Of a stretch of 64,000 nt of DNA, positions 1-64,000 are shown piece after piece. The translations under genes and the position numbers were made by a program. Origin of the DNA: Eukaryota sp. TZLM1-RC (taxonomy: Eukaryota; Protista; Metamonada: BaSk clade). The notes below the pieces were generated by a model that was not told the DNA's origin, made no database searches, and saw nothing but the letters and a program-made list of their open reading frames with translations. Location: NCBI GenBank assembly GCA_040285825.1, contig JAUPSS010000004.1, positions 5,547,784 through 5,611,783 of the forward strand, in the 5' to 3' direction. Numbering within the stretch: the first letter of the stretch is position 1; the number at the start of each line of letters is the position of its first letter.

Positions 1-470
1 TTGAGAACTCTGAAGCTGTTGTTGACTTTGTCTCATGTAATGTTGCAAATTGCACTTTGGCTCAAAAGAAGAAAACTTAATCCTGTAAGCGCTTTTGAAT
101 TTAAAGCATAGAAAATATGACAAAGATATCGAAAAAGCTAATGCTAGTAGAAATAGATCATTTGTTTTATTGATTTTCCATTTTCGATAAACGGAAGACT
201 ATCATTAAAAGCAGAAACTATTGTAAATGACTACCAAAAAATGGTTCAAGAAAAAACAATGAAAAGATTTGATGACTTTTTATGGCGTTCACGGATTCCA
301 TTTGCCATTGCTAACAGATTACCTCGGTTTTTCAATCAAATTAGAGAAGCTTTAGCTAGACAGTAAGCAGTTCAAGATTTTGAAGAGGAAATCTTGGTTC
401 AATGATAGTCGTCCCATAAGTATTGAGTTTATTGCGTCAAGTGTGTAAGTTTGATAAAAGTTAACAGGTA
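1..470 (+). mobile_element. Degenerate 3' end of an RLE-type non-LTR retrotransposon (family A), running off the window start
   Basis: Clearly homologous to the reverse complement of 753-1225 (AVVDFVSCNVAN...KYDKDIE...FSINGRLS...LWRSRI) but frameshifted; shares the 3' end ...gtcgtcccat(a/t)agtattgagtt. Confidence 0.75.
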
Positions 471-752
471 AAACAATTTAAACACCAACACACACACTAA
501 TTACCTTCTTTGTTCTGTTACATTCTCCTTAATCACAAACTTGGGCAACTTTGGTTCATCTGCTGTAAAAAACTTCTCTATAATTAAGTAAAGCAGAACA
601 AGAAGATGTTTTGACTGAACTTTGTGGCAAAATAGCATTGTAGGCTCTATATTCAAGAGAATGTTCGTTATTATCATTTAGAAATTTTTGTGAAGAACAG
701 GTTGCGGGAAAGTTTTCGATAGCAGATGAAATGCATTTTTGGTTTAAAAATT

Positions 753-1549
753 AGTATTTAATGAATTTGCACACTTAATTAAATTAACTCAATACTAATG
801 GGACGACTTTTATTGAACCAAGATTTCCTCTACAAAATCTTGATCTGCTTACTGTCTAGCTAAAGCTTCTCTAATTTGATTGAAAAACCGTGATAATCTA
901 TTAATAATGGCAAATTGAATCCGTGAACGCCATAAAAATATATCAAATCTTTTCATTGTTTTTTCTTGCACCATTTTTTGGAAGTCATCCAAAAAAGTTT
1001 CTGCTTCAACTGATAATCTTCCATTTATCGAAAATGGGAAAGCAATAAAAACCAGCTGTGTATTTCTATCGACATTAGCCTCTTCAATATCTTTATCATA
1101 TTTTCTATGTTTCTCTTTTGCTTTAAAATCCAGAGCAGCCACAGGATTAAGTATTCTGCTTTGAACCAAAGTGTCATTTGCAGCATTACATGAGACAAAG
1201 TCAACAATAGCTTCAGAATTATCAATTTAATCACAGTATACATCACCTCTATCATCAGAACCAAAATTATTCAGAGAAAGTGTTTCCTTCAGCAGGGGCT
1301 CTTTGATACACGATATCCTTGCAGTTTGTGCCATATTGAAAACAGTGTCTCTAACAGCATCATGTAATAAAGAACGATAAGTTATCAATTTAGAGCAATT
1401 TAGAGCATGGCGCAAAGTGAGTTGGGGTGAATTCGAACAAATACATTTTTCTTTTGATAATAATTGATTAACGGGGATATTCAAATATAATCTCATTTTT
1501 GTTACAAATGCTTCATTAGTGGCACACAATCCAAATCTTCGTGGTACAA
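753..1549 (-). mobile_element. 5'-truncated RLE-type (CRE/SLACS-like) non-LTR retrotransposon, family A, with a 13-bp target-site duplication (TSD)
   Basis: ORF pieces 1227-1529 and 849-1169 give a C-x-C...H-x3-C knuckle, LHDAVRD, RGD, VDF, K..KY and F.FS..G, the RLE endonuclease layout; tggtttaaaaatt is duplicated at 740-752 and 1550-1562; in-frame TAA at 1227. Confidence 0.8.
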
Positions 1550-1621
1550 TGGTTTAAAAATTCATTTTGGAAAATAAAAAACCGTTTCAAACAACATTTT
1601 CTTGACAATCAAACCTTTATC

Positions 1622-4600
1622 ATGCAACATCTTGAGGCGATCAAGGACGCTGTCAATGATCTCCAACAGTCCTCTCATTCCACCATCTCCAACAACAACC
1701 CTTCTGTTCATGACCTGGTGGACCATATAGTTTTCTTCCTGGAGACTGGACTTCGTGACAAGTCAGGCATCCTGTCTACTAAACCTTCTGCTTACTCATT
1801 TCTTGAATGTCTGGTCAATAAAAACATCAACCCTAAAGCTAAGGAAGACTTTCTATATCTTTCCACCCTTGTTAACGTTAAAACTACCACCGGAAAAGCC
1901 CGTGCTTGGGTACGTTACGCCCTCAACTATCAATCCTTAGAAGCCGATCTCTTTGCACTTTTCACCTCATCCCACGTTCCTTCCTTCTACCTTCCTTCTG
2001 CTGCCATGTCTTCATCAGAGTTACGTCAGCTGTTCCTCTCTTATCTTCCCCCTTTGGGTTCACTGCAGTTTGAACTACCCCTCGATGATGCTATACTGGA
2101 TTCCCCCAGGTCTATTCCTGCAGAGGTCCTTGCAGAAGTGACAAAGACTGTGAGAAGTACAAGAAGAAGAGCAAAGAAGGTTAATCTTGACGGCAATGAT
2201 CATAAAGCTATTCCTACTATTGAGGAAGTTGCCGAAAGAGAATTTGAGAAAGCTCAAAATGAATCAGGCAGTGTCAAAAATGATGACGTGGATGAACCTG
2301 CAGCTCAAAATGAATCAGACAGTGTCAAAAATGATGACGTGGATGAACCTGCAGCTCAAAATGAATCAGACAGTGTCAAAAATGATGACGTGGATGAACC
2401 TGCAGCTCAAAATGAATCAGACAGTGTGAAAAATGATGACGTGGATGAACCAGTAGCTCAAAATGAGTCAGAAAGTGTCAAAAATGATGACGTGGATGAA
2501 CCAGTAGCTCAAAATGAGTCAGAAAGTGTCAAAAATGATGACGTGGATGAACCAGTAGCTCAAAATGAATCAGACAGTGTCAAAAATGATGACGTGGATG
2601 AACCAGTAGCTCAAAATGAATCAGACAGTGTCAAAAATGATGACGTGGATGAACCAGTAGCTCAAAAATGAATCAGACAGTGTCAAAAATGATGACGTGG
2701 ATGAACCAGTAGCTCAAAATGAATCAGACAGTGTCAAAAATGATGACGTGGATGAACCAGTAGCTCAAAATGAATCAGACAGTGTCAAAAATGATGACGT
2801 GGATGAACCAGTAGCTCAAAATGAGTCAGAAAGTGTCAAAAATGATGACGTGGATGAACCTGCAGCTCAAAATGAATCAGACAGTGTCAAAAATGATGAC
2901 GTGGATGAACCTGCAGCTCAAAATGAATCAGACAGTGTGAAAAATGATGACGTGGATGAACCAGTAGCTCAAAATGAGTCAGAAAGTGTCAAAAATGATG
3001 ACGTGGATGAACCAGTAGCTCAAAATGAGTCAGAAAGTGTGAAAAATGATGACGTGGATGAACCTGCAGCTCAAAATGAATCAGACAGTGTCAAAAATGA
3101 TGACGTGGATGAACCAGTAGCTCAAAATGAGTCAGAAAGTGTCAAAAATGATGACGTGGATGAACCTGCAGCTCAAAATGAATCAGACAGTGTCAAAAAT
3201 GATGACGTGGATGAACCTGCAGCTCAAAATGAATCAGACAGTGTGAAAAATGATGACGTGGATGAACCAGTAGCTCAAAATGAGTCAGAAAGTGTCAAAA
3301 ATGATGACGTGGATGAACCTGCAGCTCAAAATGAATCAGACAGTGTGAAAAATGATGACGTGGATGAACCAGTAGCTCAAAATGAGTCAGAAAGTGTCAA
3401 AAATGATGACGTGGATGAACCAGTAGCTCAAAATGAGTCAGAAAGTGTCAAAAATGATGACGTGGATGAACCTGCAGCTCAAAATGAATCAGACAGTGTC
3501 AAAAATGATGACGTGGATGAACCAGTAGCTCAAAATGAATCAGACAGTGTCAAAAATGATGACGTGGATGAACCAGTAGCTCAAAATGAATCAGACAGTG
3601 TCAAAAATGATGACGTGGATGAACCAGTAGCTAAAAATGAATCAGACAGTGTCAAAAATGATGACGTGGATGAACCAGTAGCTCAAAATGAATCAGACAG
3701 TGTCAAAAATGATGACGTGGATGAACCAGTAGCTCAAAATGAATCAGACAGTGTCAAAAATGATGACGTGGATGAACCAGTAGCTCAAAATGAGTCAGAA
3801 AGTGTCAAAAATGATGACGTGGATGAACCTGCAGCTCAAAATGAATCAGACAGTGTCAAAAATGATGACGTGGATGAACCTGCAGCTCAAAATGAATCAG
3901 ACAGTGTGAAAAATGATGACGTGGATGAACCAGTAGCTCAAAATGAGTCAGAAAGTGTCAAAAATGATGACGTGGATGAACCAGTAGCTCAAAATGAGTC
4001 AGAAAGTGTGAAAAATGATGACGTGGATGAACCTGCAGCTCAAAATGAATCAGACAGTGTCAAAAATGATGACGTGGATGAACCAGTAGCTCAAAATGAG
4101 TCAGAAAGTGTCAAAAATGATGACGTGGATGAACCTGCAGCTCAAAATGAATCAGACAGTGTCAAAAATGATGACGTGGATGAACCTGCAGCTCAAAATG
4201 AATCAGACAGTGTGAAAAATGATGACGTGGATGAACCAGTAGCTCAAAATGAGTCAGAAAGTGTCAAAAATGATGACGTGGATGAACCAGTAGCTCAAAA
4301 TGAGTCAGAAAGTGTGAAAAATGATGACGTGGATGAACCTGCAGCTCAAAATGAATCAGACAGTGTCAAAAATGATGACGTGGATGAACCAGTAGCTCAA
4401 AATGAGTCAGAAAGTGTCAAAAATGATGACGTGGATGAACCTGCAGCTCAAAATGAGTCAGAAAGTGTCAAAAATGATGACGTGGATGAACCAGTAGCTC
4501 AAAATGAATCAGACAGTGTCAAAAATGATGACGTGGATGAACCAGTAGCTCAAAATGAGTCAGACAGTGAAGCCTCCACGGTAGAACTCAATGAAAATCT

Positions 4601-5480
4601 TGAACGGCAAAACCAACAACTTCAGCGTGAATTACGTGATGCAAAGGCAACCATTCAGAGGCTACGTCGACTTTCAAATGCTAATGATGCTGATTTTGAC
4701 CGGTCAAATATCTTTAAAGAACGTGATTCTATTCATTCCGCCAAAACCATGCTTCGTTTGGCGCCACCAGTCCTTAAACCGCCTTTGAAGCACCATGTAT
4801 CCAAATGTGCCAACTCAAACTGTTCTCAAATACTTATCAATAATTCAAAGCAACATTCTAGGTATTGTTATTACTATGAGAATTGGTTTTGCAAACATTG
4901 TCATTTGAATGAACTTGCTGTAATCCCTTCGTGGTTAGTCTATAGGTTTGATTGCAAACCAAAACCCATTTGTACAAAGGCTCTAGATTATCTCGAATCT
5001 GTTTTGGACGTTCCTCTTGTTCCAATTCCAATGTTAATTCCACTGGCTAATTATTCGGTGCAGTTGACTAGGATCATTAATTTAAAATTTCAATTATCGA
5101 GAATAAGACCATTCATTCTCACCTGCAGGGAATCAGAAAACTTACTTTGTTACCTAGGTGAGTATGTTTCAATACTGGAAACTAATAATTTATCTTTAAA
5201 ACATATCTTGGAAAGTTTAACTGGAAATTTAATTGATTTTCTGCTGAGCGTAACTGAAAAATACGTTCAGCACATTACCAAGCATTGTGATTTATGCTCA
5301 CAAAAGGGTTTTTACTGTGAATTGTGCAAAAGTAGGACTATATGTTACTCCTTTATGATTGCCACTGTAGAGCAGTGTTCTAGATGTTATTCCTTTTATC
5401 ATAAGAAGTGTTTTGCCAAGTTGGACGGGGAACCTTGTCCGAAGTGCATCAGAATGAAGTTTCGAATGCTCAATTCGTGA
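1622..5480 (+). CDS. RUN-domain plus Rubicon-homology (PLEKHM1/Rubicon/DEF8-like) protein with a long acidic 15-aa repeat; one +1 A frameshift at ~2664
   Basis: N-terminal RUN motif (GKARAWVRYALN, FYLPSAAM); C-terminal RH domain (RYCYYYENWFCKHCH...IP...CDLCSQKGFYCELC...CSRC...H..CF...CPKC); ORFs 1541-2671 and 2697-5480 join if one A of ctcaaaaatg is removed. Confidence 0.8.
2251..4569 (+). repeat. Coding minisatellite, 45-bp unit, ~51 copies (AQNES[D/E]SVKNDDVDEP[A/V])
   Basis: Directly visible tandem repeat with a few recurring variants. Confidence 0.97.
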
Positions 5481-6581
5481 GCTTTTTTTGTTGATTCTAG
5501 TCTTTGTAATTTTATCTTGTTTATTATTTATTGATTTTATAGATTTTATAAATGTAGTTATTTTCTACTCTCCTTACATATTTGCAATAATCAACATTAA
5601 ACCCAGTGAGGAGATGTCTTGTAAACGAGCATCGTAATTGCTGTGCTTTCTTATGATAGTATCGGACAGACCTACCGAAAAGGAAAGGGAAAAGAGACAA
5701 TGTGCCTAGACAATGAGAGAATGTGCAAAACACATTCTTATACGAGTGCCACGTCATCACGGAAAACATGAAAAATCCACCACTGTATGCCCTAGCGGCA
5801 GCACGAAATAGGCCAAATCATTGTTGAACTATGATCCGTGGATCCTCTTTTTAGCCCAAGTACAATGTATTTGTATTTCACAATGACTACCATTATTACT
5901 GTGAGAATTTCTTTTGAACAAGTTCAAAGATTAATCATAATTAAATTGTGAATAAATCATTTTATTTCAACCCGTTTTTATTGACACAAAACTTATCAAT
6001 GGGAAAACCAAATGGATGACTATGTAATGAAAGATATTGATAAAACGTTTTATTAATAACAGAAAACTAATATCCATATTGAGAATTCAACGTGAAAACT
6101 GAGCATGTAACAATTTTTAGTCATCGTCACTGGTGATTCTATCATTCTACATCATCTACAACTTCAGCAATTTGAAACGAGCCAATTTGTTGCATGAAGG
6201 GTACAACGGAGAAAGAAACGACAGCGAAGGAGAAATGAAAGCAGGCATAGATGGAGGTATAAAAGACGTGAAGAAAGTGATGGGGGAAGAAACACCTGCT
6301 TGGAGAAGTAGAGTACTGAGAGATGAGGAAATCTCACTATTAGGCAACGGTAGAAGCTAAGCATCCAACCGGAATTCTTCAATAGCGACTTCAGACAATG
6401 GCTTTGTAAAAGAACCTTCTTATCTTAAAACAGAGAGTCTGTCGTTGATCTTCTGCACAGTTCTTTTTTTCTGCAGTTTATTGATGTCCATGTTGAAGGA
6501 AGAATCAGAGAAGAAAAATAATGAATAATTTGACAATGAATGAGAAAAATTGTTTTAATTCACAATTGACATCCTGCAATT

Positions 6582-8529
6582 AGATGCGGATCCCATTCCG
6601 AATTCCGAAGTTAAGCGGCCACAGGCCTGGTCAGTAGTTGGGTGGGAGACCACCAGCGAACACTGGGTGCTGCATCCTTTTGATATTTGGTTGCCTGACA
6701 ATTATTGTTTTTAATTCTCTGCTTAGTTAAGACAGCAGTGCTTCAATGCGACATCATTTTTTTAAAGAATTACAAATGTATTATAATCTAATTTTGTAAA
6801 AACAGAATCATTTCTGACATTAATTCAAATATGAGTTTTTATTAATAAAATCTAATGATTCAATAGAAAGTCAAGATTTTAATAAATTTTGTTAAGTTTG
6901 TGATCATTTAATGTTTACATTTGCAACTATCGCTTTACTATTGGATGCGGCCATACTTGGTCTATAGCACCGGATCCCATTCCGAATTCCGAAGTTAAGC
7001 GGCCACAGGCCTGGTCAGTAGTTGGGTGGGAGACCACCAGCGAACACTGGGTGCTGCATCCTTTTGATATTTGGTTGCCTGACAATTATTGTTTTTAATT
7101 ATCTGCTTAGTTAAGGCAGCAATGCTTCAATGCGACATCATATTTTTAAAGAATTACAAATGTATTATAATCTAATTTTGTAAAAACAGAATCATTTCTG
7201 ACATTAATTCAAATATGAGTTTTTATTAATAAAATCTAATGATTCAATAGAAAGTCAAGATTTAAATAAATTTTGTAAAGTTTGTGATCATTTAATGTTT
7301 ACATTTGCAACTATCACTTTACTATTGGATGCGGCCATACTTGGTCTATAGCACCGGATCCCATTCCGAATTCCGAAGTTAAGCGGCCACAGGCCTGGTC
7401 AGTAGTTGGGTGGGAGACCACCAGCGAACACTGGGTGCTGCATCCTTTTGATATTTGGTTGCCTGACAATTATTGTTTTTAATTATCTGCTTAGTTAAGG
7501 CAGCAATGCTTCAATGCGACATCATTTTTTTAAAGAATTACAAATGTATTATAATCTAATTTTGTAAAAACAGAATCATTTCTGACATTAATTCAAATAT
7601 GAGTTTTTATTAATAAAATCTAATGATTCAATAGAAAGTCAAGATTTTAATAAATTTTGTTAAGTTTGTGATCATTTAATGTTTACATTTGCAACTATCG
7701 GTTTACTATTGGATGCGGCCATACTTGGTCTATAGCACCGGATCCCATTCCGAATTCCGAAGTTAAGCGGCCACAGGCCTGGTCAGTAGTTGGGTGGGAG
7801 ACCACCAGCGAACACTGGGTGCTGCATCCTTTTGATATTTGGTTGCCTGACAATTATTGTTTTTAATTATCTGCTTAGTTAAGGCAGCAATGCTTCAATG
7901 CGACATCATTTTTTTAAAGAATTACAAATGTATTATAATCTAATTTTGTAAAAACAGAATCATTTCTGACATTAATTCAAATATGAGTTTTTATTAATAA
8001 AATCTAATGATTCAATAGAAAGTCAAGATTTAAATAAATTTTGTAAAGTTTGTGATCATTTAATGTTTACATTTGCAACTATCGCTTTACTATTGGATGC
8101 GGCCATACTTGGTCTATAGCACCGGATCCCATTCCGAATTCCGAAGTTAAGCGGCCACAGGCCTGGTCAGTAGTTGGGTGGGAGACCACCAGCGAACACT
8201 GGGTGCTGCATCCTTTTGATATTTGGTTGCCTGACAATTATTGTTTTTAATTATCTGCTTAGTTAAGGCAGCAATGCTTCAATGCGACATCATTTTTTTA
8301 AAGAATTACAAATGTATTATAATCTAATTTTGTAAAAACAGAATCATTTCTGACATTAATTCAAATATGAGTTTTTATTAATAAAATCTAATGATTCAAT
8401 AGAAAGTCAAGATTTAAATAAATTTTGTAAAGTTTGTGATCATTTAATGTTTACATTTGCAACTATCGCTTTACTATTGGATGCGGCCATACTTGGTCTA
8501 TAGCACCGGATCCCATTCCGAAGTTAAGC
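6582..8529 (+). rRNA. Small 5S rDNA tandem array: 4 complete genes (starting 6943, 7327, 7711, 8095) and 2 defective edge copies; 384-bp unit
   Basis: ~120-nt GGATGCGGCCATAC...GCTGCATCC with complementary termini, conserved 5S motifs (GATCCCAT.CGAA, GAAGTTAAGC, GGGAGACC) and a following oligo-T Pol III terminator. Confidence 0.95.
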
Positions 8530-8644
8530 TAAATAGTGATCAACGAACAAAATTCAAATCTACCTATACAAACACCAATTTGTAAGGTTGACTTTAGCAA
8601 TTATATAAAGAAATTCTTCAGTTAATTGAACAATTAGCCTAGCC

Positions 8645-10714
8645 TTATTTGAAAAAATCATCATCATCAAGATCAAAGAGGGAAGCATTGGCATCACAGA
8701 GATTGAAATCAGAAACAGTTTGATTACAACCCTCATCCCCATCATCCATCGTGTGATTGATGACGTCATCAGAGTTGTCCACATCGTCTATGACAGAACT
8801 GTGCTTCCCCTCTGTCGTATGGACTAACGAATCTGTTGACGGTAGGGACGTTGCCTTTTTGTGGTCCAATAATGATTTGACCATTGAAGAAAACACGTTT
8901 GCACACGTTTCCGCTTGTTTTTGAGTCAGATTAGTAGTACTAAAAGCTTTTAGAAGAGGTGGTAAACAACAATGCCCAATGAAAACCTTATCGATATGGA
9001 AGTTCTGGCAAATCGTATCTATTGTGACGATCAAACTAACAATCAAATGATTGGGGAGATCATCATTACAAAGGTTCATTAATGAAGGTATAATCGATTC
9101 TTTCAAATTACACTGATCAAGACAATTCAACTTTGTTAACAACAATAAAGATGCTGATTTAACATCAAAATTCAAATTATGATGAATTAAATCAACCAAA
9201 TTTGGAACCAATTGTGAAACTATTAAAGAATTTGGCAAAAAAGACACCATTTCGAATAAAAACTGAATGACAGATAATTGCCCAATTGTCAACACTTTGA
9301 ATAGAAAAGGAAAAAACAAAGTCGACAAAAGCTCTGCATCGTAAAGTTTAAGGCCTTCTATTAATAGACTACATCGTTTACATAGAAATTCTGCTAAAAT
9401 TTTATGATTTGATTCGGTGAGCTCTTCTCTTGTCAGAGTAACAACTAATTGTAATAAACAGGGTAAAACATGTTCAGAAAATTCAGATATATCCAAAAAA
9501 TCTGCTAATGAAAGACAAAGAGATAGAAGGTAAACAGTGTGATCAGTAATTTCGGCATTTTGATATTGTTCTAATGGTGATTTTTTCTTTTTCTTTTTCA
9601 ATTTTTTCTTTGATTTAATTTCCTGGTAGCCATATTTGTACATTAATTCAACAATTAAACTACACAGTCCTCTTCTAATGAATTTTTCATCAAAATTTCT
9701 AAAGATAGAAAAGAGCTCAGAGAGATCAGAATTGAGCTGAGAGGTGTCAGAGCTGTCGAAATAATGCCTCAATCTCAGAAGCAACTGAATTCTTCCTGAT
9801 TTAAAACAAGAAAACTCCAAAATTTCGCTCAAATCAATCCTCTTTCGATAATCCCGCTCAAAACAACGGCTCAAAATTTCAAACAGAGGGTCAGAATTAG
9901 AAAGACTTTTACAGACTTGGCCTATGCTTGATAGACGGCTAGCATATTGATTATACAACATTACGTTACATTGACAAGACTCCAACCCTTCTAGTTGGAC
10001 AGAAAGAGAGGGAAAAGGAGTTAGGTTAACAAAATTAGGCAAAACGTGAGCTAATAAAACCCCTATTTGCCATGATGACGTAACTGATGACGTGGCATTT
10101 TGAGCTGATGACGTCATCTCAGGGGGAAGTGAATCTAAAGGAGGAAAGGGGTAAATGTTGTTAATAGTCGAATAAGATAAGTCAAAAACACTATTTTCAG
10201 TAATTTCATCATTAAGAAAAGAAAAATTCCCCAATTTAAAAGAAAAATCAGCAGAAATAAAAATATTATCCACGTCAACAGCCAAATGAAATTTATTAAT
10301 TTTGTCCAAGTGTATTAGCCCTTGAATTAAGGAGGCTAAACCGAGTAAATATTCAATACGACAAAGATGACCATCAAAAGAGTTTAAAGAGCCAACAACA
10401 CGCTCTATTGGAAGAATGATGGAGTGACGAGACTCTGTATGATGTGAAAAAGCCTTGATGAAAGAGAAGTGCCTATGGGTTGAGATAAATGAGAAATCTT
10501 TGGTAATGAATGGAATGATTTGTTTAAGTTGCTTACGTGAGAAGGGTCTTTTATCGAAGATGAGTAGGCTACATGGGGTGTTTGTGGCTTTTTGTGTAGC
10601 TGAAGCGATCAAAATTAAGTTGCAAAAGCCATACTTGCCAATGATGGTATCAATAGAGTACTTCTTCAGTAGAGAATTGGACGTATCAGTAAAAGTAGAA
10701 GGAATGTGACTCAT
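8645..10714 (-). CDS. SCY1-like (SCYL2-type) pseudokinase with helical/HEAT repeats
   Basis: Kinase-like N-terminus (ASATQKATNTPCSLLIFDKR, HLAVDVDNIFI...FKLGNF) lacking canonical catalytic motifs; Leu-rich helical C-terminal half; acidic tail; probable start MSHIPS at 10714. Confidence 0.65.
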   Translation of the reverse strand: MSHIPSTFTDTSNSLLKKYSIDTIIGKYGFCNLILIASATQKATNTPCSLLIFDKRPFSRKQLKQIIPFITKDFSFISTHRHFSFIKAFSHHTESRHSIILPIERVVGSLNSFDGHLCRIEYLLGLASLIQGLIHLDKINKFHLAVDVDNIFISADFSFKLGNFSFLNDEITENSVFDLSYSTINNIYPFPPLDSLPPEMTSSAQNATSSVTSSWQIGVLLAHVLPNFVNLTPFPSLSVQLEGLESCQCNVMLYNQYASRLSSIGQVCKSLSNSDPLFEILSRCFERDYRKRIDLSEILEFSCFKSGRIQLLLRLRHYFDSSDTSQLNSDLSELFSIFRNFDEKFIRRGLCSLIVELMYKYGYQEIKSKKKLKKKKKKSPLEQYQNAEITDHTVYLLSLCLSLADFLDISEFSEHVLPCLLQLVVTLTREELTESNHKILAEFLCKRCSLLIEGLKLYDAELLSTLFFPFLFKVLTIGQLSVIQFLFEMVSFLPNSLIVSQLVPNLVDLIHHNLNFDVKSASLLLLTKLNCLDQCNLKESIIPSLMNLCNDDLPNHLIVSLIVTIDTICQNFHIDKVFIGHCCLPPLLKAFSTTNLTQKQAETCANVFSSMVKSLLDHKKATSLPSTDSLVHTTEGKHSSVIDDVDNSDDVINHTMDDGDEGCNQTVSDFNLCDANASLFDLDDDDFFK

Positions 10715-11032
10715 GATGAGTGTATAATGGAGAAGGCTAATGGATTGCAGTCTGTTACAATGCTTTAAATACTGACCCACATCATCTTGTTTACTTAATT
10801 TCTTCTTGTGTTTCTCCCTAGATGATGTTTAACTATTCAAAATGGGGTCATCTGCTAAATCCGAAAATCAAGTGTATGGCCATTCTGTTTGAAAGGTCTT
10901 CTTTAATCATCTAAAATAACGAGACCTTGGTTTCTAGTGAATTAAACAAATTGAAATCGCAAGTCGGACATATCTGATGTTTTCTTATTCTTTTGAGACG
11001 TTGAAAAAGAACTTCGTATTTTGATGTTTTGT

Positions 11033-11135
11033 CAGCAAGCAGTTTATGATTATGGAGAGTAAAACTTAGTTCAATGAATTTCGTCCCATTAGTTATGAGT
11101 TTATTTTGTTAATTGTGCAAGTTCAATAAACAGAA
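11033..11135 (+). mobile_element. ~100-bp 3' terminal fragment of RLE family A
   Basis: cagcaagcagtt...gttcaatga..tcgtcccattagt..gagtttatt matches 361-460. Confidence 0.6.
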
Positions 11136-11157
11136 TTTTTTGTCATATTTTTGTCAT

Positions 11158-11329
11158 ATTTTTTAAATATATTTATTTAATAGAATACTTATAAATCAAC
11201 CTTTTAATAATCCAGCTCTCCCAAAACAAAACAACTAGCTGCAAGTCTCTCATAGGGAGACCCAAGAGAAAGCAAAGCATCAGAAACCATCTCCAAGATC
11301 CCCTTAAAAATAGAAAACACAATTCTATT
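11158..11329 (-). mobile_element. ~170-bp LINE 3'-end element (family C) with a probable TSD tttttgtcat
   Basis: Close match to the insertion at 34265-34434; A-rich tail; tttttgtcat at 11148-11157 and 11330-11339. Confidence 0.75.
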
Positions 11330-11429
11330 TTTTTGTCATTAAAACCAAATAAATTTTTGATTAGAACTTCTCGTTACTACGTCTACTACTCAACTTTTGC
11401 TTTCCTTCCTTGGTATCTATAGAGATTAC

Positions 11430-12683
11430 ATGGTGAACAAATTCGCTTCTCTTGGTGTTGATCCTTGGCTTTGTACTACCTTAACAGAAATCGGGTTCAA
11501 GACCCCTACCTCTGTTCAGCTCAATTGTATCCCCCCAGCGCTTTCTGGGAAAGATGTTATGGGAGTAGCTCAAACTGGAAGTGGTAAAACTGGAGCTTTT
11601 GCTATCCCAATCTTAAACAAACTGGTAAGAGACCCTTTCGGTGTCTCCACTGTTGTTTTAACTCCCACCAGAGAGCTGGCAATCCAAATCGTCCAACAAT
11701 TTGATGCCTTTGCCGCTGGTCATTTCCCCCTTCGTACTGAGCTGATTGTAGGGGGGCTCTCCATCCAAGACCAAGCCATCAAAATCACATCCAGGCCCCA
11801 TGTTTTAATCGCCACTCCTGGAAGACTCTCTTGGTTAATTGCTAATTCTGCTGGTGTCAAGGAAGCCCTCAAAAGAGTTGAATTCCTTGTTTTTGATGAA
11901 GCTGATAGAATGATTGATCCACAGTTTGCCTCTGATTTAGGTATTATTTTGGAATCTATACCTGTTAACCGACAAACTTTTTATTTCACTGCTACGCTGA
12001 CAGAGGCTCTAAAATCCACACGTGATTCTTTGACTTCAGACGACTTTTTCTTTTGGGGTGAAGATCAAGAAATAAAGTTGCCTAAAGGATTAAATAATGA
12101 GTATTTATTAATACCAGCTATAACAAAGGATGCTTGGACATTACATTTACTAAACACATTGGAATATAATTCTGCTATAATATTTTGTTCCGCGTGTCAA
12201 GTTGCTGAAGTGGTTTCCTTGATGTTAATTGATGCAAAGATTTCAGCAATCTCTCTCCATTCACAACTCCCACAACGTAAAAGAATGGCTTCTCTGGACA
12301 GTTTCAGGAATGAAAAGGTTGATGTTTTAGTTACAACAGATGTGTCTAGTAGAGGCTTAGATATTTCTACAGTGGATTTAGTATTGAATTATGATGTTCC
12401 TAGGTTGGCTGTTGATTATGTTCATAGGGCTGGAAGAACTGCCAGAATAGGAAGGAGTGGAAGGGCGATAACGTTGGTTTCCCAGTTTGAAATTAATCTT
12501 TTACAATCAATCGAGGAATTGATTGGTTTCAAGTTTGATGAGAGTCAGATTGCCGAGGATGAGAACAAAGTTTTGAAGACTTTAGACAAGGTTTCAGGAC
12601 TCAAAAGGGAAGCAAAGCTTAAGCTGGAGGAATATCAGATATTTGAAAAACAAAAAAATAGGAAAAGGCGAAAAGGGATGTGA
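11430..12683 (+). CDS. DDX49: DEAD-box RNA helicase DDX49/Dbp8
   Basis: FASLGVDPWL, Q motif, AQTGSGKT, DPFG, PTRELA, DEAD, HRAGRTARIGRSG; N-terminal signature typical of Dbp8. Confidence 0.85.
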   Translation: MVNKFASLGVDPWLCTTLTEIGFKTPTSVQLNCIPPALSGKDVMGVAQTGSGKTGAFAIPILNKLVRDPFGVSTVVLTPTRELAIQIVQQFDAFAAGHFPLRTELIVGGLSIQDQAIKITSRPHVLIATPGRLSWLIANSAGVKEALKRVEFLVFDEADRMIDPQFASDLGIILESIPVNRQTFYFTATLTEALKSTRDSLTSDDFFFWGEDQEIKLPKGLNNEYLLIPAITKDAWTLHLLNTLEYNSAIIFCSACQVAEVVSLMLIDAKISAISLHSQLPQRKRMASLDSFRNEKVDVLVTTDVSSRGLDISTVDLVLNYDVPRLAVDYVHRAGRTARIGRSGRAITLVSQFEINLLQSIEELIGFKFDESQIAEDENKVLKTLDKVSGLKREAKLKLEEYQIFEKQKNRKRRKGM

Positions 12684-12946
12684 TTTGGTTTAGTTTTCAT
12701 TAGTTTTTAGTGTTTTGTTTTGATTCGATGCGATTTTTCGTAGTATTTTCACTTGTAGATTGTCGATGTCGTCAATAAGATTATCTATATTGGACTTGGC
12801 ATTTTGGTGGAAATTAATAAACCTTGTTTTTTTACATGTGCTCTACCTCTTGGAACATATTTCTAGTGCGTTAGAGATTGCTTTCGTGTAAAAAGTAGAT
12901 TTATTTGGGGGTGAAATATAAAATTCATATTCAAATCCACATTCCA

Positions 12947-13618
12947 ATGCCTTCCTATTCCCGTGCTCAACAACCTGTTACACATACTACCATGCCAGTT
13001 ACCACTGGATCAGCAGTTCTTGCTGTGAAATACAATGGTGGTGTTCTTGTTGCATGTGATACTCTTGCTTCTTATGGCTCCTTAGCTCGATTTCCTTCAG
13101 TGGAAAGACTCCGTTCTGTGGGAGATAACACATTGATTGCTGCATCGGGAGATTTTAGCGATTTTCAAATGCTGATGGAATTTCTTGATGAAGAGGTCCG
13201 CGAAGAACGTTCTCTTGATGATGGCTATGTACGATCTCCATCAGAGTATCACCAACTGATAGCTCGTATTCTGTACAACAAACGAAATCGCATGGATCCA
13301 TGGTGGTTACAATGTATTGTTGCTGGCTTCCACAACGAACCTTTCCTTGGCCTTGCTGACCTCAGAGGTACTCATTATGTTGATGACTTCCTTGCTACTG
13401 GTTTTGGTTCTTATCTCGCTACTCCTTTGTTCAGGAAGTACTGGACCCCTGGAATGACCCTTGAGGAAGCAAAAAACTTACTCATAGAAGCTATCAAGGT
13501 GTTGATTGGAAGGGACGGCAGAACTCATGCTAAATGGCAAATGGGAAATGTTACACAGAGAGAAACCAGAGTTGAAGATCCTGCTGAAATCGAGATTAGT
13601 TGGGCAATTGCGCAATAG
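12947..13618 (+). CDS. PSMB4: 20S proteasome subunit beta type-4 (beta7/Pre4)
   Basis: PVTTGSAVLAVKYNGGV..ACDTLASYGSLARF, SGDFSDFQ, LYNKRNRMDPWW, ATGFGSYLA. Confidence 0.92.
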   Translation: MPSYSRAQQPVTHTTMPVTTGSAVLAVKYNGGVLVACDTLASYGSLARFPSVERLRSVGDNTLIAASGDFSDFQMLMEFLDEEVREERSLDDGYVRSPSEYHQLIARILYNKRNRMDPWWLQCIVAGFHNEPFLGLADLRGTHYVDDFLATGFGSYLATPLFRKYWTPGMTLEEAKNLLIEAIKVLIGRDGRTHAKWQMGNVTQRETRVEDPAEIEISWAIAQ

Positions 13619-14965
13619 TTTGTGAATAAAATGATTTTCTTGGATTTTACTGCATAATAGTATTTTTAATACCAACATTGTAGCCCACTGTTGCTGTTCA
13701 AAAAGGAAAATCAAAGATGAACGAACGTAAATGTTGGAATGTAATGATCTTGTACAGGAACTCTATTGGTTTAACAAGCGTCAACAGCACCGTCATCACA
13801 GGTCTTCCAACAATAAAAGTTATTAAAATTGATTAAATTATTAAGAGATTTATGTCCCATAATGTATACGATCTTGAGTTGTCAAAACCACAGTTTCAGG
13901 AATTCCTCAAGTCGTCTAAGAGGGATGGAAAAATTTGCTTAAATTCGTAAAATTCTTTAAAAATAGGAGTTGTTTTTACTATTTCATCTAAATTGACAAT
14001 TATATACACACTTATTTACGTATGATCCAATTTTTCAATTGTAACAATAAATCGTGCCAATGTCGTTATTGACAAAAAAACAATCAAAATTACTTTGAAT
14101 AACAATATCTACAAAACTATTCCATGGATACTTAAACAAATTTTCTGCATCGATAAGTTGAGAAATTTAGTCTTGGGATAACATACTTGTCCTTTATTTC
14201 CAATTTTTGGTTTTCTTATTTGTTAGACAGAGAGATGTGATAACGATAGTAAAAACACCGACACTTTCGTGAACTTCTTCTTGAATTGCATTACACTGCG
14301 CAAGATCGCGATTGTTAAGAAATACAGGGTGTTTATTTACGAGTTGAAATACTGTCTTCATGACTTTAGAATTCATTGAAATCGAGGCAAGTTTTGTTCA
14401 CTATGCAAAATAGAAGCCGATAAAAAGAGACTTGCTCCCAAAAGTTTTGGATCCAATAACCATCAATGACAAAGAGTACTTGTTCCTTTTAAAAGTACAA
14501 TTCTTAGAAAACACAAACCTATAGCGTTTTCTAAATTCGAAAGCGGATTGATGTGTGATGAATAAGGTCCTCAGTTGACCTTCTTCATTGAACTCACTGT
14601 GGCAAGGTCCATCCGTCTTTGAAGCGTAGCTGTTCAAAAAAAATCCATAACAACAGAGAACCTGTTATTATTACCATTATTGCGATGACGGCAATGTGTG
14701 TTCTCATCCTGTGGTGACTTCTCACTGTCAAAAAGTTCTTTTCCCAACTTTTGTTTGCGAGGAGTAGAAGAAAAACAATGTGAAGATCAGGACACGTACG
14801 CAGAAACTTTTCCACTTACAGTTTGACCTACAATAATTGTCGTATTTGAGTTTTGTATAATTAGCTGTAAATGGGGGTCATCTCAAAATCAATAAACAAA
14901 TTTCTTTTATCCAATTAAACTGCTATCATCCTCTTTGTACAATAGATCCTATTTGTTGATATCAC

Positions 14966-17307
14966 ATGAGTTCTGATGAGTGTGTACGTGTCGTAGTTCG
15001 TTGCCGCCCCCTTAATAATGTAGAAAAGAAAGATCAACGGCAGATGTTTGTCTTTATCTCTCCATCACCTTAGATGTGTTGATGTCAATGGTGAGCGTCG
15101 CGAAGTTACACTCAAGTCTATTGATAACCCTGACAAATACAAAACCTTCACATTTGACTCAGTTTATGACCCCAGTTCTGAACAACGTCGTGTATATGAT
15201 GAAACGGCTCTTCCTCTCGTTGACTCTGTTCTTCAGGGTTATAATGGTACTATTTTCGTTTGTCCCCTTCTCACTGCCTTTCTCACCCCAGGCTTATGGA
15301 CAAACTGGTACGGGAAAGGTACACATACCCTCTCTCCTTGTCTAACTCCAGACCTACACCATGGAAGGTGCCATGGATCCTCCAGAGGCTCGAGGTATTA
15401 TTCCAAATTGTTTTGAACACATTTTCTCAACTATTTCTGCTTCAAATAACACTCGTTTCTTAGTTCGTGCTTCCATGCTTGAGATCTACAATGAAGATAT
15501 TCATGATCTTTTGAACGATGGACCTAAGCCAGGCAGACTTGAAATAAGAGAGAACCCTGAAACCGGTCCTTATGTTGAGGGTTTGGTTGAGGAAACGGTG
15601 ACGTCAGCAGATGATTTGATGGATTTACTACGCAGAGGGACTCTTCAAAGAACTACTGCCGAGACTAATATGAACAAGGCTTCCTCTAGAAGTCATTCTA
15701 TTTTCACCATTAGAATTGAAAGTTCTGAGGATAATGAGGATGATGGCACCCAAAGAATTAGGGTTGCCAAGCTCCACTTGGTTGATTTGGCAGGGTCTGA
15801 GAGACAGTCAAAAACAGGGGCAACCGGAATGCGATTATTGGAAGCTTCCAAAATCAACAAATCTTTGCTGACTTTGGGTTACGTTATTAAAGCTCTGGTT
15901 GAGGGAAATGCTAAACATGTACCTTACAGAGACTCGAAACTGACAAGGCTACTTCAAGATTCCCTTGGTGGTAACGCTAAAACTGTAATGATTGCTACTG
16001 TTGGTCCCGCCTCTTGGAACTATGACGAGAGTCTGGCTACTTTGAGGTATGCCAATAGTGCAAAGAGTATTAAGAACAAGCCTATTGTTAATGAGGATCC
16101 AAAAGATTCAAAAATTAGGGATTTGCAGGAGGAACTAGAACGGCTCAGAGAACAGCTCAAGGCTCAAAAATCGGGCGTGTCAGTCCCAGTTGACAAGTCA
16201 CCTGAGAGGCAACACTCTAATGCCACCAAAGTTGAGCATGTCAGTGTTTTGGATAGTCAATCAATGGAAGAGGCATTGGTTAAGCAGAAGGAAGCCGAAG
16301 AACAAGCAAATGAATTACAATCAAGATTGAAAGAACTTGAAGGAAAGCTTACCAGTAAAACTGCTGAGGAAGAAAAAGAAAAAGAGGCTTTATTAGAAGA
16401 ACAAAGTAAATTACAAACTGTATTACAACAACGACAAGCTGCAGTTGAAGAATATGAAGCTGAACTTCGAGCTAAAGAGGAATATTTGAAAAAACAGGAA
16501 CAAGAGCGGTTGGAAATGGCTAATATGATTAAAGATATGGAAGAAAAACTCCTAGTTGGAGGTGAATTGGTTGATAAAGCAAAACAACAGGAGATTGAAA
16601 TGAGGCGTTTAGAAGCAGAAAACGAAGAGAGAAGGAGGCAGGAGATAGCGTTGGCACGGGAGTTGCAGGAGAAACAGGAAGAAAAAAGGTTATTTGAAGA
16701 TAAATATGCATCTTTGAATGAAGAGGTTGCCAGCAAGACTAAGAAATTAAGAGAGCTTTTCAGTAAAGTTCAGTCATTAAGGGGCGAAATTCAGGATTTG
16801 GAAGGGGAATTTCAGGACGAACGGGAAGATTTTCTAGACCAAATAAGGCAATTGAACCAACAATTACAGTTGAAATCTCTAATTATTGACTCATTTGTCC
16901 CTCAAGATGTTGTCAATTATGTTGAGCAAAGGGCTGAGTATCTAGAAGACACCGAAGAATGGGTGTTGCCTCATCAACAGTTTGTTGGTAATGTTCAAAG
17001 GGAAATTCATCCACTGACGTCATCAGAATTGAAACTCTATGAACCTACAAAAGTCGACCTAGTACCTCTTCAACGACCAAGTTCCAGTATTCGCAAATTT
17101 TCAAGTCAGGATCAACGGGATTTGGCCTTTGAGCATCCTGCACTTTTGAATACTTTCTTTGGTACAGATCAGCCTTTGTCAGCACCATCTATAGCAAGTA
17201 GCAGGAAGAGTAGCAGGCCAGGTACCAGTAGAACTTCAAGGGAACAAAGGAGTTCAGCAATTCCAAAAAGTAGAAATTTGGTAAGAGAAAAAGTTCGCTA
17301 TGCTTAG
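14966..17307 (+). CDS. Kinesin-2 (KIF3-like) motor; exons 14966-15045, 15074-15257, 15292-15318, 15352-17307
   Basis: Splicing out three GT-AG introns restores [40 protein letters not shown] and [10 protein letters not shown]; coiled coil with KLLVGG and VASKTKKL resembles KIF3. Confidence 0.9.
15046..15351 (+). other. Three spliceosomal micro-introns: 15046-15073 (28 nt), 15258-15291 (34 nt), 15319-15351 (33 nt)
   Basis: GT...AG boundaries; their removal restores conserved kinesin motifs. Confidence 0.88.
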
Positions 17308-17828
17308 AGTTTTTATTTATCGATTTCAGTTGTGTAGTTATCACTAATGAAATGTTACTAATAAATATTACTCTGTCTCTGTTTTTGGGATTCCTGTGTT
17401 TAGTATAAAGAATTTGTAATCACTTTGTCACAATAGTTTTATAAAACAACTTTTAAAACAATATACCTCTTACAAAACCGGTTTCACTCGACACTCAGTG
17501 TCAAAGCACAATTTGAATTTGCAGCTGTTCTTGAAGTATAATAGAGAATTGTGGGACCTTCAGTCCGTTAGAAGTATTTGTCGTGATGAGTGGAGTGAAG
17601 ATGATCAGGAACCTAAGAACTAGTCATTTGTTTATTTATGGCAGTATTTATAAATAATTTTTTTATTATTTTTTTGTAGACAATTGTCTGTTAATCACCG
17701 ATAAATCTAAGATTAATCGCGGTAATTGCGTTAATCGATCTGACAAAGATATGACCAGTCGCTTAATCGACGATTCGATTTTGACAAGCACAGACTATAT
17801 TAAATCAAGGCAGTAGGTTATACCTACT

Positions 17829-17958
17829 GATGGTTTCTGATGTTTTGTTTTCTCTTGGATCTCACTACCAGAGAGTTGCATCTAGTGTTTTTGTTTTGGG
17901 AGAGATGAATTATTTAGATGTTGATTTGTAAGTTTTCTAATAGATAAATATTATTAAA
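17829..17958 (+). mobile_element. Shorter copy of the family C LINE 3'-end element
   Basis: gatggtttctgatg...tctcttggatctcacta...gttttgggagagatg...gatgttgattt matches the reverse complement of 34265-34400. Confidence 0.75.
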
Positions 17959-18022
17959 ACAAAGTTTGAGCGCCTTTGATTCAACAACCTCAAATTGACA
18001 CATCTCGACTATCCACATCCAC

Positions 18023-19291
18023 ATGCCGTCTCTTGTTCTCGGTGAGGAATACATTCCTCTGAAGTCACTTTATCTAGGCACTCTTTCTGCTCGTGAACAA
18101 AAACGTCAACAATTTCAATTCTCGCGAAACCCTGTTGATATATCTGACATCGAAGGAACCTCTCCTCCACCTCGACATCACAAGTTTTTACGTGATAACA
18201 TAAATTCTCAGGATATTTCCACTGTTAAACGCCTTCACGCTGAACGTGCCAAAAACGCCCCTTATCTCTACTATCGCAACGATGACATTGAGCTCAGTAT
18301 GCCCCCTGTGCCCAAAACCACCTTCCGCAGTACTAACCCATTAGATCCACACTATAAGCTTCCATCTTACGAGGAACGTCCTATCACACCTCCAAAATTT
18401 GTCCGTGACACTATTGACGTTTCTGACATTGAAGGTACACGTAAGAAAGATCCAAAGAAACCTACAAGCCACGATTCGCTGTACTATTACGATGTGCACA
18501 AAGTGAAGGGAAAGCAATTATTTCCCACGCCAAGGGATATTCTTAATGTTTCAGATATCAATACAATCACACACATACCTCCAAAGCCAAAGAACGTCAA
18601 TCCTGTTGAACCAATATATGATAACTTGGATGGTACACGTGGTGATGAGCTGGCAGATTCACATCCTAAACCATTACCCAAACCTCTCTGTCGTTATTCT
18701 CTTGAAACAAGCGACATTGAAGGTGCTCAACAAGGTTGGCTACCTCCTGCTCAATGCAGAAGTGGAAAGCATTTGCCAATGGTAGTAAAGAAGCCTAGAG
18801 ATGTGTTTAAGGTGGAGGGTATTCAAAAGCCTAGAAGGGTTTTATTTGCAGAAACATTACCAGAAAACAGTATTTATAGAAAAACTAAAATTAATAATTC
18901 TAACCAAGGTCGCCCTTTTACAACTCAATGCGGTCGAAAAGTTTCTGTTAATCATGAAAAAGAAAACGTTATGGTGCTGGTAGATGATAAGAAAAGAAGT
19001 AGTTCAGCTCGGTGTTCACTATCTGGGAAGACACGTTCTAGTTTGCGGGAACACAGGATTGATCCTGAAAAGGCTCCAGCAGCTGGTTGTAGAACTGGTG
19101 TTGAAAAGAGCAAAAATTTAAAAATTTCGCATTTTCCATCACTAACCAAAAAGGTTCCAAAAAGGGTTATTAATAATTCCATTTCTCGGGATGTTCCACA
19201 GAATTCTGCTGTGATCAAGAGTAAATCATTTGCTGATCTAGCCTCCAGACAAGAAGAGATGAAATTGGTGGAGTCGCTTCCATTTTATTAA
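18023..19291 (+). CDS. Uncharacterised basic, Pro-rich protein with repeated D-[IV]-S-D-I-E-G and NP-x-x-P-x-Y motifs
   Basis: 422-aa open frame; DISDIEGT, DVSDIEGT, ETSDIEGA, NVSDIN, TNPLDPHY, VNPVEPIY. Confidence 0.7.
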   Translation: MPSLVLGEEYIPLKSLYLGTLSAREQKRQQFQFSRNPVDISDIEGTSPPPRHHKFLRDNINSQDISTVKRLHAERAKNAPYLYYRNDDIELSMPPVPKTTFRSTNPLDPHYKLPSYEERPITPPKFVRDTIDVSDIEGTRKKDPKKPTSHDSLYYYDVHKVKGKQLFPTPRDILNVSDINTITHIPPKPKNVNPVEPIYDNLDGTRGDELADSHPKPLPKPLCRYSLETSDIEGAQQGWLPPAQCRSGKHLPMVVKKPRDVFKVEGIQKPRRVLFAETLPENSIYRKTKINNSNQGRPFTTQCGRKVSVNHEKENVMVLVDDKKRSSSARCSLSGKTRSSLREHRIDPEKAPAAGCRTGVEKSKNLKISHFPSLTKKVPKRVINNSISRDVPQNSAVIKSKSFADLASRQEEMKLVESLPFY

Positions 19292-20989
19292 TTATATTTA
19301 TATTCTCTTTATTAATTAAATGTTTATTTTTGTTTTATATTGAGTTAGAAGCTCTGTATTTGACATTCTTTTTGAAAGAGTTTGTTAGTGTTTCATTTAA
19401 ATGAGTTGTTTTATTCAGTAAATTGTACATTATTTTATTTTTGATAAAAGCACATTTATTTTAAGCATCATGAGTTGAAAACTATTGTGCAACTATTCTA
19501 ATTGAAATGTCTAAGGATTAGAAACATTGAAACTGTCAAAGAAATCTGTTATTGTACAAGCCTGTAGTGTCAAGTTGTGAGTCACAATTAGTTCACGAAA
19601 AAAGATTTATAATGATAGAATCATCGTGCAGTACAACTTGCTCGCAATGTTAGCCACAGTGTTCAAATGATTTAATCTTTATTAAATAGAGGTCAAAAAT
19701 AAAGATGATTATTAGGGTTTTGAATCAGCGTCGTCTTTTATTTTTCCATTTTGGATAATTGGAATTGAAGATTTCTTCTTTTCTTAACTAATCAAGTAAA
19801 CGATTGACAAGTGTCCACATTTGCAAACTCGGCAAATCAATTTTTGTTTCGTATGAATTTTCCACCATGTAAACAATGTATTAATCCACTTTTTATCCCT
19901 TATAGACTTTCATCATTTTAACGATGGTCATTTATCCAATTTTTCAACCTAAAGATAATAGTTTCACCACAAACTGCAAGTGCTGTCTTTGCTTTTATAT
20001 TATTATTTGCAAGTTGATTAATACTTGCTGTCAAATTTTTGACATTTTGCACCTTGGGAGAAAACAAGTTGTCCGTGCCTTCAGGAAATAACTTGACACT
20101 CATCGCAACAATACAATTGTTGCCATAGTTTGTTTTTATGAAAATTGTTAAGGTGGCGATGGATTAATCAAGTGTGCGTTAGTGTATGTTTACTATGTGA
20201 TACTTGTCAACAAATGATATCAAATGATAGCAGCTATACATGATACCGTTAGGCAGAAATATGAAAGAAATGAAGTCAGAAAAAGAGCATTTATTAATGA
20301 AAATACATGTTCTTGCACAAGCGCCACGTTATCACGTGAAAATTTGAGTTGTTCTAACCTAGTTTATCAGCAACAACAACACTACTTCTTTCCAGTTGTT
20401 CTTTCAACAGTTTCGTAAAACATTTAACATAATGAAGAGTGGGGAATTGTGAGATCCTTTGGCAAGTGCTGCAGGTGATATATTTCTTGTTTGTTTTTAG
20501 AGGGGTAATCACGAGCTAGATGACCTTTCTGATGACATTTGAAACATGTCCCATCAGGTCAGATTGCGAGATCTATGGGAAGAACGAGATTTCATACCAG
20601 CTTGACGCACAGAATCAGTATTTTCTGAAACAGTCTTTAACGAACTGTTCCAAAAACTACCTTGCGTGCAATCAAATAGTACGTCCTTTGCGGTATTTAA
20701 CAAGGTGGGAAAATCGGGAAATACCTCGTCCCGAATTCTAGAAATCAGAGTTTTTCGGGATCCTATTGGGAAGGATACTTTTGGCGAATCTGATCATGAA
20801 GGCTGAGTCAGGCAATTTAAGTCCGGAAGCCCAAATTTTCGCCTGAAGCAAGTACTATGAATGTTAGGGTTATCAAAAAGCATTGATTCTAAATGAAGCG
20901 CTGTATTGAGAAAGTGTGGAATGGACAAAAATCCGACCATTTTTCATTAAAAAACACTATTTTTTTTCGTTATTTATTTTAATCAAAGT

Positions 20990-21790
20990 ATAAATTTTTA
21001 TAAAAATTTAATTTATTCCTTTGAACAAATAATCAACAAAGTCAGCATTCTATATCTTCATACCTCAAATCAGCCAAAAAGAATTGACTTGAAGCTCTTC
21101 TTTCAAAAAACTGATGAAAAAAACAATGCAGAAGTTAACAAGTGGACAAAGCCTTCAAAAATTAGTATTATAATTCTGTTCTATGAAAACGTCTTGTCAA
21201 AAACTCTTTTTGTGTGCTGCTTCGCAATTTCAACAAAAACATCCAAGGAATAAATGTATGGATGAATAAAATTGATAAAGGACATAATAATTATGTGATT
21301 CAGCATTTAAGAATAGCAAATTTGCTTCATAATTATCAATTTTAGTTTTTTCGGCAACAAATAGGGGGTTTTTCATATTTTGATTAAGCTGAAGGTAAAA
21401 AGAATCATAACAAACATCAGTTGATCTCACGTCAGTAAAGATGGTCGCTTCTTCAAGAACTTCAAGCATTAAATCATCTCTATTTCGACCAAATAATATT
21501 CAAAGAATTTTCATCACCACATGAGAGAGCAATAGTTTCTGAATATAAAACAATTCTGTTTGACTTTGACATACAACAGTGTTGATTCCTAACTGCATCA
21601 TCGATTTTTGATCGGAAAGTACCAAAGTTTTTACATTGATAAAAGTGATTTGGAGAAATTTTTGAATCTCATTTACAAATCAAATTATGAAATACGTTAT
21701 CAGGCCAAATGAAACAACGAAGACGCATTTTACAAGAGATGTGGTAGCATCAAAAAAATTCAAATATCAAGGATTTGAGAAATTACACAG
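20990..21790 (-). mobile_element. Old, degenerate RLE-type non-LTR retrotransposon fragment (family D)
   Basis: Minus-strand remnants KMRLRC, LICK*...NHFYQC...FRSKIDDAVRN, GRNRDDL, TDVRSTD, AEKTKIDNY, NRIIILIF. Confidence 0.6.
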
Positions 21791-22228
21791 GAAAATCCAT
21801 TTCTTCAAATTGCAAACCGAAAAAAATTAGAGGAAATATTCTTACAGCGTTTTCTTCTCATTTGTCACGTGAATCTAAGCAAGAAGCCAAGCGGTACTTT
21901 CTTTAAAATAAATTAACTAAAAATTACACTTTATTTTGCGAGAAAATAGCGTCAAGTATTCTTCTAGATGATTTTTCAAAAATTTGAGAAAACTCATGTA
22001 GAAATAATACACCTATGCTACCTAAAAATCCAAATACGCAGAACGCAAATGGACAAAGGAAGGACAAAGGAATTATGTTCATTATAATTGTTCACAAATT
22101 TCTTCCAGCTTTCTGGTTTTTTCACTTTATCTCAACGTTTAACAACCAACCACCTAAATATACAAATTGTGGCAAAATTCATAATGGTTTAGACCATCAA
22201 TAACTCCAAATATAAATAAAAAATAAAA

Positions 22229-23256
22229 TGTTGATGTGTGGAGTAAGTGTTTTCCTTCAAATTTGCCCTCTGTACCTTCGAGATCTTTTACCAATCTTCA
22301 TCTTGCTGTTGTGAAATTACAGAAGTCTGTTCTAATTGGTTTTGAAGACCTGGATTTTTCTAAGCGTCTTAGTGTGACTAAGATTAATAATACCGTCTTT
22401 GCTGCTTTTTATCAGACATCCAGAACTGCACTAGTTTAATATCTCAGCAATCAAGGCCATTTGGTCTTCACTTAACAAATGAAGCATGGAAACAAAACAT
22501 GCGGTTGAGATTGGGGCTGTATCATAGTGGTCTTTTGGATAATTCTGTTTGTGTTTGTAACGAAGAACCTACCGCCAATTTCCGTCATATTGTTAGTTGT
22601 AAGAAATTCCTTCAATATCGGTCAGTTCTTCATAATGCTGTTCGTGATGTGACATATGAGATGTTCAAGTGTTCCAATTTTAGTTGCAAAGTAGAACCGT
22701 TGTTGAAGCATTGTAGCGATAATAATCTGTTTAATTCACGTCGAGGTGATTTAATTGCTCCTTTTTTGGATTCCTCTCAAGTTGTTGTTGATTTTACTAC
22801 AGGTGATCCCTTTGCTTTTATTTATCATGATGATGTTTTACTTAGTGTTAATGGTCATTTAAACAAGGCTGAAGATCGTAAAAGAGATAAATATACTCAA
22901 GTAGTAAATGATTTAAGTAATAATCTTTACTCGAAGTTTTCGTTTGTTCCTTTTGCCTTTTCGAATTTTGGCAACATTGAACAGTCCGCTTTGAATTTTA
23001 TCAATGATTTTGGTAATTTATATCGTTCAAGTTGTAAGAATTTTGCAGGGAATTTATGGAAGAATCGTATTATTTTTGCTTTGTACAGAAGTGTTCCCAA
23101 GTACTTGAGTTTAATGATGTCCAAGCTGTATAAGGATTCATCAAGAGTTGGCGTGGAGAATTTTGTTTCTTATGTGTTTTAGTCTGTTTTGTTATGTTTT
23201 GTTACTTTTTTTTGATGATTTATAATAGAATTATAAATAATAAATTAAAAAATAAA
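22229..23256 (+). mobile_element. 5'-truncated RLE-type non-LTR retrotransposon, family B, copy 1
   Basis: ORF 22499-23182: CVC...HIVSC, LHNAVRD, RRGD, VVDFT, AEDRKRDKY, FVPFAFS..G; A-rich tail. Confidence 0.8.
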
Positions 23257-23257
23257 A

Positions 23258-24280
23258 TATGTTGATATTTGGAATAGGAGTTTTCCTTCAAGTTTGCCTG
23301 CTGTGCCTTCGAGATCTTTCACCAACCTTCATCTTGCTGTTGTGAAATTACAGAAGTCTGTTCTTATTGGTTTTGAAGACCTGGATTTTTCTAAACGACT
23401 TAGTATGACTAAGATTAATAATCCCGTCTTTGCTGCCTTTTTAGCAGACATTCAGAACTGTACTAGTTTAATATCTCAGCAACCAAGGCCATTTGGTCTT
23501 CACTTAACAAATGAAGCTTGGAAACAAAACATGCGGTTGAGATTAGGGATGTATCCAAGTGGTCTTTTGGACAATTCTTATTGTATTTGTAACAAAAAAC
23601 CTACTGCCAATTTTCGTCATATTGTGAGCTGTAAGAAATTTCTCCAATATAGGTCAGTTCTTCATAATGCTGTTCGTGATGTGACATATGAGATGTTCAA
23701 GTGTTACAATTTTAGTTGCAAAGTAGAACCTTTGTTGAAGCATTATAGTGATGATAATCTTTTTAATTCACGTCGAGGTGATTTAATTGCTCCTTTTGTG
23801 GATTCCTCTCAAGTTGTTGTTGATTTCACTACAGTTGATCCCTTTGCTTTTGTTTATCGCGATGATGTTTTACTTAGTACTAATGGTCATTTAAACAAGG
23901 CCGAAGATCGTAAGAGAGATAAATATACTGAGATATTAAATGATTTAAATAAGAACCTTTATTCGAAGTTTTCGTTTGTTCCTTTTGCCTTTTCGATTTT
24001 TGGCAACATTGGACAATCCGCCATGAATTTCATCAATGATTTTGGTAATTTATGTCGTTCAAGTGGTAAGAATTTTGCAGAGAATTTATGGAAAAATCGT
24101 ATCATTTTCGCTTTGTACAGAAGTGTTCCCAAGTACTTGAGTTTAATGATGTTTAAACTTTATAAGGATTCATCAAGAGTTGGCGTGGAGAATTTAGTTT
24201 CTTATGTGTTTTAGTTTGTTTTGTTTTTATTTGATTCTTTATATAAATGATATTTAAACAAAAAAAAATAAAATTAAAAT
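23258..24280 (+). mobile_element. 5'-truncated RLE-type non-LTR retrotransposon, family B, copy 2 (endonuclease frame intact)
   Basis: ORF 23294-24214 with the same motifs; head-to-tail with copy 1; poly(A)-like tail at ~24255-24280. Confidence 0.8.
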
Positions 24281-24665
24281 TATATTGATTATAGTCCACA
24301 AGCTTCGTATTGTGAGGCAATATCGATGAAAGCTTTGTTGACAACATCCAAAAAGCACGATACAGATCAGTAACTTTTGACCATAGCATTACGTTTTGGA
24401 ATTATACAAGTGTTACCAATGGATAATTCTTATTATATACACAATCATTTTTCTAATTGAGCACTCTTCTAATAAAACCCTTTGAACAAGAACGGCTCAA
24501 AATAGAACCCCGTCTCTATTAGAAAAATGATAGTACTATAAAGTTGATTATTTGACAGTTGAATTCACCTCAAAAACACTTCAAAAAGCTGAAATTTTAT
24601 AAAACACGGAGCAGAAAACTACTCAATAATAATTTAACTATTTACAAAAAACGACTAAAACAACA

Positions 24666-27600
24666 CTAAGAAAAAGGAACAGCCATTTGGAGTGCTTCTA
24701 ACCATGCATTGCGATCTTCAACAGAATCTGCAAGTAAGTAAAAGTCTCTACCACTTTTATCAATCCTTAATACCAAATAATGTGAAATTTGAGCACTGAA
24801 CTGGAGCTTATTATATAACTCCAGAGACAAAGTGTCTACTGACGACTCTGGACGTAAGATTAGAACATTCTTTGGCTTTTTATCAGTTCTATTAGCGTAA
24901 TAACGGAGACAACACTGACTCAAAGTAAACCATCTTCTCTTCCAATTTTTTACTTTCTTACCTTGCTTCACCAAGAAGCCCTCATACTCCACAAACTCTG
25001 GATCATGGTCTTTAATAATGGTTGAATTAGTGGGTTTTTGAATTGGAGTTTCTACGTTTTTGGAATTTGGTTTGCGTATATCAACTGTTTTCTTCTGCTG
25101 ATCCATTGTTGGAGAAACATTTTCAATATTTTCGGAAGCACTTGATAATTCTACAGTATTTTCAGCAGCGAGTTCTTTAGGTGAATCTGACGGTTTCTCA
25201 TCAATAGCAACAGCAGTAGAGAGTTTGTTATTGGTGGAAGTGTCTAAATCAGTATCCAAGGAAGTGTCATTTGAGCTGACTGATTGTCCAACTGCATCCG
25301 ACACTGGGGTTTTTGAATAATCCAAACAAGGAGTGTACTTTACCTCTGGAATTTTGGTAAAAGTAGTACAAGGTTCACCAAAGAAAAACTTACCAAGTTT
25401 ACCAGAAATATAAAGTTCTCCATTAGAAACTAAAACAGCAGAATCCTCAAATGCCTTCACCCCAGAAACATTCTCAATATTTGGAATTTCAGTTAAAACC
25501 TCAGCTTTTTCCACTTCTCCAAGACCTATTTGACCTTTATCATTATCACCAATAACTAAAACTTTGCCTTCTTCAGTTACAAATATGGAAGATGTATCAC
25601 CAGCAGCAATTGCTTTAACTTTGGGTAAATTAGGGATTATTTTGAAAAAATAACCACCTGATGAAAAACCACTTTCTTCTGCTCCTTCCTCCATATCACT
25701 CTCGACATCCTCAGCAACATCCTCATCCTCAGATTCAAACCCCAAAGCTGATCTATAGTTACCTCCCCACGAAAGTACTGAACCATTGAAAAGTAAGGCT
25801 AATCCAAGGGAAGGTGAAACCGCCAGAACAACAGCTTTACGAATGCCCCCAATTCTTTTGAGCTTCCCCCCAAATTTATAAACAAAACCATTTGACTTTA
25901 GTATCCACAAATCTGTTCCATCAGTGGTAATCTGAACAACATCATTGATTAATTTTCTTTTTCCAGAATTTCTATAAATATATACTATCCCCATCGTCAA
26001 AATGCCTAACCCGCCAGAAAAGAATACATGACTGGTCACGTTGGAAAATTGATGCAGAAAACTGCATTCTTGGGCAATATCTGATGAAACATGGCCTGGA
26101 AGATGATCTAGAAACCCAGATGCTAATAAATTTCCTTCAAATGTTTGATACAGTGTGAAATTGTTACCCATAGAAACAGATTGTATATAAGAAAGATTGG
26201 GAATTTGAACAAACTCAGTAGCTTCATCAGAGTGACCCAATCCTAATTGATAAGAATGATTACTTCCGGTACCAATAACGATACCTTCATTATTGACATA
26301 AACCAATCTATCACCATATTGAGCAATTCTGCCAAGATTCTGCATAGCATTCTTCAAAACCAAGGAATTGTCTTCAACTGACCAATCTGTTAAAGGTTTT
26401 GCTAGTGGTCTTGACTTTACCCCAGTTAACAAGGATATAGTTGGTTTGAATTGATGAAGAGGTAAGGTTTTTGTGAAGATTCCGTTACACTTACCACAAG
26501 CATAAATCACATCATCTTTAATAAAATAAGAATTGTCTTCACCAATGGCAACGTGATCAACACCTTCAAATGGTAATAAAGTTGGAGTAATAACATCATC
26601 ATCTGAATTAACTCCACATTTACCATAGTTATTAGAACCAAAAGTATAAACAGTTCCTTCTTTGGTTAAACAAATAGCATGATCTCCCGAAACTGCCACG
26701 TATTCAATAGGTGGAACATCAATAATTACAGGAGTTTCCATTGGAATTTTGCCAACACCACTAGGCATAAATCCACACTCCTCGTCACTACTCCATCCTA
26801 ATAGAGTTCCATCATTTAAAACAACCAAGCCTTGAGAAGAGCTTATCGAAATTTGGCTAACATGTCTTAAATTTTTATGTTTGATTGGTTCGTCCTCCTC
26901 CATATTCCATAACCAAACGTAACCATCAAAGGTAACAAAAGCTGCCAGCTCATCACATGCAGAAATTTGACGAATATTTACAAGTGTCGGAAAAGGAACA
27001 AACTCCAAAACCCCAAACTCCTCTTCTACAGTGTGGAAAATATTTGCTCCAGGTAACGTGAAATAAATTTCCCCATTTGAACTCAATGCGAAACTCACTT
27101 TTCCTAAAGAAAAATGTGAAACAATAAGACCAGAAATACCAATAATGGGGACTAATTGGGAAATCTCTGCTGTTTTAGGTATATTGAAACGCCAAACAAA
27201 ATATTCGTCATTGAAGGTTTTGATAATGGGAAAAGATTCAGTAGCGAAAATTTGGGACACATCATGGTTGTCATCAAGATAAAATTTTTGGGTCTCCTCA
27301 TTAGAAGAGCTCATTACAAAATATTCGTAATCCGACACAATTGAAGGAGGTTCACTTGGAGATGTTCTAAACCTGTTTAAATAAGACAATCTATTATGAA
27401 AAGAGTAAGAGTTGAAGACAATTGAGTATTCTACAAATCCAATTTCACTGTAAATACGACTTAATTCCTCTGAAAAAAAGATCGACCCAGAAATTGATTG
27501 AATAATAGCAGAATTAAAATCCTCCTTAAGCTTTCCATCAGTAAAGCAGTAAGATTCAAGTTTATTCAGATCAATAAACAATGAAAAACTCAGAACAAAA

Positions 27601-28460
27601 TTATTGTCAGAGTAAAATTTAGAAGAATAAATTTTACCTTGCTTTAAGTAAAAAATTTCAGATTCAGTAACAAACACATTACTAATCTTGCTTATAGCTA
27701 AAGTGTAGACAGTCCAGAGGTCCTGGGTTCGATTCCTAGTGCCCGACTTTAGTTTTTTTAACTTTTCGTCTAAAATAAAAACAAATAATTGTTCATTAGA
27801 AGCACACGCCGCAATATTATTACAAATACTCAAAGTATTACACAAATTTAGACTTGCTATACTAAAGATATATGATTCTGAAAAATCACATTTTATCTTT
27901 TGAAAAGGGACAACACTTAACGTATTATTTCTATAAAGCAAAAGAAAATCATTTCCAATAGCGAATGATTCTACATCATTAATTTCCTGCAGAATTACTT
28001 CATGATTTGTCAAATTTATACAATAAAACACTTGGTCAGCGGAAAGCAGAAACAGAAACTCCTCAAGTACATCTAATTGACATGTCTTACAGGGAAGAGA
28101 AATCTCCAATGTTTCTAGTGAATTCAGATCGATTTGATAAACAGTGGAGTCGGTTAGAGCAAAGATAGAATGTTTAGTGGAAACAAATGAGGATATTTGA
28201 AGAGAAGAAAGACTGGGAAGATGTAGAGGAGATGACGATGACAGATCATTGTGAGAAGGAGGTAAGAGTGCTGTGTACTCTGTGCCACTACATTGGACAA
28301 TAGGAAAATGGTAAGTAAAGAAAAAGGAATCAACATCAGAACCAGAGATGATGTGATTTAAAGCTGAAACATCCCATGTTGTAGAATTGAAACCATAAAA
28401 AGTATTACCCTTCCCAAGTAAATGTACACCAGATTTATTCGATAAGGGTTGGAAGAACAT
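24666..28460 (-). CDS. RCC1-repeat beta-propeller protein with a C-terminal PH domain
   Basis: RCC1 repeats (VAVSGDHAICLTKEGTVYTFGSNNYGKCG, GSNHSYQLGLG, IAAGDTSS...GDNDKGQIGLG); PH domain EGFLVKQGKKVKNWKRRWF...ADSVEDRNAWLEAL. Confidence 0.85.
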   Translation of the reverse strand: MFFQPLSNKSGVHLLGKGNTFYGFNSTTWDVSALNHIISGSDVDSFFFTYHFPIVQCSGTEYTALLPPSHNDLSSSSPLHLPSLSSLQISSFVSTKHSIFALTDSTVYQIDLNSLETLEISLPCKTCQLDVLEEFLFLLSADQVFYCINLTNHEVILQEINDVESFAIGNDFLLLYRNNTLSVVPFQKIKCDFSESYIFSIASLNLCNTLSICNNIAACASNEQLFVFILDEKLKKLKSGTRNRTQDLWTVYTLAISKISNVFVTESEIFYLKQGKIYSSKFYSDNNFVLSFSLFIDLNKLESYCFTDGKLKEDFNSAIIQSISGSIFFSEELSRIYSEIGFVEYSIVFNSYSFHNRLSYLNRFRTSPSEPPSIVSDYEYFVMSSSNEETQKFYLDDNHDVSQIFATESFPIIKTFNDEYFVWRFNIPKTAEISQLVPIIGISGLIVSHFSLGKVSFALSSNGEIYFTLPGANIFHTVEEEFGVLEFVPFPTLVNIRQISACDELAAFVTFDGYVWLWNMEEDEPIKHKNLRHVSQISISSSQGLVVLNDGTLLGWSSDEECGFMPSGVGKIPMETPVIIDVPPIEYVAVSGDHAICLTKEGTVYTFGSNNYGKCGVNSDDDVITPTLLPFEGVDHVAIGEDNSYFIKDDVIYACGKCNGIFTKTLPLHQFKPTISLLTGVKSRPLAKPLTDWSVEDNSLVLKNAMQNLGRIAQYGDRLVYVNNEGIVIGTGSNHSYQLGLGHSDEATEFVQIPNLSYIQSVSMGNNFTLYQTFEGNLLASGFLDHLPGHVSSDIAQECSFLHQFSNVTSHVFFSGGLGILTMGIVYIYRNSGKRKLINDVVQITTDGTDLWILKSNGFVYKFGGKLKRIGGIRKAVVLAVSPSLGLALLFNGSVLSWGGNYRSALGFESEDEDVAEDVESDMEEGAEESGFSSGGYFFKIIPNLPKVKAIAAGDTSSIFVTEEGKVLVIGDNDKGQIGLGEVEKAEVLTEIPNIENVSGVKAFEDSAVLVSNGELYISGKLGKFFFGEPCTTFTKIPEVKYTPCLDYSKTPVSDAVGQSVSSNDTSLDTDLDTSTNNKLSTAVAIDEKPSDSPKELAAENTVELSSASENIENVSPTMDQQKKTVDIRKPNSKNVETPIQKPTNSTIIKDHDPEFVEYEGFLVKQGKKVKNWKRRWFTLSQCCLRYYANRTDKKPKNVLILRPESSVDTLSLELYNKLQFSAQISHYLVLRIDKSGRDFYLLADSVEDRNAWLEALQMAVPFS

Positions 28461-28530
28461 GTATGTTCTGATGCTCTGTAGAGTATAGTGAAGAAAGCAA
28501 TTGTAATTCTCTTTACCTTGGATCGTTCCA

Positions 28531-30474
28531 ATGACATTTCTTCTAGTCTGATGAGGACGGCTTCTGTTGTTCTCAGATGGCTCTAGTTGTTATTTGTTTG
28601 ATATTTCTGCTAACTCTTTCTTGAAACTGCATCATGATGTTCCTGTACAAAGGGTATTTCAGGCAAAGAGTGCGTTTGTTGTGTTATCAGAAACCAATGA
28701 TTACTATCTAGTTGAACCAGAGTCTCACTACTTTTCTTCTACATTTACACGGCCTCTTCCCCAACTTTCTTCTCTTAGTCTATCTTCATGCTTCATTGTT
28801 GATTCATGTGTTTACACTCTTGCTGAATCGATGATGTTCAAGATTGATCTCACTTCCTCAGATACAGCCGACTTTTCTCTCCCGTTCAAGCCAAGACAAA
28901 TGGAGTTAGCTAACGACAAGATCTCTCTCGTCTCAACCGAAGGAGAACTCTATTCTCAATACCATCAATGGTGAAGTCACACATGAATCCATGAATGATA
29001 TTGATAATTTTGCTCTTGGTGCTGATTTCTCGCTGTTTTCTTCTTTTGATCGGAAACTACACGCAATTGATATGACTGACAACCAATCAACCCCAATCAC
29101 CGATATTAATGACGTGACTCATGTTTCTATTTCTGGTAACAATGGAATTTGTGCCACGGATTCCCATGTCTATGTGCTTACCTTATCCAAAACTGAGGTA
29201 ATTACCCCCAAGATACTGTTTTCCTGTCCAGTTACTGATTTTACTGACCCTATTTCCAATGTTTATGTCACTCCATCTGGTTTTTATGTAGTTTGTCCTA
29301 ATGATGTTTTCTTTGCTGAATTGCCAAATGAATCCTCTGATGAGACTTACAATTTCCAAAAATTACTAGTATATGACGACAACAATGAAGCTCATTTGGT
29401 AACTAAACAAGATATCGCTCAAGAAAGTTTTGTTGTTGATGAAGAGCAAACAAAGACCAATGAATCACAAAATCCAACACAAAATCAATTTTATGAAGAC
29501 TGCACTTTCATGATTAAAGATGATCAACTTTATCGATGTGGTATGCATAATGATTCTCTTTGTGGAGATTCATCTGGCTTTGTTCCAGTTGCTTCTTTCA
29601 AGTATGGGTGCGCGTTAAAGGATTTAGATAAAGCGATTGAAGAGTATGAAAAGAAAGAATGTATTGTTGAAGAGCAGGAAGGTAATCAGCACAATGTTGA
29701 AGAAGTAACCAAGGAAGTTGAAGTTGATCAAGAAGAATCCATTGAGCAAGTCGAAACTCAACCAACAGTTGATGATTCAGTAACCAAGGCAGTTGAAGTT
29801 GATCAAGAAAAATCCACTGAGCAAGTCGAAACTCAACCAACAGTTGATGATTCAGTAACCAAGGCAGTTGAAGTTGATCAAGAAGAATCCACTGAGCAAG
29901 TCGAAACTCAACCAGCAGTTGATGATTCAGTAACCAAGGAAGTTGAAGTTGATCAAGAAGAATCCACTGAGCAAGTCGAAACTCAACCAACCGGTGAAGA
30001 TTCCTCTTCATGTTCATCGTGGTCATTGATGTCATTTGTGAATCGGGAGATTGTCCTAATCCTTTATTGACCCCTAGAAACTCTGCAATTGAGAACCAAT
30101 TAGACGAGCAGTCCCCCAAACCTACCAATGTTAAACATTTCGGTCACTTAAAGAAACGCGGTAAAATATTCAAAACTTGGCGCCAACGTTGGTTTGTTTT
30201 AAGATACTCTAGTTATTTTGGCGATATCAATGATAACAAGCCCAAGAAAGTGATTACCATATCCCATGATTCTAGTGTTAATCACATCTCAGTCGATTTG
30301 TACAACTTTTTTAAACTAACCAAATGTCATAATCACTATTTTGTGTTTAGTTCCGCTCCAGACAGTCGTTTGTTTGTCTTGGAAGCTGAAAGTGAAACTT
30401 ATCGCAATATTTGGATTAAGAAAATTCGTCAGATTTTAAATTCAATTCCATCAGATTTTAGCTCCTTTATTTAG
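28531..30474 (+). pseudogene. Disrupted, shortened paralog of the adjacent RCC1-PH gene (head-to-head)
   Basis: LPQLSSLSLSS...FKIDLTS aligns to LPSLSSLQISS...YQIDLNS; NDIDNFALG aligns to NDVESFAIG; PH domain in 30010-30474; stops near 28550 and frame breaks near 28957 and ~30020. Confidence 0.65.
29705..29991 (+). repeat. 75-bp coding tandem repeat, ~4 copies (VTK[A/E]VEVDQEESTEQVETQPTVDDS)
   Basis: Units start at 29705, 29780, 29855 and 29930. Confidence 0.9.
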
Positions 30475-30980
30475 TTGTTCATTTATCTGTTTCGTTCTCA
30501 TAAATGTTTGTATTTTGTGATCTTTTATTAGTATTTTAATGTTTACAAGGTTTTGTTAATATTTTAATTAACTATTCACAACTGGTCTTTCTAGTTTGAA
30601 TTTTATAAACGATTAATTTTGCTGTTGTACAATGTTCAACAATTGACGATCAACGTGTTCATAATTATTTTGATGCTTTAAATGAAAGCATCTGATGTAA
30701 TGACAAACTATTGTCATTAAGTTATTGATTGTCCTCAAAGGAAGATTGTCAAGCATATTTCTTGGCAATAAACCCCCTTTAATGTTATATCTTTCCTTTG
30801 GATGTTTTAGGAAAGTTTTGCATAACAAATTGCGGAAATATACCGAATCATAAATCATTTTCAACCAGTTTTCTATCGACACAAAATTCATTAATGAGGA
30901 AATCAAATGTACAGTTATTTTAAATTGAATTGTATTTTATATCGAAAACTGTTTAAATTGGCAACTGATACCTTGCAATT

Positions 30981-33900
30981 GGATGCGGCCATACTTGGTC
31001 TATTTCACCGGATCCCATTCCGAATTCCGAAGCTAAGCAGCCACATGCTTGGTCAGTAGTTGGGTGGGAGACCACCAGCGAACACTGGGTGCTGCATCCT
31101 TTTGATATTTGGTTGCCTGACAATTATTGTTTTAATTCTCTGCTTATTTAAAGCAGCGGTGCTTCAATGCGACATCACAATTTTAAAGAATTACAAATGT
31201 ATTATAATCTGATTTTGTAAAAACAGAATCATTTCTGACATTAATTCAAATATGAGTTTTTATTAATGGAATCTAATGATTCAAAAGAAAGTCAAGATTT
31301 TAATAAATTTTGTGAAGTTTGTGATAATTTAATGTTTACATTTGCAACTATCGCTTTACTATTGGATGCGGCCATACTTGGTCTATAGTACTGGATCCCA
31401 TTCCGAATTCCGAAGATAAGTGGCCACAGGCTTGGTCAGTAGTTGGGTGGGAGACCACCAGCGAAAACTGGGTGTTGCATCCTTTTGATATTTGGTTGCC
31501 TGACAATTATTGTTTTTAATTATCTGCTTAGTTAAGGCAGCAATGCTTCAATGCGACATCACAATTTTAAAGAATTACAAATGTATTATAATCTAATTTT
31601 GTAAAAACAGAATCATTTCTGACATTAATTCAAATATGAGTTTTTATTAATGGAATCTAATGATTCAAAAGAAAGTCAAGATTTAAATAAATTTTGTGAA
31701 GTTTGTGATCATTTAATGTTTACATTTGCAACTATCGGTTTACTATTGGATGCGGCCATACTTGGTCTATAGCACCAGATCCCATTCCGAATTCCGAAGA
31801 TAAGCGGCCACAGGCTTGGTCAGTAGTTGGGTGGGAGACCACCAGCGAACACTGGGTGCTGCATCCTTTTGATATTTGGTTGCCTGACAATTATTGTTTT
31901 TAATTATCTGCTTAGTTAAGGCAGCAATGCTTCAATGTGACATCATTTTTTTAAAGAATTACAAATGTATTATAATCTAATTTTGTAAAAACAGAATCAT
32001 TTCTGACATTAATTCAAATATGAGTTTTTATTAATGGAATCTAATGATTCAAAAGAAAGTCAAGATTTTAATAAATTTTGTGAAGTTTGTGATAATTTAA
32101 TGTTTACATTTGCAACTATCGCTTTACTATTGGATGCGGCCATACTTGGTCTATAGTACTGGATCCCATTCCGAATTCCGAAGATAAGTGGCCACAGGCT
32201 TGGTCAGTAGTTGGGTGGGAGACCACCAGCGAAAACTGGGTGTTGCATCCTTTTGATATTTGGTTGCCTGACAATTATTGTTTTTAATTATCTGCTTAGT
32301 TAAGGCAGCAATGCTTCAATGCGACATCACAATTTTAAAGAATTACAAATGTATTATAATCTAATTTTGTAAAAACAGAATCATTTCTGACATTAATTCA
32401 AATATGAGTTTTTATTAATGGAATCTAATGATTCAAAAAGAAAGTCAAGATTTAAATAAATTTTGTGAAGTTTGTGATCATTTAATGTTTACATTTGCAA
32501 CTATCGGTTTACTATTGGATGCGGCCATACTTGGTCTATAGCACCAGATCCCATTCCGAATTCCGAAGATAAGCGGCCACAGGCTTGGTCAGTAGTTGGG
32601 TGGGAGACCACCAGCGAACACTGGGTGCTGCATCCTTTTGATATTTGGTTGCCTGACAATTATTGTTTTTAATTATCTGCTTAGTTAAGGCAGCAATGCT
32701 TCAATGTGACATCATTTTTTTAAAGAATTACAAATGCATTATAATCTAATTTTGTAAAAACAGAATCATTTCTGACATTAATTCAAATATGAGTTTTTAT
32801 TAATGGAATCTAATGATTCAAAAGAAAGTCAAGATTTTAATAAATTTTGTGAAGTTTGTGATCATTTAATGTTTACATTTGCAACTATCGCTTTACTATT
32901 GGATGCGGCCATACTTGGTCTATAGTACTGGATCCCATTCCGAATTCCGAAGATAAGTGGCCACAGGCTTGGTCAGTAGTTGGGTGGGAGACCACCAGCG
33001 AACACTGGGTGCTGCATCCTTTTGATATTTGGTTGCCTGACAATTATTGTTTTTAATTATCTGCTTAGTTAAGGCAGCAATGCTTCAATGCGACATCACA
33101 ATTTTAAAGAATTACAAATGTATTATAATCTAATTTTGTAAAAACAGAATCATTTCTGACATTAATTCAAATATGAGTTTTTATTAATGGAATCTAATGA
33201 TTCAAAAGAAAGTCAAGATTTAAATAAATTTTGTGAAGTTTGTGATCATTTAATGTTTACATTTGCAACTATCGGTTTACTATTGGATGCGGCCATACTT
33301 GGTCTATAGCACCAGATCCCATTCCGAATTCCGAAGATAAGCGGCCACAGGCTTGGTCAGTAGTTGGGTGGGAGACCACCAGCGAACACTGGGTGCTGCA
33401 TCCTTTTGATATTTGGTTGCCTGACAATTATTGTTTTTAATTATCTGCTTAGTTAAGGCAGCAATGCTTCAATGTGACATCATTTTTTAAAGAATTACAA
33501 ATGCATTATAATCTAATTTTGTAAAAACAGAATCATTTCTGACATTAATTCAAATATGAGTTTTTATTAATGGAATCTAATGATTCAAAAGAAAGTCAAG
33601 ATTTTAATAAATTTTGTGAAGTTTGTGATCATTTAATGTTTACATTTGCAACTATCGCTTTACTATTGGATGCGGCCAAACTTGGTCTATGGTACTGGAT
33701 CCCATTCCGAATTCCGAAGATAAGTGGCCACAGGCTTGGTCAGTAGTTGGGTGGGAGACCACCAGCGAACACTGGGTGCTGCATCCTTTTGATATTTGGT
33801 TGCCTGACAATTATTGTTTTTAATTATCTGCTTAGTTAAGGCAGCAATGCTTCAATGCGACATCACAATTTTAAAGAATTACAAATGTATTATAATCTAA

Positions 33901-35278
33901 TTTTGTAAAAACAGAATCATTTCTGACATTAATTCAAATATGAGTTTTTATTAATGGAATCTAATGATTCAAAAGAAAGTCAAGATTTAAATAAATTTTG
34001 TGAAGTTTGTGATCATTTAATGTTTACATTTGCAACTATCGGTTTACTATTGGATGCGGCCATACTTGGTCTATAGCACCAGATCCCATTCCGAATTCCG
34101 AAGATAAGCGGCCACAGGCTTGGTCAGTAGTTGGGTGGGAGACGACCAGCGAACACTGGGTGCTGCATCCTTTTGATATTTGGTTGCCTGACAATTATTG
34201 TTTTTAATTATCTGCTTAGTTAAGGCAGCAATGCTTCAATGTGACATCATTTTTTTAAAGAATTTTTTTTAATAATTTTAATTTTATTCTAAACCTATAA
34301 ATCAACATCTAAAAAATCCATCTCTCCCAAAACAAAAACACTAGATGCAACTCTCTCATAGTGAGATCCAAGAGAAAGCAAAGCATCGGAAACCATCTTC
34401 AACATCCCCTTAAAAATAGAAAACACAATTCTAGTTTTTAAAGAATTACAAATGTATTATAATCTAATTTTGTAAAAACAGAATCATTTCTGACATTAAT
34501 TCAAATATGAGTTTTTATTAATGGAATCTAATGATTCAAAAGAAAGTCAAGATTTTAATAAATTTTGTGAAGTTTGTGATCATTTAATGTTTACATTTGC
34601 AACTATCGCTTTACTATTGGATGCGGCCATACTTGGTCTATAGTACTGGATCCCATTCCGAATTCCGAAAATAAGTGGCCACAGGCTTGGTCAGTAGTTG
34701 GGTGGGAGACCACCAGCGAACACTGGGTGCTGCATCCTTTTGATATTTGGTTGCCTGACAATTATTGTTTTTAATTATCTGCTTAGTTAAGGCAGCAATG
34801 CTTCAATGCGACATCACAATTTTAAAGAATTACAAATGTATTATAATCTAATTTTGTAAAAACAGAATCATTTCTGACATTAATTCAAATATGAGTTTTT
34901 ATTAATGGAATCTAATGATTCAAAAGAAAGTCAAGATTTAAATAAATTTTGTGAAATTTGTGATCATTTAATGTTTACATTTGCAACTATCGGTTTACTA
35001 TTGGATGCGGCCATACTTGGTCTATAGCACCAGATCCCATTCCGAATTCCGAAGATAAGCGGCCACAGGCTTGGTCAGTAGTTGGGTGGGAGACCACCAG
35101 CGAACACTGGGTGCTGCATCCTTTTGATATTTGGTTGCCTGACAATTATTGTTTTTAATTCTCTGCTTATTTTAGGCAGTGGTGCTTCAATGCGACATCA
35201 CATTTTTAAAGAATTACAAATGTATTTTAATCTAGTTTTGTAACAACAGAATCATTTCTGACATTAATTCAAATATGA
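30981..35278 (+). rRNA. 5S rDNA array, left part: 11 genes (30981, 31364, 31748, 32132, 32517, 32901, 33285, 33668, 34052, 34619, 35003)
   Basis: 384-bp units of a 5S gene plus AT-rich spacer. Confidence 0.95.
34265..34434 (-). mobile_element. 170-bp LINE 3'-end insertion (family C) in a 5S spacer, with a 13-bp TSD
   Basis: This unit is 567 bp = 384+170+13; tttttaaagaatt at 34252-34264 and 34435-34447; minus strand reads RIVFSIFKGMLKMVSDALLSLG...DVDL* followed by an A tail. Confidence 0.9.
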
Positions 35279-38200
35279 TGTTGGCGCCCTAAGGCTTTTA
35301 TAATATGAATAGAAAATAAATTATCTTTATCTCAACCACTTTTGCAACCTAAGGCAACAATAATTATTGGCCGTATTAGGTTATAGGTATACCGTTTACA
35401 CAACTCACAGCTATCAAACAGAGGATATCTTCAGCGGATATCATGTCAGTCTCTCCTCGCCAGGACGCTGACTCCAGCCAAATTTTTTACATTAGTCAGA
35501 TGCAACAGTACGATAGAGATGCTTTAAGCATATGTACAACAACAGCAGGGACTGAAGAGTCAAATAAAGAAGAGGACTCGGGCTCGAGACCACCCTCCGC
35601 CCCTCCTCATGAGAAAGAAATGGAACCAGGCACGGAACCACCTCCCGCCTCTTCCAAATCAAAAACAATGGAACCAAACACGGAACCACCTCCCGCCTCT
35701 TCCATGTCAAACAAACCAGATAAGGTTTCAGGAACGGGACCACCCCCCTCCTCACCTAAAGAAAATGTTGGGTTAAGCTCGGATACTTCGTCTGCCCTAA
35801 AGGACTACGAAGAACTCCAGTCCGTTTTAGAAGAAATGGACGACGATGAAAAAGAGCTTCGCCAACAGATAATGAAGGACGCGGAAGCTCACCTTGAACC
35901 AACAGATTACTGTCTGTTCGAGCAGCTCCCTCCCCTTTGGAAGCAAATATCAAAATCTGGTAGAAATGTGGGATTCCAGACTCTGGGCCATAAAGGATAA
36001 CCCTAATAGAGTCTACGAATTCCCTCAAAATGAGAGAAGAGAACTCATTAACGCGTTGGACACTTTGAGTAGAGAGACCTATGGACGCGGGGCAGAACGC
36101 CGTCCTAGGATAACCGGTATGGATAGAGAGATCCATATGATTCTGGCAAAACCTATCAAAGATAGGCCTGATTGGGAAGCCATTCATTTAGATCAGTTCG
36201 GGAGAAGGATCAGGTTCTTAGCCATCGAACGAAGGAGCAGAACCGATACCGACGACATCCTGGAAACCAAATTACCGGCATGGATGGACTCGTACTTTGA
36301 TACGATCATTCATAACTACTCAGAGGTAGAGGATGGGGCTCCTACTTGTTTCAGAGAATACATGGAACAAGCAGACAGCACAAATCCAAGTAAGTTGGAT
36401 CCCGTCAGTGACTTCTTTGACGCGGACGCCCTAAATAACATACTCACGGAACGTTCAAGCGTATCCACATTTAGGAGCCGCCCAAATAACTTCATTCAGC
36501 AATTCGGGGAATCAACGACAAGGAAGAAGAAGTTCAGGTTCTTGGTCACGGGTGATCAATCAACAAAGCTCCACCAGAGACCTAAACTTCCTATAATTGC
36601 CCCCATTATATCTGAAAAAGAGCAACCGGTACAAGTCTGTTCCATTGACGTACTCCCTGATCACATCCCGACAGTAGATGTGACAGAACGAACAAACAGA
36701 CCTACCAGAGTGGTTCAGGGACCATCAAGTCCCTCCCAACCTATGCTCACTAGCGCATCAGAAGACGAAGTCGAGTTGAGAGGACCTAGTTTAGATGAAA
36801 CACCTCCTCCTCAACCCCCTCGTAGAAGAGTTACTTCTGAGGAGCCTCTCCGTTTGGAAGACCTCCAAGCTTCTAGAAACATTTTGGATATGAGTATAGC
36901 AAGTAGTCTTCAGAGACATGTGGACTCTCAGCCTAGGTCAGCTGAATATAAAGCCCCTCACCTATCTGAGAAAGACCCTCTCAACAAGATGTCTCTCGTC
37001 TCCTTCCTCCTCAAATTCCAAACATGGGACAAATACGGACGCAAGATAGCCAATCGAAGCTTTCAAGCCCCTGGTCAATCTGATTGGTCTCGTGCTATGT
37101 TGATAGCAACCCAAATATTTGGTGAAGGAAAGACCCAGATTACCCCTGAGTTGTTATCATCACTCCCATCTCACATCAGAGAAGAAATAGACAGGGACAT
37201 GAAACAGCCACTCTTAAGGATCGACCCAGAACTGACGAAACGTTTGGGACCTCCTATCCATCATTATGACTTATTCAGAAGTATGATGATAAGTACTTGT
37301 CCATCCGGCTTATCAAGCATGGTCGACCCCCATCTCATCTCTAGATGGCAAGGCCAAGGACTTCTAAGACCGGACTTCTCAGACGCTGAGTTAATGGTTT
37401 TTCTGCTACGCAGGACACAATTTACCTCATATCACGAGGCTTGCTCTGCCCTAGCAAAACCATGTATAAATTGGAGAAACATCCACAACAAAGTAGATGT
37501 GGACAACGAATTTGGTAGGTTCGTCGAAGATTTTGGAGACGTCCTGAGGATGACCACTTATATGGTTGATCACTCCATATCTGCATCAATTAGGGGAAAC
37601 AGCGGTTTAATAACCCTCTCACCCGCCCTTATTGCAGAATATTTTCTCTTGGGTATAGATAATTTTGCCATTACCAAGGAGCTAGCAAGCCATTGGACAA
37701 GAGAAGATCTATGGGACCCTTCAACAGGTACAACTTTGTTAGACCTGATTTCGACCACCAGGAGACACTTTTTAGCTTGGTGCCAAACAACAGGAAATAG
37801 GCACACTATGGAACTTTTGAGAAAACAAGCTGAAAGAGAAGAAGACATCCCACTAGGCCTTTCGACCATGAGAACGTTCTCTAGAGGAGCAACCCCATCT
37901 GGTCCAGGTACTAAACGTCGCTCGGGAGGCGGATCCAAAGGAACTCCCCAAAACAAATATGTCCCAGAAAGACATGAACGAGAGGGATCTAAGTTCTGTA
38001 CATTCTGTAACGTCACCGAAGGAAATAATCCTATCGGTCACACGGTTTTCGAATGCAAAGACCCCCGTTGTACCAGGAGCAAGGTACCAAAAGAATTGAG
38101 GTTCAAGATCGGCGAGGCTGATCAGCCTGCGAGAAGTGGCAGCGTAGTTAGAGGCCGAGGTGGCCGTGGTAGACGTATTTCTAGGTTTAGAGGTAGGGGC

Positions 38201-41200
38201 CGAGGTGGCCATTTTAGAGGACATAAAGGCAGAGGTCAATATAGACCTATTTATTACATAAACACACAAGAGGATACATCATCAACATCATCCCCTTCTG
38301 AGAACGTGTCAGCTAGTTCGAGCATGACCTCTCACAGACGGATTGACCGTTTCAGCAACAGGGTCAGAAACACTGGAAACTTTCCCAATCGGAAACAAAT
38401 CAACGCAATCAATCATAATCAATCAATTGCCGATTTCGGAAACCCAGTCAACAACTCCCCAACAGCTCAACAATTCTTACTAAATCCTCTACAATTCCAC
38501 AAACCCAGCTCTGATATCAACAGTATTTTTGGTATAAATTCTACGGTTAGTGAGAACCACATCAGATCCCAGCGTTCTCCATTTCTAAGATTGGAGATTT
38601 TAATAAATAATATAAAGACGATTGCAACTATTGATTCGGCAGCGTTTTGTTCGGTTATAACAGAAGATTTGGCTAACAAATGCAACATGTCAATTAATAG
38701 AGATGATACAATTGAGTTCTTGCCAGCCAATAACGTATCAAGTAAATCGCTAGGGAGTGCAAATGGTATTCTGTCGTTCAACGTAGGAAGCATTGCGCAC
38801 CAGGTACATTATAGACATACTCTTCCCATAATCCCGGGTTCGAACAAATTATTAATAGGGATAGACATGTTAAAAACACTTGGGCTTCAGACGGATGATG
38901 GTCTTTTCATTAGATTAGACAAAGAACACCGCACTTTGTTAAATGCAGAATCTGAATTCGACTCAAGAATCGCTCAACATTCGATTGGGACCTTAGATAA
39001 CCAATCATCGAGTCCTTCCGATTTTGAGGAGCAGTTAACTAGATCTGGTTGTGAGATAAAATTAGATGATGATAATAATAAATTAAAATTAACGAGTCTA
39101 CTAAGAATTTTCAGCGATGTTTTTAGTGAAACTCCAAACAGAAAAGGAATCGATTGTAAACCTCTAACAATCCCCTTTAGAGACGAAAATGCTATAGTAC
39201 ATAAACCTGCTAGACGATTAAATCCCAGCAAAATGGAAATAGCAAACAAAATATTTGATGAACTGATTGAAATGGGCTATGCAGTTGAATCTAATTAAAA
39301 ATTCAGCTCTCCTATTGTCTTAGTTATATATCCTGACGGCAAGAAACCCAGGTTAACGGGAGACTTTAGCGGTAAAGATGGAGTCAATGCCCACACGATT
39401 TCAGTAGAACCTAATCTACCTAGGATTAGTGATATTTTAGAATTTTTAAGTAGAGCAGATTACATAGCCACGCTTGATTTACCAAAAGCTTTCTGGCAAA
39501 TGAATGTAGCAGAAAAGGACATTGAGAAAACATCAATCTCAATCCCTGGAAGGTCAATTATGTTTAAAAGAGCTTGCTTCGGATTAAAGAACATCCCAGC
39601 AGTATTTCAAAATGTAATGATGGAAATATTCCAAATTGATGGCGTTTTCATATATATTGATGATATTATAATAGTTGGAACGACTTTCGATGAATTCTAT
39701 AAGAGATTACAAAGAGTCCTCCAATGTGCCAGAAATAGACGTGTAAATATAGGTTTACGTAAATGTAAATTCGTAACATCCAAACACCCTATTGATATTT
39801 TAGGAAGCACCTTCCAGGATAAAACCAGATTTATTAGTAAAAAAATCGAAGCCTTGATGAGAATCCCTAGACCAAAATCAGTGAAAGAAGTTCGCTCATT
39901 GGTAGGATCCATCAATTATATAAGAGATTGGCTTCCAGGTATTTCCGAATTAATAGCTCCAATTAATGAGTTAATTAAAGGAAAACCTAGAGTAATAAAA
40001 TGGACCAACGAGCATGACGATTATCTTAAACAAATAAAAGATTTAATAATTAATCACATGCCCCTTGAATTACCAGCTCCGGGCAAGCGCGTACTAATAA
40101 GTACCGACGCATCAGATGTAGCAGTTGGAGGCGTTATTTGGCAAGAAATTGAACCATACTCCCCTGCAGGAACCCCGCTGAATAAAAGAAAAGTGAAACC
40201 TTTGTCGTTCTATAGTAGATTACTTACAGAAACACAAAGGAAATGGTCCACTTTACAGAAAGAATTATATGCAATTCTTCTGATTTTAACTGAAAGTTGT
40301 TTAGAAAGCTACCTTTTGACTAGACATCTAACAATTTTCACCGATCACAAAAATATTGCATTCCTGGCCACAGCCCCAGAGAAAAATAGAATTGTAAAGA
40401 GATGGCTGCCGATACTATCTGAATTCGACTTTGATATAGTCCATGAACCAGGTGAAGATAACCACTGGGCAGATATGCTATCGGGGAATATTGATTTAGA
40501 TCAAGATGAGGAAACTCCTTCTATATGTAGTATAAATATACCAGATACTTTACTTTCGAATTACGAGATACCTCCTATAGACGATGATTCTGATTCGGAC
40601 TTCGAAGACATCCCATCAATTTCATCCCTAAGTAGACACCAAGACTTACCTATTTTTTCTTCTTGGTTCTCTAAAATCAGATCTGAACAACAAATAGCCA
40701 AAAATAATAATGACCCTCTATTTGAGAATGCAATTTTAGATGAAAATACTCAAATTTGGAAAAACAATAAAAATAAAATTTTAATTCCAAAAAGCCTCAG
40801 AAAACAGGCACTATTATTAATTCATGGATTGGTTCAATCAGGCCACCCCAGCAAAAACGACAGTCTACATAAACTGTCCAAAAGCGACTTTTTCTGGCCT
40901 AATATGAGAAAGGACCTCATAAACCACATCAAAAGATGCCCAACTTGTCAAAAAAACGGCACCAGTTAAAAGAACAAAAACACCCTCCACAGGTTCCCTT
41001 TGGGCAGATCGTCCTTTGCCAGACTAAATGTTGACACAATTGGACCTCTGAATACTGATAGTGATGGTAATAAATACTTATTAGTATTTGTAGATTCTTT
41101 TACTGGATATTCAATTTTTAGTCCCTCTGAAGGAACTCAATGCCTTAGAGACCGCAGACGCTTTGATTTGGAACGTTTGCGCAATTTTTGGCATACCTAT

Positions 41201-42347
41201 GTTAATTCATAGTGATAATGGTCCTGAGTTCGCCAATGAGACTTTTTAAGATAGTGTGTAATAGATTAGCTATTGAGATGAGTAACTCAATACCCCACTA
41301 CTCTGAAAGTAATGGACTCGTAGAGCGAAAACATAGAGACGTTCTACAATGCTTGAGGAAATTATTAATAGATTTTAATGATTACGGAAATTGGTCTACT
41401 TATGTACCCATATCCCAACTATTAATAAATTCCACTAAAAGCAGAAAGACAGGTTTTACACCTTACGAACTAATGTTCGGATCTTCGATTAGTCCAAGAT
41501 CGGACCCTGCAAACATATTAGGAAACTTATCAAAATTTGATTCCAATATACCTTTATTAGACGATATTAAAATGAAAAATACTCGTCTGCAAGAAAAAAA
41601 TGAAGAAGCAGAGCGTCATCAATCATTAAATACTCCGATTTCAGTAGACAATACTAATTCGCGTTCTATAGTATTTAATATTGGTGACTATGTCCTACGT
41701 AAAACCAAACAGAATAATAAATTACATGGATCTTGGAACGGACCCTTTTTAGTAATAGACCATCCTTCCAACTCCACTTTATTATTAAAGAATCTTATCA
41801 CTGGCAGTGAATTAAAGGCTGCTAAGAAAGATTGTAAAATCTATAACGCAGATAATCCTCAGGATATCGAATTTCTAAAGGCAGTCGCAGCAGGCGATGC
41901 TGAGAAACATGTTATAGAGAAAATCCTCTCAGAATATAATTCTGACTCAGGTAGTTTCTGTACTGTTCAATGGTTTGGCGGTGAGACAACAGAAGAGCCT
42001 CTCCATTCAGTTAAACATTCAGAAGCTTACAAGTTGTTCAGCAGGAATAACAAGAAAATTGGAAAACGTACCTCTAGTCAACGTAAGAGTACCTCCAATA
42101 ACTCTACGCCTTGCAAGAGGCCTAGACGCAGTACTAGAATTAGGAAGTGATGCTAATTCTCAGTTTAGATTAGGTTATTTGTAGTTATTTAGTTATTTAG
42201 TTATTTGTTTATAGTTTAGATTCATATTTATATAAGCCTATTAGCTCTGCAAAAGGGAAGAAGCAGTGTTGGCGCCCTAAGGCTTTTATAATATGAATAG
42301 AAAATAAATTATCTTTATCTCAACCACTTTTGCAACCTAAGGCAACA
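35279..42347 (+). mobile_element. Full-length Ty3/gypsy LTR retrotransposon with a chromodomain-like tail, inserted in a 5S spacer
   Basis: Identical 81-bp LTRs TGTTG...CAACA (35279-35359, 42267-42347); TSD ATGA; polypurine tract (PPT) aaaagggaagaagcag at 42251-42266; domain order Gag-PR-RT-RH-IN. Confidence 0.95.
35443..42150 (+). pseudogene. gag-pol polyprotein, broken into five ORFs by indels and one stop
   Basis: Zn knuckle CTFC-x10-H-x4-C, RG-rich tract, protease IDSAA/LIGIDML, RT LDLPKAFWQ/FGLKN/YIDD, RNase H TDASD/KELYAI/TDHKN, integrase GHP/CPTCQ/VDTIGP/SDNG/NGLVER, chromo-like VIEKIL...VQWFG...EEP. Confidence 0.9.
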
Positions 42348-45300
42348 ATGAGTTTTTATTAATGGAATCTAATGATTCAAAAGAAAGTCAAGATTTAAAT
42401 AAATTTTGTGAAGTTTGTGATCATTTAATGTTTACATTTGCAACTATCGGTTTACTATTGGATGCGGCCATACTTGGTCTATAGCACCGGATCCCATTCC
42501 GAATTCCGAAGTTAAGCGGCCACAGGCCTGGTCAGTAGTTGGGTGGGAGACCACCAGCGAACACTGGGTGCTGCATCCTTTTGATATTTGGTTGCCTGAC
42601 AATTATTGTTTTAATTCTCTGCTTATTTAAAGCAGCGGTGCTTCAATGCGACATCACAATTTTAAAGAATTACAAATGTATTTTAATCTAGTTTTGTAAC
42701 AACAGAATCATTTCTGACATTAATTCAAATATGAGTTTTTATTAATGGAATCTGATGATTCAAAAGAAAGTCAAGATTTTTAATAAATTTTGTTAAGTTT
42801 GTGATCATTTAATGTTTACATTTGCAACTATCGGTTTACTATTGGATGCGGCCATATTTGGTCTATAGCACCGGATCCCATTCCGAATTCCGAAGTTAAG
42901 CGGCCACAGGCCTGGTCAGTAGTTGGGTGGGAGACCACCAGCGAACACTGGGTGCTGCATACTTTTGATATTTGGTTGCCTGACAATTATTGTTTTTAAT
43001 TCTCTGATTATTTTTAGGCAGTGGTGCTTCAATGCGACATCACATTTTTAAAGAATTACAAATGTGTTTTAATCTAGTTTTGTAACAACAGAATCATTTT
43101 TGACATTAATTCAAATATGAGTTTTTATTAATGGAATCTAATGATTCAAAAGAAAGTCAAGATTTAAATAAATTTTGTGAAGTTTGTGATCATTTAATGT
43201 TTACATTTGCAACTATCGGTTTACTATTGGATGCGGCCATACTTGGTCTATAGCACCAGATCCCATTCCGAATTCCGAAGATAAGCGGCCACAGGCTTGG
43301 TCAGTAGTTGGGTGGGGAGACCACCAGCGAACACTGGGTGCTGCATCCTTTTGATATTTGGTTGCCTGACAATTATTGTTTTTAATTATCTGTTTAGTTA
43401 AGGCAGCAATGCTTCAATGTGACATCATTTTTTTAAAGAATTACAAATGTATTATAATCTAATTTTGTAAAAACAGAATCATTTCTGACATTAATTCAAA
43501 TATGAGTTTTTATTAATGGAATCTAATGATTCAAAAGAAAGTCAAGATTTTAATAAATTTTGTGAAGTTTGTGATCATTTAATGTTTACATTTGCAACTA
43601 TCGCTTATTGGATGCGGCCATACTTGGTCTATAGCACCGGATCCCATTCCGAATTCCGAAGTTAAGCGGCCACAGGCCTGGTCAGTAGTTGGGTGGGAGA
43701 CCACCAGCGAACACTGGGTGCTGCGTCCTTTTGATATTTGGTTGCCTGACAATTATTGTTTTTAATTATCTGCTTAGTTAAGGCAGCAATGCTTCAATGT
43801 GACATCATTTTTTTAAAGAATTACAAATGTATTATAATCTAATTTTGTAAAAACAGAATCATTTCTGACATTAATTCAAATATGAGTTTTTATTAATGGA
43901 ATCTAATGATTCAAAAGAAAGTCAAGATTTAAATAAATTTTGTGAAGTTTGTGATCATTTAATGTTTACATTTGCAACTATCGCTTATTGGATGCGGCCA
44001 TACTTGGTCTATAGCACCGGATCCCAATCCGAATTCCGAAGATAAGCGGCCACAGGCTTGGTCAGTAGTTGGGTGGGAGACCACCAGCGAACACTGGGTG
44101 CTGCATCCTTTTGATATTTGGTTGCCTGACAATTATTGTTTTTAATTCTCTGATTATTTTAGGCAGTGGTGCTTCAATGCGACATCACATTTTTAAAGAA
44201 TTACAAATGTGTTTTAATCTAGTTTTGTAACAACAGAATCATTTCTGACATTAATTCAAATATGAGTTTTTATTAATGGAATCTAATGATTCAAAAGAAA
44301 GTCAAGATTTAAATAAATTTTGTGAAGTTTGTGATCATTTAATGTTTACATTTGCAACTATCGGTTTACTATTGGATGCGGCCATACTTGGTCTATAGCA
44401 CCGGATCCCATTCCGAATTCCGAAGTTAAGCGGCCACAGGCCTAGTCAGTAGTTGGGTGGGAGACCACCAGCGAACACTGGGTGCTGCGTCCTTTTGATA
44501 TTTGGTTGCCTGACAATTATTGTTTTTAATTATCTGCTTAGTTAAGGCAGCAATGCTTCAATGTGACATCATTTTTTTAAAGAATTACAAATGTATTATA
44601 ATCTAATTTTGTAAAAACAGAATCATTTCTGACATTAATTCAAATATGAGTTTTTATTAATGGAATCTAATGATTCAAAAAGAAAGTCAAGATTTAAATA
44701 AATTTTGTGAAATTTGTGATCATTTAATGTTTACATTTGCAACTATCGGTTTACTATTGGATGCGGCCATACTTGGTCTATAGCACCGGATCCCATTCCG
44801 AATTCCGAAGTTAAGCGGCCACAGGCCTGGTCAGTAGTTGGGTGGGAGACCACCAGCGAACACTGGGTGCTGCATCCTTTTGATATTTGGTTGCCTGACA
44901 ATTATTGTTTTAATTCTCTGCTTATTTAAAGCAGCGGTGCTTCAATGCGACATCACAATTTTAAAGAATTACAAATGTATTTTAATCTAGTTTTGTAACA
45001 ACAGAATCATTTCTGACATTAATTCAAATATGAGTTTTTATTAATGGAATCTGATGATTCAAAAGAAAGTCAAGATTTTAATAAATTTTGTTAAGTTTGT
45101 GATCATTTAATGTTTACATTTGCAACTATCGGTTTACTATTGGATGCGGCCATACTTGGTCTATAGCACCGGATCCCAATCCGAATTCCGAAGATAAGCG
45201 GCCACAGGCTTGGTCAGTAGTTGGGTGGGAGACCACCAGCGAACACTGGGTGCTGCATCCTTTTGATATTTGGTTGCCTGACAATTATTGTTTTTAATTC

Positions 45301-48300
45301 TCTGATTATTTTAGGCAGTGGTGCTTCAATGCGACATCACATTTTTAAAGAATTACAAATGTGTTTTTAATCTAGTTTTGTAACAACAGAATCATTTCTG
45401 ACATTAATTCAAATATGAGTTTTTATTAATGGAATCTAATGATTCAAAAGAAAGTCAAGATTTAAATAAATTTTGTGAAGTTTGTGATCATTTAATGTTT
45501 ACATTTGCAACTATCGGTTTACTATTGGATGCGGCCATACTTGGTCTATAGCACCGGATCCCATTCCGAATTCCGAAGTTAAGCGGCCACAGGCCTAGTC
45601 AGTAGTTGGGTGGGAGACCACCAGCGAACACTGGGTGCTGCGTCCTTTTGATATTTGGTTGCCTGACAATTATTGTTTTTAATTATCTGCTTAGTTAAGG
45701 CAGCAATGCTTCAATGTGACATCATTTTTTTAAAGAATTACAAATGTATTATAATCTAATTTTGTAAAAACAGAATCATTTCTGACATTAATTCAAATAT
45801 GAGTTTTTATTAATGGAATCTAATGATTCAAAAGAAAGTCAAGATTTAAATAAATTTTGTGAAATTTGTGATCATTTAATGTTTACATTTGCAACTATCG
45901 GTTTACTATTGGATGCGGCCATACTTGGTCTATAGCACCGGATCCCATTCCGAATTCCGAAGTTAAGCGGCCACAGGCCTGGTCAGTAGTTGGGTGGGAG
46001 ACCACCAGCGAACACTGGGTGCTGCATCCTTTTGATATTTGGTTGCCTGACAATTATTGTTTTAATTCTCTGCTTATTTAAAGCAGCGGTGCTTCAATGC
46101 GACATCACAATTTTAAAGAATTACAAATGTATTTTAATCTAGTTTTGTAACAACAGAATCATTTCTGACATTAATTCAAATATGAGTTTTTATTAATGGA
46201 ATCTGATGATTCAAAAGAAAGTCAAGATTTTAATAAATTTTGTTAAGTTTGTGATCATTTAATGTTTACATTTGCAACTATCGGTTTACTATTGGATGCG
46301 GCCATACTTGGTCTATAGCACCGGATCCCAATCCGAATTCCGAAGATAAGCGGCCACAGGCTTGGTCAGTAGTTGGGTGGGAGACCACCAGCGAACACTG
46401 GGTGCTGCATCCTTTTGATATTTGGTTGCCTGACAATTATTGTTTTTAATTCTCTGATTATTTTAGGCAGTGGTGCTTCAATGCGACATCACAATTTTAA
46501 AGAATTACAAATGTATTTTAATCTAGTTTTGTAACAACAGAATCATTTCTGACATTAATTCAAATATGAGTTTTTATTAATGGAATCTGATGATTCAAAA
46601 GAAAGTCAAGATTTTAATAAATTTTGTTAAGTTTGTGATCATTTAATGTTTACATTTGCAACTATCGGTTTACTATTGGATGCGGCCATATTTGGTCTAT
46701 AGCACCGGATCCCATTCCGAATTCCGAAGTTAAGCGGCCACAGGCCTGGTCAGTAGTTGGGTGGGAGACCACCAGCGAACACTGGGTGCTGCATACTTTT
46801 GATATTTGGTTGCCTGACAATTATTGTTTTTAATTCTCTGATTATTTTAGGCAGTGGTGCTTCAATGCGACATCACATTTTTAAAGAATTACAAATGTGT
46901 TTTAATCTAGTTTTGTAACAACAGAATCATTTTTGACATTAATTCAAATATGAGTTTTTATTAATGGAATCTAATGATTCAAAAGAAAGTCAAGATTTAA
47001 ATAAATTTTGTGAAGTTTGTGATCATTTAATGTTTACATTTGCAACTATCGGTTTACTATTGGATGCGGCCATACTTGGTCTATAGCACCAGATCCCATT
47101 CCGAATTCCGAAGATAAGCGGCCACAGGCTTGGTCAGTAGTTGGGTGGGAGACCACCAGCGAACACTGGGTGCTGCATCCTTTTGATATTTGGTTGCCTG
47201 ACAATTATTGTTTTTAATTATCTGTTTAGTTAAGGCAGCAATGCTTCAATGTGACATCATTTTTTTAAAGAATTACAAATGTATTATAATCTAATTTTGT
47301 AAAAACAGAATCATTTCTGACATTAATTCAAATATGAGTTTTTATTAATGGAATCTAATGATTCAAAAGAAAGTCAAGATTTTAATAAATTTTGTGAAGT
47401 TTGTGATCATTTAATGTTTACATTTGCAACTATCGCTTATTGGATGCGGCCATACTTGGTCTATAGCACCGGATCCCATTCCGAATTCCGAAGATAAGCG
47501 GCCACAGGCTTGGTCAGTAGTTGGGTGGGAGACCACCAGCGAACACTGGGTGCTGCATCCTTTTGATATTTGGTTGCCTGACAATTATTGTTTTAATTCT
47601 CTGCTTATTTAAAGCAGCGGTGCTTCAATGCGACATCACATTTTTAAAGAATTACAAATGTGTTTTAATCTAGTTTTGTAACAACAGAATCATTTCTGAC
47701 ATTAATTCAAATATGAGTTTTTATTAATGGAATCTAATGATTCAAAAGAAAGTCAAGATTTAAATAAATTTTGTGAAATTTGTGATCATTTAATGTTTAC
47801 ATTTGCAACTATCGGTTTACTATTGGATGCGGCCATACTTGGTCTATAGCACCGGATCCCATTCCGAATTCCGAAGATAAGCGGCCACAGGCTTGGTCAG
47901 TAGTTGGGTGGGAGACCACCAGCGAACACTGGGTGCTGCATCCTTTTGATATTTGGTTGCCTGACAATTATTGTTTTAATTCTCTGCTTATTTAAAGCAG
48001 CGGTGCTTCAATGCGACATCACAATTTTAAAGAATTACAAATGTATTTTAATCTAGTTTTGTAACAACAGAATCATTTCTGACATTAATTCAAATATGAG
48101 TTTTTATTAATGGAATCTGATGATTCAAAAGAAAGTCAAGATTTTAATAAATTTTGTTAAGTTTGTGATCATTTAATGTTTACATTTGCAACTATCGGTT
48201 TACTATTGGATGCGGCCATACTTGGTCTATAGCACCGGATCCCAATCCGAATTCCGAAGATAAGCGGCCACAGGCTTGGTCAGTAGTTGGGTGGGAGACC

Positions 48301-51300
48301 ACCAGCGAACACTGGGTGCTGCATCCTTTTGATATTTGGTTGCCTGACAATTATTGTTTTTAATTCTCTGATTATTTTAGGCAGTGGTGCTTCAATGCGA
48401 CATCACATTTTTAAAGAATTACAAATGTGTTTTAATCTAGTTTTGTAACAACAGAATCATTTTTGACATTAATTCAAATATGAGTTTTTATTAATGGAAT
48501 CTAATGATTCAAAAGAAAGTCAAGATTTAAATAAATTTTGTGAAGTTTGTGATCATTTAATGTTTACATTTGCAACTATCGGTTTACTATTGGATGCGGC
48601 CATACTTGGTCTATAGCACCAGATCCCATTCCGAATTCCGAAGATAAGCGGCCACAGGCTTGGTCAGTAGTTGGGTGGGAGACCACCAGCGAACACTGGG
48701 TGCTGCATCCTTTTGATATTTGGTTGCCTGACAATTATTGTTTTTAATTATCTGCTTAGTTAAGGCAGCAATGCTTCAATGTGACATCATTTTTTTAAAG
48801 AATTACAAATGTATTATAATCTAATTTTGTAAAAACAGAATCATTTCTGACATTAATTCAAATATGAGTTTTTATTAATGGAATCTAATGATTCAAAAGA
48901 AAGTCAAGATTTTAATAAATTTTGTGAAGTTTGTGATCATTTAATGTTTACATTTGCAACTATCGCTTTACTATGGATGCGGCCATACTTGGTCTATAGC
49001 ACCGGATCCCATTCCGAATTCCGAAGTTAAGCGGCCACAGGCCTGGTCAGTAGTTGGGTGGGAGACCACCAGCGAACACTGGGTGCTGCATCCTTTTGAT
49101 ATTTGGTTGCCTGACAATTATTGTTTTTAATTCTCTGATTATTTTAGGCAGTGGTGCTTCAATGCGACATCACATTTTTAAAGAATTACAAATGTGTTTT
49201 AATCTAGTTTTGTAACAACAGAATCATTTCTGACATTAATTCAAATATGAGTTTTTATTAATGGAATCTAATGATTCAAAAGAAAGTCAAGATTTAAATA
49301 AATTTTGTGAAATTTGTGATCATTTAATGTTTACATTTGCAACTATCGGTTTACTATTGGATGCGGCCATACTTGGTCTATAGCACCAGATCCCATTCCG
49401 AATTCCGAAGATAAGCGGCCACAGGCTTGGTCAGTAGTTGGGTGGGAGACCACCAGCGAACACTGGGTGCTGCATCCTTTTGATATTTGGTTGCCTGACA
49501 ATTATTGTTTTTAATTCTCTGCTTATTTTAGGCAGTGGTGCTTCAATGCGACATCACATTTTTAAAGAATTACAAATGTATTTTAATCTAGTTTTGTAAC
49601 AACAGAATCATTTCTGACATTAATTCAAATATGAGTTTTTATTAATGGAATCTAATGATTCAAAAGAAAGTCAAGATTTTAATAAATTTTGTTAAGTTTG
49701 TGATCATTTAATGTTTACATTTGCAACTATCGGTTTACTATTGGATGCGGCCATACTTGGTCTATAGCACCGGATCCCATTCCGAATTCCGAAGTTAAGC
49801 GGCCACAGGCCTGGTCAGTAGTTGGGTGGGAGACCACCAGCGAACACTGGGTGCTGCATCTTTTTGATATTTGGTTGCCTGACAATTATTGTTTTTAATT
49901 CTCTGATTATTTTAGGCAGTGGTGTTTCAATGCGACATCACATTTTTAAAGAATTACAAATGTATTTTAATCTAGTTTTGTAACAACAGAATCATTTCTG
50001 ACATTAATTCAAATATGAGTTTTTATTAATGGAATCTAATGATTCAAAAGAAAGTCAAGATTTAAATAAATTTTGTGAAGTTTGTGATCATTTAATGTTT
50101 ACATTTGCAACTATCGGTTTACTATTGGATGCGGCCATACTTGGTCTATAGCACCGGATCCCATTCCGAATTCGAAGTTAAGCGGCCACAGGCCTGGTCA
50201 GTAGTTGGGTGGGAGACCACCAGCGAACACTGGGTGCTGCATCCTTTTGATATTTGGTTGCCTGACAATTATTGTTTTTAATTCTCTGCTTATTTTTAGG
50301 CAGTGGTGCTTCAATGCGACATCACATTTTTAAAGAATTACAAATGTATTTTAATCTAGTTTTGTAACAACAGAATCATTTCTGACATTAATTCAAATAT
50401 GAGTTTTTATTAATGGAATCTAATGATTCAAAAGAAAGTCAAGATTTAAATAAATTTTGTGAAGTTTGTGATCATTTAATGTTTACATTTGCAACTATCG
50501 GTTTACTATTGGATGCGGCCATACTTGGTCTATAGCACCGGATCCCATTCCGAATTCCGAAGTTAAGCGGCCACAGGCCTGGTCAGTAGTTGGGTGGGAG
50601 ACCACCAGCGAACACTGGGTGCTGCATCCTTTTGATATTTGGTTGCCTGACAATTATTGTTTTTAATTCTCTGCTTATTTTAGGCAGTGGTGCTTCAATG
50701 CGACATCACATTTTTAAAGAATTACAAATGTATTTTTAATCTAGTTTTGTAACAACAGAATCATTTCTGACATTAATTCAAATATGAGTTTTTATTAATG
50801 GAATCTAATGATTCAAAAAGAAAGTCAAGATTTAAATAAATTTTGTGAAGTTTGTGATCATTTAATGTTTACATTTGCAACTATCGGTTTACTATTGGAT
50901 GCGGCCATACTTGGTCTATAGCACCGGATCCCATTCCGAATTCCGAAGTTAAGCGGCCACAGGCCTGATCAGTAGTTGGGTGGGAGACCACCAGCGAACA
51001 CTGGGTGCTGCATCCTTTTGATATTTGGTTGCCTGACAATTATTGTTTTAATTCTCTGCTTATTTAAAGCAGCGGTGCTTCAATGCGACATCACATTTTT
51101 AAAGAATTACAAATGTATTTTAATCTAGTTTTGTAACAACAGAATCATTTCTGACATTAATTCAAATATGAGTTTTTATTAATGGAATCTAATGATTCAA
51201 AAGAAAGTCAAGATTTAAATAAATTTTGTGAAGTTTGTGATCATTTAATGTTTACATTTGCAACTATCGGTTTACTATTGGATGCGGCCATACTTGGTCT

Positions 51301-54300
51301 ATAGCACCGGATCCCATTCCGAATTCCGAAGTTAAGCGGCCACAGGCCTGATCAGTAGTTGGGTGGGAGACCACCAGCGAACACTGGGTGCTGCATCCTT
51401 TTGATATTTGGTTGCCTGACAATTATTGTTTTAATTCTCTGCTTATTTAAAGCAGCGGTGCTTCAATGCGACATCACAATTTTAAAGAATTACAAATGTA
51501 TTTTAATCTAGTTTTGTAACAACAGAATCATTTCTGACATTAATTCAAATATGAGTTTTTATTAATGGAATCTGATGATTCAAAAGAAAGTCAAGATTTT
51601 AATAAATTTTGTTAAGTTTGTGATCATTTAATGTTTACATTTGCAACTATCGGTTTACTATTGGATGCGGCCATACTTGGTCTATAGCACCGGATCCCAT
51701 TCCGAATTCCGAAGTTAAGCGGCCACAGGCCTGGTCAGTAGTTGGGTGGGAGACCACCAGCGAACACTGGGTGCTGCATCCTTTTGATATTTGGTTGCCT
51801 GACAATTATTGTTTTTAATTCTCTGATTATTTTAGGCAGTGGTGTTTCAATGCGACATCACAATTTTAAAGAATTACAAATGTATTTTAATCTAGTTTTG
51901 TAACAACAGAATCATTTCTGACATTAATTCAAATATGAGTTTTTATTAATGGAATCTGATGATTCAAAAGAAAGTCAAGATTTTAATAAATTTTGTTAAG
52001 TTTGTGATCATTTAATGTTTACATTTGCAACTATCGGTTTACTATTGGATGCGGCCATACTTGGTCTATAGCACCGGATCCCATTCCGAATTCCGAAGTT
52101 AAGCGGCCACAGGCCTGGTCAGTAGTTGGGTGGGAGACCACCAGCGAACACTGGGTGCTGCATCCTTTTGATATTTGGTTGCCTGACAATTATTGTTTTT
52201 AATTCTCTGATTATTTTAGGCAGTGGTGTTTCAATGCGACATCACATTTTTAAAGAATTACAAATGTATTTTAATCTAGTTTTGTAACAACAGAATCATT
52301 TCTGACATTAATTCAAATATGAGTTTTTATTAATGGAATCTAATGATTCAAAAGAAAGTCAAGATTTAAATAAATTTTGTGAAGTTTGTGATCATTTAAT
52401 GTTTACATTTGCAACTATCGGTTTACTATTGGATGCGGCCATACTTGGTCTATAGCACCGGATCCCATTCCGAATTCCGAAGTTAAGCGGCCACAGGCCT
52501 GGTCAGTAGTTGGGTGGGAGACCACCAGCGAACACTGGGTGCTGCATCCTTTTGATATTTGGTTGCCTGACAATTATTGTTTTTAATTCTCTGCTTATTT
52601 TAGGCAGTGGTGCTTCAATGCGACATCACATTTTTAAAGAATTACAAATGTGTTTTAATCTAGTTTTGTAACAACAGAATCATTTCTGACATTAATTCAA
52701 ATATGAGTTTTTATTAATGGAATCTGATGATTCAACAGAAAGTCAAGATTTTAATAAATTTTGTTAAGTTTGTGATCATTTAATGTTTACATTTGCAACT
52801 ATCGGTTTACTATTGGATGCGGCCATACTTGGTCTATAGCACCGGATCCCATTCCGAATTCCGAAGTTAAGCAGCCACAGGCCTGGTCAGTAGTTGGGTG
52901 GGAGACCACCAGCGAACACTGGGTGCTGCATCCTTTTGATATTTGGTTGCCTGACAATTATTGTTTTTAATTCTCTGCTTATTTTAGGCAGTGGTGCTTC
53001 AATGCGACATCACATTTTTAAAGAATTACAAATGTATTTTAATCTAGTTTTGTAACAACAGAATCATTTCTGACATTAATTCAAATATGAGTTTTTATTA
53101 ATGGAATCTAATGATTCAAAAGAAAGTCAAGATTTAAATAAATTTTGTGAAGTTTGTGATCATTTAATGTTTACATTTGCAACTATCGCGTTACTATTGG
53201 ATGCGGCCATACTTGGTCTATAGCACCGGATCCCATTCCGAATTCCGAAGTTAAGCGGCCACAGGCCTGGTCACCAGCGAACACTGGGTGCTGCATCCTT
53301 TTGATATTTGGTTGCCTGACAATTATTGTTTTTAATTCTCTGCTTATTTAAGGCAGCGGTGCTTCAATGCGACATCACAATTTTAAAGAATTACAAATGT
53401 ATTTTAATCTAATTTTGTAACAACAGAATCATTTCTGACATTAATTCAAATATGAGTTTTTATTAATGGAATCTGATGATTCAACAGAAAGTCAAGATTT
53501 TAATAAATTTTGTTAAGTTTGTGATCATTTAATGTTTACATTTGCAACTATCGGTTTACTATTGGATGCGGCCATACTTGGTCTATAGCACCGGATCCCA
53601 TTCCGAATTCCGAAGTTAAGCGGCCACAGGCCTGGTCACCAGCGAACACTGGGTGCTGCATCCTTTTGATATTTGGTTGCCTGACAATTATTGTTTTTAA
53701 TTCTCTGCTTATTTAAGGCAGCGGTGCTTCAATGCGACATCACAATTTTAAAGAATTACAAATGTATTTTAATCTAATTTTGTAACAACAGAATCATTTC
53801 TGACATTAATTCAAATATGAGTTTTTATTAATGGAATCTGATGATTCAACAGAAAGTCAAGATTTTAATAAATTTTGTTAAGTTTGTGATCATTTAATGT
53901 TTACATTTGCAACTATCGGTTTACTATTGGATGCGGCCATACTTGGTCTATAGCACCGGATCCCATTCCGAATTCCGAAGTTAAGCGGCCACAGGCCTGG
54001 TCAGTAGTTGGGTGGGAGACCACCAGCGAACACTGGGTGCTGCATCCTTTTGATATTTGGTTGCCTGACAATTATTGTTTTTAATTCTCTGATTATTTTA
54101 GGCAGTGGTGCTTCAATGCGACATTACATTTTTAAAGAATTACAAATGTGTTTTAATCTAGTTTTGTAACAACAGAATCATTTTTGACATTAATTCAAAT
54201 ATGAGTTTTTATTAATGGAATCTAATGATTCAAAAGAAAGTCAAGATTTAAATAAATTTTGTGAAGTTTGTGATCATTTAATGTTTACATTTGCAACTAT

Positions 54301-54725
54301 CGGTTTACTATTGGATGCGGCCATACTTGGTCTATAGCACCAGATCCCATTCCGAATTCCGAAGATAAGCGGCCACAGGCTTGGTCAGTAGTTGGGTGGG
54401 AGACCACCAGCGAACACTGGGTGCTGCATCCTTTTGATATTTGGTTGCCTGACAATTATTGTTTTTAATCATCTGCTTAGTTAAGGCAGCAATGCTTCAA
54501 TGTGACATCATTTTTTTAAAGAATTACAAATGTATTATAATCTAATTTTGTAAAAACAGAATCATTTCTGACATTAATTCAAATATGAGTTTTTATTAAT
54601 GGAATCTAATGATTCAAAAGAAAGTCAAGATTTTAATAAATTTTGTGAAGTTTGTGATCATTTAATGTTTACATTTGCAACTATCGGTTTACTATTGGAT
54701 GCGGCCATACTTGGTCTATAGCACC
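42348..54725 (+). rRNA. 5S rDNA array, right part: ~33 genes from 42460 to a truncated copy at 54697
   Basis: Continuation of the ~380-386-bp units; the spacer resumes exactly at the TSD. Confidence 0.95.
53199..53663 (+). pseudogene. Two adjacent 5S pseudogenes with the same 19-nt internal deletion
   Basis: ggcctggtcaccagcg instead of ggcctggtcagtagttgggtgggagaccaccagcg; units are 365 bp. Confidence 0.9.
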
Positions 54726-56790
54726 TGCTCATTAGACTTTAGAAGTTCATGTATATCAGCAGTAGGTTAGACTGGAACATCTTCTATGGAAGAAAGATGA
54801 GTAGAAAGAGGGTGAAGAGTGTGAAGTAGAGAGACAAGGTAATAATAAGTATTCAGATGTCTAGTTTCAAGACAAGAAGTGCAGCTGAAAGGGGTGACAC
54901 AGCAGAAGTTGTTGGCACAGCTTGGGATGGACGATCTGCAATAGACTCGAGTTTAGACTCAAGAATAGCCAGCAGTGCCTCTACAGACTGTCTTTTGTTA
55001 GTCTATTTTAGGGATTCAATGTTTTATAGTCAATGTGTGAGCGCACTAAACGAAACCTATAATCGCTATAATAGAAAAGCCAACAGTTCCACAAAGATCC
55101 ATGGCGAATTCAGATATAGTTGAACGAGGAGCAAAAGGTTCTTCGTCAAAGAGGGAAAGAAATGGTAAGAAAGAAACGGGTGTTGTGACTTCCCTTGGTA
55201 ACGTGTTTGTACTGAATAAGGGAATTAAATTGTGAAACTTTACGAATTTTTTGAATCTACAAACACCCTTGATTAAATGAACAACTGCTTTGACTAACAA
55301 CAATTTCATCAAATTTCACATCAGTTTACTATTTTTAGGAAAGAAAATGCTTAAAGCATGCCCAGTATCTATTATAAATGTGTCTATTTATCAGTTTGTG
55401 CATGTTCCATTGTTTTGTGGATGTAAGGAGTTGAAAATACACCAAATTTTAAAAGTAGCTGAAACTGAGAAATCAATCATTTTTGATTGTCTGCACCTTC
55501 CGTTTTCAGTAAGGACTACTGAAGACGGAGTAATTAATGTTTGGTGACGCTCTGCTTCTTCCCTTTTTTCTTGTAGACGAGTGTTTTTCATTTTAATGTC
55601 ATCTAGTAAAGGGATATTAGTTTCAAATTTGGATAAATTTCCTAATATATTAGCAGGGTCTGTTCTTGGACTAATCGAAGAACCGAACATCAGTTCGTAG
55701 GGGGTAAAACCAGTTTTTCTGCTTTTAGTAGAATTTATTAATAGTTGGGATATAGGTACATAAGTAGACCAATTTCCGTAGTCATTAAAATCTATTAATA
55801 GTTTCCTTAAGTATTGAAGAACGTCTCTATGTTTACGTTCTACAAGTCCATTACTTTCTGAATAGTGGGGAATTGAGTTACTCATCTCAATCGCTAATCT
55901 ATTACACACTATTTTGAAAGTCTCATTGGCGACCTCAGGTCCATTATCGCTATGAATTAACATAGGTATGCCAAAAATTGCGCAAACGTTCCAAATCAAA
56001 GCATCTGCGGTTTTTAAGGCATTGAGTTCTTTTAGAGGGACTAAAATTGTATATCCAGTAAAAGAGTCTACAAAAACTAATTGATATTTATTTCCTTCGT
56101 TGTCAGTGTTCAGAGGTCCAATTGTATCGACGTTTAATCTGGCGAATGGACGATCTGCCCATAGAGATCCTGTGGAAGGTGTTTTTGATCTTTTAACTGG
56201 AGCCGTTTTTTGACAAGTTGGGCAACTTTTGACATGATTTATGAGGTCCTTTCTCATATTAGGCCAGTAGAAGTCACTTTTGGATAGTTTGGGTAAACTA
56301 TCGTTTTTGCTGGGGTGGCCAGATTGAACTAAACCATGTATTAATAATAGTGCCTGTTTTCTGAAGCTCTTTGGAATTAAAATTTTATTTTTATTATTTT
56401 TCCAAATTTGAGTATTTTCATCTAGAATTGCATTTTCAAATAAAGAGTCATTGTTGTTTTTGGCTACTTGTTGTTCAGATCTTATTTTAGAGAACCAAGA
56501 AGAAAAAATGGGTAAGTCTTGGTGTCTACTTAAAGATGAAATTGATGGGACATCTTCAAAGTCCGAATCAGAATCATCGTCTAATGGAGGTATCTCGTAA
56601 TTCGAAAGTAAAGTATCTGGTATATTTATACTACAAATAGAAGGAGTTTCCTCGTTTTGATCCAAATCAATATTCCTCGATAGCATATCTGCCCAATGGT
56701 TATTTTCACCAGGTTCATGGACTATATCAAAGTCGAATTCAGATAGTATCGGCAGTCATCTCTTTACAATTCTATTTTTCTCTGGGACTG

Positions 56791-59700
56791 TGATGATCTG
56801 TGGGGGTTAGACATTGAGTATACCTTAAATGTAGAGTAATTTATTACAAGGGAATGAGGATTTCCCTTAACTTAAGCGCATGGGCGCAATAATACAATAA
56901 CTATGAATAAACTATAAATAAACTAATATAAATATTATCCAAGGCTAACACTGCCCTTTCTTCTTTTCGAGCGTCGAGGCCTGATAGGAGTTGGATTAAC
57001 ATTATTGTTAATTTTATCAGAACGACGTTTACGGCGTGAAGGACGAGAGCGAGTATTAGAAATAGACTTGGAGAATTCTTTATAAGCAGAGGTGTTTTGA
57101 ACAGTCGAAACCAGTTCAGTGGTAATATGATTGCCAGGCCATTGGACTTGACAGTAATCACCATCCTGACTGAGGACTTTCTGGATCACGTGCTCTTTTG
57201 CATCGCCAGCAGCAACCCAGGAGTAAAATTCATCATCTGCTGGTAAACTGGAATGCCAAGGTTGGAGGTGCTTCACACTGGCTTTAACAACCATACCAGT
57301 ACACAGATTCTTGATGTCAGCTGTGGAGGTAGAGGGTGTGTTAATAACTAAGAATGGCCCTTTGTAATTACCATGTAACTTAGCAGTGGAAGACGAAGCT
57401 CGTTTGACCAATTGGCCAGGAGAGAAAGGGTTGGCTTTGATTTGGGCATCACGAGGAGGAGCCTTGGAAGCTTGACGGAGCGCTGCTTCCTCCTGTTTCT
57501 TCTTCAATCTAGCAAATTTAGATTGAATGTCGTTGATATATGTTGACTCAGACGTTGAGCTTTCGAGGGTCTCTATGATTTTGCCGGAGTCAGCTCTGGG
57601 GCGAAAATCTGAACCAAACATGAGCTCGTATGGAGAGTAACCTGTAATCGAACTCTTGGATGAGTTGATTAACAATTGTACATAGGGTATGTACTCTGAC
57701 CATGCATCGTAGGCGTTAAAATCTACGAGCAGCTTCCTCAAATTTTGCAAAATGTCACGGTGACGGCGTTCGACTAAACCGTTGGACTGAGAAAAGTGAG
57801 GGACGGACTTTGAGACCTCTATGCCCAAAAATTCACATAGGGCGTCGAAGACAGCTTTTGAGAACTCAGGACCGTTGTCACTATGAACTATGAACGGGAT
57901 CCCGAATATCGCACATACCTTCCATATGAGAGCGTCGGCAGTAAGGTTGGCGTTGAGTTCTTTGAGAGGGACAATGATAGTGAACCTCGTGAAGCTATCC
58001 ACAAATACAAAAATGTATCTGATTGATTCATCTTGTTGATCATTTTGAGACTCAATGCTCAAAGATGAGAAAACAGTGTCTGTATCCACTGGGTCAGGAT
58101 CAGAGGTTCTCAATTCTACTGGGTCATGACTGCTTGGATAGTAACTTTCCAAAATACCATCAATGTTAACCCATAGAAGAGAACTTGAATTGGTGACACC
58201 AATGTTCTCTTGTACATTCAATAGGGCATCCCTTAGAGGCCTATTCCTTCTGTGCTCTGGACCAAAATATGACGCGCAATGGTCTGGTCTGCGGTCTTGA
58301 AGGTACAATCTCTGATAGTTCGTAGTGTAGGGGTACCACCATCCAGTCCTGAAGTCTCTGTTGATATAAATATCAAGAGAAGCATTGTATCCAGGGCTAA
58401 ACCTGGGAAAAGGACATGGATTACACCGGTTGAGGAAGAGATTCAGCTCATCACCAGCGAAGATCCTCTGTACACCTTCACGAAGAGTCCTGAACCCTCC
58501 AACAGTCTCCCGTTGAGGATAATTTGGAGGAGGGTCACAACGAACCGTGAGATTGTCTACTTCCTCCGTTGGGAAGTAGGGGCCTATTCTTCTGCGGATC
58601 CTAAAGCCGTGATCATTAACCACTTCTGGACCCCAAAATGGGGGTAAAGCAGCAATGAGTTCATTGGGAGGAATCGATGCAGGATCTCCTTGCATTAACT
58701 CAATACCAGCATTGAGAACTAAGTTTTGAGCTTCAGTTCTCTGCTGAGTAGAGATGAAAGGAGAATCTGATTCCTGGGGCTGGCTTGGGGCTTGATAGGT
58801 GTTGAGCTGTGCAGCACTAAGCACCTGCCAAGCAGCAGGAACAGAAAAAACAACGTGACCTTGCTGAGGAGTCTGGCCAGAGGTTGGAGGGATATGAATT
58901 ACTCCTCTAGTAGGAACTCCCGAAGGAGGAACAGGTGGAGTTGAATGGACTTCTGTAGGAGCTACCGTAGTAGGAGCAGAAGTATCAGGAAGACCTGCTA
59001 CAGGAGCTTCTTGGGAAGGAGTAGTAGGATTAGGGTTACCAGCAGGGACTGCAGGAAGAGCTGGTTGTTGCGGTGGGCTGCTTTCCATTGGAACTTCCAT
59101 AGAAGGAATGGAAGGAGCTCGTTGTCCTTCCTCAGGAACTTCCGAAGAAGGAGTCGAAGGGGCTTGTTGTCCTTCCTCAGGAACTTCCGAAGAAGGAGTG
59201 GAAGGGACGACAGGAGCGCAAACTATAGGTGAAGAGGGAGACTCCACCATCTTGAGCTTCAACAGCTCGGATATCTTGTTGCTGGCCGAGTCAGGACCAG
59301 TCTGGTTGATATTATACTTCAGATATTCATCTAAAGTACTGAACTGTTCAGGACCTAAAAGGGAATCTTCAACCTCTCCTTCAGAACCAGGGGGAGGAGA
59401 AAGAGGTACAAAGTTTTCCACATTAGAGGGAGAAACAGGAAGACTGATAGGAACCACAGGAACATCCGTGGATGGAGTGGGACCTTGACCCGGAGGGTGA
59501 GAGGAAGTATCACTTCTCTCGCCACCAGAGGGTAGTTCTGTTCCCAACTGAGGAGTTTGGGAGGAAGAACTTGAAGCATTGGGTTGTGTGACAGAATCTC
59601 CAGAAGGAGGAGTCGACACAGGAGGAGGAGAAGCATTGCTTCCCTCGGACCCAGTTGTCAAGGGTTGTTCTGGTCCCGACTGAGGAGTTCGGGAGGAAGA

Positions 59701-59943
59701 ACTCGAAAGGTGAGACGTAGGAGGATCAGTCCTAACAGTCTCGAAGGTGTCATTGGAACCACCCAAAGGTGATCCAATACGTATTGATGATCTGTGGGGG
59801 TTAGACATTGAGTATACCTTAAATGTAGAGTAATTTATTACAAGGGAATGAGGATTTCCCTTAACTTAACGCATAGACGCAATAATACAATAACTATGAA
59901 TAAACTATAAATAAACTATTATAAATATTATCCAAGGCTAACA
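56791..59943 (-). mobile_element. Nested non-autonomous LTR element (3153 bp) of a second family
   Basis: LTRs 59785-59943 (159 bp) and 56791-56950 (160 bp), TG...CA on the minus strand, ~4 differences; TSD ACTG splits the host RNase H region; PPT aaaagaagaaagggcag next to the 3' LTR. Confidence 0.92.
56935..59808 (-). CDS. 957-aa ORF: Pro/Ser-rich region plus Gag N-terminal-like region fused to an integrase core and chromo-like tail; no PR, RT or RNase H
   Basis: FVDSFTRF, HSDNGPEF, SNGLVERRH, GPF, HVIQKVL...VQWPG; LPPFW, DHGFRIR and FAGDELN resemble LPPLW, DQFGRRIR and FDADALN in the N-terminus of the full element. Confidence 0.8.
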   Translation of the reverse strand: MSNPHRSSIRIGSPLGGSNDTFETVRTDPPTSHLSSSSSRTPQSGPEQPLTTGSEGSNASPPPVSTPPSGDSVTQPNASSSSSQTPQLGTELPSGGERSDTSSHPPGQGPTPSTDVPVVPISLPVSPSNVENFVPLSPPPGSEGEVEDSLLGPEQFSTLDEYLKYNINQTGPDSASNKISELLKLKMVESPSSPIVCAPVVPSTPSSEVPEEGQQAPSTPSSEVPEEGQRAPSIPSMEVPMESSPPQQPALPAVPAGNPNPTTPSQEAPVAGLPDTSAPTTVAPTEVHSTPPVPPSGVPTRGVIHIPPTSGQTPQQGHVVFSVPAAWQVLSAAQLNTYQAPSQPQESDSPFISTQQRTEAQNLVLNAGIELMQGDPASIPPNELIAALPPFWGPEVVNDHGFRIRRRIGPYFPTEEVDNLTVRCDPPPNYPQRETVGGFRTLREGVQRIFAGDELNLFLNRCNPCPFPRFSPGYNASLDIYINRDFRTGWWYPYTTNYQRLYLQDRRPDHCASYFGPEHRRNRPLRDALLNVQENIGVTNSSSLLWVNIDGILESYYPSSHDPVELRTSDPDPVDTDTVFSSLSIESQNDQQDESIRYIFVFVDSFTRFTIIVPLKELNANLTADALIWKVCAIFGIPFIVHSDNGPEFSKAVFDALCEFLGIEVSKSVPHFSQSNGLVERRHRDILQNLRKLLVDFNAYDAWSEYIPYVQLLINSSKSSITGYSPYELMFGSDFRPRADSGKIIETLESSTSESTYINDIQSKFARLKKKQEEAALRQASKAPPRDAQIKANPFSPGQLVKRASSSTAKLHGNYKGPFLVINTPSTSTADIKNLCTGMVVKASVKHLQPWHSSLPADDEFYSWVAAGDAKEHVIQKVLSQDGDYCQVQWPGNHITTELVSTVQNTSAYKEFSKSISNTRSRPSRRKRRSDKINNNVNPTPIRPRRSKRRKGSVSLG

Positions 59944-62900
59944 ACTGTGGTCAGGCATGCAATGTTTTTATGATCTGTGAAAATTGTTAAATGTCTAGTT
60001 AACAAGTAGTTTTCTAAACAACTTTCAGTTAAAATCAAAAGTATTGCATATAATTCTTTTTGTAATGTGGACCATTTTCTTTGTGTTTCTGTAAGTAATC
60101 TACTATAGAATGACAAAGGTTTTACTTTCCTTTTATTTAGCGGGGTTCCTGCAGGGGAGTAGGGTTCAACTTCTTGCCAAATTACGCCTCCTACTGCTAC
60201 ATCTGAAGCGTCAGTATTTATCAATATTCGCTTGCCCGGAGCCGGTAATTCAAGGGGCATGTGGTTTACTGTTAGCATGATTATGACTATTTGGGATGTT
60301 CTTTAATCCGAAGCAAGCTCTTTTAAACATGATTGACCTTCCAGGAATTGAGATTGATGTTTTCTCAATATCCTTTTCAGCTACATTCATCTGCCAGAAA
60401 GCTTTTGGTAAATCAAGCGTGGCGATGCAATTTGCTCTACTCAAAAATTCTAAAATATCACTAATCCTAGGTAGATTAGGCTCTACTGAAATCGTATGGG
60501 CATTAACTCCATCTTTACCACTAAAGTCTCCAGTTAACCTGGGTTTCTTGCCGTCAGGATATATAACTAAGACAATAGGAGAGCTGAATTTATAATTAGA
60601 TTCAACTGCATAACCCATTTCGATCAGTTCATCAAATATTTTGTTTGCTATTTCCATTTTGCTGGGATTTAACCGTCTAGCAGGCTTGTGTACTATAGCA
60701 TTCTCATCTCTAAAGGGGATTGTTAGAGGATTACAATCGATTCCTTTTCTATTAGGAGTTTCACTAAAAACATCGCTGAATAATTTAGTAGACTCGTTAA
60801 TTTTAATTTATTATTACTATCATCTAAATTTATCTCACATCCAGATCTTGCTAATTGCTCCTCAAAATCAGAACCACTTGGTGATTGGTTATCTAAGTTC
60901 CCAATCGAATGTTGATCGATCCTAGAGTCGAATTCTGATTCTGCATTTAGCAAAGTGCGGTGTTCTTTGTCTAATCTAATGAAAGGACCATCATCCGTCT
61001 GAAGCCCAAGTGCTTTTAACATGTCTGTCCCTATTAATAATTTGTTCGAACCCGGGATTATGGGAAGAGTATGTTTATAATGAACTTGTTGCGCAATGCT
61101 TCCTACGTTGAAGGACAGAATACCAGTTGCACTCCCTAGCGATTTTGTGGATACGTTATTAGCTGGTAAGAACTTAATAGTATCCTTGCTATTGATTGAC
61201 ATATGGCATTGTTCAGCTAAATCTGCAGTAATAACTGAACAAAACGCTGCCGAATCTATAGTCGCAATCATTTTAATATCATTTATTGATATCTCCAGTC
61301 TTAGAAATGGAGAACGCTGGGACCTGATGTGGTTTTCACTAACCGTAGAATTAATATCAAAAATACTATTGATGTCAGAGCTGGATTGGTGAATTAGTAG
61401 AGGAATAAAAAGATTTTGTTGAGCTGTTGGAAAGTTGTTGACCGGGTTTCCTAAATCGGTTGTTGATTGATTGTGATTGATTGCGTTGATGTGTACCCGA
61501 TTAGGTAAGTTGCCTGTCCTGCTGTTCCGGTTGCTGTAGTTGATCCGTCTATGAGGAACCGTACTCGAACGGGTCGGTTTTGACTCAGTAGGGGATGCGT
61601 TTGATGATATATTCTCTGTAGTGTTGATGTTATAAATAGGTCTGTACTGACCTCTACCTTTATAACCTCTAAAACGGCCTCCACGGCCTCTAAATTTGAA
61701 TCTATGTACACGTCTACCACGACCACCTCGGCCCCTATCTACACTGCCTCTACTAGCAGGCGCCTCCTGTTCTCCTAATCTAAATCTTTCCTCTTTGGGA
61801 ACTCTGCTTCTAGCACAACAAGGGTCTTTGCATTCGAATACAGTGTGGCCAACAGGATTGTTACCTTCGACGTTGCTGCAGAATGTACAGAATTTTGATC
61901 CTTCTCGTTCATGCTTTTCAGGGATGTATTTGTGTTGAGGGGTTCCTCTTGACTTTCCACCTGATCGTCTTACTCGTTTTGATGGAGCCTGGGCTGATGG
62001 TGTTACTCCTCTTGAGTAAGTTCTCATCGCCGTGAGTCCCAAAGGAATATCTTCTTCATTAGCCCTGTTCCTTAGTACATCCATTGTGGGTTTGTTTCCT
62101 GCTGTGTAACACCAAGCGAGGAAATGTCTTCTCGTTGTTGATATCAAATCGAGTAGAGTTGTTCTGTTCGGTGAGTCCCACAAGGATTCCCTAGTCCATA
62201 CTGGAAGGAGTTCACTTGATATAGCAAAGTTATCCAAACCCATAAGGAAGTACTCGGCTATTAGAACGGGAGATATGGTTATCAGCCCACTGCTTCCTCT
62301 AATTGAATCGGGTATGGTTAGGTCGGTCATGTAGGTGGTCATTCTCAAGACGTCTCCAAAATCTTCTACATAACGACCAAACTCGTTGTCAGCCTCATGC
62401 CTATTGTGGATTTTTCTCCAGTTAATTCTAGGCTTCATTAGAGCTGTACAGGCCTCGTGATATGATGTGAATTGTGTTCTTTTTAACAGAAATACCATGA
62501 CGTCGGCGTCGGTATAATCAACACCGAGTAAACCTTGACTTTGCCATCTGGATAAAAGGCTAGGGTCAATCATGCTGGATATTCCTGTAGGGCAAGTGCT
62601 CATCATCATGCTCCTAAATAAATCATAATGGTGGATTGGGGGTCCGAGCTTATCTGTTATAGCTGGGTCAATCCTTACCAAAGGCTGTGTTGTATCCCTG
62701 GTGATCTCGTCGCGTATATGTTTGGGGAGATCTTTAATCCTATCTTGGGTTATTTCTGCTTGGCCTTCTCCAAATAGCTGGGTAGCTATCAAAAGGCTCT
62801 GGTCCAATCTGATTGACCTGGGGCTTCAAAGCTTCTATTAGCTATCTTTCGCCCGTATTTATCCCAAGTTTTTAAAAGAAAAGCTATGATAGACATTTTG

Positions 62901-64000
62901 TTGATAGGGTCATCAGCGGATAATCGAGGTCTTTTATAGTCGATATCCTTAGACCGTGGATCAATCTGTCTATGAAGGCTACTAGCTATGCTCATGTCAA
63001 TAGCTCTTCTTGAGGATTGTAGGTCCTCAATACGCATAGATCTGTCGGAAGAAGAGTTTCTTACTGAGGGTTGAGGAGGAGCCGTTTCTCCAACGACTGG
63101 CCCGTTCAACTCTATGTCTTCTCCGATTACACATTCCATAGGTTGGAAGGAAGTTGGTTCTTCCTGAGGAGCAACGTCTTGTTTTGTTACAGGTTCCGGG
63201 ACGTTCACTGTTGGAACGTGTTGGGGTATGCTGTCGATAGAGCAGACCTGTATTGGTTGGCTTTTTTCAGAAATAAAAGGAGCTACAACAGGCAATTTCG
63301 GAAGGTGGAGAGATGTGGATGGATCTTCCGTTACCCATTGTCTAAACTCTGGTTGTTTCGTGAACGAGTTACCATGTTGTTGGATGTAGTTGTTAGGACG
63401 GTTCCCATACGTGGATACAGCTGATCGTTCCGTATGAATGTTATTTAAAGCGTCTGCATCGAACCAGGGTGTTACTGGTTCAAGCTTATCTTGTTCACTA
63501 CTGTCCTCCTGCTCCATGAATTCCCTAAAATATGTGGGAGCACCCTCTGTCAGCTCCGTGTAGTTATGGATTTCCGTATCAAAGTTAGGATCAAACCAGG
63601 CAGGCAATTTGGATTGTAGGATGTCTTCCGAGTCGGTCCTACTTCTCTGCTCGATGGAGAGAAACCTTATTCTTCTGCCATGTTGGTCTAGGAAGAAAGC
63701 CTTCCAATCGAATCTATCCTTGATGGAAAGGGACATCATCTCGTTAAATCTTTTTGTCCATGCCAGAGATTCTGGGACGTCGCTCTGCGTTACGCCCGAA
63801 CGTCTCTTTGCTCAATTTATCAAGAGCTTTGATGAGTTCATTCCTTTCATTGAGGGGAATTTCTGATACCTTTTGGGTATCCCCAACCATACCGAGGGTG
63901 TGGAAACCAACGTTTTTGCCTCTTTTACGAATGTAACTCCACAGAGGAGGAAGCTGCTCGAATAGACAGAAATCTGTTGGTTCGAGGTAAGCTTCCGCAT

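Follow-up and report, generated by a model that had tools for sequence, protein, structure and literature searches.

The analysed window, a 64,000-nt stretch of DNA from the protist Eukaryota sp. TZLM1-RC, contains arrays of a 384-bp 5S rDNA repeat, with 48 Rfam 5S rRNA matches, and the LTR retrotransposons designated here A, B and C (Table 1); no tRNA genes were found within its 64 kb. The closest named proteins, which are 93-98% identical, carry the label 'Eukaryota sp. TZLM1-RC'; proteins labelled GEM-RC1 and TZLM3-RCL come next. The labels TZLM1-RC and TZLM3-RCL denote skoliomonads, as does the name Skoliomonas sp. GEMRC, and the host of elements A and C is an anaerobic flagellate. Skoliomonas sp. 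GEMRC itself is described as a free-living metamonad (PMC11316075).

Table 1. Coordinates of the retrotransposon features in the window
Feature	Position	Strand	Remarks
A left TSD, ATGA	35275-35278	+	right copy 42348-42351
Element A	35279-42347	+	inserted in 5S rDNA spacer of array
A 5' LTR, 81 bp, TGTTG...CAACA	35279-35359	+	
A U5 arm, AACCTAA-GGC plus 2-nt bulge AA	35346-35357	+	predicted fold
A 12-nt palindrome, CAATAATTATTG	35358-35369	+	perfect; LTR CA, 8-nt spacer (35360-35367) and TG
A leader arm, GCC-GTA-TTAGGTT	35370-35382	+	predicted fold; pairs with U5 arm
A gag-pro-RT-RNaseH-IN region	35443-42150	+	possibly with divergent chromodomain
A polypurine tract, then CAG	42251-42266	+	
A 3' LTR	42267-42347	+	
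Element B, A-related, host of C	55508-64000	-	5' end outside window
Element C, nested in B	56791-59943	-	
C 3' LTR	56791-56950	-	TSD CAGT
C single 957-aa ORF	56938-59808	-	Gag N-terminal part fused to integrase C-terminal part
C polypurine tract and CAG	56951-56968	-	
C 12-nt palindrome, CAATACGTATTG	59775-59786	-	perfect; same register as in A, within U5/leader stem 59757-59802
C 5' LTR	59785-59943	-	gag ATG at 59808 inside U5

Elements A and C are of the Ty3/gypsy type, as judged from the domain order PR-RT-RNaseH-IN assigned by Pfam in the window ORFs and in full-length relatives, and both display the LTR hallmarks of this type, namely TG...CA termini, a target site duplication (TSD), and a polypurine tract. 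The two LTRs of A are 100% identical across 81 bp, and the copy is interrupted by a frame change near 35.9-36.0 kb, a stop at 39296, and a break at 40967-41206; the usual acidic motifs are present in the translation of its RNase H region. The LTR pair of C is 97.5% identical, and C derives from an autonomous family by internal deletion. A Pfam search of the integrase C-terminus gave no chromodomain match, and the Atlas look-alikes of the integrase tail include a Chromo cluster at 0.93, with a weak HMM alignment; the integrase of these elements may carry a divergent chromodomain. A CAG trinucleotide separates the polypurine tract from the LTR in both A (42264-42266) and C (56951-56953). The nearest 5S gene downstream of element A is ~110 bp away, a single insertion that does not imply targeting; Tj1 prefers Pol III genes (PMC4600332).

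Several other features of the window deserve mention. A dispersed repeat of ~170 bp with a T-rich start (34263-34437, 11159-11327, and 17829-17959), one copy of which lies in a 5S spacer, is bounded by apparent 8-bp TSDs (TTAAAGAA and TTTGTCAT) and looks like a retroposed SINE-like element. The 5S copies at 53199-53299 and 53564-53664 have the same internal deletion of ~19 nt. The region 2251-4569 contains a RUN-domain/Rubicon-homology gene with a ~2.3-kb array of 51-nt repeats, and positions 1-451 and 764-1225 form an inverted pair of ~460-bp repeats that are 84% alike.

The site directly after the LTR is normally where a host tRNA binds to start the copying of an element. In A, the LTR-terminal CA is followed by ATAATTAT-TGG, and in C by ATACGTAT-TGG, so that the TGG lies 8 nt from the LTR in both, not within a few nucleotides as in canonical tRNA-primed elements. 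The position of the site, the palindromes, and the LTR limits are all read directly from the DNA of the window, and the limits were set independently of the palindrome, from LTR identity and TSDs. Thus fixed, the junction of A bears the perfect 12-nt palindrome that the preliminary description reported, and its reading of the TG as the pairing partner of the LTR-terminal CA is supported. At any one site a 12-nt palindrome is expected by chance with a probability of 3.6e-4; 28 such 12-mers occur in the window. The nested element C had been presented as showing the same design in the same register with an LTR unrelated in sequence. Design and register hold, but the RTs of A and C are 65.5% identical, as in related families of one clade, and their LTRs have TTTATAATA (LTR positions 19-27) and AATAAATTA in common. 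The shared design is thus inherited rather than independent, and a pair of such kindred elements carries little weight by itself. Beyond the stem of A lies a second palindrome, GGTATACC (35386-35393), which is also present in a subfamily whose bulge differs. The LTR of A begins with TGT-TGGCGCCC (35282-35289), in which TGGCGCCC resembles the start of a tRNA-Lys PBS; this likeness is probably due to chance because C lacks TGGCGCCC.

The hairpin at 35346-35382, which had been placed alongside the palindrome as a principal feature, is indeed the minimum free energy structure in the form described (-9.2 kcal/mol), but it does not hold as the main signal: its z score is -1.75, with 12 of 200 shuffled sequences folding as well, and for C the corresponding values are -0.63 and 54 of 200. 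Four longer fold contexts gave z scores of -0.39 to +1.36, and in some longer monomer folds of C a downstream hairpin competes and wins. The real signal is the palindrome, and the hairpin alone is weak. Within one hairpin, the central bases of the spacer belong to a 4-nt loop, where they have no possible partner. Between two RNAs, the predicted homodimers reach -30.4 kcal/mol for the 37-mer of A (1 of 300 shuffles as low) and -38.7 kcal/mol for the 46-mer of C (0 of 300), each consisting of three duplexes, U5-leader, palindrome-palindrome, and leader-U5; the gain of the dimer over the monomers is unremarkable for A (matched by 30 of 300 shuffles) and is matched by 3 of 300 for C. A fragment cut at spacer position 8 is predicted to bind the partner RNA at -16.8 (A) and -17.5 (C) kcal/mol, with its 3' end adjoining the LTR-terminal A. 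Of the primers suggested initially, the partner genome in a dimer fits this geometry, and a fold-back RNA can be set aside, the fragment ending at spacer position 8 folding on itself at 0.0 kcal/mol.

Further copies of both elements were compared as DNA. In other A copies, from contigs of runs X1 and X2, no substitution is listed in 35346-35381, the list not covering differences near contig ends. The leader bulge of these copies is 2 nt instead of 3 nt, and one base is deleted at 35375 and one at 35377; close to the stem, the leader differences on the list are confined to the 3' bulge and its immediate neighbourhood, altering the sequence after the TGG. A diverged C copy from run X3 differs across 59730-59930 by 11 letters and 7 gap positions, and all of the listed differences lie at 59828-59900, on the U3 side, away from the palindrome. 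A metagenome search based on the RT protein yielded 32 pattern matches but no confirmed relative.

Further junctions can be approached through proteins. In most families of this clade, translation of gag begins within U5, at an ATG ~15-30 nt ahead of the LTR end, so that the proposed primer site is coding as well, in any of the three frames; since Gag starts in U5 and reads through the junction, its N-terminus reports the junction DNA. The junctions of A and C were read as DNA, and those of the other families were back-inferred from predicted proteins, a procedure in which third codon positions are hidden, Arg codons are ambiguous, and frame 2 leaves an ambiguity. Calibration was provided by C, whose gag reads S-I-R-I-G across the palindrome in its own DNA, and by A, whose DNA reads Q-P-K-A-T-I-I-I-G and G-N-N-N-Y-W across the site; the Gag of A starts downstream of the palindrome, and its site is non-coding. 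In decoding, I..I was taken as A-T and V..T as G-C at spacer positions 1 and 8 (the outer pair), and a central I as AT, R as CG (provided that Arg is encoded by CGN, as it is in C), and A as GC. In frame 1, S-I-R-I-G occurs in the C family, the P0293 family, P0477, and P0507, T-I-I-I-G in the P0133 family, S-I-A-I-G in P0130, T-V-I-T-G in the P0217 family and P0299, T-V-R-T-G in P0287, T-V-I-T-V in P0425 and P0598, and T-V-R-T-V in P0296. Frame 2 contributes Q-Y-I-L and Q-Y-V-L (P0263 and P0256), and frame 3 contributes G-N-N-N-Y-C (P0431), compared with G-N-N-N-Y-W in the DNA of A. Decoded in this manner, ~15 families fit a palindrome across three reading frames, with apparently concerted changes both at the centre (AT, CG, GC, and probably TA) and in the outer pair (A-T or G-C). 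The motif ATAnnTAT originally put forward is accordingly too narrow, as the proteins of relatives point to GT-..-AC forms. By the same evidence, three lineages carry TGT or TGY in place of TGG. A constraint on the peptide was considered and rejected: the motif is found in three frames and is non-coding in A, which argues for constraint at the nucleotide level.

A screen of 495 proteins recovered 59 with a 5-mer at most one residue from a frame-1 template at residues 4-14; two of these were internal starts and were dropped, leaving 57, among them 40 with S-I-R-I-G (one being the window's own). None of the 57 frame-1 N-termini has a mixed outer pair, and none has a non-palindromic centre. Two copies among the frame-1 matches end in D or E, corresponding to TGA. 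P0514, a Gag of the same clade, begins with A-T-R-I-G, which would break pair 2-7 if it spans the junction, and is a possible exception to the palindrome rule. When 32 N-termini were checked, most aligned inside other family members, and a few others were uninformative. Palindrome-compatible windows at residues 6-11 were present in 12 of 161 distinct N-termini versus 2.9 expected (P 6e-5), a figure to be read in the light of a residue range picked after seeing the data, of families found by searching for such motifs, and of two chance matches in internal starts among the 12.

In a quick RT tree of 50 rows, with Tf1 and sushi outside the sample, the 24 skoliomonad rows form a clade of their own against the 26 others, with support of 100. 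Changes were counted on a careful 16-row RT tree; P0130, P0507, P0598, and P0514 are absent from the trees. With junction states taken from the proteins, the centre requires five changes among 13 labelled rows, of which 2-3 are forced by well-supported (starred) branches, and the outer pair requires two among 11 rows. TGG is present in 10 of 13 tree rows, and its replacement arose three times. Every change of the centre replaces both bases and yields another palindrome-compatible dinucleotide.

Because the centre cannot pair within a hairpin yet appears to covary, pairing between two RNAs is likely; such covariation shows pairing, not priming. The notion that the site replaces the tRNA PBS, as initially proposed, is supported, with the palindrome adjoining the LTR end in A and C and with lineages that, to judge from their proteins, lack the TGG. 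The dimer, the cleavage, and the priming are what we infer beyond this, and we lean, by a modest measure of confidence, toward a palindrome that is at once primer and primer-binding site, such that one genome of a dimer is cleaved behind the palindrome and serves in trans as primer for the other. Two genomic RNAs in the particle would pair through the palindrome, and one would be cleaved immediately 3' of spacer position 8, presumably by the RNase H of the element, by analogy with Tf1, in which the cut is made by its RNase H. The new 3' end would then prime minus-strand DNA on the partner RNA at the LTR end, without a tRNA. The RNA primer would itself be copied during plus-strand synthesis, so that a change on one side of the site would be mirrored or reverted, which would account for the near-exclusive occurrence of palindromic variants. 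More tentatively, and with rather more doubt than belief, we suggest that priming in trans through a palindrome could be a third general route by which LTR elements start reverse transcription, in addition to tRNA priming and the cis self-priming of Tf1, with one genome sacrificed and a self-repairing symmetry, and with independent origins in Gypsy (skoliomonads) and Copia (fungal GalEa).

The palindrome might alternatively serve only to start genome dimerisation, like PAL1/PAL2 of Ty1 or the retroviral DIS, with a separate primer nearby. The dimerisation of Ty1 is driven by palindromes (PMC6844567), and the covariation and the dimer energies would fit this reading equally well; the palindrome, however, occupies the very spot where the primer must bind, and Ty1 keeps its tRNA PBS separately (PMC6844567). 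Moreover, families and even individual A copies differ in the sequence further downstream, so that no second conserved PBS is visible, and we regard a role in dimerisation alone as unlikely, if worth keeping in view. The symmetry could also act at the DNA stage, as a cDNA-end hairpin or as the site of a dimeric protein, or it could arise incidentally when the cDNA end is copied. The arrangement CA-N8-TG does resemble an LTR-LTR junction, and in the three inferred TGT families the palindrome would lengthen to 14 nt. A protein site would nevertheless fix the letters, whereas both the centre and the outer bases vary, and the primer would be left unexplained, which makes a DNA-stage role rather improbable.

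Priming by a cellular RNA at the TGG, be it a tRNA 3' end, a tRNA half, or a 5' fragment of 5S rRNA, with the extra bases trimmed by integrase, would account for the TGG that follows the spacer in A, in C, and in most rows of the tree, and DGLT-A offers an example of a TGG without an identified tRNA (PMC5006619). In A, TGGCCGTATT pairs with nt 2-11 of 5S rRNA at -17.0 kcal/mol. Nevertheless, the TGG is apparently lost in three lineages, the bases after it differ among A copies, the pairing of C with 5S rRNA is poor (-9.5 to -9.8 kcal/mol), and the covarying spacer would go unexplained; a cellular primer is therefore very unlikely in our estimation. The 5S fragment itself, whose 10 pairs in A include two G-U, was treated as a chance match because it is broken in an A subfamily and poor in C. 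Classical self-priming of the Tf1 type, from the transcript's own 5' end, is suggested by the resemblance of the integrase tail to chromodomain families and by the self-priming of Tf1/sushi chromoviruses (10.1101/2022.12.06.519325). It would call for a complement in the LTR, yet direct inspection of the LTRs found no such cis primer, the longest Watson-Crick complement of the spacer start being 6 nt in A and 4 nt in C, and the best LTR duplexes of the first 8-11 nt having only -1.3 to -5.4 kcal/mol. This renders such self-priming highly improbable. A primer encoded elsewhere in the element was likewise not supported, the longest complement of the sequence starting at TGG being 5 nt in A and 8 nt in C.

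The feature is real, and its published precedent of the same kind is the unexplained palindromic site of the fungal GalEa elements. How PBS-less elements such as these are primed has been left open in print, and the skoliomonad clade adds what GalEa lacks, namely symmetry-keeping variation at an unpairable centre, together with lineages that appear to be devoid of TGG. The covariation points to pairing of two RNAs and specifies where precisely a cut should be sought. Should priming in trans through the palindrome prove true, it would constitute a new host-independent priming route, give the RNA dimer a direct catalytic role, and explain a class of LTR elements missed by PBS-based annotation. 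Our literature search, incomplete for subscription papers, found no published description of priming in trans through a palindrome, and no publication using 'palindromic primer binding site' in the context of reverse transcription; plant surveys distinguish three primer types (PMC6317226).

In the fungal Ty1/copia elements of the GalEa group, which have no tRNA PBS, the LTR is immediately followed by a 'Conserved Hairpin Site', an 8-nt palindrome set between the last A of the LTR and a T (Donnart et al. 2017; PMC5445492); the site was proposed there as a PBS replacement, with no mechanistic model offered. Among 44 families, 25 have CTGATCAGT, 14 have CTAATTAGT, and 5 are mixed or other, the CTAATTAGT form being found in low-GC families (PMC5445492), where it may represent RIP damage. 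Bivalve TRIMs have been likened to GalEa (PMC6934838). Like GalEa, elements A and C have an A/T-flanked 8-nt palindrome adjoining the LTR, but in contrast to these Copia elements their domain order is that of Gypsy. Whereas the GalEa site is nearly fixed, the outer pair and the centre appear to covary in the proteins of skoliomonad elements, and Gag often reads through the site in the latter, unlike in GalEa. The GalEa site pairs with the downstream CHSeq2, in contrast to the pairing of U5 with the leader in A and C; the inverted CHSeq2 hairpin is absent from the folds of A and partial in C, and the spacer letters differ from both CTGATCAGT and CTAATTAGT.

Dictyostelium Skipper and DGLT-A are, like A and C, Gypsy elements of protists with unsolved priming, but Skipper has a polypyrimidine tract and DGLT-A has its TGG 2 bp from the LTR, compared with 8 nt in A and C (PMC5006619); the available text of that paper makes no mention of 'palindrom'. 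With PAL1/PAL2 of Ty1 and the retroviral dimer-initiation palindromes, A and C have in common a short palindrome of the 5' region through which two genomes could pair (PMC6844567), but the Ty1 and retroviral palindromes, as they are described, coexist with a separate tRNA PBS, whereas that of A and C takes the PBS position. Like the Tf1/sushi elements (Tf1, Tj1, Tosmo), A and C would combine a presumably tRNA-free site directly after the LTR, three predicted duplexes around it, and possibly a chromodomain (PMC4600332, 10.1101/2022.12.06.519325). In Tf1, which needs a three-duplex 'pretzel' (10.1101/2022.12.06.519325), the primer is reported to be the RNA's own 5' end, acting in cis on a non-palindromic PBS, and the LTRs of A and C lack such a complement. 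The three duplexes of A and C are predicted to form only between two RNAs and would thus represent a between-molecule version of the Tf1 'pretzel'.

Follow-up and report, generated by a model that had tools for sequence, protein, structure and literature searches.

Reverse transcription without a tRNA site in described elements

The closest published case to the locus reported here is the Conserved Hairpin Site (CHSeq1/CHSeq2) of the fungal GalEa elements of the Ty1/copia type (Donnart et al., 2017; PMC5445492). As that account describes it, GalEa lacks a tRNA primer-binding site (PBS) and carries at the PBS position a palindrome that overlaps the end of the LTR; its two main variants, CTGATCAGT and CTAATTAGT, are one compensated pair apart, and the site is proposed to stand in for the PBS by a mechanism that is unsolved. 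The elements described here share the missing tRNA site and the position of the palindrome. They differ in being Ty3/gypsy, with the integrase after RNase H, and in having a palindrome of 12 nt that takes in the whole terminal CA of the LTR, where that of GalEa is given as 10 nt including the LTR's last A (PMC5445492). The GalEa account also places a CHSeq2 complement 12-41 nt downstream with one mismatch (PMC5445492); such a complement was rejected for our elements A and B, the best match in both having 3 mismatches in 9. Two further differences from GalEa, as described, are that a hairpin here pairs U5 with the leader around the palindrome and that the site is often protein-coding.

Tf1 and Tf2 of Schizosaccharomyces pombe are Ty3/gypsy elements that likewise do without a tRNA primer. 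In the published account of Tf1, the element's own RNA primes after RNase H cleavage, and the primer is the first 11 nt of the transcript, which are complementary to the PBS (PMC7175516). We propose by analogy that the element's own RNA may be the primer here too. Self-priming through a complement of the Tf1 type was nevertheless rejected, since the bases after the LTR find at most 6 nt (A) and 4 nt (B) of complement within it, against 11 nt in Tf1; the primer would hence be supplied by the site itself, on another RNA.

Short 5' palindromes at the apex of a hairpin and able to pair two genomes are described in the DS/PAL6 of Ty3 (PMC11381356) and the DIS of HIV-1 (cited in PMC5445492). By these accounts both occur in addition to a tRNA PBS and at a distance from the LTR end, whereas the palindrome here is in the PBS position. 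The descriptions of dictyostelid Skipper (PMC5006619) and of biv-TRIM (PMC6934838) report neither a canonical PBS nor a Tf1-type LTR complement, and priming is unsolved in both, as it is here; Skipper is described as having a polypyrimidine stretch, not a palindrome, and biv-TRIM, which encodes no protein, as having inverted repeats about 25 bp apart. A literature search that took in few subscription journals turned up neither a gypsy element described as having a palindromic primer site nor a paper on a skoliomonad retrotransposon; in the main text of the skoliomonad genome preprint the term "LTR" is absent.

A palindrome in the place of the primer-binding site

The window, by which we mean the whole stretch of 64,000 nucleotides analysed, is eukaryotic and intron-poor, and contains three Ty3/gypsy elements (A, B and C) and 48 5S rRNA genes in 384-bp tandem arrays. 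Its retroelement proteins have their closest named relatives, at 85-97% identity, in Eukaryota sp. TZLM1-RC, which is the free-living metamonad Skoliomonas litria (PMC11603281). The features on which the argument draws are the following.

35279..42347, plus strand: element A, a Ty3/gypsy LTR retrotransposon in a 5S rDNA spacer, delimited by identical LTRs and a target duplication
35279-35359 and 42267-42347, plus strand: the two LTRs of element A, 81 bp, identical
35346..35382, plus strand: bulged junction hairpin of element A, predicted by folding with pair probabilities of 0.70-0.93
35358..35369, plus strand: homologous 12-nt palindrome of element A, CAATAATTATTG, at the 5' LTR junction, non-coding
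55508..63998, minus strand: element C, host of the B insertion, a broken and 3'-truncated sister of A whose 5' end lies beyond the window
59943-56791, minus strand: element B, a Ty3/gypsy deletion derivative of 3.15 kb inserted into pol of element C
59944..59947, minus strand: left copy of the target-site duplication of element B, CAGT (right copy at 56787-56790)
59785..59943, minus strand: 5' LTR of element B, 159 bp, TG...CA, containing the gag ATG at 59808
59757..59802, minus strand: bulged hairpin of element B spanning U5 and leader, with a GATC/GATC inner stem and an imperfect outer stem, in the minimum-free-energy fold both alone and in a 236-nt context
59775..59786, minus strand: perfect 12-nt palindrome of element B, CAATACGTATTG, made up of the last 2 nt of the 5' LTR and 10 nt at the position of a primer-binding site
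56935..59808, minus strand: ORF of 957 aa in element B, gag joined in frame to a C-terminal integrase
56951..56968, minus strand: polypurine tract of element B
56791..56950, minus strand: 3' LTR of element B, 160 bp, adjoined by target DNA
59917-59925 (minus strand, element B) and 35297-35305 (element A): TTTATAATA, LTR positions 19-27, a candidate TATA box

The elements have the hallmarks of Ty3/gypsy, with direct TG...CA repeats, a polypurine tract and 4-bp target duplications (CAGT for B, ATGA around A), and the domain order PR-RT-RNase H-IN is found in A and in P0079, a full-length and uninterrupted relative of B with 2318 aa. Apart from TTTATAATA, the LTRs of A and B are dissimilar and have only short words in common; those of B differ from one another at 4 of 160 columns. 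In the ORF of B the gag region (aa 1-594) and the C-terminal part of integrase (aa 591-957) match residues 1-583 and 1952-2318 of P0079, by comparison with which a deletion has removed some 1370 codons, those for PR, RT, RNase H and the integrase N-terminus. Since this in-frame fusion matches the two ends of P0079, element B is, as judged from its sequence, a non-autonomous deletion derivative, and one that has retained its LTRs, polypurine tract, palindrome and open frame.

Several further observations concern the surroundings. Dissimilar as their LTRs are, A and B have polypurine tracts that end alike, in GCAG, before the 3' LTR. Element A lies some 112 bp upstream of the 5S gene at 42460, a single case in which targeting of pol III genes is possible. 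The 5S rDNA arrays (384-bp unit) number three, at 6561-8522, 30950-35278 and 42348-54725, and are interspersed with protein genes and retroelements. The similarity of C to A ends at 55508, with no 3' LTR, and is followed by about 780 bp of unrelated DNA (54726-55507), which runs up to a 5S gene that breaks off after some 28 nt. Copies of a dispersed repeat (about 175 bp, 84-87% identity) lie at 34262-34439, 11156-11333 and 17829-17963, one of them inside a 5S array. Positions 1-1225 form a long inverted repeat with arms of about 450 bp and 84% identity, possibly a foldback or TIR element, with a further fragment at 11033-11141. A 51-bp tandem array lies within a gene with RUN-domain and Rubicon homology (2251-4569), and more tandem repeats occur at 29704-30003 (75 bp) and at 22208-24279 (where an ORF without a Pfam match is duplicated over about 1027 bp).

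The minus strand from 59802 to 59757 reads exactly as given in the preliminary description of this locus. The alignment of the LTRs and the CAGT duplication put the 5' LTR of B at 59943-59785, so that the palindrome begins at the LTR-terminal CA, as had been stated there. It also noted that this stretch codes for the start of the ORF; the gag ATG lies within the 5' LTR, and the palindrome codes for part of SIRIG in gag. The 3' LTR of B is followed by target DNA, and hence has no palindrome. Within the window, 3 of 4314 CA dinucleotides start a perfect 12-nt palindrome, and two of the three are the LTR junctions of A and B. Shuffling of the hairpin around a fixed CA gave a perfect palindrome in 544 of 2,000,000 sequences for B and in 885 of 2,000,000 for A. 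Given this rarity, the palindrome at the LTR junctions is not a product of chance. The two junctions are not, however, the independent instances that they had been taken for, as A and B are homologous members of one clade, with 57% identity in pol and 10 of the 12 palindrome letters in common.

What makes the site of interest is the position of the palindrome where a primer belongs, rather than the stability of the hairpin or its supposed independence. This goes beyond the preliminary description: the palindrome sits where the PBS should be, and no PBS of the tRNA 3'-end or Tf1 type is present. Elements primed by tRNA are described as having TGG within a few bases of the LTR (PMC5006619); neither A nor B has a TGG-starting site within a few bases of the 5' LTR, the first TGG being at offset 8 in both. 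A displaced tRNA site at this TGG was rejected because of the offset and because it is absent from the TVITV families (in TVITV and TVRTV families the peptide rules out TGG at that position). There are no tRNA genes in the window. The 5S rRNA was set aside as a primer, since the leader of B does not pair with it (-12.2) and the register misfits the LTR end; the complementarity of about 10 nt between the leader of A (35368-35377) and positions 2-11 of the 5S gene (-17.2 kcal/mol; matched by 18 of 1000 shuffles) is not common to B and is probably due to chance. In a comparison that covered the element's own RNA and the 5S rRNA, the only RNA found to be complementary at the post-CA bases was the element's own; a primer made from a host tRNA fragment is conceivable, as in elements of the copia/FunCo1 type, in which the PBS matches an internal part of a tRNA.

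Apparent paired changes in relatives, and the bulged hairpin

Two junctions, those of A and B, were read as DNA, and the other families were reached through peptides, which is possible because gag begins inside the LTR in B and in many relatives. The viral contigs and prokaryote genome contigs searched yielded no further junction DNA, and one metagenome locus, L001, had no match to five polyproteins. Of 181 proteins from three skoliomonad isolates, 71 passed a loose filter applied to residues 1-26. The full palindrome is fitted by 60 of the 181 (SIRIG in 36, TVITG in 13, TVITV in 9, TVRTG in 1 and TVRTV in 1), all 60 being compatible, as peptides, with CA-R-TA-(CG/AT)-TA-Y-TG. Such compatibility is no proof of a palindrome in the DNA; TVRTD at residue 24 of B itself passes the peptide test, though its DNA is not palindromic, and the background stands at 309 compatible windows in 89,049. 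One protein of the D family reads SIRSG, breaking the symmetry, and the remaining 10 of the 71 are loose matches in unrelated contexts, such as the YIDD motif of RT. The motif is lacking in 110 proteins, many of which begin within gag or pol; 6 of the 110 open with MSTDNNNYC, which fits an A-type palindrome in another frame.

At residues 2 and 4 of the motif, 60 of 60 have I..I or V..T; a palindrome would admit four different residues at position 3, and of these R and I occur. When read in the frame of B, the junction of A gives KATIIIGR with a stop soon after, matching the KATVITG[PH] of TZLM3-RCL families; the frame being closed, the motif persists where it is not coding. About ten families make do with four core variants; SIRIG is encoded in one genome by both the B and the D family, whose gag proteins are about 35% identical. 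On a quick tree of RT and RNase H, with open nodes, made from 30 of 66 motif proteins, A and two outgroups (P0152 was left out for its short RT), parsimony counts at least two switches of pair 3/10 and at least three of the central pair, and a second quick tree was similar. The gag N-termini around the motif are of low complexity and cannot be aligned. A search with the gag of P0094, the nearest outside relative, matched only itself, and the 20 matches listed, of 150, from a search with representatives include no new gag N-terminus. An identity between families B and D that rises from about 35% in gag to 65-93% in pol could suggest recombination and hence co-packaging, but unequal rates suffice for it and we make no such claim.

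We infer that the same site, with paired changes, is present in about eight more families, and these comparisons support selection on the self-complementarity of the 12-mer. The selection on structure that had been suggested earlier can be retained for the 12-mer, in which two column pairs switch together and which is kept in A despite its closed frame; the stability of the B hairpin is ordinary. The preliminary description had named dinucleotide-shuffled controls as a check, and in these 116 of 500 shuffles are as stable as the hairpin of B (-11.4 kcal/mol, z -0.68) and 24 of 500 as stable as that of A (35346-35385, z -2.0); thermodynamic exceptionality of the junction hairpin was accordingly rejected.

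In a longer context the hairpin belongs to the minimum-energy fold of both elements, with inner-stem pair probabilities of 0.36-0.40 in B and 0.75-0.77 in A. The hairpin of A has GGC/GCC as its inner stem and bulges of 2 nt on the 5' side and 3 nt on the 3' side. Bulges of the same sizes are present in B, and to this extent the two share one architecture, as had been proposed; the architecture is not clade-wide, however. A stem after a 2-nt bulge fits 7 of 10 family representatives (six with 3-5 pairs, one with 2), whereas the three TVITV/TVRTV representatives are incompatible with it and fit a direct 3-bp extension of the palindrome instead. An A-related variant keeps GCC and TTAGGTT (inner and outer stems), has its 3' bulge cut to 2 nt and diverges after the stem; another A-related contig aligns only from 35347, the 5' edge of the hairpin, and appears to shorten the outer stem. 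Among the rows listed for contigs of runs X1-X3, no change falls inside 59757-59802 and both flanks vary; the differences of covering contigs are all accounted for in X1 and X2, which are one sample and perhaps not independent of the window, and 21 of 23 are accounted for in X3.

The central four bases of the palindrome form the loop of the monomer fold. For the 12-mers, the predicted duplex energies are -9.6 (A-A), -13.5 (B-B) and -4.1 (A-B) kcal/mol. The predicted homodimers lie 12.0 (A) and 15.9 (B) kcal/mol below two monomers, while the heterodimer gains nothing and the A-B cofold has no intermolecular pairs. Discrimination between partners is feasible on these predicted energies, although the family-specific pairing envisaged in the preliminary description is too strong a claim for four core variants shared among about ten families.

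Proposed priming on a partner RNA, and its alternatives

In LTR elements it is the 3' end of the primer that fixes the U5 end of the cDNA, and minus-strand DNA starts at the LTR end, so that a primer must pair within a few bases after the CA. We suggest, with a probability of about 0.5, that in this clade of Ty3/gypsy elements without a tRNA site the palindrome has taken over the position of the PBS, and that it pairs two RNAs, one of which is cut to prime reverse transcription on its partner. As we envisage it, two element RNAs would open their hairpins and form an intermolecular duplex of 12 bp, which the flanking stems would extend. A cut between palindrome positions 8 and 12 would free a 3'-OH; by analogy with Tf1, the palindrome duplex is probably cleaved by RNase H. 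The freed RNA end could then prime reverse transcription on the partner RNA with no tRNA involved. Plus-strand synthesis would copy the primer and so replace one half of the site by the reverse complement of the other, and under this proposal symmetry would be repaired, and paired changes would arise without intermediates, because one half is rewritten from the other. As a loop, the central four bases have no need of symmetry, yet they stay self-complementary, which favours pairing between two RNAs; the bulged hairpin is probably accessory, the monomer form of the signal. Against priming at this site it must be said that the last bases of U5 are also the attachment site of the integrase and are conserved for that reason.

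It is also possible, though we consider it unlikely, that the palindrome serves for dimerisation and co-packaging, like the DIS of HIV-1 or the PAL6 of Ty3, and that the primer is a separate one. The symmetry of the loop is kept, the predicted energies favour homodimers over heterodimers, and short 5' palindromes are reported to drive dimerisation of Ty3 RNA (PMC11381356). Such a signal would leave unexplained why the palindrome has a fixed start at the terminal CA and why another primer site is lacking. The published precedents differ on the same point, as PAL6 is described as a 6-mer at nt 391-396, apart from the primer site (PMC11381356), and the retroviral DIS as existing alongside a PBS (PMC5445492).

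We would make the distinction, too, between priming on a partner and a signal that acts in cis, in which a hairpin of U5 and leader, comparable to the retroviral U5-IR or to the structure in Tf1, folds back and is nicked, and then primes itself or presents the site to a cellular RNA fragment. This we regard as more doubtful still. The fold is predicted for both A and B with equal bulge sizes, the stem is retained in the A-related variant, and the flanking residues covary by class (xA..GP/H, RS or RP..GS, P..V[DA]) in a way that fits a bulged or a directly extended stem. A hairpin acting in cis does not need a self-complementary loop, however, and yet CG and AT switch at least three times with no intermediate; the hairpin of B is no more stable than its shuffles, and a primer folded back at the end of the LTR would be paired over no more than 2-4 bases.

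Symmetry at the level of DNA, as a dyad site for a dimeric protein or the integrase or with a role in the second strand transfer, strikes us as improbable: a perfect dyad does adjoin the integrase attachment end, but a protein site should keep its letters rather than its symmetry, while four letter variants occur, and the palindrome is at the 5' junction only and not at the cDNA end that integrase binds. The slightest chance we allow to an incidental palindrome, held by shared descent and by constraint on the gag N-terminal peptide, for although A and B are of one clade with most palindrome letters alike, the motif is coding in most families and the hairpin energy is ordinary, the motif is kept in A with its closed frame and in another frame in the NNNYC family, the R-to-I and I..I-to-V..T switches obey rules of base pairing and not of amino-acid similarity, and the neighbouring gag N-termini are low-complexity stretches that defy alignment.

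Priming on a partner RNA would, and here we are somewhat less confident than about the reading as a whole, constitute a third way for an LTR element to start reverse transcription, with a symmetry that maintains itself while the letters drift in pairs. How reverse transcription starts in the absence of both a tRNA site and a Tf1-type complement is an unsolved question, raised also by the GalEa CHS, Skipper and Tcn2-5, and the present clade offers a minimal signal of 12 nt in four natural variants, two of which occur together in a single genome, so that a clean test of priming in cis against priming in trans is possible. The palindrome can also be a diagnostic for annotating LTR elements that are missed by PBS-based tools. 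If the proposal is true, the choice of a dimer partner and priming would coincide in a single step, and copies with deletions, element B among them, could be mobilised only together with RNAs of the same palindrome variant or with themselves.
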